Assembly (NCBI GenBank): GCA_973895155.1
Contig: OZ316897.1
Span: 8,455,832-8,519,831 of the forward strand
Reading direction: 5' to 3'
Source of the DNA: Marsupella aquatica
Taxonomy: Eukaryota; Plantae; Marchantiophyta
DNA: 64,000 nt
In this document: positions 1 to 64,000 of the stretch, in pieces
Position numbering within the stretch: the first letter of the stretch is position 1
Layout of the letters: each line of letters starts with the position of its first letter
Position numbers and translations under genes: made by a program
The notes under the pieces: generated by a model
What the model saw: only the letters and a program-made list of their open reading frames with translations
What the model was told of the DNA's origin: nothing
The model's database searches: none

Positions 1-1084
1 TATCAAAAATTTGGAATCCTCAATTTCTTCATAAATTTCAATATTGTACTGTTTTATTCAAAATGAATATCGTTCTATTATAGGGACAATGTAAGAGAAG
101 CCCCATGAGACACAAAGCCTCTTGTAGAGACTCAAATGGACACCCTATACCGGGCCCTATACCCATGATGTAACAAAACAAGAGCAAAGTATTATGAAAA
201 AAGTGTAAAGAATGTTATTGGAGCCTAACTTAATGTTTGGCTCGTCCCTATCAGGTCCATCCAATCACCTTGTCACACCTGTATGCATATTTGGGCTTTT
301 TTTTCTTCCAAAGTGGGAGGAGGGCGACATTGAGAAATGGGGAGAAATGTCGCCCCCCCCCCCCCCCCCCCCCCCTTGTTAACTTTCATTTTCTATAAAT
401 CCCTGTACTAAGGAAAATTAGTTCGAGTACCCAAGGGCAGTTGTAGTGATTATGAGGGCATCTCTGACCGTTCGATCTGGCCATTGGGTGCAGCTACAAT
501 AGTCATATCATCAAGATCGAACCTGAGTTACTTTTGTTAAGCCAGAAACAAAATCCATGGCATTCTACTGAATAGAAAAAAAACAATGGCAAGGTACGTA
601 TTATGCCACAAAAGAGTGGCAATACAGTAAATCCCCAGAAATTAAAATAGTTCTAAGTCAAGTCATTGCACTTACCCGCTCAAATAGTAGGGAAAGGTGG
701 TGTTCAATGATTATGTTGGTGGTGGAACTTGAGGAAATAGGAACACTAAAACATCCATAGGGACAAACACCCATGGAACCCTGAAGCTTAGCCAAAAGTG
801 GTGAATGATTCTGCCCGAGGTGCAATTTGTTGAATTTGAAAGACTAAAAAAAAACCTGAAAGGCATAGCCCCAAGGCACAAACATCCCATGGAACCCAGA
901 CCTGCCCATACACCCTCTTCCCCTCCCTCCAGATGTAAGAGTATGCCACCAAGAAGGTTTTGACTCTTAATTATGGACCCCCATGGTAAGCTTCTTCCAA
1001 ATCCTCGGAAGCACATGCAGTCACATGAGCACTACTAGCCACAAACGAGAAGGATTAGTTAATGAAGAAGAACCAAATGAGATT

Positions 1085-4000
1085 ATTTGTGTTTGAGGCA
1101 AGGCAAAGAAAACAGTTGAACCTATAACTTACAAAATAATGGAAAACAGAAAAGTTACATTCCTAAAGAAGAATGAAGGTGTAAAAAGGGGAGAAGAAAA
1201 TAACCTTTAGATGGGTTGTGATTGAGATATCAATGTTTTCCGGGTAATTGTTTGAAGTTTGACTTTCTATATAATGGACAATTTTCTTTAGAATGAAACT
1301 CTTAAGCTACTCTAACTTTTAGCAAGGTAAGGTAAGAAAGTTTTTTGGCCACCGTGGATAAGGATCAACAAGAGAACATAAGGAACGCTTCAACTACTAT
1401 GGACAAAGGAGTAACAAGGAATGTAAAAAATCCTTTGACTACTATGGACAAAAGGATACCATCCACAATCATAATAAGGGATCCCGCCTTTTTTCATCCT
1501 TCGTCCCAATACAAAAAAAACTCCTGGGCGGGAATGATCCATAGCCATTGGATTCTATTAGCTATTTTCACTGACCACTGATGGAAAAAATGTGCACCCC
1601 TGGCGCATATGTGCTTCCCGCTGCACCACAAATGCCCCAGACCGACTCTCTATGGGCGGGCCCTCGCACCCTTGCACAGTGCTAGGCACTGGCATAGGGC
1701 TTGTGGTGATATAAAAAACCCTTCGGCTACTATGGGCAGAAGAACATTTTGGAAGGACTATATGGAATGTTACATGGACTGTATGGAATAGAGGTACCAG
1801 GGTACGCTTTGCATGGACTCTTACCATGAAAAATCTCCGCTTTGTCTTCAACTAAATTAAACATATCCAAACTCTTTAAAATGCACTTCATTCAAAATCC
1901 TCTATTGAATCTTTGTTATCTCATCTCTATATTCAAGCCTATGCCAATTTGTTATTTTTCATCGCTCCACCTGGTTGGATAATATCAAGCTTACATAACC
2001 AAGGGGTCCAAATTAATTGTCTTCATTGCATGAATGGGGGCCAGCTCCCAAAACAGCTGAGTTTACACTATGAATGTAAATTTATAGAAATATATGTGAC
2101 TGTTACTTAGATATTCTGAATGCCTTTAGTAATTTTTCTCTTTGCTATTTTCAGGGTATTCTTGGAGAGGGTATTCTTGGAGAGGAATGCACACCGGGAT
2201 GCACAACTCAAGATTTGGATCTGCTCATTATTAAACTCATCCTCTCTTTTTAGAAAATATTTTAGAATTAATTATTCTGTTTTGAGATCCTGTTACCAGA
2301 GCAATATGAGCAATTATAGTCAGTAGAACTCAAGCTGAATCTTGCATTTTTTGGAGCATTATGGCACATAGTGTTGTAAACAGGACTTTACTATAATTAT
2401 AACAGCTAATCCAAATCTTAAGTGTGCATTCTTTTCCAATAGTGGAATTAGTTTGAAAACCCCTTGATTATTTAAGGTTGATGTTATTCAACAACTAAGT
2501 TAGAGCACATGAAGCGTTGCATACTGGAATAGCTTTGAATATGGAGATGAGGGGAAGAAAATGGTAGATTTTTCATCATTGTAGTCCATGCACAACCTTC
2601 TCTTCGTACTTCTATGTTCATAGAGGCCATGCAAATGTGAAGGGTTTCTTACATTCCTTTGGTATTCTTTTATCCATAGTAGTCGAAGGGTTTCTTATGT
2701 TCCCTTCATTTTCGTTTGTCCATAGTAGCTGAAGGGTTTATGACGTTACCTTGGTAAATGTTACAGTAGTTGAATAGTTTCTTTCTACCCATGGTTATTC
2801 CAAAAATTGCTAATTAAATAGAAAACTTATGAATTTATTGGAAAACACTGATATATCAATCAGAATCCATCCAAAGGTTCTTTTCATTTCACCCCTAGCT
2901 TTCTTTGTTTATTTGAAAGGTTATTTTTCAGTTTTCCATTATTTGTATAGTTACAAGTCTTAACTGTCTTTTTTACTTGTCTCAAACACACATAGTCTTG
3001 TTGTACAACGAACCCTTCTTGTTTGTGACCAATATGCTGATGTGGCAGCACATGCTTCCAGGGATTTTGGAAGGAGCTTCCCATGGGGATCCATAATAAA
3101 ACATGAATATTTGTGTTTAAGGCAAGGCAAAGAAAAACAATTAAACCTATAACTTCAAAAATAATGGAAAACTGAAAAGTTATATTCCTAAAGAAGAAAG
3201 AAAGGTGTGAAGGGAGAAGAAAATAACCTTTGGATGGGTTGTGATGAGATATCAATGTTTTCCAGTAATTGTTTGAAGTTTGACTTTTCTATATAATGTA
3301 CAATTTTCTATAGGGAGAAACTCTTAAGCTACTCTAGTAACTTTTATCAAGGTAAGGTAAGAAATAGTTTTTGGCCACTATGGATAAGGATAAACAGGAG
3401 AGCATATAAGGAACCCTTCAACTACTATGGACAAAGGAGTAACAAAAAATGTAAGAAATCCTTCGACTACTATGGACAAAAGGATACCATGGTGATATAA
3501 AAAAACACTTGGCTACTATGAACAGATAAACATTTTGGAAATACTATATGGAATGTTAGATAAACATTTTGGAAGTACTATAAGGAATGTCACATGGACT
3601 GTATGGAATAGAGGTACCAGGGTATGGTTTGCATGGACTCTTACCTTGAATAAATCAACTAAATTAAATATATCCAAACCCTTTCAAATCCATTTAGTTC
3701 AACATCCTCCATTTAATCTTTGTCCTCTCATCTCTATATTCAAGCCTATTCCAATTTGTTACTTTTCATCGCTCCACCTAGTTGAATAATATCAAGCTTA
3801 CATAACCAAGGGGTCCAAATTAATTGTCTTCAATTGCATGAACGGGGGCCAGCTCCCAGACCTGGCCTAAAACATCTGAACTACACTATAGATGTAAGTT
3901 TACTAGATTCATTTGTGACTGTTACTTAGATCTTTTGAATGCCCTTTGTAATTTTCTCTTTGCTATTTTCAGGGTATTCTTGGAAAGGAATGCACACTCA

Positions 4001-5860
4001 AGATTTGCATCTGCTCATTATTAAACTTGTCCTCTATTTTTAGAAAACATTTCAAAATGAATTATTCTGTTTTGAGGTCCTGTTACCAGAGCAACATGAG
4101 CTGGTGGTGAGGCATGTTATGTGTGATTTTGAACGATTATATAATTGTTGTGGTCGTGTTCAATAACCCGTGTGTTGCATATAAAAATTAGAGACCTAAG
4201 ATAGTAGCCACCACATCATAGAGTTTAATTATGCTTTTATGGGCAAGCTAAAGGGCAAGCATTTTATTCTAAATGAGGTTCATGGATAAATTTGACAAAA
4301 TCCAAAAATAATAGTTTAGACAAAGGATCAAGATTGGTTTCCACTTTTTCATGACTTTGTTTTAATTGGCCTCAAATAATTAGTTTTTAGCTTTTTGAAA
4401 AAAAACTACTTAAGTTCACTCCCATTAAAAAATATAATTTTCATAATCACATACACCCATTTTAGTTTATTTCATATTCCTCATTCTACATGTATTTCCT
4501 TTTAGATACATAGGCTTTTAACATGTAGTGATTGAGTACCTCTATTAAATATATTTATGTGTACCAAAATGTCTTGGTGTCCTTAACTTGTACCCCTTGG
4601 GTCTCCCCTTATAATTATTACTGCCCCTCATAATTATTATCACCTATGTGCCCTAAGGTCCTATTTGTTTTTGTGGACACTTAGTTCTAGCTGATCAAAA
4701 GCTAGAATTAAACCTAACAAAAATCCAATGGTCAGGCTTTGTTCCCACCAAGACAATTGACTACTTTTGGCGGGCTTCTTTATTATAGTTGTAGATAAAC
4801 ATTTTGGAAATACTATATGCTATTTTTTTATGCTGCTATACGGCAGGACACACTTTGGTTACCTTGTCTTATTAGAATTGCTTGCTATATATTTTTATGT
4901 CAATTTGGTCTATTCTATGCTTTTAGTTTGTATTTTTTCTGATTTTAATAATTTCTTCCAACCCCTGTAGTTTTTTCAAGTACTTTGTTTTAAGTAGACG
5001 TGCTTAAACTTCTTTTAATCTTTTTAGTATAATAATTTATGTTATCCCTCTAGTTTTATTGTGTATTTATGCTCTAAGCACTCCCCATTTTCATTAGAAT
5101 TTCTTGATACTACATAATTCTTCAAACATTCTCCAAACTCAACCAGGCAACTAGGACACAATACAACGATGCCTGCTAGCTTAGAACGGTGTGTCTTAGA
5201 ATGGGCCAGCTATATATGGAATGTTAGATTAACAGTTTGGAAGTACTATATGGAATGTCATGTCACATGGTATGGAATAGAGGTACCAGGGTATGGTTTG
5301 CATGGACTCTTACCTTGAATAATTCAACTAAATTAAATATATCCAAACTCTTTAAAATTCATTTAGTGCAAAATACTCCATTTAATCTTTGTCATCTCAT
5401 CTCTATATTCAAGCCTATTCCAATTTGTTACTTTTCATCGCTCCACCTAGTTGAATAATATCAAGCTTACATAACCAAGGGGTCCAAATTAATTGTCTTC
5501 ATTGCATGAACGGGGGCCAGCTCCCAGACCTGGCCCAAAACATCTGAACTACACTATAGATGTAAATTTACTAGATTCATTTGTGACTGTTACTTAGATC
5601 TTTTGAATGCCCTTTGTAATTTTCTCTTTGCTATTTTAAGGGTATTCTTGGAAAGGAATGCACACTCAAGATTTGCATCTGCTCATTATTAAACTTGTCC
5701 TCTATTTTTAGAAAACATTTCAAAATGAATTATTCTGTTTTGAGGTCCTGTCACCAGAGCAACATGAGCAATTACACTCAATAGAACTCAAGCTGAATTT
5801 CTCATTTTTTGGCACATAGTGTTGTAAACAGGACTTTACTATAATTATAACAGCTAATCC
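1085..5860. repeat. Local segmental repeat: three direct copies (~1085-2410, ~3108-4100, ~5215-5860) plus an inverted copy (~2630-3100)
   Basis: Long near-identical blocks recur, e.g. 'gtatggaatagaggtaccagggt...catggactcttacc' and 'aatatcaagcttacataaccaaggggtccaaattaattgtctt' three times each. 2630-3100 is the reverse complement of ~965-1460 (e.g. 'ggaaaacactgatatatcaatcagaatccatccaaaggtt'). AT-rich, no credible ORF. Confidence 0.85.
1462..1703 (+). mobile_element. Non-autonomous Helitron-like element (242 bp)
   Basis: Starts TC and sits between A and T with no TSD. The paralogous empty site 'ggatacca|tggtgatata' is at 3489/3490. Subterminal hairpin CAGTGC-TAG-GCACTG, end CTTG. Confidence 0.85.
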
Positions 5861-6795
5861 CATTTTAGTAAGATCTGAATATTTTATGATCTGGCTCTTG
5901 GGTTTGTGGTCACGTATGAAATTGGCTAATGGGAAACAGAATTTGTGCCAAAAGTGAAGAGGTGCATTCTAGTAAGATTTTGCCACTAAAAAACGCGCGA
6001 ACAAGCATCCCATGGAACCCGGACCCTCTCCCTCGCCCCCCTCCCTCCCTCCCTCCAGATGCAAGAGGTTGCCACGAAGAAGCTTCCGACGCTTGATTTT
6101 TCATTCCGTGAAACGTGGCTCGCCGCCTGGCCTTGCCTGGCCCCCTCCCCTTCCGGCCGCACCTGGCCGGGCCCCTCCCCTCCCCTCCCGGCCCGGCCCG
6201 GCCCGGCCCGGGGAGTGGCTCCGTGGCTCTGTGGCCCCGTTGCCGGTCCCATCGAAGGACCACAGGAAGAAAGAAAGCGATGAGACATTTTCGACGAGAA
6301 GAGACGAATTTCTTCACGAGGAATCGCCGGTGAAGAATGCAGAAGGACAAGAAGGAAAAAAGGGCGAGTGTGGCGAATGATGATGCTTGGATGACGACGA
6401 TGAAAAGATCCCGATTCTCCTGAACTTGATGTCGCCGTTTCTCGTTGTGGCGACTACGAGTGAGAGATGGGGATTTTTGCGAAGCAGGAAAGGAGGCGAG
6501 GCGCTGAGAATTGTCGGCGATGACGAGAAATTTCAATAAAGAAAGCGCATGACCGGTTTGCTATGGTCGGATCCTCTGCTCTGGTCTGGTCCGGGCGGGT
6601 TTCCTCGATCGCTCGTCTTCTCTCTTCATCAGGGCGCTGGTCTGCTCTCCCCCTCCCACGCGTTCTCTTGTCGACGATAGATGATGACGTCTTGTAACGA
6701 CGTTTTTGCCCTTTTCGTTGGTTCTGTGGTTCTGTGGTGGTGGTAGTGGTGATTGAGATGATCCTGGAATTGTTACGAGCAAGCAAAGCAGCAGG

Positions 6796-6835
6796 GAAGG
6801 AAGGAAGGAAGGAAGGAAGGAAGGACGGAAGGGAG
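6796..6835. repeat. (GGAA)n microsatellite in the OTU gene leader region
   Basis: ggaaggaaggaaggaaggaaggaaggaagg seen directly. Confidence 0.8.
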
Positions 6836-7181
6836 GGAGAAGCATACGGCCTGCCGTGGGGGAGAGAATCAGCTGATTGGGGTGTAAGCTTTCCTGTCAG
6901 TGCAATAATTTGTGCCCATGGCTTCCAAAAAGCGGCGGAAGTCTGCCTCTAGGTGAAGGAGGCAGGGGGTGCAGGTGGAGGTGGATGAGTAGAGGAGACT
7001 GGATATGGAGGAATAATTAATGATTTGTTCTGTAAAGGATTTTGGTGATATCTCTGAGTATCAGGACGACTACCGAGCGGGTTGTGACCGCTGGTGATTG
7101 TTGCTACTGGTTGATTGATTAAGTGGTATCATTACGTCAGCGTTTTTGAGAGTTCATTAGCCTTCCTACCAGAGAGGGAGA

Positions 7182-10100
7182 ATGACGCGGGTGGTGGTGC
7201 AGCGGAGCCTGAACAATGCCGGAAATGCGTTGCAGGGCCGCCAATCCTCTTCTGCGCCCCAATCCACCACCACTTCGATTCCGTCTTCGGCAAATTCGTC
7301 CACTTCCTCCCTTCATCCGCCAACTCATTCGTCGAGCCTCTCTCTCTCGTCCACCGCTCCCTATCCGGATGATGTTGTAGTGCTAATCGCGAGGGAGGGG
7401 TCTGAATTGTTGGCCACCATCCATGGCGAGGAGAACGTAGCCTTTGACATCAGCGAACTGGGCAGCCGATTGTCGGCGTCTGTGACTTTCGAGGGAAACC
7501 TAGGAGGTGAAAGACAGGATCTTCAGGATGGTGGAGAGCTTTTGGAGGACGTTGCCCTACCGTCCTGCGCGGAGGAGGAATTGGATGAAAGGGGAGAGCT
7601 CGCTCATCTCAGTCTCTCGCAAGACGCGTCAGGAGATCGTGATCGTGACAGTGGAGAAGCTGCCGTGGTATTTGGAGGATCAGGGCAGGAATTATTAGGG
7701 AAGGGCAAGGAGCTTGCGGATGACGGCCGTTTTCTGAATTTTGACCTGGAGGATGACCAACGGGGATGTCCATCGTCTGACGTCTCTGCAAGTTTCGAGT
7801 CCAGAGCTGGAGATGACAAGGAACGGAGTTATGCAGATGAAACAAATGATGGTGATCAGATTAGGGCTCCGGGACCGCAGTCTCTACCTTCATCCTCTTT
7901 GCAAGGAGGAGCTCCCAACTCGCCTCCCTCCTTGGATGTGGCACATGGGCAGGATTTGAATCAGGCTAGACCTAATTCCTCTCTGGCTGTTCCCGAGGCG
8001 GTAGGGTGCTCATATCTCACGAGCTCATTTCCTTCTATTCCATTGTCGAGTGGTCCGTCAAGGAGAGGGAGCTGGTTGGGGTCGTCGGGCTCAGGAGGAC
8101 CACCACATCCCCGAGGAGGACTATCTAGACGGGGCTCAAGAGTCAGTAAGCCTTCGCGAAATTCGCCAAACAACTCGCTCCCATCTTCGCCTAGGGGATA
8201 CGGGGAAGGTGATGGCTACAACAGTGAAGACGAGCAAAATTCTAGGTCTTCTAAATCGACGGCTTATGAAAATACTGTACGATCTCTTACCTTCTCTACA
8301 TCACTTCAGAGATTGCGTTCATAGATTATCGGAGAGTCACTCTGTCTAGGGAGTCAATGCGCACAAAAAATTAGGTCTGAGTCAGGAGCAAATGCTGAGC
8401 TTACACTGTATCCTGAAATATGATGTTAGAATCCTGGTAGCATGGCTGGCAAGTTTTGCTATTTATGTTGAAAAATTGTCTGGGTGAAACAGCAGGTTGA
8501 TATCAACGATAGCGCTCGTCCTTGCGATAGGAATCTGAAGTTTACTTTGCACCTAGAGAAACTTAGGTGCTTATATGTGTTTAATGTTAGAATAGTTCTG
8601 TTTAATGCTCCGATCTTTGTGTCACTGGATTTATTGAAACGCAAAATATGGATAATTGCTTCTGTCATATATGCAGGAAGAAAGGGAGCACCAGTTTGAG
8701 GTTGAGATCAGGTTTAGGAAACAATTGGAGGTGAGGCGGATGGCTGAAGATGGGAACTGTCTGTTCAGAGCTGTTGCTGATCAAGTATATGGAGACGCAG
8801 AGATGTATGATGAAACTCGGCAAATGTGTATAGACTATATGGTTTGTATGCGTTCTAAGCAAACATATGCCCTCCTGAGTCTTCGTAAATCAGTGTGTCG
8901 ATGAATGACGGTCTGGGCAGCACCTGAGAGCGTATTTCAGCAGATTGTCTTCTTTGTCCTCGCCCCCCCCCACCACCTTGTTTCTTGAGGGAGGCGGTGG
9001 GTTGGGATAAATCGCAATGAAGATAATTTATGCAAAACCTAAAGTCGCGGCTGTTATTTGTTTCAAGGGAAGTTAGTTTCAGTTTCTTCTGTTCGTGGAG
9101 CTGATTTTATTGCTGAGCATATCAGGCTCAATGTAGGATCAGTTGACTTCATTGTAAAATTTTGGAACTGTTTTGACTGGCTATGTACTCGGGTAGAAAA
9201 TTTCTAGTTAGATTAGGTCATATCAGTGATGAAGGCACAAATATATGTCTAGACTAGGTGATCGTCCGATCCTTGACCAGTCCTTAGCTACTTGGAACGA
9301 ATTTTTCAGTAGTAATTCTCATACCGCTCTTGGACCAGATCCACCCCCAGTGTGTGCAGGAATGTGTGGGTTCTTTGTGTTCCCTAAGGCTTTTGGTCTG
9401 CGTCGTGTGATTGAATTGCTCTCTAGTGCCCACAAGGTGGAGTACGCGCCAAAAGTTTTGGGGGATTTGATTTTCCTGCACAGTCACCTAACAGTGAAAC
9501 AATTCGCGTGATCATTGACTCGTCACTGGCCCTTCCTTCCAATTGTGTCCCAAGGATTTCTTACATTCAATTCATGACATCCATTGTCTTCAGGGTTACG
9601 AGTGGAATAGTTCAGTAAAAGCTAAATGCGACGGCTGCCTTAGTTAGGAGAAAGGGATACGCTAGTTACCTTCTCAATGAAGCTAACGAGTGTACCTGTA
9701 TTGTGGATATGAGTAGTGGTGGTTAGTTCTTCATATCAGCCTGTTGTAGAGGGAGAAGCGTCTGAATCAGGGAACTCGAATCTCAATGTCTTCCGCATGT
9801 ATTGGAAATCTATTTTTTAACAATCGATGATTTTTGGGCAGGAAAAGGAGAGGGATCATTTTTCCCAATTTGTCACGGAGAGTTTCACAGCGTACTGCAA
9901 GAGGAAACGCAGAGACAAGGTTAAGGCCCTTTTCAATTTTGGCACAAATGCAGCATGAATTTAGCTTTCAGAGTCTGGTAGTCAACTCTGAATTTGGAAT
10001 CTGTCTATGGTATGGCCACTTTTGAATTTTCCTGGTAGTGATTGCTTTGAACGGTCGGGTGTATAAGAATGAACTTGAGATCTAAGTTGGACTCCTCAGC

Positions 10101-12258
10101 TAAACTATTGATATTTCTCTTCTGAGGTTCGCATGGTTTGAATTGTCAGGTGTATGGAAACAACCTTGAAATTCAAGCTATGGCTGAGATGTACAACCGC
10201 CCAATTCATATATATTCCTATAGTCCAGGTATCAAACTAAATGAGATACATCAATATATTGAAGGATGCGTTTCTTCCAGAAGGCAGTGCTGCACCAGTT
10301 TCCAACATGGATGGGCAACTGATTGCTTGTCATGTACATGTCAGTCTAGATTCATGTATACAAATACATTCCTGAGTTATAATTGCTGAAGGAGTTCCCT
10401 AATTTTGGAATCTGGCTGTTCTTAATGTTTGGCGTGTAAGTGTCCATCATGAACAAACTTTGTATGGACCTGAGGTTGTAATTACGTGATCCAGCTTTGG
10501 TATCTAATGTAAAAGGCAGCAACAATGCTTGGAAAAAGAAATGTTGATTGAGCCCAGCGTAGGTGGGATGAGAATATTTGCACTTGCTTGTAAGGAGGAT
10601 TTTTTTTTTTTCTGTTTTCTCATTGCAAACCAATGACGTCACAAACGTTTTTGTTCTGGTTTCAGAGCCCATTAATATCTTCCATGGGAGTTATGAAACT
10701 GATTTGCCACCCATTCGTCTCAGCTACCATCGAGGAAATCATTACAACTCTCTGATAGATCCAAGAAGACCAGCCGTGGGTGCTGGCCTCGGCTTTGGCA
10801 GTCTCAGGGGGGTGAGGACAGCTCTCCTTGTAGCCTTTGTTTGTGCTGGTAAGGGCCGCTTTCGATGAGCATTTGTGCTGGACCTTGGGGTGGCCTGGAA
10901 GAAACACTGTAAATGGTATGCAAGGATATAAAGCCCTGTACCATAATTAGGTAAGGGTTATCTTGCGGGGACAGTACAAGTCGTAGAACCTGTACCTGCG
11001 TGCACCCTGTATGCAATATTTTAGACCATCGAGGGCGTCCATATGCCTGTCTGAAAAGGACTTATTGGCATGGTACAATCCTGGTGGAGTTTGTTCTACC
11101 CACAACGTTAGTAGATTGTTATTTAAAACCAGACCAGTATTCAAGACCCAAAGTTTTGTCCTGTCTACGTGAGTGCAGACAAATGTGGACAGAGAGCAAG
11201 TGAAGGCTGCTTTGAAAGCTCAGCAAGATCAGCAAATAGACAAGGTACTCATTGCCGAAACTTTGCTGTACTGCAATGACTTTTCTGTCGTTGTACTGAG
11301 AAATTTTGACTTTTTTTCGTCTCGTTTGCAAGCAGTTCAAAATCTTCAAAACGGGTGCACACTGCCTTGCTTTGTTGCAAGGAGGAAAAACATTTCCCTG
11401 AAGTCCCCTACATCTTGAACATATTATTTTTAACATGTTGAATGTAAATGAGATCGGAAATCCGGTTCTCCGTCTGGATATGAAAAGTGGTTTAGAGAGG
11501 AAGTAGGTTTCTAACCGAGATAACTTCGTTTGCAGGCCCTCTTAGCTGAAGGAACGTTCTATTCAGATATAGAGTTAACTGAGCAAGAGATGCAGCGTAT
11601 GGTGATGGAGGCCTCGCGGGCTGAGTTTTTTGAGGAGGAAAAGCACCGTCAATATTCTTCTTGGAATGAAGAGACGTCTACTTCAGCCGCCGCGGAATCA
11701 TCTGGGACAGGTTAGCTTCACTCTGAACTACTTTGCTTGCTCTCTGTCATCTTGCACTTTGAGATGAAAATGGGGTTCACGCATCTATGCCAACGGTTCC
11801 AAGTCTCGTCATTGTTGTTCTGGGCTGAAGCCTGTACACAGACCCTAGTTCAGAAACTTCCCAAGGCTGTGTAGAGTTACACAGCACAAGATTTAAACAA
11901 ATTCCAGGTCAATGGGAATTATTCCGGTTCGTCTAATCTGCTAGCACGATTTCCCATAACCCTAAGTTCTTGTTTCACTGTGGTGTTGGGGATATCAGCT
12001 GGAAGCCCTAAGAGTGCAACGCAAGCTATTAGTGTGGCAGCTACGTCAACAGCTGCTTCAGACTCTGGGGCCCTCACGCCAAATGTACGAATGCTCATGT
12101 CCATGGGATTCAGTTATTTACAAGTCATGGAGGCTTCCAGCATCTTTGGTGATGATGTCAACAATATGTTGTGCTACTTGCTTGAGACAGAGGGCAGTAC
12201 CTCTGGTGATGGGGAGAGCATGTACAGGAAGAAGGGCAAAGCTGCAGAGAGGCAGTAG
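7182..12258 (+). CDS. OTU6: OTU-domain deubiquitinase, OTU6/OTLD1-like, ~687 aa, with C-terminal UBA-like domain
   Basis: Exons 7182-8276, 8677-8841, 9842-9919, 10150-10228, 10666-10811, 11179-11244, 11536-11710, 11999-12258, all GT-AG and in frame. OTU Cys box 'EDGNCLFRAVADQVYGD', 'YGNNLEIQAMAEMYNRPI' and His box 'IRLSYHRGNHYNSL'. UBA-like tail 'MLMSMGFSYLQVMEASSIFGDD'. Long Ser-rich N-terminus. Confidence 0.93.
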
Positions 12259-13419
12259 TTTTCTCTAGCTGGCCATGACATTTTCTCTGTTGAACGCAAC
12301 ACAGAAGTACCTTAGAGGCATCGAAAGGATTGAAATATTGCACAAAGGGTACTACGGAGACCCTATTATTGTAGTTCTTCAGGAGAATTGAATGCGATGG
12401 TCTGTTGTTTTGCAAGATCAATGGAAGTTCAACATTGGTTGTTTCGGTTTTTTAAGGATGTCGGATAATTTAAGTGGCATATTGTGATGAACCAAATGAA
12501 AGTCTCTCCATGTTGTAGGTTCTTAGTGCGACTTGAACCCAACTCATATCTACTGAGAATGCTGCCAAACAGAAGCCAGCTATTGGAAAGTAGAGTTCGT
12601 GTTTAGGATCTGTTAGAGACGACGTAGTAAACGGATTTTGCGCACTGCTGAAATTATCCCACTGGAGAGTTTGGCGATACTGGGCAATGCAATAGGTTCA
12701 TATGCGTGAGGATGATCCTCCCCTGTTGTACTACACTTTGGAGATCACATACATGAACGTACGCCTTTAACGGCACCCATTCCTGTCAATCCTAGGTAGA
12801 ACTTTTGTAGCCAGGGGTCCCATAGTGGCCAATGCAACTGATCGATGCGGGGTGGAGGGAGCAGACACCTCTACCTTGATATGTGGTATACATTTCTAAA
12901 ATCCAGAAAGTGGGAATGACCCTATTAGTTCGTTCTCGTGTGAATCTAACCTGATGTCATTCACAATGAAGTTTGAGACTAATCTATTAATGACGAGTGT
13001 AAAAAGTTTTCCAACTACCGCTCATCTGCAAGTAGTCCGCTAATCAATTGCCTCTCATCTGCATGTTTTGGGTGTATTTTAGCCCTTGTACTCACCCTAT
13101 GATGTGTGAACTTCTACCATCCCATTTATTATGTCATTTTCTTTGTGATCATTTCATTGTTCAAAAGGGGCAAATCTGCATGCGTGGCAGATAACTTGGG
13201 TGGACAGGACCGTGGGACATACGCATGGGAGGTGGACCAAATCGCAAGGACAGTGAAGGGCCACGGGGGTGGGAGGGGAAACACACGCATGGTGGGCAAC
13301 TGGGGACATGGAAATGTTGATTTAGCAAAATGCACACATTTTATACAATGATCACCATCTGAGTTGGTTGCAAGTTGAAAAGCAGCACAAGATTGGACCC
13401 TGGATTTGGCTGGACCACT

Positions 13420-14413
13420 GTATTATCTGCCCGCTACGCATGATGCCCAAATGCCCCTTCTAGAAGGCCTACCTCTCCTGAAATACTGAGAGTTGTCCAC
13501 ACATTCTTTTCCTTGTTCCTTATGAGGGCATATGGACAATTTTTGAACCGATGATGTGCATGATTCAGAATTATGATAGGGCCCACTCCAGTCTAGAAGT
13601 TTCAATTTGTGATAACGGTCAATATTCCCATCACCGTGGTGAGGCCACAACCAAACCGGAGGGTCAATTGACCCTGAGGCAGATCCTCCCAATCTTGGCA
13701 AAATTCAGTCCACTAATGCACTTGTGGGTCAGTCCAACAACGATTTCCACGATGCCACCGCCAGCATCCAGTTTGATTGAACTTTGGCATACTTGACACC
13801 GTGGTCAGTGACAGCATGACTCAATTCGACCACCGTGAGCTGAAAACAATCAGAACTGTTCTGTGGCTTATTCCACATTTCATGCTCAGCTCCTTCTGGC
13901 AGGTGGAGAAATTCGTTGCTGACCCAGTATCTCGTGCGGCAAAAGCACTGTAATGTTGGCTGTTGACAATGTGTGGGTAACTTCCTCGATGTGAGTTCTC
14001 TCGACTGCTGGGTCTTGAGAGAATGCACATTGTGTCTTCCCCAGAGAAGATTACTAAGCTCGCCATAGAAGAACTTAAGTACTCATATTGAAGCACCTTG
14101 TGATCAATGCTCGAGCTTATGGGTCTGGGGAGAAAGCAACTTGTGCCCATACCCTAGAAAAGAATAATCTGCTGGCCACAGACTTGGAGGACCCAAAATT
14201 GAAGCCAAGAAGATAGGACGTCAAGTAACCAGAAGGGTGCTGCAAGAAGATGAAAACCATCCATAGAGGAGGTGCCTGTGTGTCCCCACCCCACTCTAGA
14301 AAGAAAAAACCTACTGGACACAGAATACCCAAATTGACACAAAGGATTGTGAGGTCAAATACCCGATAAGGGTGCTGCCATGAAAGGCTGGATTCAAACA
14401 ACCTTTCATTCAT
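13420..14413 (-). pseudogene. Degraded GT61-like glycosyltransferase paralog
   Basis: An ATG ORF with a hydrophobic N-terminal segment starts 41 bp after the GT61 stop. Joining across frameshifts gives 'ILSRPSSRE..IEEVTHTL', 'STCQKELSM' and 'SAHG../ELSHAV'. These parallel 'IINRLNSSREIRNADEVEAVL', 'SFCQQVSVM' and 'TPHGSHNVNFLF' in the intact neighbour. Many stops and frameshifts. Confidence 0.4.
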
Positions 14414-14454
14414 TCAATTCATTCGATGTGAATTTCACTCACTACACCATAAAC

Positions 14455-15795
14455 CTAACGATAAAGAGCTAATAAAAGCCTGAGCTGGTGAAGATCTACA
14501 TGGACGTTCTGGCCCTTGGCGTAATTCATGCACTGCCTGACCGAGAAGCAATTTTTCCACCCGAAGAGAAGAGAATATAGAGTCATCCTCAACGGCATCC
14601 CGCCATGCTCCTCTGTGGGCCAAGTCCCAAACAGCTCGTGGTAACCTAACCTTGCAGAGTGCACGTAGTTGCGAAACCAATCGAGGTAGTACAGTAAAGG
14701 AAAGGCCTCAAGCACAATAGCCCCCGGGCGAGCAAATAGGAAATTAACATTGTGAGATCCATGAGGAGTCACAAACATATCCGCCTCTGACATCACACTG
14801 ACCTGCTGGCAAAAGCTCCCCACCCCACTCGTCACCCTCCTAACAGGCACCCCCAGCTCCCTCTCCAGGACAGCCTCCACTTCATCAGCATTCCTAATCT
14901 CTCTGGATGAGTTCAGCCTATTGATAATCACCACATCCTTCACAGGCTTTCTCCTCTCCATCGGCTTGATCTCACAATGAGACAGCACCTTCTGTCTGAG
15001 CCAGTCATTCGATTCAGTGTTGGGTACATACCCTGCATTTGTCACACCAGAGAAGAGCACAGCATCTTCAAAGCAGATGGCCTTCTCCCCACGTTCTGGA
15101 ACAGGGGGGAATTTCACATGCAATTCATCTGCAAAAGCCTTCATCAGCCCGATGGACCACACAGATGTCACCTCTGGAACCGGATCTGTAAACCAGTATA
15201 ACGAGGAGCCATTCAATCCATAAAATCGAGACAGGAGGATTGCCGGGATCAGCTTCTCGGCCTCATGGTGTGGACTAGGCCCGACTTTGTGCCCATTGGG
15301 CATCATTTTCATGTCACCCACCATCTGGGTTCCGTGGATCCACACTGCTCCCACATTCTCCTCGTTCTTCATCTCGTGAGGACACACCCCTCTCTTGATG
15401 GCCACACTTCTTCGCCAGTACTGATCTTTGCCAGTAAATCTCAAGCTCGAAGGTAAGAATTGCCCTCCCCCGCTGCAAACCGTGACCATGTCATGGGAGA
15501 TGCAGAGGTCTCGCACTCTGGGGAAGCACCGGCCTCCGCAGTTGTTGGAGCAGACGACATCCTCTTGCAGAATATAGGGGTGGTCATCCAGAGATGTCAG
15601 CGTGTTGCTCGAGCAGGACGGTAGGGCGGTTGGGCTCCGGTAGCTGGGAGGGGGGACGGAGGCCATCCATTGGATAAGGATTAAGGAAATTAGGAAGGTG
15701 AAGAAGATTAAAAACCAGTTTCTACGGATGAAAAACCCTGTCACTCGCCGAACTCCTCCTCCTCCTCCTCCACGCCGCCTGATGTAGGTCATCAT
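14455..15795 (-). CDS. Glycosyltransferase family 61 (DUF563-type), type II membrane protein, 446 aa, intronless CDS
   Basis: Single 446-aa ORF with a basic N-tail and TM segment (WFLIFFTFLISLILIQW). GT61 hallmarks 'ICFEDAV', 'IINR..SSREIRNADEV', 'QQVSVMSEADMFVTPHGS..VNFLFARPGAIVLEAFP'. Confidence 0.88.
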   Translation of the reverse strand: MMTYIRRRGGGGGGVRRVTGFFIRRNWFLIFFTFLISLILIQWMASVPPPSYRSPTALPSCSSNTLTSLDDHPYILQEDVVCSNNCGGRCFPRVRDLCISHDMVTVCSGGGQFLPSSLRFTGKDQYWRRSVAIKRGVCPHEMKNEENVGAVWIHGTQMVGDMKMMPNGHKVGPSPHHEAEKLIPAILLSRFYGLNGSSLYWFTDPVPEVTSVWSIGLMKAFADELHVKFPPVPERGEKAICFEDAVLFSGVTNAGYVPNTESNDWLRQKVLSHCEIKPMERRKPVKDVVIINRLNSSREIRNADEVEAVLERELGVPVRRVTSGVGSFCQQVSVMSEADMFVTPHGSHNVNFLFARPGAIVLEAFPLLYYLDWFRNYVHSARLGYHELFGTWPTEEHGGMPLRMTLYSLLFGWKNCFSVRQCMNYAKGQNVHVDLHQLRLLLALYR

Positions 15796-16604
15796 CCTGT
15801 CTGCTATTCCCCTTATGATTGCCTCTTGGTACTTGAGGGAATTTGATACCCTTCGTTTTGCCTTCAGGTCTCTTCCGAGCTGTTTCAGTCTTCATCAATC
15901 ATTCATCTCCGACTCCAATCGAGCTCGTCCTTTCTGTGTCTCTTCAGCCAACCTCCTCGTACTCTTTTTTCGTTCATTCCTGTCCAATCCAGCTCCACCT
16001 CCTTCGCCTGCTCTTATTCAGCCAGAGACCTCTCTCCTAAACCGCTTCTCTTCAGTTTCCAACATCTGATAAAAGTTCCGACTCTTTAGCCTGCACCTCC
16101 GATTCAAGTGAGAGCACTACATTGCTTTGATCGACGATCTTCTGGACAAATTTCGTCCAAAAACTACAGTTGCGTTAACCTCCCTCGCTCATGAAGACGG
16201 TGAGTACAAATGGGTGTCTGGCCCTGCTGCACAAAACCTGATATCCAGTACAAGTCTTCTATGCAGAATTCTGGACACGCCCAGAATTACAAGCGTTCCT
16301 GAACGAATGACAATTCCTCCTTGTTGAGCCCTTATTAATTTGTCTGCTGGTTCTGGGAGTTCATGAACCTCTTTTCAACGCTTGTGTTTCAATTCAAGCT
16401 CGGATTCAGGGGATCTTCAAAAACCGCCACTCCTCTCTATTTCATGATCCTCTTACTCAATGTACTGCACATTCAATGGCTACTACCCGAATGCCAGTGC
16501 GTTGCACAGTTGTTGCGGACGTGTTGCGATAGAAATTGAGACTCCAGCCCTCATCATTTACATATAAGAATATAGAGGCAGCTCTGGATCATAGAAAAGC
16601 ATCC

Positions 16605-18268
16605 TTATGAATCTTGACCGGGTCCCTTCCGCTTCCCTCGAATTAGGCCTCGATCCTTCGGCAAAACAAACAGATCACCCAAAATCAAATGTTGCTTTTG
16701 AAATGTTTGTCAATCTCGCAGTATGATCCATATCAACTACGAACTATGGAAGAAGCCAACCTATGCAATCTACAAAGAAGGCACACGCCTCATCGCCAGG
16801 CACAAGAGAAGACATCTCAATCACTATGTCGCTGTCTGGTGCTTGTGATAATAGTGGCTACTTACGTAAGCAGACGCATGCACTCTGCACCTTGTCTCTA
16901 TGAGCAGCACACGAATGGAAGTAAGCTGAAACAGCATCTCACTTCTGCCAAGACAGCTAGGCCTGTGCAAACATCTATACATATCAAAGAACTCAGCGGG
17001 ATAAGACAATATACCTGAGGATCAGAAACAGGCTTCACTCTCTCGACATAACGATGCAAATCTTTCTCTCTTCTTAACATTTGCCTGGCCTGCACATCAT
17101 CGACAAATCGGTTCAGATTGAATTATCCATATCAAACAAAAAGGCAGCTGAGAACCAAATGCGAATTTCCTTGACGTCGGCTTGACCTTAACCCATAGCA
17201 CAACACTTTCCAGTGTTACCAGTTTCATCAATTATGTGAGTCTTCCGGTTAGCTTTTGGAGAGTTTGGAAGCAGATCCTATTCTTCTGTAGCAAGAGAAT
17301 TTCTTACGAGATCGATAGTAATCCACTTCATCTTTCTCAAACGCATCAGAAATATGCTGGTTACTACATAGTTCAGGTGAGGGAGTTTGAATCCTTGCGA
17401 GCCAGACTTCTTGGCTGACGAACTGGTCTACCTCGCAATCACAGGCTCAGGGTAACCTTTGCGCATTGTTAGTCTCGTGGCCCTCTTGGATCCCCTGGAC
17501 ATTGAATCCGTCACTTATTCCCTCCGCAGTCCATTGGACATCATCAGTCCTCCCCAGTCTACTGCACGTGATCTTGTTTGGACCCGTCTTGACAAATCAG
17601 TCCCATTTCACGGGCCATGAATCAAAGGAGCTGCTGGAGATACAAGGGTGGACCAGGGTTTAGGATTATGTCCCCTGTAGGCTCCCATAGGCCCCGCTAG
17701 ACATTAACTTCATTTGTTCAGTCTGGCTCAGTATACTGAACGATATTTTTCTCTTTTTGATATGTCATCCGTGTCCCCATTGTGCCTTCCGCGAATTAAA
17801 GAAGCTGCTAGAGACAGCAGATCGCGTTATGCACCTGCTGGAGACAGGATGCTGGAGCAGGGTTTCGATTTATGACCCGGTCGTGGACCCTGCTGATCAT
17901 TTTGAAGTTCAAAGGTCCCAATTCAAACCTTTCATTGTACATAAGGACCAGCAACAACAAGAATTCTCTCCTCGAGTCCAAAGAACAAGAGGAGTCCATG
18001 GACAGGAGATGCGCAAGCAACCAAGCAACCAGAACAGGCACGGTGAGTGGCCAGATACCAGCAGAAAACAAAGGAGCTAGGGTGACCACGAGGGCAGAGC
18101 TCACTATACCTCCTCCTCTCGCATCGCTTCGCGCTCGGGTTTGATCCACAGGTAGTACGCAGCCGTGCCCGCCACAATCCACGAAGCTATGTTCTGCCGC
18201 CCCCTCACTCCGCCCAGCGCGTTCCCGATGAACGAAGTGATGTTACCGAGCACCGTGTCCCGGGCCAT
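16605..18268 (-). CDS. Small conserved plant single-pass membrane protein of unknown function, 94 aa, 3 exons
   Basis: Exons 18268-18110, 17089-17015 and 16655-16605, all phase 0 and GT-AG. Product: MARDTVLGNITSFIGNALGGVRGRQNIASWIVAGTAAYYLWIKPEREAMREEE/ARQMLRREKDLHRYVERVKPVSDPQ/DRGLIRGKRKGPGQDS*. Resembles a small angiosperm family ('SFIGN.MGGLRG..N.ASW.VAG..AY.LW.KP...RY.E.RKP..DPQ'), recognised from memory. Confidence 0.85.
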
Positions 18269-18697
18269 TCTTGCTCGTCTGTGCCCCGGGCCTCATCCAC
18301 CGACCTAATCAATCATACGAATCAAGAATTTCGCTTCAACAGTCCTCTCCCATTCCTCTCCTCTCCCGAATTCATTGTTCCTCGTGTCACAGAAGCAAAC
18401 CAAATGATTTCATTTCAACAATCCTTCTCTCCTCTCCCTCCTATCCTCAATTCATTGTCACGGAAGCATAGCAAACCGACTTAATGTGCTCAAAACCAAC
18501 AGACACAGCTACTGTGCACAAAAACCAAGCACAAGGATTTTCCTAACCCTCCTCTCCATTTCTCTCCGTTCCTCTCCTTCCCTGAAGTCGTTCTTCCTCT
18601 TGTCACAGAAGCAAAGCAAAACCGACCTAAGGTGCTCAAAACCAGCAGAAAGAGCCTCAGTGCACAGAAAGGAAGCACACAGATTCACATCAACAAT

Positions 18698-18758
18698 CCT
18701 CCTCTCCTCTCCTCTCCTCTCCTCGCCTCTCCTCTCCTCTCCTCTCCTCACCTCTCCT
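18698..18758. repeat. (CCTCT)n pyrimidine microsatellite
   Basis: Repeated cctct units seen directly. Lies within degenerate repeated blocks ('gtcacagaagcaaagcaaaaccgac') upstream of the 94-aa gene. Confidence 0.75.
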
Positions 18759-19935
18759 GTCCTGGATTCGTTGTTCGTCTTGTCACGGAAGCAAAGCAAA
18801 CCGACAGAAGGTGAGCTCAAACCCAACAGCAAGAGCCACAGCGCAAAAAGAGTTCTCAGGGCGTGGCAGGACGACGAGAACGTACCGACGGGGATGGAAG
18901 GAAGGATCATCAATTCCCGCAACATTCGATTCGCTTGGTCGGGGGATCAATCCATCGATTTCCGCAACATTCCGTGGTTCAATTTCAGTCACAGGACGAC
19001 GATCCACAACATCGGAAACGGAGCTCAGCTCAGCTCAGCTGAACTGAGCTGAACTGAGCTGAGCTACCACAGTTATGAGATTCGGACTTGGCTCAAACTG
19101 CGTCGTCCATTCGGATTACAGTACCCGTAATTCAGACTACTGCGTAGATATGGACTACTTTCCTTTGAAATCTTTTTCCAACTTTTATCTTACTATAAAA
19201 TAGCAAACTAAAGCATACTCTTCAAAGGCCTAGGTCTAGAGTGACGTCTCTAGACCTTAACCCCCAATAAGACAAAACTGATAATGAAATTCAATAAGGT
19301 CAAAAAAAATTTAATAAGGATGGACAAAATTGAAGAGGAAACTGAAATGAGGATGAACAAAAAACAAAGATGGGGCAAAGACTAACCAAAATAGAATGTA
19401 AAATTTATTGTGCAAGATTTTTTTTCATATCTAATTAAATTCAAGGAACGGGTGGTGGGGCTAGTAAAGAAGAAATGCCACCAAAACCCCATGTGGGGGG
19501 AGGGGGTAAGAAACCAGTAGCACAATGAATGGAAAGTGACAAATGGGCAACCCCACATGAGAGGACAGACAAATAAAGAGGGCACTACCACAACATGGAC
19601 AAAGACCAGTTAGACAATGTTGGTCTGCACAAAATCTAGATAGGGACTACTTAAAGTAGGGATGATTCTTCACTTATGGGGATGATGTCACACAAACATT
19701 TTTAGCCACGATTACATTCATAATTTTGATTGTACTTCATAGGTCTGCATGCAGCACAGACTTCAGTCTGAATCCTGCATCCAGGCCTGTTAAGTCAGTG
19801 GAAATGTCCATGTTCAAATCAACCAAACAGGCTAATTGTGAAGCTAAGGGTGCCTGCTCGTTTCATTTTGAGGTATTTTGCCTTGTGTGAACTGTGTCCC
19901 TGCATACATGGGTTGACCATATACAATAAAAAAAA

Positions 19936-20246
19936 TCTAACACTATAATAGGCAATCCCGCCCATTTGGCCACTTTCGTCCGTCGTCCCGTTACGAATTT
20001 GAATATCAGCGGGAATGAAACTGAACCGTCAGATTAAGCATCTCTTTTTTCGTATCCATGGGAAACGAGACATGCATCAGATTTTGCTCCCTCCCATGCA
20101 CCCCCGTGCACTCATTATGCCCCTCCATCCCCACCCACAGCAAGGACCTCCGCATAGGGCTTCGCGACCCACGTTTACATTCCATGCACTTTCTCCCTAT
20201 GGGACCGGCCCTCCTTGCACAGTGCAACGCACTGGCATAGGGCTCG
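19936..20246 (+). mobile_element. Helitron-like element, second family member (~311 bp)
   Basis: A|TC start. 5' similarity to the 1462 copy ('ataata.g..atcccgcc...tcgtccc..tac...gcgggaatga'). 3' hairpin CAGTGC-AAC-GCACTG followed by GCATAGGG-CTCG. Confidence 0.75.
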
Positions 20247-21346
20247 CACCTCATAATGGAACACCAATCGTCCTTGACCCTATATGTATAGGGTTCCTTT
20301 GCATAGTAAATGGTGTGATCTGTGGACTTACATATGCATGGAGACCAGATGCCTTGTAAAGAAAATACAAGCCACTATTTTGTGTACTTTCAGAGCCTAT
20401 GGACATTTACATGAGATCCTCTGAACTATTATTTTGAGCAAAGATGCAACGTTTCACATCATGCACATGTGATTATCCAATAAACAAGTGGTCAACAACA
20501 AAAGATATGTGGTTCACCTCCAATAAGACTACGGCCACGGGAACATAGAAGAACTTTACTGCACTTTAGGTCTGTCGACCATACCAAATATCCACAACAC
20601 AAACTCTCACTATCTTTCTAGTGACTCTGTGTCAATGAGCCTGAGATTCTCCTCTACAAGCTAGCACAAGTTGTGTATAGAGTGCACAACATAGCTAACT
20701 GAACCAAGTCTCCGAATATGCTTAGCCTAACTATGGTTACAATAGTTAGTGTGCAGAATTATAAACGGATCCTGCTTGGACTGAAGCCTCCAGATCATAC
20801 GAGTGGGAAAAATCCTCCTGTTGGAAACAAAGAGTCCGATAATTGCCATAAAGTCCAGTCCAAAGTCCCACTCTCTGGAGCCTTACCATTATAGAGGGAA
20901 GAGATGGTAGGAATCTCCTCACTGTCCTTTTGGTCAGAACTATCCGCAAAAAAACCTTGTCACTAACTTGACAGCACACTCCTTGCTCAAATTCCTTTCA
21001 GCCACACCTTCCGTAACATGAAAAGTGGTGTCCACTGATGACTACATCGTCCCATTCACTGTGAACTCTCCTTTCGACAAAATTGCCGTATTAATTGATA
21101 TCCTCCACACTCCGTTCAATAATGCCTTGCCAGTAATCAGAAAGATAAGGGCCCAGCATGGAGTCTCTCCTGAGTACAGAAGCATTTTACCTTAATCATA
21201 AACGTTTGGGCAATCTCAGCGAGAGAAATCTGAAGTGCGATGCTAGATCCCAGCTAATCAGAGCACAGCCCTCAAGAGTACCTTGAAGTTGAACCTCAAG
21301 TTTGGATTTAGCTGCAACCATCATTCCACCTCAATATCTTCTATTG

Positions 21347-22194
21347 TTAAGGAAGAATCCTCCTTTGCCTTCTCCTGGCAATTTTGTTCCCAATAGCCCG
21401 GAAACAAAGTAGCAATGCAACCCCTATAACTAGAAGAGAAAGAGAGAGAGCTATGTCCCTAAAGTAGAGAGTACCGGCTGCCACCAGCAATAAAATAACA
21501 ACCATGAAAATGCCCCATCGGTTAGGGGTAGGTGAATCAACCCTACAACAACATTCACAAACTTGAGTCATATTGTATCCTCTCAGGCATGAATTGACTA
21601 GATGCCATTTTTGAGCTCTTCATCCTTCCAAAATATTCAGGAGGAGTTGAACATGAAACCGCTTCACATGCATCGTGCACCGATATCACTTCAAGCCAGA
21701 TAGCCTGCCAACGGACTCGAGTTTTAGGGGCTGCAGAGACTGTCAATTATCTGCCGTTACTCGTGGCCATCTACTCTAGCATTGGACAGACGGACCATAT
21801 ACAAAGGGACAGGTGAAGGAAGTACTACAGAGAGACGAAAACGAAACAGAAACTTTGAAGACGCTCACTTAGTTATGACGGCTACAAAACTTTATTTCAA
21901 TTTAGCTGATGAGACAGAGGGGCTCATGTCACTTCTCCAATCACTTTGGCTTTTTTAATGAGAGGCTCCCTCCAACTTCTGGCAGGCAACATGCTTTCCG
22001 GTGAGGAAGATCTCTATTTGTAGTTCGGGCACAATTGTCATTCCAGATTTATGAACGGTTTGGAAAAATGAAGATGGGGGAGTGAGCTTGAACCTGTTGA
22101 CAGCCGCCCAGAATGACAGAGAGGACCAATCTCGCTCCGATCGTAGCTGGTAATCCCTCAACTGCTCCGCTAGGTTTCTCCGAGTTATCATCAT
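21347..22194 (-). CDS. Small conserved plant two-TM membrane protein of unknown function, 98 aa, 2 exons
   Basis: Exon 1 22194-22094 (MMITRRNLAEQLRDYQLRSERDWSSLSFWAAVN, phase 2). Exon 2 21542-21347 (RVDSPTPNRWGIFMVVILLLVAAGTLYFRDIALSLSLLVIGVALLLCFRAIGNKIARRRQRRILP*). The N-terminus matches the plant motif 'R.NLAEQLREYQ.RS..DW' as I recall it. Two hydrophobic helices and a basic C-tail. Confidence 0.82.
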
Positions 22195-24895
22195 TGATTG
22201 GAATCCACCAGAGTGCTGAAACTCCAGGAGGGACACGAAGACCAGCCGAGCTCAGCACACCAGCGCCTTAAAAGCTTGTTGGCCTAGCAAGTCAGCAGCG
22301 GCAGCGGAGGGAGAAGACCCTCCCATTTGTCCCATTTTCAGGATGCCAAATTTATTGAGCTTGCTCCTCCCATGCCTACTGCTGCTGCTGTCACTAGACA
22401 GGGGCACAGGATTCAACACTGCGCTCGTCCAACTCTGTCCTACACAAGGAGAACAATAGCGAGATGTTTACCAATATCGGTGAGTTTGGAAAGGTCTCCA
22501 TGATAAGTCGGTTTCTAAAGGCTTTGAACCCAACTTTGTCAATACGAGCCAATTGCGCAGACAAATGGATGGTGATCAAGAAAACAAGAGTGAGCAGTTC
22601 CTTCCGTTCTAATGACAAATGAGAAGAACGAGTGATTATATGGCAATGAAATAGGCTTTAAGACAGTCATCCATAGAAAAGCGACAGTAGGGAGCGAGAC
22701 AAAGCTCGAAAATCTGAACTTCTAAGCACACCAGTCGGAAATAGTGGCACACACACACTTCTACTAGCAAACCCGCCTACCCCCCTTTTGTTTTTGTTGT
22801 TGGAATCTTCCAACCTAAATCCCAACAATAGTTAGAATTGACGATTACGTTACTCAACTATTGAGTAGTTTCTAGAGACTAGTGGCCGACCAATATCACT
22901 CGAAAATGGGTTTAACAGAACAACGACGAGTACTTAAGGCAGTTTACCTCTAGGTCAGCTCCAAGATTACTGGGATCGGAACCAATCTGCTTCCAGCACC
23001 ATCTGAGCTTTTGCCTCTCGCTGTCGCCGGTTCTATTCCTCATTTGTAATGCGCCAGCAATCTCAATCTTTCAAAAGCGAGAAGAGCTGCTGCACAGCGC
23101 AACAAAGTATAATCAGTGAGGGAGCGAGCATTCAAGCACAGCTCGACGTCAACAGGCGGAAGAAGTTCTGGTCCAGCTCTCCTCAGCTCGTTAATCTTCT
23201 TTTATAACTTTCTCATACTTTTGAAATAATGGGGAACTGCAGAAGGAAATCGAATTCAAAGGATATACTTGCCCCTGAGAAGCGAGGCCAAATTTCAATT
23301 TCTCTTGCAACGTGATGTGGAAATTTAACCAACTTTAGTCCAATTTGAACGATTGCACTGCTTCAAGTAAGTGGAACGAGGACATCCTTAACAATCTGCA
23401 GAGCAGAATCACAACAATTCCAGGAATTGCGAGAAGAGAATGTCCATACCCTGCAGCGAGTTGCCGCAGCCTAAACACGACCAAATGCATCGAATTCAGG
23501 ACGATTACACATATCGAGGATGGGAGAGGAATCCAGCATCAAGCTGACCACCATCTTCTCTGCAAGTCAAAAGCGCAGTGTGAGCTCTGCAACGCAATCT
23601 AGTGAGGAAACAGAGAGCGTCTGCCCATTGAACCGTGAACCTTAGAGAAATCCATCCACACTAAATGCATTAAAGCTCTCGTGTAAGTGCTTTATTGCAA
23701 AAAAATGAAAACGGCTATCGCTCTGTCAGATTCGTCTCCTTCTTTATCATCCACTTTCTCTTTCACTGTTGTTGCTTTACAATGAGAAGCAATCTAATGC
23801 CGACCGTATCTTGGCAGATTTTCTAAGCTCGAGGAATGATATATCCACAGTCGAGCAGCATCCGAAGACTCGGGCAATTTATAAACATTAATGCAGCTGC
23901 AAGACATGACTTCAAGGCTCGGAATATACCACAATTGATCATGAAACGAACCGCAAAGAGCACATTACTCTCAGAGGTTATGAAGCTCTCGTGGCCGAGG
24001 ATTTCAATGTTCAGACCCTTCTTGCGAATTCCTGTACAGACTGAAGGAGTTTAAAGGGAGGCGAACTTTGAACAGCTGGGAAATGCTACTATAAACTTGT
24101 TTGTGATGTGGCATTCCTCCCCCTCAAAAGTATTCGGAATTTGGCAAAATTGATTCTGGATACCGGATCAATGCCATATGTTGCAGATTCAGTGCATATC
24201 TGCGGTCTGCATTCTGATCAACTACAGTCGCGAAGGGACAAGGCCCACAATATTTCGATTTGCCCAAAGAACCCCATGTCTATTTACTGCGTTTGAGGAA
24301 ACATCGGTGCATGATCTCCAGTATTCTAAACTCCCTTCCCATCGTAATTATGACGAGCTAGTGAACACGGAGAGTGATTGGCAGTCATTCATCGATTGAT
24401 GGATATAAGTTCGAGGCAGCCACCTGAAACAAGAACTGATTGGATTCCAACAGGCACAACAGCTCACAAAAAAAATGAAGAATAATGACAGGGAGAAAGA
24501 GAAGACTGCGATTCAGGAAGGCTTGTCCATTGAAGTGTGAACCAAACCAGAGAGGAACCGAGAGACGAAAGTGGACAGAAGCACCTAGAAGCGAACTGAA
24601 GGCCCAACTTGTCAATTGTCTCCCAATGACGAACAGCACCAGCGATGGCACGACATTTTCTGAAAGAAAACACATATGCCAGGTTCCATAAAAGCTCCAA
24701 GGTGCTTGGTGACAATTGTATCTTTTGAACACACCCCTTGGGTCTGGACGGTTTTGGGGGGTGGAGGGTTTAGGGTTTAGTGGGTGGGGTGCCAGTGCTG
24801 AGAGTACTGGTTTCTCTTAGCCCCTGGCTAGTCAGCTTTGGGACCCAGGTTTAACCCTCCTGGTTAGGGTCCATGTTGAATCCCCGGGTATAAAC

Positions 24896-25160
24896 CAGCG
24901 TGTTTTTTAAGTGGCGAATTTCAGCCTCTCTAAGGGAGGCAATGCTAGGAATGTTCTTTAGCAGTTTTTCCCGGATTATATCCTGACCGCCAGATATCAC
25001 GAGATTTAGGGCTGACCATTAGATTCTGACAAATGGGGTCCATGATTTGGTGGGAAAGTGGCTAATGATATACAAAGAATCTAGCAAATTTTAGCCAAAA
25101 ATGGCAAACACTTTTTGAGGAGGTGGAAATTGGCAAAAATTTGCACCTAAATAAATGCTG
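24896..25160. mobile_element. hAT-type MITE (265 bp) with 8-bp TSD
   Basis: Perfect 8-bp direct repeat GTATAAAC at 24888-24895 and 25161-25168. Imperfect TIRs CAGCGTGTTTTTTAAGTGGCGAATTT and (reverse complement) CAGCATTTATTTAGGTGCAAATTT. Confidence 0.8.
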
Positions 25161-25784
25161 GTATAAACCCCTTGTGGTGTACCTAACAGAGGGTCCAGGG
25201 GGTTTAGTGGGTAGGTGGGTGCAGTGGTGAGACTACTGGTTTCTCTTAACCCCTGGCTAGTCAGTTCTGGGGCCTGGTTCAAACCTAGCCACTGGCTAAT
25301 CAACTTTGGGAGTGGAAAATCAGAGTGGAAAAATAGTGGAAAAAACGAATTTTGAAAATTTCGCAATAATTAGTGTTAGTTTGGACTAAAGATCCACCCA
25401 TTTTTACTAGCACTTTAAATAACAGTGAAAAAAAAACTATTTTGAAAATTGACAAGAAATAGTGTTACTTTTGGAAGTTGGTTTTTTGGTCTTATCTCTA
25501 TACACGTTCAAGAGGAATGGGTAATCAAACTACCATCTTCCCCCAAACCCCCAAACACAACGCCATGGCCTTATATTCAAATGTGGGCCACGGGGCACTC
25601 TATTCTAATAGTGCACCCTGGGCACTATATTCAAGTTTTCACTATGTGGATTTTCATTTTTAATATTAGCTAGGCATTGTGTTCCAATATTTACTTTGTG
25701 TTTGAATATTGGCATTGTCATCATAGAATATATAATATATGAGTTTATTAGTGTAATTTGTGCTCAATGTAAAATAGAATAGGG

Positions 25785-25950
25785 TCAAACTCAAACACAA
25801 CAGCACCCAACTCAAACACAACACCCAGGCATTGTATTAAAAAACCCAACCCAAACACAACGCCCGAGCTTTGTGTTAAAAAACCCAACTCAAACACAAC
25901 ATCCGGGTATTGTGTTGAGAAACCCAACTCAAACACAATACCCAGGTATT
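25785..25950. repeat. ~39-bp tandem minisatellite (4-5 units)
   Basis: Repeating unit approximately 'aaaacccaactcaaacacaacacccaggcattgtgttaa'. Confidence 0.8.
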
Positions 25951-26871
25951 CTGTTTTGTGCTAGAGTTCAAAAGTGGTTTTAGTCATGGGACCCAAAAAA
26001 ATTCATTTTCGTGTGGGGGGAAACGGTAGTAACACGAATTAAGGTGAAAATGGTAGATGCGGTCCTACCATGAGAAAGGCCCCACACCAAGGCTTTAATA
26101 ATAATACAATCATGTGGCAGCCACACGACCGTCTATCTCTTCGTTCGAGCCATCTTGGGCACGAGCACACCATCATACCAGCTCGGCTTTTCTACCACAA
26201 ATTTAATCCTGCCTCCAATCCAGCGATCATTGAGCTCGATTCCACATTGCCCACAACGTAACTCTGCCTTTGCTCGCTCCAGAGCTCAGCTCAGCCCATC
26301 CCAGCATTGCCCAAGAAGCTCCTGTCTCCTGTCCAACAGTGGCCACAAATCCTCCACTGCGTGGGTTCATTCCAGAGCTCAGCTCAAGTACAAAGCCTAC
26401 ATTGCTCGAATTGCTTTTGTCCACCATTGCCCACAAAAGAGAAGCTCCAGAATTCCGCCCATCTTGTAGTGAGGAGACTTATTAAGCAGTGTCCTCATCA
26501 CTCTGGGCGGTATCTCTATTTCCATTAATTTCCTGCCACTCTGGTGGTCTTGGGGGTCTCTCTGCTACCATCAATTTCTGCCAATTTGTTGAACAATTGA
26601 CTGCTGTGGTGTCTCTTGCGGAATTCAGTGAAGAGTCTCTGGGAATGGAGCTGAAAGCCAGTCTTTGATTGTGATTACTGCACAGAATTAGGTAGGGAGC
26701 AAAATTTTGCCGGTATACGCCTCTCTGCCTTCACCATTAATTGAGTCGAAATTGCTCCATTGGTTTATCATCAGCTGCTGTCTCGTCGAAATTTTCTCCA
26801 TACACTCAGCCAGGAAGAAGCGATAATCGAATTTGGGCTGGCCAAATCGCGGAGAAGGGAAGAAGGAGCAA

Positions 26872-29626
26872 ATGGCCTGTAGCTTTCCTGCAATCGTCCA
26901 TCATCCAGCATCAGCGGTGGTCTCCTTGGGATCGCCAACACGTCTGAGGGGCTTGGAAGGCCGGACAAGAGGAGGAGGAGGAGGAGGAGGAGGTGCGGTG
27001 TGGAGGGGAAGGGAATTAGGGAGACAATTTAGACCTCTGGTGGCTGCATTGAATACAGAAACTGCAAGTTCTTCTACTTCGTCTTCGGAGCCAGCAGAGC
27101 AGCAAGGGCCTCCTATCATCGAGATTCAATTTCTCTCTGTAAGAGACCTACTGCACTCTTGGGGATATCTGAGCACGAATCATATGACAGTCCTGTCGTC
27201 AGTCACGTTTGGCCCCTTTGTACTCAATTTCTAGATCTGCTCTTTGGATTCATAATGCTCATAGGTTGATCATTGTGACGGGACATTTAGTTTATTTTGT
27301 GCTCTCTTCCAAAGTCCAAACCCTGATTAGGTGACTGGACTTGAAAATTAATTTCAATGCAATTGCATTAGTCTGTTACACAGTTCCTTGTGAGTTATGA
27401 TAGGCAGTAATTTTTCCATCTTGTCAATATGATTATGGAAGTGGTAATTACGGTTGGTGTCTTTTGAAGTTTCTGTAATTGTTTCAAGTTCGGATTTCTT
27501 ACCTGCATGTACTCTTTGTTCTTTGTGCGTTGTTGTTCCAACGGACTGTCAATCTGGCAGCCAGAGTCAGTCTCTGATTCTCAAACGTTTTCGGCTGTAA
27601 GCGGAGAGAAGAACTTGAGGAAGTTTATGCTCGAGAACAAATTGGAGCTCTATGCACTTTATGTACGTACAAGATTCTTTTGACAAGCGTATTTCTCTTG
27701 TGTGACCTAAGGTTTCATTATGCCCCTGTTTGTATCAGAGGACTAACATCATATCTGTCTTCTATATGTGTGCACGCTTGGTCACTGATCTGGAACTTGC
27801 AACCGACACTTTCCTCCCGAAATAGGCTTATTTTACCTCTGCTTTAGAGTGGCCTTTCAAGCCAAAGTTTGGTACCGATGCTCTCAGTAATTATCTAGCA
27901 CTACAAAGTTGCCATAGTGAAACGGGCTGAAGGTGCTTGATCTGTAGTGACTGAACATTCATGGTCGTAAATAAATGTCACTAATGTCAAGATAGATCTT
28001 TAATAAGGACAGGCGCCTTGGCAAGTGCGTGATTGTCATCCGTTCATGTGCTTTGCAGAAAGAGATCATCGTACGAGCTAAACAAGCCACTTAAGTGCCT
28101 CTTTAAATATTGTCTCCAGCCAGAGGATGTTAGGAAAAGGCTTTCCCTTAGTTGTTTCTAAAGTTGCATAGTCTGTAAGATATTGGGACTCTTGGCCTGT
28201 TTTACAATCTGTATCAATTGAGCACGCAGACTGTCGATCAATCGCAAACCGTCTATGGGTTTTGGCAGGGAAAAGTGATGAACTGTGGAGGTGGAGGCAG
28301 CTGCGGCACATGTATGGTAGAGGTTTGTAACTGATCGCCATTCTCGTCGTTTAATCTCAATCTCAATCTCAGCACAGGTATAGGATAATCACCGTCTTGA
28401 AGTTCTTTTTCTACTAGATCTCGAGCACGTTTTGGATGATAAACTGTAGAAAGTGGGCACGGTCTGTATGGTATCAATTGGATGTCAATACATTTTGGAC
28501 AAACTGTTTTTCGTTCAATTTCCAGGATCATGTATTGATTTTGTTATGTAAGAGGAGGAACGTTGGGAATGTCCGGTCATTAATTTGTGTTTTTCTTAAT
28601 TGCTTTCTTACAGTCGTCGGATTTTTGAATGGATACGATGTCCGTGTGTAATCTATATTTCCAGTCACAAGAAAAGCTGATTGTGGGTACTTGAAAGTGA
28701 GCAGATACTTGAAGGCCAGGAGCTTCTGAGTGAGAGAACGGATGCAGAGTACAAATACTTGAATAAGGTATTCCCTTCTTCATCATATAGCTACTTGGAA
28801 TATTATGAGATCTGTAGGCTTTCGCTAGTGTGTCTCAGGAGGTGGTGAGGACAGAAGTTCAGAATGATGTGCATGTGCCTGCGTGTGAAACAGGTTAGGA
28901 CAGGACCTCAGAAATGCAATGTCATTGATCAGTTTTGCAAGCTGGTAGGAAAGCTGCTGCTCATGAATTTCCTACCTCTGTTTGAGTCTCACCTATTGTA
29001 GTGTCTGACACGATCAACATTGGATCTGAAACTTCGAAAGTTTCCTGAATTATTGACTCATAATTGCAGTGCATTCACACTACATATACCTAGGAAGGCT
29101 ACCTTTCTGATTTTTCTCTTTCTGACTCCGTGGTCAAAATCTCAGTGATTGCCACCTACGGTTTGAGAAACTGGGAGCAACCCTTAACCGGTTGGATTGA
29201 ACTATAGGAAACTTGAGAGTAGGAGCTTTCACAGATACTGATCTGTGCTTACGTGTGGAAAATTCCTGCATTTTTGCAGAAACCTGAGAGTTGGCGTTTG
29301 GCATGCCAGACCATTGTTGGGGACAAATCTGACAACGGAAAGGTGTGTACCTTTCCCGCATACTATTGCTAACTTCTCTCTAGTTACTATATTATGTGTC
29401 CTTCTGTCCTGTTATCATCATTTCGTCAAGGACATGATTCGTTTGTATAAAACAAAGGCCATGACGTTGATAGAAGGCCTACTTGCCCAATTGTCTCTGA
29501 CTTGATTCCAATCCAAGAGGTTTAAATCTATCCTTGTAATTCACGTAGCGATGCCGACTGATTTTTCCTCGTTGTAACCTCGTTGTACAGGTAGTGGTAC
29601 AACGGCTGCCACAAAAGAAGAAGTAG
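26872..29626 (+). CDS. Plastid-targeted 2Fe-2S ferredoxin-like protein (At4g32590/PnsB3-related family), 194 aa
   Basis: Exons 26872-27138, 27561-27662, 28269-28322, 28705-28767, 29280-29342, 29591-29626, all phase 0 GT-AG. Cys motif 'MNCGGGGSCGTCMVE' plus 'WRLACQT'. Transit-peptide-like N-terminus. Confidence 0.92.
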
Positions 29627-32600
29627 AACACCTCATGCGCCGCTGCATTAAGATCTGATTTATAACTCATTTAGGCATCCATGAACCTTGCTATACTTCA
29701 GTGGAGGTAATGCACATATGAATAAACGGAAGTCTGATTCAACAGTTTTGTTCCCCGGTTTCAGCGGTTGCTATGATTATGGTTTGATTTCGAGATGAAG
29801 TTTTGGACTTGAGATCCCGTGACAAGAGGTGCAAGACTTCTCAAGAATATTTGCACTGCTTGTTCTATCATTTTTGTCGTTGGCAGTACCTCTTGATAAA
29901 CGCTGGTCACATCCCTGGCGTAATGGGACTGGCAGTCAGGATTAATGGACAAGAATAGTATCCCGAAAGTCCAGTACGATATTTTGATTACCTTGCATTC
30001 CTACGGTCTCAATGTTTTGCCCTGATCCTTACTGTAGGGAGTTGATATGTTCCCATTTCTTAAGCACTGCTTCGGAAAAAAGATATTCGTTCCGCTATTA
30101 TTCCGCTAGGGAGTCTGAGAGCACCTCCGGAAGCCAAACCACGAAGTACATTCCCTTGTTGCTCAAGACATTTTGCTGTGAAGGTATCGGTATGACGGAT
30201 AGGTTTCTGTGAAGATGAGCGACATTGGTTGGGTACTCCAATTCGACACTGCTAAATGTCGAGAAGTTCAGCCTCTGGGAATTAACAATTGTAGAGGAAG
30301 AAGAAATTGACAAATTAGTGTGGGTGAACTCATCGATAAGACAGCGGGGAACATTGACAAAATATGTCCATTTGCATGTAGTTTTATGGCTTGAAGACAT
30401 TTTACCACGATTGCAATAGGAGTATACTCTTCTCATGTTAGGCGATCCTCTTCATGGGGACTGTAGTATCTTCGTCTATGCGGCTAAGGTGTTCTATTCG
30501 GACAGGACCGTGAATGAGTCTCTCCGTGAACAATTTGTCTTTCGTTCATAACAAAGGCATCAGAGTAAACCGAGCTGAGACTTTCCGCTGCAGGTTTACG
30601 GAGTGAACAGAAAGTCATGCTATGAGAGGTCCCCAAATAAGACGTTTTCCATATGAGTTTTCAATGGAAATCACCCACAAATTAAGCTTCCTAGGAGTGG
30701 CCTTCCCAATTGTGTAGAGATTTCAAAGGACTATGTAGCTGCACGCGCGGAGTTCATTCCAATTCGCTGACTTCGGCCGATGAGAACGCAAATCCTTCCC
30801 TCAAGCATGCCAATATTCCCCTGAGAATTTATTCCCAGACTTACACAGAGGTTCAACCATCTTCCTAACTGCAAATTTTACTCAGAATGATTTCGATAAT
30901 ATTGGGCACTGGGTAGCACGGTATCTCGAAAAAGAGAGAAGGATCGTTTGTCATCGCCATAATCAGATCACCTCTTAGAGTATAAACTTCTGGAGTGACA
31001 AAACTATAGGTAGATATATGTGCATAAGCACCTCGCGGTTTGGCTGCTGGAAATGTCTTCTCAAGCCCCCAAGACCGGAGTAGAGATCTAGGTCTAGCAA
31101 TGGTTGGAGACACGGTGTCCATGATGGGTGATGAAGGTGTAGTGGGGAGTGAATAAAACATTGGTCAGCGCCTCAGGTGGAGTTGAAACAAATAAATTCC
31201 GGACCTTCCGAATCCCTTGCAGCCACTCAATCACAAGGGAACAGAGGCATTATGTTGGCCGTTAAACAAACTAGGTGTATACGATTGTTCCCCATTCTTT
31301 GGGTCGTGAATTTCGCAGGTTTAAGCGAATTTTCAATTCCTGGGTTGTCAATGTTTGAAATGGAGCGTCAACTTGTCAAGTCTTGGAGTCTGAATTTCTC
31401 AGGTAGGGTACGAATTCATAAATTCTTGGGGTACGTGTGAATCAAATCAAATGATCCATAAAAGACATCTCATGTCCCATAGTCTGAACGTGCATTGAAT
31501 CTGCCATGGATGTATCTGCTTTGCGATAAACTTAGTCAGGCAAATCGGTTTTTGACACACGGGGGTTTCGTGTTCTGTACTACTGTAGCAGTTCGTGGCC
31601 TCTGTCATTTGACGAAACAATGCTCTGTGGCAGCTCTCATCTTGTCCTTACGGTCTATGGTACGTTCCCACAATTTTTTCTTGATTGTTTACTGTACATT
31701 TTGTCGGCCCTGTTTCAGAAAATTGGTTCCTTCTCCTGCAATTTCCAAGTGAAATTGTTATCGTTAGAAAACGAAGCTATTACCTGGTCACGTTGGCATC
31801 ACATCAGGAGTTCCGTCTACTCACTAACATCTGCCAACCTGATTTGTTCTATTTATGGGTTGTCCTCTTGTTATTCACTTCAGAAGTTACTTTTGTGGCC
31901 ACAAGTTCGGACTACGAAACCGACCATCCTACTCTTACGTGATGACAACGTACATCTGCCTTTGCTGGGCACCTATCTTCAAGATTTTTACATATCACTT
32001 GCTCCGTACTGGCCAAGGCGGACCCAGTGGATGCCAAATTATGTACAGGATTCCTCTTCCGATTGTGTTGGTTTGCTTCGCATGTCGTTTTTATGTCGTC
32101 AATTCGCCCTAGTAAGTTAACCCTGCAATTTGTGTTCAGATGCGGCCTCTAAACGCCAAAATTGTGTTTGTCTGAAGTCTATGGGATGTACTTAGTTTGT
32201 GGTCGTGACTTTCAGCTAAGGGAATGTTAGGGACTTCGGGGCATGAGCTTCCTCTGAATGACGGTGATCAGGATTACTGTACTTCATGGTGTGTTGCTTG
32301 ACTGGCACGGGTCTGATGATCAAAATTGAGCTTTCATCAACGGTAAGACTCCTGTGTAGTAAATCTCTAGCCAGGGTTGCGGGAAAATGCAACGAAGAAT
32401 CAAGTGCAGCACTTTTATCTCGCAAGTGCTCTGAAATTAGACTAAAGAGTTAGATTCGTGCATGTAGAAGATTGTGACTCTCCTCTGTTATTTTGGTATG
32501 GAAGCAGGGACGAAGGTGTGCTGTTCGATGGACACTTGCTGAATTCGAGAAACCTCTCTCATTCTGGGTTGTTGAATCCTTGCTTGGAAGGAACGAGCGC

Positions 32601-32744
32601 TAGAGCAGTTTATGAGGAGGTACCTTGTTCATGAGCATCATTCTGCGTGACTGACTGTCAAGTAGCACTTGAAAATTAAACCCATGCCAAATCTGCAGTG
32701 GTCAGAATTGGATAGATAGACGAAGAGGTTGAAAACAAGCCAAG

Positions 32745-33356
32745 ATGTCTGAAAAAGACCAATCTTCCTCAGCGTCAAATGTTTCTTCAATTTTCACACT
32801 CAGAGCGCCAGCAACAGCAGCAGTGGGTACCGCTACCTCCTCTAGCACCACCTTCAAGCCCCCTCCCCTTCCATGGCTTATGGGGACCTGGCATGTCACA
32901 CACTCCACGCTCCCAATGTGGAAGAAATCCCGGAACGTGGCCATAACCTACAAGACACTCGGCTCGGACTCCGATCAGCGTCTAGACGATTCAGTCACAT
33001 ACCAAGGGCTCTCCTCGAACAAGATCAACACCATCACGGGGATTGACACACCGGCCGGGCCGGGGGCATGGAATTGGCGTGGGAGAGGCTGGCTGATGAT
33101 TGCTAGCTCGCACTGGGAGATTTTGGGATACGGTGGTGGGGAAGGGGAGGAGTTGGGTAATGGGAACGGGGAACAATGGGTGGTGACATACTTCGCAAAG
33201 ACGCTCTTTACTCCGTCTGGGATTGATATTTACAGTCGGAGGAAGGAGGGGTTGAACCAGGAGACTGTGGAGGCGATCAAGCAGGCTCTCGGGAGGGTGG
33301 ATTCGGAGGTGGTGAGAAGCTTGGTGAGGGAGATATTTGAGGTGAAGAGTGATTGA
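32745..33356 (+). CDS. Intronless lipocalin/calycin-like protein resembling filamentous-fungal hypothetical proteins, 203 aa
   Basis: Intact ATG ORF with a lipocalin-type GxW motif (WLMGTWHVTHSTLPMW). Further blocks 'RNV.ITY', 'LDD.V.YQ', 'GIDTP', 'WNWRGRGWLMIASSHWEILGYG', 'WVVTYFAKTLFTPSGIDIYSR'. A branch-point-like CTGAC and CTGCAG acceptor lie just upstream (32651-32698). Confidence 0.8.
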   Translation: MSEKDQSSSASNVSSIFTLRAPATAAVGTATSSSTTFKPPPLPWLMGTWHVTHSTLPMWKKSRNVAITYKTLGSDSDQRLDDSVTYQGLSSNKINTITGIDTPAGPGAWNWRGRGWLMIASSHWEILGYGGGEGEELGNGNGEQWVVTYFAKTLFTPSGIDIYSRRKEGLNQETVEAIKQALGRVDSEVVRSLVREIFEVKSD

Positions 33357-34979
33357 TTGATGCACTCCTGACGAAAGAGATTAGGATGGGATTTGTAGGT
33401 CCTTTCAGCCTCCTTGGGTCCTCTGTTTTTGAATCAGTTCGAGACTTTTATCATGCCTCCTTGTAATTCTTTCATTGACTAGAAAAGTAAAGAGTTATTG
33501 GTTGTGGCAATTGTCTACTAGAAGTTGGTGGGGGGGATGTTTGCGCTGACGATTGATTGGCAGGAATGCGCCTTATCAGCTCTAAGATAGTTCAGGATTC
33601 AATTTGTAGGAGACGCCCGCGTTTTGGGACTATTTCGAAACTTCTTTCACGTCTGGTTGTAAATTTTTTGATAAATTTTCAACCCTTCAATGTATATTTG
33701 GAATTTCCCAGTTTGTAGCAGTCTCTACTTAAGATTGGTAGGGAGATGATTGCTGCCAAGAATGATGACAGCAATCCACATTGAAAGACTACAGGATTAG
33801 ACTTTGCACGGATTTTGTCTCGTAGATCCCGCCGTTGGACCATTGTGAGACTTCTTCAGGTATCCCGATGTAGGAAGATTCTTCGGAAGGTTTTCCTTCC
33901 TTGTAACAGAGAAAATCCAAAAGTGTTAATTTGCAGGAATTTTACAAAGCAGATTCCTCAATCCTTAGTATTCTGGAGACATTTCACTCTAACAGCCCTG
34001 CCGCTGTGTCCTTTCGTTCCCCACCCTTCATTATAACTCAGGGCTATTACATTCAGTTTGATTCGATTCAGCTGGATGCAACTTACCTCCTTCCAGTTCA
34101 ACGCTATATAATACTTTGATTCTAGGAGTAAGATGTCAATCTCACCAATGCTCTGACTCTTGTTCTAATTCCTACGGTTTCCAAATTCGATCGATTGAAC
34201 TGTTGGAATTCTGGAAGAGGCGGGCTTAGAAATCCTAGTTTTAACGAGAGACAGGGATGTTTCATGGCAAGAGGTGTTCAGTGTGGTTAAGACGTCGAAC
34301 CAAAACTTTTACACCTGAAACAAGGAAACTGAAAGGGCTTGGCTTCCTTGATTTGTTATAAGGTGGTAAGATATTGACGACCCAAGGGTGTACAGTAGGT
34401 ACTCTATCACTATAAGCAGCACGGCAATATCCCGAACATAAACAATCATTTCTTCAACTTACCTCGCTTTTCGACATCACGTGTGACGTTTCCTGATTTG
34501 TTTCTGAGACAAAAAAACGTACACAGCTTATGACAATACCCAAGAGAATCTAAAGTTGTATGTATTGATTGGAGCCTCGTGGCCAATTTGCACGCACGAC
34601 AAAATTTCCATATTGGTACAATTTTGGCACAGGCTGGCAGCACTGGGAAGCCCAATAAAACTACCGACGTGAAGGCCAAAGTTGCACTGAATTGCTATCC
34701 TAGGACAGCTAACATTGATTATGACAGAGGGCAAAGTATGTACAACCGAAAGGAATGCTGGATGTCTTTAGTCCTAAACATGTGCCTCAGCTAATAAGAA
34801 TCCAAGCTGACCCTGCAGAGGACTTAACTCACGAACTTGGGTTAGAAAAAAGGCCGTGGAACCTTTCCTGTACACTTCCCTAGATGGAGAATTTGGCCCC
34901 ACCGAGGAGCGACAACTTTTCAAAATTTTACGAGTATGAATTCAAAAAAGAATTGAGGAATCCAATCTACTCGAATCTA

Positions 34980-37900
34980 CTACTCTATGGGCACCGACCA
35001 GTCACTATTGATATGACCATACTGAATGTCCAGGATTGCTCGAGTAAGTCTCCCACTAAGACTGAAAGGTTCATCTGCCTTGGGTTCTTCTAGTGCCATG
35101 CCAGCCGGCTTCTCTGTCCAGTGCGAGGCCGCTCTTGTATCGAAGGGTATGCGGATTTCCCTGTTGTCCTCCTCCATCAATAGCCCGACTATGGGTTGAA
35201 TAATGACCGCTGTCCCCGTCCCAAACACCTCCACAATGTTTCCTTTCTTATCTGCCTCATCAACCTTACCAAAGAAGAAGCAAGTCAGCCGGTCCCTTCA
35301 ATGGCAAATTTGACAGCCTCAAGCAGAAAGCTCAGACTCAGAATTGACAATCACGGTGGCTCCCAACTCTGCTTTGTGTACAATGTGCCATTTCGATAAC
35401 AATTTCTCGCATGCTAATGTACTACAGGTCATTCTTGATGCCAGTGGAGACCAATAGTGTTTAGAGAAAAGTTATAAGTTCATACCTCGTCCCAGGACAA
35501 CCGCCTCTCCGAGACCTGGATTCCCCCAAACGAGCGAGTGAGGGCAAGCACAGAGTCTCTGGTGACTCCAGGAAGAATGACGCCGTCAAGATGGGGAGTG
35601 ACAAGCTCAAGCTGGCCATCATTCTTCCTCAGCAGAAAGAAGACATTCATGGCTCCAGATTCCCCAACTGCTCCTCCTTCACGCCCATCATCCAGCACAA
35701 AAAGGACCTGTTGGCAGCCTAGCTCTAGAGCCCTCGTCTGGGGAACAATTGTGGGAGCATAGTTGCCTCCCACTTTTGCATCCCCTATACCACCAGGAAA
35801 TGCCCTGACGTGCTTCTTCTCAACGAGGAGCCTAATGGACCTCAGCCCATCTGGAAAATAGGGCCCCACTGGAGAGAGTACACAGAAGATGGCGGCCGAG
35901 CTCGATGGGCCCATTCCCAAGTGAGGGTGTGTGGAAATCATGGTGGGCCTTATGTACAAAGAGAATCCCTCCACATCTGGAATCCAGTCTCGCTCCACTC
36001 GCAGAAGAGCCTTGATGCAATCTAGTAAAGCTTCCTGATTGCACAGAAGTCCACAATTACAACTGATCAGAGGTTGAACGGTTGCGGAACTGTCAAATGC
36101 ACAACTTCTGTCAGCACTTTGCAATCCATGAGAGCTTCTTCAATAATGAAGAATCTGCCCATCATCGTCATGCTCGAGATCTGTGCTTCAGAACTCTAAC
36201 ATATAGATGATAAGCTTGCATTATGTACACTATAGCAATGGTGAAATAGGTCTATAGATTTTGCTACAATGAAATTGCTTGAAGCCTACTAAATACCTAT
36301 AGGCTTCAAACAATTTGATGGGTAATATTGTAGGCTCCAAGTGCGACAACTTTACCCATCAAATATTCTAAAGTCCACAATATTAATTATTTGATATTGT
36401 ACCTTTATATTTGATATTTGATATTGGCAAGCTGCATATGTGACACTAATTAGGCATATTGTTGTATACTTTTTATATAGTCAACATACAATTCTTCAAC
36501 CACGTTTTACAGACCCTTACAGAAATACAAACCCTTGACCATATGTAAAGTATCCAACAATGTACCTAATTAGTGTCATGCATGGCCTCTATGGTCTACA
36601 ATGAAGACTCCAGACCATGACTTGGGGGACCTAAGTGAAGTTGGGGGTTGAATGTCCTCACCTCTATTTACATTCCAAAAAAGGTCACTCAGGCTAGTAG
36701 TTCATGAATTATGGTCAACCCATCTCGACTGTCTCCAAGGTGTAGGAAGAAGAGAGACATCATTCTATCACCTTCACATTTGATTAAATTCTATAAATGA
36801 GAGCCCATTTTCCAACTTTCCCACTTCACCCATCTCGACTATCTCCAAGGTGTAGGAAGAAGAGAGACATCATTCTATTACCTTCACATTTGATTAAATT
36901 CTATAAATGAGAGCCCATTTTCCAACTTTCCCCACTTCACTGTGTGTTAAATCGAAGTGAAGTTAATGCGTTTTGTACTACAGAACATAAACCAATACAC
37001 TATATCATGATCTACAAACCAAGTGATTTGAACCACAAGTGTCTTGGTTTATGTTCTGGTTGTAAGGCTGACTGACATAGATTTTAAAGCATGGTCCTAG
37101 CTCCACCTCTTCATCCCACCAGAATCTTCTCAAATTGTTGGAGTGCATAGTGCTCAAACCGATCCACTTCCCTTTTGCTGCTCCAATTGAACGAGAAGTC
37201 GAAAGGGAGAAGGTGGAAATGCGGGTCCATCGAATAATGGAGCTCCAACCTTCGCCACCCAAGGTCATGGGACACTATGCTAGGGGCACTCTACAGTCCT
37301 GGAAAGATTATGTGGCAAGGATGGAGGTGGTAAAGTGGTGCTGTGGTGCTGTGGAGCAGAACTGCTCTACAGTGATGCAGCTACCGATGAGCTCATCTGC
37401 CGCCTCCGGCAGCAAGTGCAAACAACAAAAGTGGCCTAGAGTGCAAATTGCAGCACCGTAGCTGGAAGAGAAGTGGGGATTGGTGAAAGTAAGAAACTCC
37501 AGTATTCTCGTTTGTCTCTGGTGTTACGAGTTGCAGCCTGCTCCAGAGGGACTTTTGTAAAGGAGCAAACTAAAGTGGCAATTTTCTCGTTGCAGGGGAG
37601 AGGAAGAAAAAGAAAGGCGGCCGCTTTCTCTCTGCAGACCCGCTTTCTCTCTGCAGACCCGCTTTCTCTCTGCGTACTGCAGATCACATGTCAGCCACAT
37701 GGCCAGCCCCATTTCAGAGAACTGAGTTCAGCAATGCAGGAAGAGTGTTTACCCACTTTCTGATGGCATACTGGCAAGCGATTAATGAACTCGGTTGACA
37801 GGTGGGGGGGCTTCGAATGAAATGGAGTCAGCTTGTAGTTTTTCTGGAGTCTGCAGATCTTCACGACCGGTGCTAAGATATCGTGCCAACTGGGGAGCAA

Positions 37901-39708
37901 GGTAGGTACTGTAGCACCCAGCCTTGGGATTTTCATGCGCAGTGACTTTAGCAGGGTTGACAGTTCCAGATTCTTGTCCCCACAGCAGAAAAGAGAGGTC
38001 GCTCAACCATTTACACCCTCCCTCTATTCTCGAGGACAACTTTGAACCTTTGAAATCTAGGCTAACTATATCCCACACTGTTCTGATTTCTGAAATCACA
38101 TGCTGAGCAGGTGCTCTTACGCAAACTCTGGAAGTCTTTACAGTGAGATTGAGAAAAAATCGGCAACAGTGACATTGACAGGGAAGGGTTTTTCCCAATC
38201 ATGTTGGAGACATGGCATGGTGGGCCAAACCTTATCAAATGCAGGTAGTCCGAGCCTTGCCGCAGAACGTGCAAACCGATTCATGTTCATCTCTGGCCTG
38301 AAAAGCCGAATTCTCCCATCCCTGGCCTTGAATGCTTTCATGCCCTCGAAGCACTCCATTGCATAGTGTAGCACCTGCCAAAACACACCACAGGGAAGCT
38401 TAAATGAGAAACATAGTCCATGTTTGTTGGACCGCTTCCACCCACCCCACCAGGAGGAGAACGTACTTAATGGTAACTGTACAGTGCAAGCCATGCAAAT
38501 CTGCGAGAATTCAGCAGTTATAAGCTTTTGTTGGAGCACCTGAGCACAAGGATGAATGGGTATAGGTCCCAGCCGATCAATGGATGGGGCCCCCCAGCCA
38601 AACCCCGACTTCCAAGTTATAAATAGCATGTGATCTGTGTACTCAGCCCCAAACTTGAGCGTTATCGCATCCAACCTCGGTTTTACCTGCATTTCAAGGG
38701 TTCGCAACACTGAGCTTCTCCGCTGACGTGAATTGCTTCATGAAAATCTCTATCAAGTTAAAAACCGACTCTCCAAATAGAAGATTACAACTCAGCGGAG
38801 GTGGACGAAAATCGATTTGCTTTGAGAGATCGGACCTAAGATGTGAAAGAGATCCACCCAATATCACTGTGAAACGAATCATGATGCAAACTTCCAGACA
38901 GTGGTGTTTTAAGAATTTGAAGTCTAATTTAAACTTTATTATAAGCCAATGTAAATCATATGTAACCTCGTGTTAAAATATGTGGAAATTGTATAAACTT
39001 ATGTGGTTCCATGTAAATCAGATACAAACCATGTCATAGGATGCAATATATGTAAATTACATGTAAAATTACGTTTCCCAGTATACAAGTCCTCAATTTC
39101 TGTGAAGTCCAAAACTCTGCGGCCGATTCAATTTGCGGATTTGAGAGAAAGATTTATGTCCTGTGATGCTTTGGTTACAGATTTGAGAACAAGTAGATGG
39201 AAATTGCAACCGCGAAAAACGTCGAATTTCGTTGGAGCTTAGAAAGCTTATCGAAAACAGTTACTCTAGGAGGCAAATAGGACATCCTCCCAAACCCATC
39301 ATCACGATTTGATCCCCGAGAAATTCTACAGATAGGAAATGCGGTCCTGAAAGACCGAAAGTCAATGACAGGGAGCAAATTAATCACCTTCAAATGCTGC
39401 GCTACACTCATCACAAGATCTTCAGGAACAATGTCAGAGGGGAGCTGGACAGGCGCTAGTAGAGGCTCAGCTAGGCCCTGCTGCACTGCGCCAAAGCTTC
39501 TCAATCCTCTGCTGCTCGTTGAGTACTCCCTCCAGCCGCTGGTCGTCGTCCGATCAGGAACACCATTGCCGTTGGTGACCCAATCTGGTTCATTGGCCAA
39601 ATGGCAAAAGTCCGACGATGAAGCGTGGATTGCATTCAAAATGACAGAGGGCTTGTTGGTCTGGCCCCATAGCTGCCTCAAAATTTTGTGTACAGGGTAC
39701 CTGAGCAT
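34980..39708 (-). CDS. BCAT: Branched-chain amino acid aminotransferase (PLP class IV), probably organelle-targeted, ~481 aa, 5 exons
   Basis: Exons 39708-39388, 38686-38540, 38374-38231, 36034-35486, 35264-34980, all phase 0 GT-AG. Motifs 'FGAEYTDHM', '[14 protein letters not shown]', 'LYIRP', catalytic '[10 protein letters not shown]', 'ESGAMNVF', 'ILPGVTRDS', 'EVFGTGTA'. The start ATG is inferred; the frame stays open to an ATG at 39888. Confidence 0.9.
36718..36939. repeat. 110-bp tandem duplication inside BCAT intron 3
   Basis: Two near-identical units starting 'acccatctcgact.tctccaaggtgtagg'. Confidence 0.9.
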
Positions 39709-39894
39709 GATCTTCCTGCAGATTCCACCGACAGACATCTGTGGTAAGTATAGAAAGGATCTCAAGCAAGAATATGAATTCAATGCTTCACAGGAATACA
39801 TGCTGCCCTTGACCGTCACGCTGCCAAGGATGACATCTGCAGAGTGATCGAGGGATTCCAAGATGAGCCGCCCAATTCTAGGAAGCATTGAACA

Positions 39895-40094
39895 GTTTCT
39901 TGACGTAGGAAAGTCCCGAGTCTACTAACTACATCACCAATAAATTACTTTTCTGGGTTCACTGAATTGATTTTCCTCTACGTAAGGCTACTAAGTTTCT
40001 TGACGTAGGAAAGTCTCGAGTTTACTAACTACATCACCAATAAATTACTTTTCTGGGTTCACTGAATTGATTTTCCTCTACGTAAGGCTACTAA
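39895..40094. repeat. 100-bp tandem duplication upstream of the BCAT CDS
   Basis: Two units 'gtttcttgacgtaggaaagtc...cgtaaggctactaa' with 2 mismatches. Confidence 0.9.
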
Positions 40095-40942
40095 CAGACT
40101 ATTGGTCTCAGGCTTTTCGACTATCAACAGCTTTAGAAAGCATATTCTGGAATTGCCGTACAGAACGGAAAGGCTAGAATTCAATCAGCATCATAACAAG
40201 ACTTCAACAGGCTGGGATAAGCGGTTGAAAAAACCCGCAATGATATTGAATTCCGGCACCCCTTGATTAGTATCTGGGTTAGAATTGAAATCCTACTCTA
40301 ACAAACCTTGTCTCATTAGAATATTTAGACTCTATAATCTATCCTAGCAATGTAATCACAAGTCAGTAAGGGTCCGCCAGAACTAACAATTTTGCTCAAG
40401 TATGGAATGACGCTTAGCAAAACCTGATTCGTATAACAGAGGCAACAACTTTCCAGTGGATTCTCTTTGAGTCATCCTGATCGACAGGAAGCGAGCAAGT
40501 GATGACCTCCACTAGCGCCTGAAAGACATTCGCATGAGCTGGAATCCATCACTCAATGAAAGAGTTTAGGGTCTACGTCAACTAAATTTAGAGCCACCAG
40601 TGAAGCCCATGAAGAAGTCATGACCCGTGTTCAAACAACCCAAGTACTTTTGCTCACAAGGAAACTCCGTGGCAACCGTATAGGCAGGATAATCATTCGT
40701 GCTCGTCCCAGTCATGATGGCCTGACCGATTTCAGGAAAATGATAATTTGATGAATGTTCACTAGAACCGCGTCATAAATCTATAACTGAAAAGTGAACT
40801 TCTGGACATGTGCACTGCCATTGGGCCCCCGAGGAGGAGTCAACCGCTCTGTGCTTGAATTCTAGCGACGTATAAAGGCTTCGGAAGAAGGATACATTTA
40901 AACTGGCGATGACAAAAGCTGCGGGTGAAATCGGGAATCTCT

Positions 40943-41052
40943 TTAGAAAGAGATGTTCGAATACTAATTAACAGAACACTCTATTTCTACATCAGAATTA
41001 GAAAGAGATGTTCGAATACTAATTAACAGAACACTCTATTTCTACATCAGAA
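40943..41052. repeat. 55-bp tandem duplication
   Basis: 'tagaaagagatgttcgaatactaattaacagaacactctatttctacatcagaa' occurs twice. Confidence 0.9.
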
Positions 41053-42904
41053 CGGAACAAAAGAGAAATCGCACTAGTCACGAACCTTCGTCTCTAGTGA
41101 ACGAAAGTAAACTTGAAACCCAACCGCAGAAATTCCCCTTTCCATCCTCATCTAAAGATCTCTCTGTAGCTCGTATGTGCGTCAGGGACTAGCTGACGTC
41201 CGAACCGGCTGTTTTGAACCGCGACAGTCCAATACCGACAAAACAAGCTTCTCTTCCTCTCCATGGTGCATTCCTTTGTACATTCCTTTCAATCGTTCAG
41301 ATCTCCTGAACAGAAATTTTCAAATCCCAACTCCTTCCCTTGGGCCTGCAACGGCGTGCAGATCTAACCGTACAATTCCTTACAATTGTTCGCTGGTTGC
41401 TCCTGCTGCAATTGACTTTGGAGTGAGAAACTTACAAATGAAGCTACGAGTGATTCCAAGAGCACCGGTTATCCCTCCTTCTCCTAACTTGCGACTCTCT
41501 GCCCTCCCCGTCTGCGGCTCTGTCGTCTAGAACGGTCAAATTGCTCGCCCTCCTGCCGAATTCCTCTTCCCGACCTATCAAGCAGCTGTCAACTCACAAT
41601 CACAAATGTAGCGAACTGAGCTCTGGGAATTCTTCCTGACGGCAGCTTCTCAATCTAGCCAATCGAACTACATAGCAGAAGCAGCAGCAGCAAGAACTGT
41701 ACGATGAATTCACCACACTGAAAGAACTCAGTTCTCCAAACTACTTGATTGAGCTGAAACTATCAAGCTCCCCCTACTTCACCACCTGATCGACCAGAGA
41801 CAACTGTACTCGCCTCGTTAAAGTGCCAATCAGACTCTTAATTCACGCAATCGTAAGAATATACGTGTCTCAGTCTGCACAATCTACCCAGCAGTACGTG
41901 GTGAGCACAAACCTCGAGTCTTTTGACGAACTGATCACTCGGGTGTGATATTCTAGAATCTCTCGACGTGACCCCCTACGTCATGAACAGACAGAAACTC
42001 CTTCAATTCCGTAACCTCAGTCTAAGTTGCTAGCTCCCAATGAAAAATCTTCCCATACAACCCGCATCTGTCGAATTTCTACGCTGTGACCACCCAAAAA
42101 TCTATTTGCGGTCTCTCCAAAGCTGTGACCACCGAAAATTCTCCTTGCACTTCTCTCAATGCTGTCATCACCAGAAATTCTGTTCTAGTTGGTCTCTCTA
42201 GGAGTGTGCGCCCCAAACTCTAAATTTCTATGTAGGTAGTCAGTTCTCATTGAACAGCCTTTTCTCTGGACTCTTTTATTCCGAAGTTTAATTGAGCTCT
42301 ACGCTATGAGAATCTCTGATGGTGATGATTGCTGAGACCAGCGAACCTGATGATGAATCCCTGATGATTGCTGATTGCTGATTCCCTAAGCTGTGAAGAG
42401 CAGCCTCGAATCTCTGCAGCAAAGATTTCAATCGGAATCACGAAACTACAACGAAGGCAATGGTCCCCCACAGACTGAGAGGAATATAATCTCTACCCAG
42501 ACAGAATGTACTCCTGGAATATGAGGTGGAAAAGCATAATTACAAACCAAGAAACGGCGGCATGTGTCTTGTAGCACCCCAAACCTTCATCATCAGCCAT
42601 ACAGCTGGTGGTTGGTTAGTCCCACTGTGGGCCCTCTGCGTTTATATACATTGTGAGAGAGAGGAAGCAGGTGGGAAGACTCACCTGCCGTGTGTATCCA
42701 GTCTTCTCATCCTGCAAGAGAAGTCCTCATGGGCCCAAAAGGAAACGGCGATTTGACTAGGTGGGGAAGGAGCCAGGGAGGTGGACAAGGAGGAACTGAG
42801 GGACCTCGATTCAAGAGCACCTCACACTGAATTTCTTCATTCCTTTTGTGCAGAGACTGCCTCTGTGTCTCGAGTCTCAATCTACAGAATGATTCATCAG
42901 AAGC

Positions 42905-43135
42905 TAGATGACCAGCTACAGTAGATGCCAAATGGAAGAAGGGGAATTGGTGTGAGAATCATGAAGTCGAGGTGGTGGCGAAGCTTACCGAATGGTTTCC
43001 CACTTGCAGAAGGTCTTGCGGTAGATGGCCAGCTACAGGAGATGCCAAGTGGACGAAGGGGAATTGGTGTGAGAATCATGAAGTGGAGGTGGTGGTGAAG
43101 CTATAATGAATGGTTTCCATTTGAAGAAGGTCCTG
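42905..43135. repeat. ~117-bp imperfect tandem duplication
   Basis: 'tagatg.ccagctacag.agatgccaa.tgga.gaaggggaattggtgtgagaatcatgaagt' occurs twice. Confidence 0.8.
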
Positions 43136-44764
43136 TGGCGACTCGTCAAGGATGGACTCCTTCCCCTCTCGTCCTGTCGGTCAGCTCCAAAAAGCTCCTC
43201 CTCCTCCTTCTGCTGACCTTCCGAAGAGCATGACAAATTTGGAGAATCAGACTTAGAGAATCAGGATGACAGGAAACCATTTTCTGATTGTCCTGTCCCC
43301 ACACTAATTTAGTCAAAACTAGTCAGAACTACTAACCTGCCCCAAAACTAATTTAATCATGGGCTTGCCCCCATTTTGTGTGGGTTTGTTTAAACAGGGT
43401 AGAGTATTCTGAGACTAAACTTAATTATGGTGACATTTGATAATTTGTCCAAGCTAACCCCACTCTGACTGTACAAAGCAAAGGATATGAGGGGGATCAA
43501 AACGTGATCATTTTTGCTAGTAGACTATAGTTGGCACCTGTGTTCCGGTGAGTGTTAAATGGGGAAGCCTGATCCAAGGTAAAGGTGTGGTTGGAGGGGG
43601 TTAGCACAGACAAACCAATTGGGTGTCGTCTTATGTGACTATAGTCAAGTTAAGCCAACCCACGGACCAAATAGGAGGCAATGCAACCTGATGATTAAGT
43701 TAGTAATCTGGCCAGTTTGGGGGATAGGGTAGTGAAAGCAGTTACAGGAAATGCCATGTGCATGGCACCAACTACTGCCATTTGGCAATTCAGCCACTCC
43801 ACACTTGTTAAAATCTCCTAACTTCCCAAGTCTCCCAACTTCCCAAGTCATATTCAATGACATCCAATTCCCAACCTGCAACATCCCAACCTCCAAACTT
43901 CCCAAGTTGTGGTCAATATAGCAGGTGTCAAACCCATTGCCTGGGCAATGAATTTTTGACTGGGGTCAGCAGTAGGACGGGGTTTATAGCAGGTATCAAA
44001 CCCTTCCCTGGGAAAACTAAAATTTGAAAGGGTTGGGGCACTAGGACTTGAGACTACCTGTGACAAATTATAGGCCTCCTTAAACCTCCACTGTCCCGGA
44101 AGGAAAAATGAGCAGATCCAGGTCACCATACTAGTCAATAATAACTTTCAGGCCATCCCAGATCCCCTAAGTTTGCCCATTGGTTGTGGCAAAGAATCAT
44201 TTGTCAAATGAGCCTCCACCCTGTCCAAAACACTGCCTTTATTTTGTCCTGGGCTTCAGACCAATTGAACTAGAGTAACTTTAGCAAACACAAGAGAGAC
44301 ACGGGCGGACTGACTATACAGACAAAGTGACAGTAAATTAGAGGGAGTTGTGTGCCTCAACAAGGTACCAATGGCACAACTAGACCCAAGAGGAGATGTT
44401 AGAATGGACTGCCTAACTGTGATCAAGCCCTAGGGCAGACTCCCAACTGAGTTCTTCCTAGGGGTACCATCAACGGGCTTTCTTGGGCCGTGTTTCCCTT
44501 GGGTGTAGATAGTTTTTGCCTACATAGCTGAAGTAGTTCATGGGTAATTGCATCATCACATATTGATGGCTACTATTGACCCTTAGTCTTTTACTGTGCT
44601 CACAAGCTGTCCAAAGTCACTGGAAAATCACATTAGCGAGAGCTCTACCAAGAAACTAGCATGTAGTTGCCAAACTTTACTCACCGTACCAAAATCAAGG
44701 AGTGCAGTGTGCTCCCATTGATGCTTTCATGGCATTTTGCAAGAGGACAAAAAATTGGCCCTTG

Positions 44765-45220
44765 TCCATGTGGACATCCTTAACTACAATAGTGGTTCTT
44801 TTGTTGTTGTTGCTGTGGTTGCTATTGTACTTGGATGTAATAGTCAATTTGAGAGCAAAAAACTAGAGTAGTATCTTTCACTTTTGGGCTCAATGTGGAC
44901 ACCCTTAACTACAATAGTGGTTCTTCTGTTGTTGTTGATGTCCTTGCTATAGTACTTGGGTGTATAGGTCAACTTGAGAGCAAACAACTAGTTTCTTTCA
45001 CTTCTGAGTTCAATGTGGACACCCTTGACTACAGTAGTGGTTCTTTTGTTGTTGTTGATGACCTTACTATGGTACTTGGGTGTATTATTTGATTTTTTAG
45101 AGCAAACACATAGTTTCTTTCGCTTCTGGACTCAATGTGGACACCCTTAACTACAACAGGGGTTCTTCTGTTGTTGTTGCTATTGTACTTGGGTGTATTG
45201 CTCAATTCAAGAGCAAAGAC
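44765..45220. repeat. ~120-125-bp tandem repeat, 4 units
   Basis: Units begin 'atgtggacacccttaactacaatagtggttctt' at ~44768, 44893, 45013 and 45135. Confidence 0.85.
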
Positions 45221-46149
45221 ACCCACTTCTGGGCGGGCAATAGCCCTCTTTATGGACCCCCACTAGGGGTCCTTTCCAAAATTCCAGGCTCCACAGCGTG
45301 CCACATCATCATGGCACGCTGCAAACACGAAGAGACTTTTTTTTGGATAAAACTAACTTTTGCATTCGTGTTTGTGGCAACTTTTCTGTAAAAACTGGGA
45401 CGCCATGCCGTAAAAGAGAATGTAAAAAATGGCATGCAAATCAAAAGACAAAAATTGAGGTAAAATTTCCCCCAGTAACAGTTTTATTTACATTTTGATT
45501 TTATTCAAAACATAAAAAATTTCCGGCAGCAATTTTTGATTTGACATTGTTGAGTCAAATCATAATGAAAATTCACGTATAATATGGCGTTGGAAAGATC
45601 TTGAAAAGACGGTCCTAATGAGCTCATGATTGTCACCATTGGTAAGAATTGAGTAAGTAATTTGAAAAATAGATTTTACCAGTGATTCCATAATCTCTAA
45701 CATGGATAGAAATAGAATTCCCTGTTGCACAACCCCTGAAATGTTGATCCCTTCCATGAGAATGAACCTCAAATTGACAGATTTTATCTAGTACTGAGGA
45801 GAGTATGAGTTTTAGAATTTCTTAAGCTTTTTAATGAACTTAATATTGATAGATTTTAGTTGAATTATGAGTAGATTATGAGTTTACTATGTTCTCTAGC
45901 TTTCCAATGAGTGTGACATTAGGAGATTTTATCAAGTACTAAAGTGGTCATGAGTTTCTAAATTTCTCTAGCTTTCGATTGATTCCGAATTCTACAATTG
46001 GAGATTTGTTTCCATGAAAAGTTTTGTCTCAAACAATTCTGCAAAGTTAGTAATTTGTTGATATCGACAGCTTCTCTCTTTTCGTCTCTCTGCGTGTAGG
46101 AATTGAAAAGTGATTACTTTTGATGCAACTTAAGTGCATCTGACAGATA

Positions 46150-46297
46150 CAGAGCCATTGGATTCAATTAATTATTATCCTTGATTATTGATAGAGGAAA
46201 TGTGCACCCCTAGCACATATGTGTTTCCCGTTGCCCCGGCCCGACTTCCTATGGGCCGGCCCTCCTTGCATAGTGTAATGCACTCGTATATAGCTCG
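46150..46297 (+). mobile_element. Helitron-like 3' end, third family member (5' boundary not resolved)
   Basis: 'gccattggattc...gaaatgtgcacccct.gc.catatgtg.ttcccg' aligns to the 1462 copy. Degenerate hairpin, ends CTCG|T. Confidence 0.7.
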
Positions 46298-49200
46298 TCA
46301 TAAATAATATATTACAAATACTCAAAAATCAATGGGGTCAATGGTTTGTGGACTCATAAACTTGGATGCGATGGTTGTATGAAAATCAAACTAATTAAAT
46401 TCAAAATCCATGTCACAACATTTATGAAGAATCATAAATAATTTACTACAAACAGTCATAAGTCAATGGGGTCAATGGTTTGTTGAGTCATAAGCTCAGA
46501 TGGATCTGCATTCAAATCCCTCCTTGCATGATAATCCAACTAATTAAACTCAAAATGAATAGCATCTTAGGTAAATGTTTACATAATCCCATGTGAACTT
46601 GGGGATTGGCAATTCAAGAATAAAAAGTGCGAAATGGGAATCCCATCCGAGTTTTACAGCTCATGGTCTGTGACACTAAATTAAAAATATATTTTGTAAA
46701 TATTATTTTATCGCACGACTTATAATTCCCCACGTTTCATACCCGGGACATCGAAGTTTGTTACTAGATTCAAACAATTCTACAGCTTAGTATTAAATGC
46801 CCAATTAGAACGTCCACCACGGTAATGTACCGAAGGTACTGTAAGACACACTCCTTAACAACAACCCCAACACGATTCTCAAAAAACAGAATGTACTCAC
46901 AAACCTACAAATCTAGACCGTTAATTCTAGCTACCAATGGCTCACAATTAACACAGTCCCGGAAATCGAGTTCATATCTGACCGTGCGAAGTGTCATAAA
47001 GTAGAGCCGTAGCACTAAACTTACATGTAAGCCAAGGCATCGGATAAAGTGCACTTCCATTTCTCGACTTAAACACGACTAAACCCGTCTGCTCCTCCGC
47101 CAAACAGGAAAAGATTGATTTAGAGCTGAACGTCATTTCAGTAACTCACACCCGTTTATCCCACTTTGGGAGTATCTTAGTGTCATATCCCGGTTCATGT
47201 AAAACATAAAGTTTTATTAAGAAAATAGTACTCCAAAAACAAAATATTTGAGAGTGCTTATAACCTCAAAATGAGTTTGTGATGTAAATCTCAAGAATAA
47301 TCTCTGTATATTGATGGAAACATTAACTTTTCAGTGTATGCAATAATATAATTGTAAGAATATTATGAAGGAAATGTTAGTAAACCCTCACTTTTAGTCA
47401 TGCTCTGAGTTAGAGGTGTGAAGTCATGGTCTAAAGTTTCGCTCTCAACTCCGGAATTAAAGTCATGATCAAGGGGTTTCATTCTAAGCGGGTAAACCTT
47501 AAAATTAAGATGACTACCAAGATGAAATTATTTTGTAAAATTAGAAAACTAAATGAGACGAATAGTATTTGCGGCTGCCTTATTTTCTGAAATACCAAAC
47601 TATTCTAATATGTTTCGCGAACCGGGATGGTACTACGGTACGGTGAGTGGAAGGCACTGGACTTTGCCGGAAACTCAACGTACTGGCATAGGAGCCTTTC
47701 GTCTCTGCGACGTACTCGATATTACTGTAACATCGTACTGCGTTACTTCTGTAACGCCTGGCGTCTCCTTACACTTTTGGATCCGTCAGCTGCTACAGTC
47801 AGTTACCTACCATAGATGGGGGCTCGATCGGTGGTACTGACGTAGACACTAGGGGTCGAGATGAGATGCTGCGCTGGGATGTCATGCTGCTGACTAGTAA
47901 TGGGCTCCATGCCATTCCATGCCATGCCATGCACGCATGGTAACAGCAGCATCATCATCCGTTGGGCTGAGCTGGCACTGACTGTATGGGGTACTATATA
48001 GTGTAAGGTACGTGGCTGGGTGGGCGTGGATGGGTTAAAGGCTGAGTTGGCCAGGGAAGTTGAGACTTGGCATGTGACCCAGTTATGGGTTGCCCCTCCC
48101 CCCCCACCCCCCACCCACCTTTCTCAACCTTTTTTTGCTCCACTTTTTTCTAGAAAGGGGCACTTCACTTATACGAAAAGTAAAACTCAGTAAATGAGGG
48201 AGTAAAATGGCCAGACCAAGATCAAGGACCTAAATTCACGCAAAGACTAAACACGCTCAGCCCCAAGGACAAGGGTAAACACAGGAACAAAGGAGAAAAG
48301 TAACTGCAGCAAATCCGAGGGCCAACTCAACCCGAAGAAACAGAGAGAGAATCAGCAAATGCAAAGTCCTGAACAACTGAACAAGGGCAAGCATCCAGAA
48401 GGATTAACCATCCGCCAAAAAGCAAACGACACACTACCCTCCACCTTCCTCAACATATTGGAGTTGCTTCTCTTGGAAGCATTGAAGTATATATACAAAC
48501 CAGCCGCGAGATCATGGGCGCGGCATGAAACCACCAGGCTCCTGCCACTGGGAAGGGAGATTTTTAGGTGGCCATGGCCCCTGACCAATGCACCCCCACC
48601 ACCACCCCTCATTTCCAAAGCAGCAAGATTTGCCAAGAATTGAACCTCCCACCTCTGGCTTCCATGCCTGACACACCACCTGGTTTTGTTATGTGTCTTA
48701 AACAAAGTATATAAATCATTTACTGTTGCAGAAAATTGTCCTGTACCCGTGTTCTTGCCAAGCATTTTATATCCCAGTCATGTTTTATATAAATTAGGTT
48801 CTACTAGACTGCCTACCTTTTTATCAAATATTGTGACTTGCCATCTTTTTTATATTAATTATTACAATGCCAGTTTTTCCATCACTGCTTATGTGACTTA
48901 TCCCTTTAAGTGCAGAAGATCCTAAGGACCTGCCATAGCCATATTGGAGAATTTGATGGGTCTTGAGGGCCAACTCGCATGTGAAGTGTCTATCAAAGAA
49001 ATGGCCCTTAACTTGAGTCATGTGAAGATGTGAATGAAAGAGAGGTTACAAGGGGTTTCTGGCAGTACCCCCTCATGCACAAGGTCTGAAGGCATATTTG
49101 TGGAATCCAAAGGGCAAGGACCAAAAAGTTTCCAGCCCTTGCAGGTCCCAACCTTTGCATTGTGGAAAAAGTTGGGAATTAAAGATCAAGATTTGTGTCA

Positions 49201-49867
49201 GATTGTCTGATCATAGAAGTGCTACATTTTCCCGGAAAGTATTGGGAGCAGAAAGGGCCGCATGGTCACATGCTAGTTGGCCCTTAATTGGAATTCCCTT
49301 GTTTTACAAAGAGAATCTTTTATAAATATCCAAACTGTATTAATAGTTTACTTTATAAAAGGTGTACAACAAGTGTCATATTTCCTAAGAGAATGGAGAG
49401 TCCACTCGATCCAAAGAGCATTGGGCACCTGTGCGTAGCAGCTGCCAAATCAGCCCCTTCAATCCTAACTGAAAATAAGGAACCATGATCTCTCATGGTG
49501 TACATAGGCCCTTGAGAAATTAGGCTAGCCTGCACTTGGGGGCTACTGTGGACTTTTGGGTGCCCTCTCTCTCATGAAAATTTATTGATTGACAATTTCT
49601 TATTAAAGCGCCACCGTCCATGACAAAACCTGGATCCACTAGGTTTCACCATTTTTAGCACCTTTTCCTGAAGTAGTGGAGCAAAGTCTCACCCTAGAGG
49701 AGAGAAATGTGAAAAAGTGAGTTAAGTTGAGGTCAATATGGGACACAAGTCATCAACACCCATCCCATCCAGTCATCAGGCGCCAACTTAGTTTGCAGTG
49801 TCATGCTAGGCCTGATGATGCAAGCCATCCTTTGACATGAATAAACATGTAACTCTAGATATATATA

Positions 49868-50566
49868 GCATGTTCATCCTGGAACAAGCTTTATTTTTTG
49901 TCTTGCAGTGAGTGTGTAAATGATTATTGCATAGTGTTGGATAGGATTGAGTAGGAAAAATATTGAGCGTGCCAAGTAAAAGTACATGTTAAGGAAAAAT
50001 ATGAGTGCACAAGTCTTGAAAAGTTGAGCACATAAGGTACAGATTCACTCTTGTTTCAACGACACTCAAATCATTCAAAAACTGTGCACATAAGGTACAG
50101 AAGATACTCCCTTGCCTTAGGTAATGACAAGAAAAACCATAAGCTTGGCAAATAAAAGTTTGAGGAGGACTTCAAGCAAGAGGAGTCCACTTCTCAAAGT
50201 ACCAATTCTCTCTCATTCACTAGAATTGCAAGAAATTCCATAAAATCTCCTAAAGCTTTTGACTTCATTGCATTGAGAACTCAATGTAGTGGGGAAGGAG
50301 AGCTCTAGCATAGGAAGATAAAAAAAACACATAGAGGGGTGCCAAAGTAATCTTAAATGTAGATTATACAAGTGATGCACCTTGTTATGGCATATTCAAG
50401 TAAAAATGTGGCATATTGAAGTGAAAATATTGACAAAAATTCTTAGTAAGGCAAAACATTGAAAGGTGGAATGACCATGCTGCCAACCCAGCTGCCAAAC
50501 TAATGTAATAGTCATTTACACATCACTACAAGACATAAAATGAAGCATGTACTAGGATGAACATGC
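49868..50566. mobile_element. Non-autonomous TIR element (~700 bp) in a TA context
   Basis: Inverted termini GCATGTTCATCCTGGAACA and TGTACTAGGATGAACATGC, flanked on both sides by TATA runs. Confidence 0.6.
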
Positions 50567-50667
50567 TATATATATATATGCAACACTCATGTGGAAATGT
50601 TACCTTCTCTATTCCAAGGAGGACCATATGCTCGGTCTCGATAAGTACTTGAAACCTTTTTTATTAA

Positions 50668-50783
50668 ATGTTAGATATTGCTCTAGTCTTGTGACTCTTG
50701 AGCTAACATTAGCTAAGTCCTAACCCGAGTTAGACTAACTGTGGTTAGCTCAAGAGTCACAAGACTAGAGCAATATCTAACAT
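50668..50783. mobile_element. 116-bp fold-back MITE, Tourist/PIF-Harbinger-like (TAA TSD)
   Basis: Perfect 40-bp inverted arms ATGTTAGATATTGCTCTAGTCTTGTGACTCTTGAGCTAAC and its reverse complement. TAA at 50665-50667 and 50784-50786. Confidence 0.8.
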
Positions 50784-51094
50784 TAAAGACCATTTCTCTA
50801 TGATGTGATGAGTTAAATAGTACTTTTGGGTCTGCACAATTGGAAGGTACTTGATGAGTATAGTGTCTTACAGGCAGGATGGATCTCACATTTTGCAGCC
50901 AAATCTGTTACTTTTTGTGGCCAAACAATCTCACATTCACGGCCAAATATTCTCACAATTTGCAGAAAAACAATCTCAGATCTCGAATTGAAAGAATCTC
51001 AGATTTTGCAGCTTCACATTTTGCGCAATTGAGCTCGGGATCTCAACACATTGAGACAATGCATTCCATATCGTGTCAGATGCTGAATGAATTG

Positions 51095-51335
51095 TATAGT
51101 TGGGGTCCATTCCTTAAGATCGAGAATGGTACATCCATCTCTTGTGATCATTTGTGTATTGTTGGGGTCCATCATGCTGTTGTGATCATTTGTATATTGT
51201 TGGGGTCCATCATGCATCACGATGCGGGAGAGGCCTGGCGTGAGAAATTGTTTATTGGGGTCCATCACGCCTCAAGATCTAGGAACGGGCATGTGAAATT
51301 GTACATTGATAATTGGGTCCATCACGCCTGAAGAT
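51095..51335. repeat. Degenerate repeat array with core TGGGGTCCATCA (5 units)
   Basis: Core at ~51101, 51163, 51201, 51256 and 51314 with irregular spacing. Confidence 0.65.
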
Positions 51336-52129
51336 GCAGGAGAGGCCCGATGAAGGAGGCGCCCATCGATTTTATAAGATTGTCACTTGTGTCGTTAGAT
51401 CAAAGCAACTATTTACAGATGCAGTTTCAAAAGATTGTCACTTTGGCAATTTTCAGAAGATTGCAGCTTGTATTTCTCATCTTTGGATTGACAAGAAGCA
51501 ACTACCTATAGACGCGATTTCAGAAGATTGTCACCACTCTTATCTCATTCTTAGATCAAAGTATCTATTGGAAGCATCTACCTACAGGTGCAATTTTTGA
51601 AGATCGCCTGAACACTTTGAAAATACTCTGATAAAAATTGCAAACTCTGACTCTTTGCTCTAGGGATGGAATATTATGTTAGCCGAAAGTAAATGCTAAA
51701 TAATTTTACAATTCATTTGGCAAAACAGATACGTACATTGCAGTTTTTTGGACTTGTGAGCAGAAGAGGTTCCATATAGATACTTTGCCCACTGGTCTAC
51801 CAAATGGAATCAATTCCATTACTTGAAGAGTCCAGGCAGCGAGGATGCAGAGGCCTGCGACAATTTTGCATCTTGTGTGGGTTCTCTTCATTTTTTCTTC
51901 TCGTCTTGCCCATCAATCTCGTTTTCACTCCATCATGTCGTGCTACGGTTTGTGTTTTAGTCTTTAAAAAATCTGCAACAGGGTCTCACAAGAGAGCAAA
52001 ACACATGATTGGCTCCATGGGTGTCTCTTATTTCAAGGTTTGTGAGTCAGTGTTCCCTATTCTTGAGTTCTGTCCTCCTTGCGGGTATTTGACTTTGCTT
52101 ATGCTCTTGTTGTAGTGTTTTTTCATCAT

Positions 52130-53090
52130 TGACCAGTCCACGAGCACTGCTTCTAGTAGCTGAGCTGCTGAAAAAGGCTAGACTCTGGGTTTGGTTTCAG
52201 AATACTGAGCCAGTTATAATAGATCCGGGGAAGCTCAAATTGTGTCAGACTTTCTCAAGATTGTTAAGAAAGAGTTGTCTTCTAGCACAGATCCCTATGG
52301 TGTTTTGGAACTCATTCTGGTCAAGCCTAATGGTGAGAAAGCTTTGGCAAAGGATGATATTGAATCATTGTTGAGCATTGTTTCTTATGATGCACCTTTG
52401 TCTCTTGCACCAGTAGAAAAACCAGTAATCAAGAAAACAATATACATATGTGAGTGTTGAACTGCTGCCTTTGCAGACTTTTACACATACAGCAATTGAC
52501 TCTAATGCATTTTGGAGAATAAGGGCTCTGCCCTCATCAATGTTACTGAGCCAATAAAAGAGTAACAAAATTCAAGCACCTTGTAGATGGAGGTAAGTAT
52601 TATATTTACTCACGATATGAGATAGCAATGCTTGATGAGGTCCGTTGGCAGCAACGAGAGGACCAGGCAATGGAGATAGAGGTTGCACGTGCTCTCAAGG
52701 CATTTTTGTTGCAAGAGATTGGAAAGTCAGTGGTGTCCCTGGCAACTGACCTGGCACACCCAGGTGGCATTGTTGCACAGGAATGAGAGACAATTTTCCG
52801 AGTTGGGACGCTATTTATTTGTGTGAAGTGAAGCATGATATAAGTTTTGAAAATTAAAGGAGTTTCCCCAACGTATTGAGAAATTCTGTGACCTGCTGCC
52901 TTTGTTACCTGCTGACTACTATTTTGGAGTGAACCGGGTGGTGGGTGAGGCCTGTGGGATGTGGTTTCCACCTCTTGTCCAATAAGAGGCTCAGCGCTTG
53001 GGATTGATATGTGTATACCATTTGGGGATGCAATATTCAGTAGAGGAGGGGCCTCTCTCTGACTTTATTATCCTATGGCTAGTTGATTTC
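52130..53090 (+). pseudogene. Crinkler-like / PD-(D/E)xK restriction-endonuclease-fold pseudogene
   Basis: Reading across frameshifts and stops gives an N-terminal 'LWVWFQNTEPVII..VSDFLKIVKKEL..LELILVKP'. The C-terminal part reads 'GGIVAQE*ETIFRVG/DAIYLCEVKHD' and 'KEFPQRIEKF..RVVGEACGMWFPPLVQ*EAQRLGLICVY'. Confidence 0.5.
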
Positions 53091-56000
53091 ATCGGAATAG
53101 AATAGATTGAGGATGCAATCCAACTTATGATCAAGTATGAGAGCTATGATCGATGGAGTGCTAAGGAGAAAGGTCCTAGACCAGATTTGATACTTTGTTT
53201 CTAAAGGTGTTTTCATAGAGACTTTCTGTCCTGTTCCTATGCACAATTGTTCATAAGCCTTTTCATTTGACATGTTTAAGCCCCAAACCTTCCAAACCCC
53301 ACTTCTGTCCTTGCTTGTGTCCCAATTGCACTACACCCACAAACCTCCTTGACTCTTCCTTAACCTCATCACAAAAGTGGATTGTATATCCATTTGTAAT
53401 CCAAATTTGTTAGTGTAATAAATGTATATCAAACTGACAACTGTTTTGGATATTGACTTCCATTTTGCATTATATGCATATATCCTTAATGTCAATGTGA
53501 TTGTATATCCAATATTTTAGGTGAACATTATTGACCAGGTGTCATAGAAATGATATCAACAAGATGTAAAAATTTCCACTAGTCATACAAAATCAACTAT
53601 ACACCAAAATAATCCAAAATGTTTTTTGTGCCTCCCAAGCCCCCACAATACTGTCTTAGTGCCCTCGTTGACTCATTTTCAAAATGGGGTTTTAAGGTCT
53701 TGGTCAATTGATGTCCAATAAACTGATAAAATGTATTCAACCACTTAATGAAGGTCCATGAAATCTTGCAATAATCTAAATAGTTCTGCAACCAATTTTG
53801 GGACCTGTGATCAAGGAATTGAACAGATGGTCTGCAATTGCAGACACTTGAAATAATCTAACCCTTCCATTATTTACAATCTTACAAAACCTTAAAGTGG
53901 TGGATTCCTTGTTAAGAAACATCAAAACAGTCAGTAGTAGAAACCTATCTTTAATCCCAACCAGTTAAAATACTTTTAAAGAGTCTTTCCTTCTTTCACC
54001 TTCCAAGCCCACCTGCATCCCACTCGATCCCGCTCTTCCCATGGTAGATCGTCCTCTCTGTGTCATTTTTGCCACAATTAATTGTTTTCATCTGATTAGG
54101 AATTCCTTCTTCCCTTGTATTTTTGTCAAAGCTCTCCTGCCCCTGGACTTCCTATTCATCTTGTCTCTTCATTTCTTCTTCCCTTTCATCACTTCTCTTC
54201 AAGGAGCTACTATTTACGATGAATAATAGGGACATTTTTTAGAGTAGGCAAGGAATTTGTTTAGAGTAGGCAAGGAATAATAGGGACAGACCCACAAGTA
54301 TATGAACTTACTTGAGTTCACATGGTGGGTCACCGGCCTGTTTCCACTGACTTCACTTCAGTCTACCTAGATGCCTCCGGCCTGCCTTCTTACTTTGCAA
54401 TCTCATTCCTGATGCAGGGTTACCAGGTCATTATGCCTTGCTGTCAAATAAATTACTCTCGAGACAGAAAAAAACTTACTGGCCTTCTCTCATTTCCTTT
54501 TCTGTTTCCTTCACACTTCACTTCTTTTCCTTTTCTCCCCTTCTTCTCTTGGTTTGTTTCTTGAGGGTTTGGTACCCTTTGGATTGAATTTTCACCTCCT
54601 TTTCTTTTATTATGGCTCTCTCTCCCATTCTTCTCTCATATACAAGACACTGCCAAAGAACAAAAAGTGCCAAACCCGGAGACAAGATCCCAAAGGGCAG
54701 GATACCCACTTAAGGGGAGAGAACAAGGGGGAGACCCCAGGACGATCAAAGAGCCCAAAAGTCTGCTAGTTTCACACAATGGCAAAGGGACTTAAGCCCT
54801 CCTCAGCAGTAAACTGAAAAGCCTAGTAAAGCTCAAGAGAAAACTGCATAGGCGATTCATGAAGTAGAATTTGTCTAGAGACCCTATAACCAATAGCCTC
54901 GGCCCTCTGCAGGATAGTGAATGTCTGAGCCCTTTATAGTGCAACATACACCCATTGTCTAAAGAAGGCAATGAGGACAAAAACTGAGGGATAAGGCCCT
55001 CACTTGATTGTAAAAGATTGCACATGAGTGTAGAAAACGATCAAAGGTAGGGTGTAGAGCCTCAAAGAGCTCCAAAAGGACAGTAAAACAAGTTTCTAGG
55101 GTGGCAGGCAATATATGTTTCTCACTTAAAGTGCTTGCCTTGGTTGCAGACTGGCCAGGTAAATGGACAGCAACTGCAACATGGCTCCCTTCTACCTGCT
55201 TTCTGTGTTGGCTTTCCCCTACCCATTTGATACCAGTTCATGCACTCCGCATGTTCCCTTGTGACTAGTGTGATTCTGAGTTTGAAGGGAAAAGTTGACC
55301 ATCCTAGTCTTGGGTCATGCACTTTCCATGCCTCTCACAGCTACAGGTCATGCAGTCTACATGCCCATCCCTGTCCATACTTCCAAATCATCCAGTTTAC
55401 ATGTGTGCCTGCCAAGCAATTCCACTCGTTCCCACTATACACTCATGCAATTTACATGTGTGCCTTCCAAGCAATTCCACTTGTTCCCACCTTACACTGT
55501 CCAAATCTCTACATCAGTCTGGAGCTTCTCTAACAATACCATGAGAACAATAGTTTGGAGGAATTGGAGTCCGGCGCTCAATGTGACCTTGCAGTGAAGG
55601 TAGGCTGGAAACATGTGTGGGCACTTCCAGAAAAGGTTTTTCTTTTGGGGGGAAATCAAATTCCAGACAAGAAACCCTAAATGACGGTATATGAGGCAAA
55701 TTGGCCCCCCAAAACGGTGTCACCTGTTGAAATAGGTTGTGCAAATACATGTTTGGGCTCGGCATCAGTGAAATACAGGGAGAACTAGACTGAGAAAACC
55801 TTGTGGCCCAAACAAATTAAGGTGGCCACATTCTAAAGTCTGGAAGCAAGTAAAAAATAATAATTTACCCATTTCACCCTTTTCTAGAAAGGCACATTTT
55901 GAGACTGGATGCCAAATTTCTTTAGTTGTACTATTTTTGGGGGGAAACCTGGTTACCAGTAGGGTCCAAATTCGTCACAGATGGGTAATTGAAGACCTGA

Positions 56001-59000
56001 AGCGTTGTGAATAACTGATCCCAATGTCAGTAGACTGTGACTAAAAGTTTCCTGCACGAGCGTTGTTATTGAGCTGTGTGAAAACTCAAATTAGTTTGCT
56101 ACAGAAAGATGCTTCCAATGAAAGATTTGGTAGACTGGGGTCTGGCTAGAACGCTGGTTAGCTACGCATGAGCAAGCATTCAACCTTCTATCGACAGATC
56201 GACTCCTTACGCTTTAATTTTGGACTGCTTGCTGCATCGAGCCTCGTGCTGGATGCATTCAAATTTCTCTCGCTTGAGTCAGGCTGCATCGAATTCTAAT
56301 CAAATTTCTGTTCATTCTTGTGAACACTACAAGCTTTTGTCAATTTCAAAGCAAACCCTCAACCTTTAAGTAAACCCAGAAGATCACTCGATTCACCAGA
56401 GATTACACTGGGCCTTTGAAGTGAATCGATTGAGGGCACAAATAGATTTCTGTCGCTTGAGTCATTCCAATCGAAATTCTGCAAGCTCAAGAATTTCTAC
56501 GGTTTCCGTGAGCACTACAATGAAATTGGCAACAGCTAATTTCTAAGCAAACTGAAGCCCAGAATTTTGCTCGAAATCGTGAGAACTTCACCAGACATTA
56601 CACTTTGGCCTTGGATGTGAATCAAGTGAGGACACAATCAAAATACAATCGAAATTCTGAGTACTGTAATGAAATAGGCTTTGCTATATGCCAGTTTCAA
56701 AGCAACCGAAATCACAGAATTTTGCTCGATATCGAAATAGAATCAAACTGAATCGATCCGATGCGTCTGGTGAAATCAGGTGGACTTTTGGAATCCTTCA
56801 CAAGTGTTGAAGTCTTGACGGATGTTCTGAAACTCTGCCTCAATAAATGGGTGATAAAGCTCAAGACTGCATTCGTGTTTCGCTCCTCCTTTCCGAAAAG
56901 AAAATTCAAGCCTTTCTTTCCTGGTGCGTGGGCCCCAAAAGACGCTTAACTAATTTAGCACTACTGGGAAAGAAAAAGCACAACAGTCCCGAAATGGACA
57001 CTGTATACGGTTACGTATATCAGATTGTGTAAGTACGGCATGCCCTGACCCAAAGAGACGGAGACGCGTGTTGACAAAACGAAACAGTCACCTTATTGGT
57101 CAGAGAGAAGTTTACCCAAGTACTGTAGATCAGGTTACTAGGGGTAGGTCGTAAAACCCCTTCAATTGACTGGTGTTACTTTGATGAGTCCAGTCAAGGT
57201 CGCGGAGCATATTTTAGTAAACCGCCACTGGCCATATATAAAGGGGAAGTGTCCAATATTTCTCCATTTTTCCTCTCACTTTTCTCCTCTACCATGCCAG
57301 TCCAAAAAAATTAATTTTAATGGTGAAACCTGGTGGATTAAAAGCTTGTGGTGGTTTAATTAAGATTAGCCCAAGTACCAGTTTACATACATGTACAGGA
57401 AGGGTTTTTCCACCCAGACTCTCTAAGCCCATCCCTACTCACGAACATTATCTACCAGAGCAATTATTGTCAATGGTTTCACTCTATGGAGTAATTTATG
57501 AATGGTAGATCATGATCACAAATTATAGTATAGATTTGGGAAATGAAGTGCTCACTTATTGTCTCAATTAGCCTGGCACAGGTGTTGTTGGGGCCATGTC
57601 ATTGTCATGAAAATGTGATCTAGATGGACTATTGATGCAAGTGTGGGAGGAAAAGCAGAAGTTATGCAAATGGTGACAAAGTTGGAGGCTGGGTGGGGGT
57701 CAGGCTCCACGCCTAAACCACCCAAGGCATGGCAAGGTGGTAATCCAAGGCATGGCAAGGTTGTTGATTACCACAGTTACAGAAATCACAGTTAGATAGC
57801 CCATTTAGATATTTGAGGGCTTCAGATTCAAAGTACAAGAAGCGTGACAGTGAGTAAATTACTCCATGTACAACATACAGGGCACCCATCTCCCAGGCCA
57901 TCTCCTTGCAGGTAGCCATGAAGATACAGGGCATCAAAGCAAAATGGTGGGTTTTTTTGGTCCTCTTAAACCTTGGGAGATTTAATACTCATACATGAAT
58001 CTAAGAAATTTAGATTAGGATTATTCCTGACATTACCCTTGAAATGATGCTCCCATTGGAGGAGCCTGTGAACCATGAAATGCTCCATATTGACGGTGAC
58101 ACCGTTTAGGGTAAACCCACCTTCATCATTGACACCCTGCTTGTTTCCAAAAGTTTTTAACAACAGGGTTGACCTTCAATATCTCCTTTGGAATCCTACA
58201 AAATCTACTCTTTTTGGGCTGGTCATAAGCTGTTTGGAAAGATCTTTCCAATTAGTCTAACATGTCTCAATTTAAAAGATCATTCCATCATTCACTTCCA
58301 CAGTCTGAGTTCTCAAAGTTTTTGAGCAGCTGACTCTAGCATTCTGTCTCTCCCCAAACATCCCATGGAATCTGAATTTTGTTGTTTTGTTAAATAGAGA
58401 TTGGAAGGATGTTTCCCACTACCAAAGAACTGCCATTTTTAATAGAAAAATTGAGAGACATACAAATTTGCAAATCCCTTTCTCTCATTTTCTTTTCTGC
58501 ATTTTCACTCATAAACGTAATATTAATGTTATATGAGCAAGAAAAGAGAGTTTTGCTTTAGTCCATTTCCCTTGTATCGAAGCATCTTGGCAAAAATGGA
58601 GGTTTATCTAGACTTCGATCAAGCAAATACCTCTAAAAAGTATCATTCACAGGTAACGCCTGACATACTGTAAAACATTGCTGGTCCAAGATCCTCTTGG
58701 TGAGAACGCGTGGGACATAATGATGATTTCCGACACTAATTAATTTCGACACTCTAGTCCCCGACCATAGTCTTAAATGACCTCTCTGCCAAAGCTGCAA
58801 GCAGACCCGATTCCTTGCTGACAAACAAATGAGTGGTGTTAATTTAGGCAAAACACTGCTGGATTGGCTTCCTTATAGTAAATTGAGATTCGAGTTCATT
58901 AGCTGCTCTACAGTCAACACAAATTTGCAATAATCACCGTACATTTGAACTCGAGAGTCAGTCAAATGGATAGTCAGTCAGTTTGTAGGACAATAACTAT

Positions 59001-60312
59001 GCAACAATAAGCATCAATGTATCAATGAAGACAAACTCTCTTACTGTGCATCCCAGAAGTTATTATCCAACAAGTTGACCGATGATATCTTCTCACTAGC
59101 CCTGACTTGTGTAACGATTAGGCTAATGAATGGAGTCCCACGAAGTGACTTTATTGATTGCTGATTTGGAACTTTTGTTTGTTATCGTTCACTGAGAAAA
59201 GCTGCCCACAACTGGAGCCTTCACCTTATTATAGGCCGACATTATTATTCTTGTGACCTTTTGGATTTCAGAAACAAACAAGGTCGAAACGTTCTTTTCC
59301 TATAATAGGAGATTAAGAGGATGCTGGCACTGGACAGGATTCTGGTCAACGAATCTTTTTCTCCTTCGGAAATAGATAGAGTAAAGGTAAGTAATTAGCT
59401 AGAGAGAGAGAGAGAAAAAAAGTAATTATTATGTTACGTGGGTCGTGTGAACAGGTTTCAAGTTGAAGCCCAGATGGACTTCAATTGCAAACCCAGATGG
59501 ACTTTTATAGTTGAGATAGACTCCAACAAAACTCCCTTTTCTGATTAGATGATACATACTGCACAAGAGAATGAAACATAAACCGAAAACAAGAGTAGTT
59601 TTTCCATGCACCCTAACCAACTAAACAGTGTTAATTTTTGGTACACTTGTGCATTTGTTTAGAAACTTCTGATTTTTGTGTAATCTCAAAATTTCCAGCA
59701 TGTTCTCTCATGTCCAATCTATTACCTCACTTAGTTTGAGATTTTTTTGAGATCTTTGACCCTGTTTTATATGAGCACAAAAATTGTCAGATATTTTAAA
59801 CCAACTACCAACTGACTCTTCAATTTTATGAAGGAGACTAAGTAATTCGGGCATGAGCGGCAGATTACCACTTTTGGGAAGGATGCCTCATTTTTGTGAA
59901 GGAAGTCCTAAGTATTTGGGCATGCAAGATAATTATTAACTCTTACATGGTTTACTAACAAGATAATGCTAGTAACACTAACTTTGGTTAAGATGATTGA
60001 ATCCAAAGTAACATTATTTCTTAACAATTATTCTTTCCCACTTTTCTTTAAAGTGCTAGTGAAACATGGGTGATTTTGAGTAAATGAACACTACTATCTT
60101 GTGGATTTATTTTTTGAAAATATTTTTCCAGTCTTGAAGCCTGAAAAATTAGTGTTCTGAGAGAATTAGTGCAAGTAACACTAAGTCATGGTACAGCCCA
60201 AAAGTTTATGCCCTCAAATTAGTGTAAGTCGAGGTGTAAGTAACAGTACATATCCTGCCCCCAAAAGTGGTCAAAATCATTCATCTGCTCCAAAAAATAA
60301 TTTGATTAATTT

Positions 60313-63300
60313 TGAGGAATGATGCGAGAAATGATAATGAGATTCCTCTCTATAGAATGAATGGGTGCATCTCTATATATAGTCTCCGTCCGAGTTATCC
60401 TATACGGTAACTATGGTTAAGGTAACCATGGAGTCTAGTTAGGGTATAACACTCCCCCTTGGCTATATAGTGATAACTATGTAGACAAAAAGTCTTCTAA
60501 CTAGATTATCATGCTTATAAACATGGCATGATTTGAGTACAAATGAGGAAGGTACTGCCTAGTTAAAACCTTTAACAGCTCTAAAAAACTCTATCAGGGT
60601 AACAGAGAAAAAAAAAATCTCGACTCTAAAGGAAAAAGAGTACAGCCCTGTTGGTCCTCAAGTGAATCCGGTGGTATGTGGAGTTAACAGCAACAACTCC
60701 ACTCCGTCAAAATGAACAAGTTGTCGTATCCTCAACGACTCAACAACAACGCGACATGTCTCCAAATCGCTCACCATCGCGTATACATCCGCACATACAT
60801 CCTCGCATCGAATACAAATTAAAACATATATGAAAAAAATGGTTAGTAATTAAGTTATTATCATAAAATCACTTGTCCGTGGCTCATCTGTGCAAAGTGT
60901 AAAGTATAATAATAAATAATGTCATCTCGTGCAACTGAGTGCGTAAAGTATGGGATGTAAAAAGTCCAAAAAATATGATCTCCCCCTCAAAACAAGGTTT
61001 CGAGGAATATATTATTCTCGTAAAACTCAAATATCAAAACTCTCCCTTAGAGTTCAAGGACTCCTAATTAGATTCTTAAATAGAGGGTTCTTGTGCAAAA
61101 TGCACAATTCGCAAGCGTGTGTAGTCGACACACAAAGAAATCTCTCAATCTTAGATTTCAAAAACATGTAGTATCAAATAGTTTTTATATGAAAAATAAT
61201 CTGCAGCACCAAAAGGTGTGTGTATAATATGGCACGTCTGCCCTGCACGTCTGCAGTTCTCATATTTTGATAAAAAGTGTCAAGTCAATATAACTTCACA
61301 AATAACCCTGTGGAATCCAAACATTCAGTCGAACGTCCATGTGTGTCATAGCACAGAAAAATGCTAGCTCAAAATGATTCGCTATCTTGCGGAGTAAAGT
61401 GATATTCATAAACGTCAAACAACTCCGCATAAAAGTAGTTTAGAGCTAGTGATAGTCAAAAGATCCCACTTAATGACCAAGTACCAAAATTTTCTCGTAG
61501 TGGGTAAATCAAGTGTGATTGGGGTTTGAGAAAATAAACTTTCTCCCCCTAAATATGCATTTTATGCATATATTATAGTTGAAAGCTAGAATTAAGTTGG
61601 ACCGGACAAAGTTATGGGGTTTGCCCATATTAACCCCTCATTACCCATTTTGATTTGAGTTTACTTCGGGTTTCTAAATATTTGCAGTTAAACCCCTAAA
61701 GGGTTATTGATTATCCGCTTTTGGATATGGCCGGAAACTAAGGTCATGGAACTAACCTGAAGTACTGTACCTTAGATTATTCTGGATCTTTCGTGAGAAA
61801 CATATCTGCCATCGATCACTGGATCTCAGAAAATCTATACCTTATCAAAATACCTCAAAAACTAGGTCATAGAGCGTGGTTAAAGGTATGGTATTAGTTC
61901 CATACTTAAAAACTATCATCCCACCGAACAATGGCTATAAAAGCTCTTGTTTGAGTTGTTTATGGTGTAAAGGCCATGAAGATAAGACCCTTAAGTAAGA
62001 TATTGCCCTAATGTAGGGTGTAAATGGGTGTAAACCCATGTCAATCGGTGTAAAAGTTGTAAATGGACAATTTACACACAAAAAGTGTATGGACCAAAGT
62101 TTACTCCCCCTGATGGTGTAAATTGGTGTAAACCAGTGTAAATGCTATAAGCAAGTGTAATCTGGTGTAACCAGTGTAAACAAGTATAAACCCAATGTAA
62201 AGCATGGGATTATACAATGGTAAGACATACACCAGTGTAAACTGGTGTCATGAGGTATAATCTAGAATGGTATCATTAGGTGTAAACTAGGGGTGTAAAA
62301 TGGTGTAAAAACCATTTTGTGATTGAAATGGGTGTAACAACCACTTTGTAAATGGAAAGTAGAGGTATTTGGTATAAAACCATTATTTCCAATGTGCAAA
62401 GTCAAGTAAGGGTGGTATGACATGTAAATATGTCAAATGCATGTAAAGCATGTGTTGCACATGTAAGGCATGTTGATGTATGCAAATTCAACAAGTGACA
62501 TGTAATTTCCCTAAACCAGTTGATGTGTTTACATGTGTAAACTGTGTAAATTGCTATGTAAATTTGCAATGTGCACTTATCATTTTCCATTTCATTTGTT
62601 TATCCATAAGTGCAAAACATCCGTTGTCAACAAGATTTTCTTTGTTAATATGTGCATATATGGATAGTTTTTCAAAAATGAGGATTTTGCACTGAAACAC
62701 ATGGGATTCTCTTGTCTTTGGATAAGTTCACCCAAGCATTTGTATTTCAGAAACTCTTTACTATACTGTGCATTTAATGAGGGTTGCACTTATCTGGTGT
62801 TTGAGTTTTTCTCGAGGATTTTGAGATCGAATGTTGCATGTTTAAGTCACTCATGTGTGTCTCTTGAAATCTCACTTGTCGCTTTGGCTCATTCTTTGAT
62901 TGCGATCAGCTTCTCAGGCTCATTCTTGGACAAGCACAACATTCCATATTTAGGATTCAGAAAATGCTATCAGATCTAAACCCCACAACGATGACTCGTT
63001 TCTTTCGCTGGATGCCATCTCCCGTACGTTCATAACCAAAGCCAAGATGTTCTTCCTCCACGACATTTGCTTCTATCTTCTCCAATTGGATACGACTGTA
63101 TCAAATGGCTCTTATTGGAATCTTCATTGAATCAGCAAACGACCAATTCAACATCCATGTTTGGCCTCTTGTAATGCCTATACTTCACTCGATCGTGTGT
63201 AATGGGCATTTCCTTTCATCCTTTATGGCTCGCAGATCGACCAACAAGAAATTGTCAGCGGTTGAGAAACATTGTGAAATTCAGGGAAAGAGAAGGCGCC

Positions 63301-64000
63301 TGCGTTCGTCCCTTATGAGGTTAGGGTTTTGAAAAATTTTCTTATGATCCCGATCGGGTCCTGATTTGCTCTCGATCCACCCGGCTTCATTCAAGGCTGT
63401 CTCTGTTTGGCTTCCGGTCTCTGCTCTTCTCTTTCTGCCTCTTGTTAAGGTTGTCAACTCATCGCCTCGAGTGATTTAGGTTGATCTGGCCTGGTTGGGT
63501 AGAAGGAAGCAGTGCGGCTGAACTTGATCTCTCTTGCCTGAGCAGCCATAGCTTTCCACTTGACTCAAATCATTGCCTTGAATATTGCTTTCCCACACGA
63601 TCTTCAGAATCACCCTTCAAACCAAAATTTCTTTTGATCATATCACAGCCTTCATAAGCTTGCTCTCGGCGCGACCACAATGCTACATCCTGTCGTTGCT
63701 TCAACGTGACTCATGTTCTCTTGGTGGTTCAAACTACTAGCCTTCTCACTCCCAATTCAATTCTCCTCCATAACTTGGAAATCCTTAAGAGAACATTCAT
63801 TCATCTTATCATAGCCATAGGGAAATTCCTAAAAAAAATTCATGATCAAGCTCAGCTGGTCTAGAGTCGTGTTGATAACGTGTTGAGGAATGATGCGGGA
63901 AATGATAATGAGATTCCTCTCTATAGAATGAATGGGTGCATCTCTATATATAGTCTCCGTCCGAGTTATCCTATACGGTAACTATGGTTAAGGTAACCAT
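60313..64000 (-). mobile_element. Decayed Copia-type LTR retrotransposon (Bianca-like PBS) running off the window edge
   Basis: LTR 60313-60451 (139 bp, TG...CA on the minus strand) matches 63884-64000 with 1 mismatch in 117 bp. PPT AAGGGGGAG on the minus strand at 60452-60460. PBS-like ACACGTTATCAACACGA on the minus strand at ~63867-63883. The ~3.4-kb interior has no intact gag/pol ORF. Confidence 0.8.
62010..62400. repeat. GGTGTAAA-rich degenerate array nested in the LTR element
   Basis: Dense repeats of (g)gtgtaaa and ccagtgtaaa. Confidence 0.6.

What the first reader, a model, noticed from the sequence alone, without database searches (positions are those of the whole stretch)
32745..33356. 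Candidate fungus-to-plant horizontal gene transfer: intact lipocalin-like gene
Seen: an intronless, intact 203-aa ORF between two spliced plant-style genes (ferredoxin-like and BCAT), with a splice acceptor 47 nt before its ATG. The coding strand is C-rich in the 5' half and strongly G-rich in the 3' half, unlike its neighbours. Knowledge: the blocks GTWHVTHSTLPMW, WRGRGWL.IASSHWEILG and TYFAKTLFTP.GIDIYSR are ones I associate with uncharacterised filamentous-fungal calycin-fold proteins, not with plant TIL/CHL lipocalins. Inference: an acquired gene that gained a host 5'-UTR intron and may bind small hydrophobic ligands.
Basis: partly seen in the sequence, partly recalled or inferred. Interest (0 to 1): 0.85.

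Follow-up and report, generated by a model that had tools for sequence, protein, structure and literature searches.

The report
Fungal lipocalin gene in liverwort chromosome
A leafy-liverwort chromosome carries an intact, selectively maintained gene for a small barrel-shaped ligand-binding protein whose other known relatives here are all fungal, so it is a real, old fungus-to-plant gene transfer, one more example of a known phenomenon.

Summary
The 203-aa ORF at 32745-33356 (+) is intact and lies between a Fer2-type ferredoxin gene (+) and a BCAT gene (-). The same gene order occurs in Calypogeia fissa, and the DNA is colinear over about 13 kb. Contamination and chimeric assembly are excluded. 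One read-derived contig spans ORF and flanks, runs from a second study cover the ORF at flank depth, and C. fissa has four intact copies on Mb-scale contigs.

Apart from three liverworts, every named homologue is fungal. A careful tree groups the liverwort clade with Leotiomycete-type sequences (98/93). AU tests cannot show that it nests inside that group, and distant paralogues cannot root the tree. Polarity therefore rests on distribution, branch lengths and the fungal species tree.

dN/dS among liverworts is 0.16-0.21. dS equals that of the neighbouring BCAT, so there was one transfer before these species split.

The AlphaFold model (pLDDT 88.6) is a lipocalin barrel closest to Blc, ApoD and Arabidopsis TIL (Z 16-17), though no Pfam model matches.

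Expression and the proposed 5'-UTR intron could not be tested. The ligand and the function are unknown.

The scan earlier reported a fungal SelO transfer elsewhere in this genome; it did not report this gene.

The parts
32745..33356 (+). Single-exon CDS (203 aa plus stop) of the fungal-type lipocalin-like protein
   Evidence: ORF intact. 92% identical to a Logan liverwort contig, 79% to C. fissa, 54-72% to fungal proteins. Lipocalin fold. dN/dS 0.16-0.21.
32428..32636 (+). Conserved non-coding block 110-320 nt upstream of the ATG; probably promoter or 5'-UTR
   Evidence: 78% identical to C. fissa contig 12. Aligned in all five liverwort copies. No Rfam family.
32696..32698 (+).
   Evidence: Present in the sequence. 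The CTGCAGTGG motif is kept in 2 of the 3 C. fissa copies aligned, and the AG is also kept in L002. The candidate GT donor is AT in C. fissa. No RNA data.
33357..33768 (+). Conserved 3' flank; probably 3'-UTR
   Evidence: The blastn blocks 32734-33768 against C. fissa L001 and L008 run about 410 nt past the stop. L002 aligns unbroken as far as 34131.
27281..29663 (+). Upstream host gene: spliced Fer2-type (2Fe-2S) ferredoxin-like gene. Exons mapped at about 27555-27680, 28206-28325, 29274-29354 and 29584-29650.
   Evidence: tblastx and blastn against the annotated Fer2 gene of C. fissa contig 12. Pfam Fer2 E 0.0095 on exon 28206-28325.
34699..39074 (-). Downstream host gene: spliced branched-chain aminotransferase (Aminotran_4). 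It converges on the ORF; its stop codon is near 34983.
   Evidence: Pfam Aminotran_4 at 5.5e-17. Exon-by-exon colinearity with the annotated C. fissa BCAT genes. dS 0.45 against C. fissa.

Best explanation
The ORF is a bona fide nuclear gene of a leafy liverwort related to Calypogeia. It was acquired once, by horizontal transfer of a single intronless gene from a filamentous ascomycete. The donor was most likely a Leotiomycete-type lineage that is so far known mainly from metagenomes. The transfer happened before the window's species, a second species (Logan contig L002) and C. fissa diverged. The gene landed between a Fer2 ferredoxin gene and a BCAT gene and has been kept under purifying selection since.

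The product is a soluble protein of about 23 kDa. It has a disordered, Ser/Thr-rich N-terminal stretch of about 45 residues, followed by an eight-stranded lipocalin barrel and a C-terminal helix.

Shown here: integration, synteny, age relative to the host locus, selective constraint, fold, and fungal affinity.

Inferred: the protein works as other Blc/ApoD/TIL-type lipocalins do. That is, it holds a small hydrophobic molecule (fatty acid, sterol, tetrapyrrole or terpenoid) in the barrel cavity, probably in the cytosol, since no signal peptide or added transit peptide is visible. The ligand and the benefit to the plant are unknown.
For: Integration and contiguity:
- blastn gives 18 colinear blocks against C. 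fissa contig 2 and 22 against contig 12, on both sides of the ORF.
- One contig of run X1 spans 29600-35400 without a difference.
- Runs X2 and X4, from another study, cover the ORF at the same depth as the flanks.
- C. fissa has four intact 205-aa copies on contigs of 3 to 47 Mb. Contig 12 has the order Fer2, gene, BCAT.

Fungal origin:
- The search found 848 homologues, and all named ones among the best 120 are fungi except C. fissa.
- The distant members that carry a name are also fungi.
- The nearest unnamed relatives lie in a conserved compact fungal locus: SPB4 helicase, the gene, SEC18, RasGEF. The SEC18 at that locus is 82-85% identical to Leotiomycete proteins.
- The split of 17 Leotiomycete-type plus 3 liverwort sequences against 32 other fungi has 98/93 support.
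- Liverwort node-to-tip length is 0.35-0.38, against 0.32-0.69 for the fungi of the same clade.
- Only the CDS matches fungal DNA.

Age and selection:
- dS between the window and C. fissa is 0.507 for this gene and 0.447 for the neighbouring BCAT exons.
- dN/dS is 0.16-0.21, with Fisher p from 4e-9 to 2e-15.

Fold:
- AlphaFold2 model with pLDDT 88.6 and pTM 0.85, eight strands plus a C-terminal helix.
- The Foldseek hits listed (ranks 1-50) are all lipocalins, natural or engineered.
- VIA-align: Blc Z 16.8, ApoD Z 16.5, Arabidopsis TIL Z 16.4.
- The G-T-W motif has a nearly invariant Trp49.
Against: - AU tests do not reject the liverworts being sister to the Leotiomycete-type group rather than nested in it (p 0.21).
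- With long-branched paralogues as outgroup, a root on the liverwort stem is not rejected either. Topology alone therefore does not fix the direction or the donor.
- Hyaloscypha, the genus known to live in Calypogeia rhizoids, is absent from the best 120 hits. The two Helotiales members I looked up (Hymenoscyphus, Halenospora) are distant, at 35-37% identity.
- No RNA evidence of expression was obtainable.
- No Pfam lipocalin model matches the protein, and no ligand is known for any family member.
- Among the recent C. fissa duplicates, dN/dS is 0.6-0.7. This rests on only 13 to 25 differences and is not significant.
Confidence: 0.85

Rival explanations
1. Real transfer, but the donor was not a Leotiomycete. 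It could have been another Pezizomycotina lineage (for example a lichen-forming or other bryophilous ascomycete) or the stem of the Leotiomycete-type group.
For: AU p 0.21 for the 17 Leotiomycete-type sequences forming a clade without the liverworts. The closest relatives (P0003-P0006, P0008) are unnamed. Their SEC18 is only 82-85% identical to named Leotiomycetes and 80-81% to some lichen fungi. Best identity to any fungal protein is 72%.
Against: Support of 98/93 for grouping with Claussenomyces, Pseudogymnoascus and their unnamed kin. Identity is higher to this group (median 60, max 69%) than to other classes (median 54%).
Confidence: 0.12
2. Ancient vertical inheritance: the gene was present in the common ancestor of plants and fungi and lost from every plant lineage except a few leafy liverworts.
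For: A root on the liverwort stem is not rejected when distant paralogues are used as outgroup. The structurally nearest solved proteins include plant TIL.
Against: Only three closely related liverworts hold it, among 848 hits and 580 clusters. The liverwort proteins are as close to Leotiomycete-type proteins (patristic median 0.76) as those are to each other (0.82), and closer than fungal classes are to one another (about 1.1-1.45). That root would make Leotiomycetes paraphyletic to all other sampled fungi. The gene has no introns, as in fungi, while both host neighbours are spliced.
Confidence: 0.02
3. Fungal contamination or a chimeric assembly.
For: Leafy liverworts harbour ascomycetes in their rhizoids (paper 10.1101/2025.04.01.646537), so fungal DNA in field samples is plausible.
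Against: Same position in two independently assembled genomes, with colinear non-coding flanks. Four C. fissa copies on Mb-scale contigs. One contig spans the junctions, and depth equals the flanks in another study's runs. dS equals that of the host neighbour. No fungal flanking gene is present.
Confidence: 0.01
4. Real transfer, but the gene is now a silent or decaying relic without function.
For: No expression data. dN/dS is 0.6-0.7 among the recent C. fissa duplicates. All four C. fissa cluster members come from the genome annotation, none from transcript assemblies.
Against: All six liverwort copies known here are intact: five read as DNA and a fourth C. fissa protein of full length. Between-species dN/dS is 0.16-0.21, with p below 1e-8. 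The upstream and downstream non-coding blocks are conserved.
Confidence: 0.04

Closest known systems
Uncharacterised lipocalin-like ('Calycin' or 'Lipocalin-like domain-containing') proteins of Pezizomycotina, e.g. Claussenomyces M1818_000722, Pseudogymnoascus verrucosus VE01_07371, Aureobasidium AUEXF2481DRAFT_1640
   Same: Full-length homology at 52-65% identity, and up to 72% to unnamed metagenome members. Same conserved blocks (GTWHVTHSTLPMW, WRG.GWL.IASSHWE, TYFAKTLFTP.GIDIYSR). Same N-terminal low-complexity stretch, same intronless CDS, same C-rich then G-rich strand skew.
   Different: It sits in a plant chromosome between Fer2 and BCAT, not in the fungal SPB4-SEC18 neighbourhood. Its divergence follows the liverwort host locus.
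Blc / ApoD / plant TIL branch of the lipocalins (PDB 1qwd, 2hzr, 8wb2)
   Same: Eight-stranded barrel with a C-terminal helix and an N-terminal G-x-W motif. Z 16.4-16.8, rmsd 2.3-2.6 over 142-154 residues.
   Different: Only 12-18% identity. No Pfam Lipocalin or Lipocalin_2 hit for this protein; 1 of 95 family members hits Lipocalin_2 at 1.7e-5. It has an extra disordered N-terminal stretch of about 45 residues. No ligand is known. It does not descend from the plant TIL/CHL genes.
Published fungus-to-bryophyte transfers, e.g. microbial-type terpene synthases (MTPSL) and other genes discussed for Marchantia (PMC12890914, which cites Ma et al. 2022)
   Same: A fungal gene fixed in a bryophyte nuclear genome and retained under selection.
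   Different: Those events are placed at the origin of bryophytes or of land plants. This one is seen only in relatives of Calypogeia. It involves a family I did not find mentioned in that literature.
Fungal SelO/Fmp40 gene reported by this scan elsewhere in the same genome (note s1-769209)
   Same: Same genome, same proposed donor class (Leotiomycetes), also shared in synteny with C. fissa according to that note.
   Different: A different gene on another piece of DNA. I did not re-test that claim.

Membership tests
Lipocalins (calycin superfamily) | Eight-stranded antiparallel beta-barrel followed by a C-terminal alpha-helix | tested here: met
   AF2 model with pLDDT 88.6: strands 47-54, 62-71, 80-88, 94-105, 108-113, 121-130, 145-150, 159-164, and helix 172-183. 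The Foldseek hits listed are all lipocalins at probability 1.00. VIA Z up to 16.8.
Lipocalins (calycin superfamily) | SCR1: a G-x-W motif at the start of strand A, preceded by a short helix | tested here: met
   G47-T48-W49 follows helix 42-45. W49 is kept in at least 90% of 95 family members.
Lipocalins (calycin superfamily) | SCR2 (T-D-Y-type motif in the F-G region) and SCR3 (Arg or Lys on the last strand packing on the SCR1 Trp) | tested here: inconclusive
   The last strand (159-164) and what follows carry the conserved G159, D161, Y163 and R165. I could not read the model's coordinates to check the packing.
Lipocalins (calycin superfamily) | Match to a curated sequence model (Pfam Lipocalin PF00061 or Lipocalin_2 PF08212) | tested here: not met
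   No Pfam family at E up to 1. Of 95 family members, one hits Lipocalin_2 (1.7e-5) and one hits VDE (0.037). A profile search against PDB sequences found nothing.
Lipocalins (calycin superfamily) | Binds a small hydrophobic ligand in the barrel | not testable with these tools
   Needs recombinant protein and binding assays.
Plant TIL/CHL lipocalins | Descent from the plant lipocalin genes: nearest homologues are plant proteins, and there is a Lipocalin_2 match | tested here: not met
   The nearest homologues are fungal, and there is no Lipocalin_2 hit. Only the fold resembles TIL.
Fungus-to-plant horizontal gene transfer | Physically integrated in the host chromosome, not a contaminant | tested here: met
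   A spanning contig, and equal depth in runs of two studies. Spliced host genes on both sides.
Fungus-to-plant horizontal gene transfer | Same insertion at the orthologous locus in related host species | tested here: met
   Colinear with C. fissa contigs 2 and 12. L002, from a third species, aligns unbroken over 1.6 kb.
Fungus-to-plant horizontal gene transfer | Phylogeny places the host gene with, or within, the donor group | tested here: inconclusive
   Grouping with Leotiomycete-type fungi has 98/93 support. Nesting inside that group is not significant (AU p 0.21). Rooting by paralogues is uninformative. Branch lengths favour a fungal origin.
Fungus-to-plant horizontal gene transfer | Absent from other plant lineages | tested here: met
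   Among the best 120 of 848 hits, the only plant is C. fissa. Six distant family members that carry a name are all fungi. Limit: unannotated plant assemblies are not in the protein collection.
Fungus-to-plant horizontal gene transfer | Maintained by selection in the host | tested here: met
   dN/dS 0.16-0.21 between liverwort species, Fisher p below 1e-8.
Fungus-to-plant horizontal gene transfer | Expressed in the host | not tested
   No run holding the stretch is on record as RNA. The laid contigs show no joints.

The most novel reading that the evidence does not exclude
The gene may be one of a batch of genes that passed from ascomycetes living inside leafy-liverwort rhizoids into the ancestor of Calypogeia and its relatives. 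This scan flags a SelO gene and about twenty further fungal-looking genes in the same genome. On this reading an intracellular plant-fungus symbiosis acted as a repeated route of gene flow into the host, and the lipocalin was kept because it handles a lipid, sterol or tetrapyrrole exchanged or sensed at that interface.
Probability: 0.2. Interest if true: 0.75.

Novelty: new member of a known kind. Interest (0 to 1): 0.5.

Why it matters
Transfers of fungal genes into bryophytes are documented, but mostly as ancient events at the base of land plants or of bryophytes.

This one is younger and restricted to one lineage. Both junctions are preserved in two genomes, a host neighbour gives a matched molecular clock, and there is clear purifying selection. 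That makes it a clean case for studying how a foreign gene is domesticated.

It also gives a first handle on a widespread, strongly conserved fungal lipocalin-like family (580 clusters at 50% identity) that has no Pfam model. I found no study of its function.

The apparent donor class includes the fungi that colonise Calypogeia rhizoids. C. fissa now has a genome, axenic culture and a reconstituted symbiosis. A link between symbiosis and gene acquisition could therefore be tested directly.

Tried and rejected
1. My first look for the 'ferredoxin-like' neighbour found nothing. The regex scan began at 28500 and the Pfam segments at 29000, both past the cluster-binding exon. The C. fissa copy I compared (contig 2) has no annotated Fer2 gene. 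The contig 12 copy corrected this.
2. Rooting the tree with distant paralogues (Hymenoscyphus, Halenospora, Xylariaceae, Phakopsora) failed. Their branches are 1 to 4.5 substitutions per site, they moved about, and a constrained tree even beat the quick free search. I dropped them.
3. AU tests A, B, B2 and C did not reject any alternative placement. I report this as a limit, not as support.
4. Sequence searches against PDB with the single protein and with the family profile found nothing. Pfam found nothing for the protein.
5. Rfam found nothing in 27000-35000.
6. No run holding the stretch is on record as RNA, and the laid contigs show no splice joints. Expression, transcript ends, read-through from Fer2 and the 5'-UTR intron all stay open.
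7. The two Logan sample accessions are not mentioned in the paper library. The species behind L002 and L006 are therefore unnamed.
8. I did not name the window's own species. It is identified only as a relative of C. fissa.
9. The third protein search, the complex prediction and the second structure job were not used, because no open question would have been settled by them.
10. Fer2 and BCAT were searched exon by exon, by reference. I built no joined spliced model.

Full report
**Observation.** The window holds an uninterrupted ORF at 32745..33356 on the + strand, with an ATG start and 203 codons. G+C rises from about 0.43 in the flanks to 0.56-0.59 inside it. GC skew runs from -0.18 in the first part to +0.53 in the last. 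A CAG ends 47 nt before the ATG.

**Host context.** Downstream on the minus strand lies a spliced branched-chain aminotransferase gene. The stop-to-stop segment 35483-36139 hits Pfam Aminotran_4 at 5.5e-17.
- I first failed to find the upstream 'ferredoxin-like' gene. My regex scan started at 28500 and the Pfam segments at 29000, both past the cluster-binding exon.
- One of the C. fissa copies (contig 12, locus L008) has an annotated Fer2 gene upstream and Aminotran_4 downstream.
- L008 is colinear with the window from 26853 to 40242 in 22 blastn blocks. tblastx maps the Fer2 exons to about 27555-27680, 28206-28325 (which carries the C-x5-C-x2-C cluster motif), 29274-29354 and 29584-29650 on the + strand.
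- The cluster-binding exon alone hits Pfam Fer2 at E 0.0095.
- The order Fer2(+), ORF(+), BCAT(-) is therefore real and conserved.
- Both neighbours were searched exon by exon, by reference.

**Not an artefact.**
- A contig of run X1 covers 29600-35400 without a single difference. It may be the source of the assembly.
- Run X3, from the same organism, has loose ends at GATC sites, as a Hi-C library would.
- Runs X2 and X4 come from a different study and carry about 1% of differences. They cover the ORF at the same depth as its flanks.
- C. fissa contig 2 (46.8 Mb) has the gene at the same place, with 18 colinear blocks of 67-93% identity on both sides.
- C. fissa has four intact 205-aa copies on four contigs of 3 to 47 Mb. 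This fits the whole-genome duplication reported for that species (10.1101/2025.04.01.646537).
- A 1675-bp Logan contig from a third species (L002) encodes a 92% identical protein. It aligns unbroken to 32493-34131 at 82%.
- Only the CDS matches fungal DNA. A gene that flanks the fungal orthologues has no counterpart in the window or in C. fissa.

**Who else has it.** The protein search gave 848 homologues. Among the best 120, every named protein except C. fissa is fungal: Leotiomycetes (Claussenomyces 65%, Pseudogymnoascus 55-59%), many Lecanoromycetes, Dothideomycetes, Penicillium, one Lipomyces and one Auricularia.
- An exhaustive search of 1.84 billion cluster representatives found 580 clusters.
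- Of ten distant members I looked up, five clusters carry names, and all are fungal: Hymenoscyphus, Halenospora, Xylariaceae and Phakopsora.
- The closest non-plant relatives (P0003, P0004, P0018; 57-72% identical) are unnamed. They lie on metagenome contigs with a shared compact neighbourhood: SPB4 helicase, the gene, SEC18, RasGEF.
- P0008, the sister of the liverwort clade, has a downstream gene homologous to one on those same contigs.
- The SEC18 next to P0003 is 82-85% identical to Leotiomycete proteins (Scytalidium sp. 3C, Pseudogymnoascus, Chlorociboria, Mollisia, Phialocephala) and 80-81% identical to some lichen fungi.

**Phylogeny, with its limits.**
- A 110-row quick tree recovers the fungal classes. 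It puts the three liverwort sequences (99% support) among Leotiomycete-type sequences.
- A careful IQ-TREE analysis gives 98/94 for that group with outgroups and 98/93 without them. The split is 17 Leotiomycete-type plus 3 liverwort sequences against 32 other fungi.
- The AU test does not reject a tree in which the 17 fungal sequences form a clade without the liverworts (lnL 13.8 lower, p 0.21).
- With long-branched paralogues as outgroup, the root can be put on the liverwort stem at no cost. The quick-tree tests were also unreliable, since a constrained tree beat the free one.
- Topology alone therefore shows affinity to the Leotiomycete-type group. It shows neither nesting nor direction.

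**Direction.** Three other observations give the direction of transfer:
- The gene is known from three closely related liverworts and from hundreds of fungal clusters.
- From the node of the joint clade, the liverwort tips are 0.35-0.38 away, against 0.32-0.69 for the fungi. Liverwort to Leotiomycete-type distances (median 0.76) equal those within the fungal group (0.82) and are below the distances between classes (1.1-1.45).
- A root on the liverwort branch would make Leotiomycetes paraphyletic to all other sampled fungi.

**Age and selection.** Between the window and C. fissa, dS is 0.507 for this gene. For the exons of the neighbouring BCAT it is 0.447 (0.49, 0.51 and 0.26 for the three exons). 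The gene has thus diverged together with its host locus, which means one acquisition before these species split.
- dN/dS is 0.156 to 0.205 between liverwort species, with Fisher p from 4e-9 to 2e-15.
- Against the fungal orthologues, dS is saturated at 1.25 to over 4.
- The recent C. fissa duplicates differ at only 13 to 25 sites, with dN/dS 0.6-0.7, which is not significant.

**Protein.**
- AlphaFold2 with a 95-sequence alignment gives pLDDT 88.6 and pTM 0.85. The model has a low-confidence N-terminal stretch of about 40 residues, a short helix at 42-45, eight strands and a helix at 172-183.
- The Foldseek hits listed (ranks 1-50) are all lipocalins, natural or engineered: ApoD, cockroach milk protein, C8 gamma, sandercyanin and the VDE lipocalin domain.
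- An independent all-against-all structural search puts E. coli Blc (Z 16.8, rmsd 2.6, 154 residues), human ApoD (16.5) and heme-bound Arabidopsis TIL (16.4) on top.
- G47-T48-W49 is the lipocalin G-x-W motif, and W49 is nearly invariant in the family.
- By sequence the family is outside the curated models. There is no Pfam hit for this protein, and 1 of 95 members reaches Lipocalin_2. PDB sequence searches are empty.
- Language-model features also point to lipocalin-like clusters of Ascomycota and Basidiomycota.
- The N-terminal stretch is homologous to that of the fungal proteins, so no plant targeting peptide was added.

**Composition.** The C-rich first half and G-rich second half are not a mark of foreignness against the host. 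The fungal orthologues show the same pattern (-0.38/+0.58, -0.43/+0.68, -0.11/+0.50, -0.13/+0.29). It follows from a Ser/Thr/Ala/Pro-rich first half and a Gly/Glu/Val/Arg-rich second half. GC3 is 0.64, against 0.52-0.55 in the BCAT exons and 0.56-0.72 in the fungal genes.

**The 5' region.** A block at 32428-32636 is conserved in all five liverwort copies that I aligned.
It is altered in the third copy. L002 keeps a pyrimidine tract and the AG.
- The only plausible donor (GAGGAG|GTAC, near 32620) reads AT in all three C. fissa copies.
- C. fissa has expanded a roughly 40-bp unit between the motif and the ATG.
- No run holding the stretch is on record as RNA, and the laid contigs show no joints. 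The intron, the transcript ends and expression itself remain untested.

**Mechanism.**
- Shown: a single fungal CDS was fixed between two host genes and has been kept by selection. It encodes a Blc/ApoD/TIL-like barrel.
- Inferred: it acts as a soluble binder or carrier of a small hydrophobic molecule. The very high conservation of polar residues around the barrel across fungal classes leaves an enzymatic role open.
- Speculative: a link with the ascomycete rhizoid symbiosis of Calypogeia. The evidence is mixed. The apparent donor class fits, but Hyaloscypha is absent from the best 120 hits, and the two Helotiales members I looked up are distant.

**Novelty.** I found no paper describing this transfer or this fungal family. 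The C. fissa genome preprint does not mention horizontal transfer. Fungus-to-bryophyte transfer as such is well known (PMC12890914). This scan has already reported a fungal SelO gene, also shared with C. fissa, elsewhere in this genome, and it lists 23 findings under 'fungal horizontal transfer', this gene's own presumably among them. This is therefore a new member of a known kind.

Noticed in passing
L001:9640-9990, L007:7560-7990, L008:7560-7990 (C. fissa); window 32700-32744 has one copy: A unit of about 40 bp (GAATTGGATAGATA...GGTTCC...) is tandemly expanded just upstream of the ATG in all three C. fissa copies read. The window and L002 have a single unit.
   Followed up: partly
L001, L007 versus L008 (C. 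fissa): The copies on contigs 2 and 6 have UDP-glycosyltransferase genes upstream and only a relic-like match to one Fer2 exon. The copy on contig 12 keeps the order Fer2, gene, BCAT, as in the window. The locus was therefore rearranged after duplication.
   Followed up: partly
L003:7473-13225, L004, L005, L006: The closest fungal orthologues sit in a conserved compact neighbourhood: SPB4 helicase, the lipocalin-like gene, a minus-strand gene of about 280 aa, SEC18, RasGEF. The contigs come from unnamed Leotiomycete-like fungi known only from metagenomes.
   Followed up: partly
proteins P0072 and P0027: The Auricularia (Basidiomycota) protein pairs with Neofusicoccum (Dothideomycetes) at 100/97 support, inside the ascomycete part of the tree. 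This could be a fungus-to-fungus transfer or a mislabelled sequence.
   Followed up: no
window 39178-39921 (-): A stop-free segment of 248 aa with no Pfam match. It lies in DNA that is 77% identical to C. fissa, at or beyond the 5' end of BCAT. It may be UTR or promoter conservation, or an unannotated exon.
   Followed up: no
window 52130-53090 and 13420-18268: Other first-stage notes on this window (a Crinkler-like nuclease relic; a GT61 gene group) appeared in the look-up. I did not examine them.
   Followed up: no
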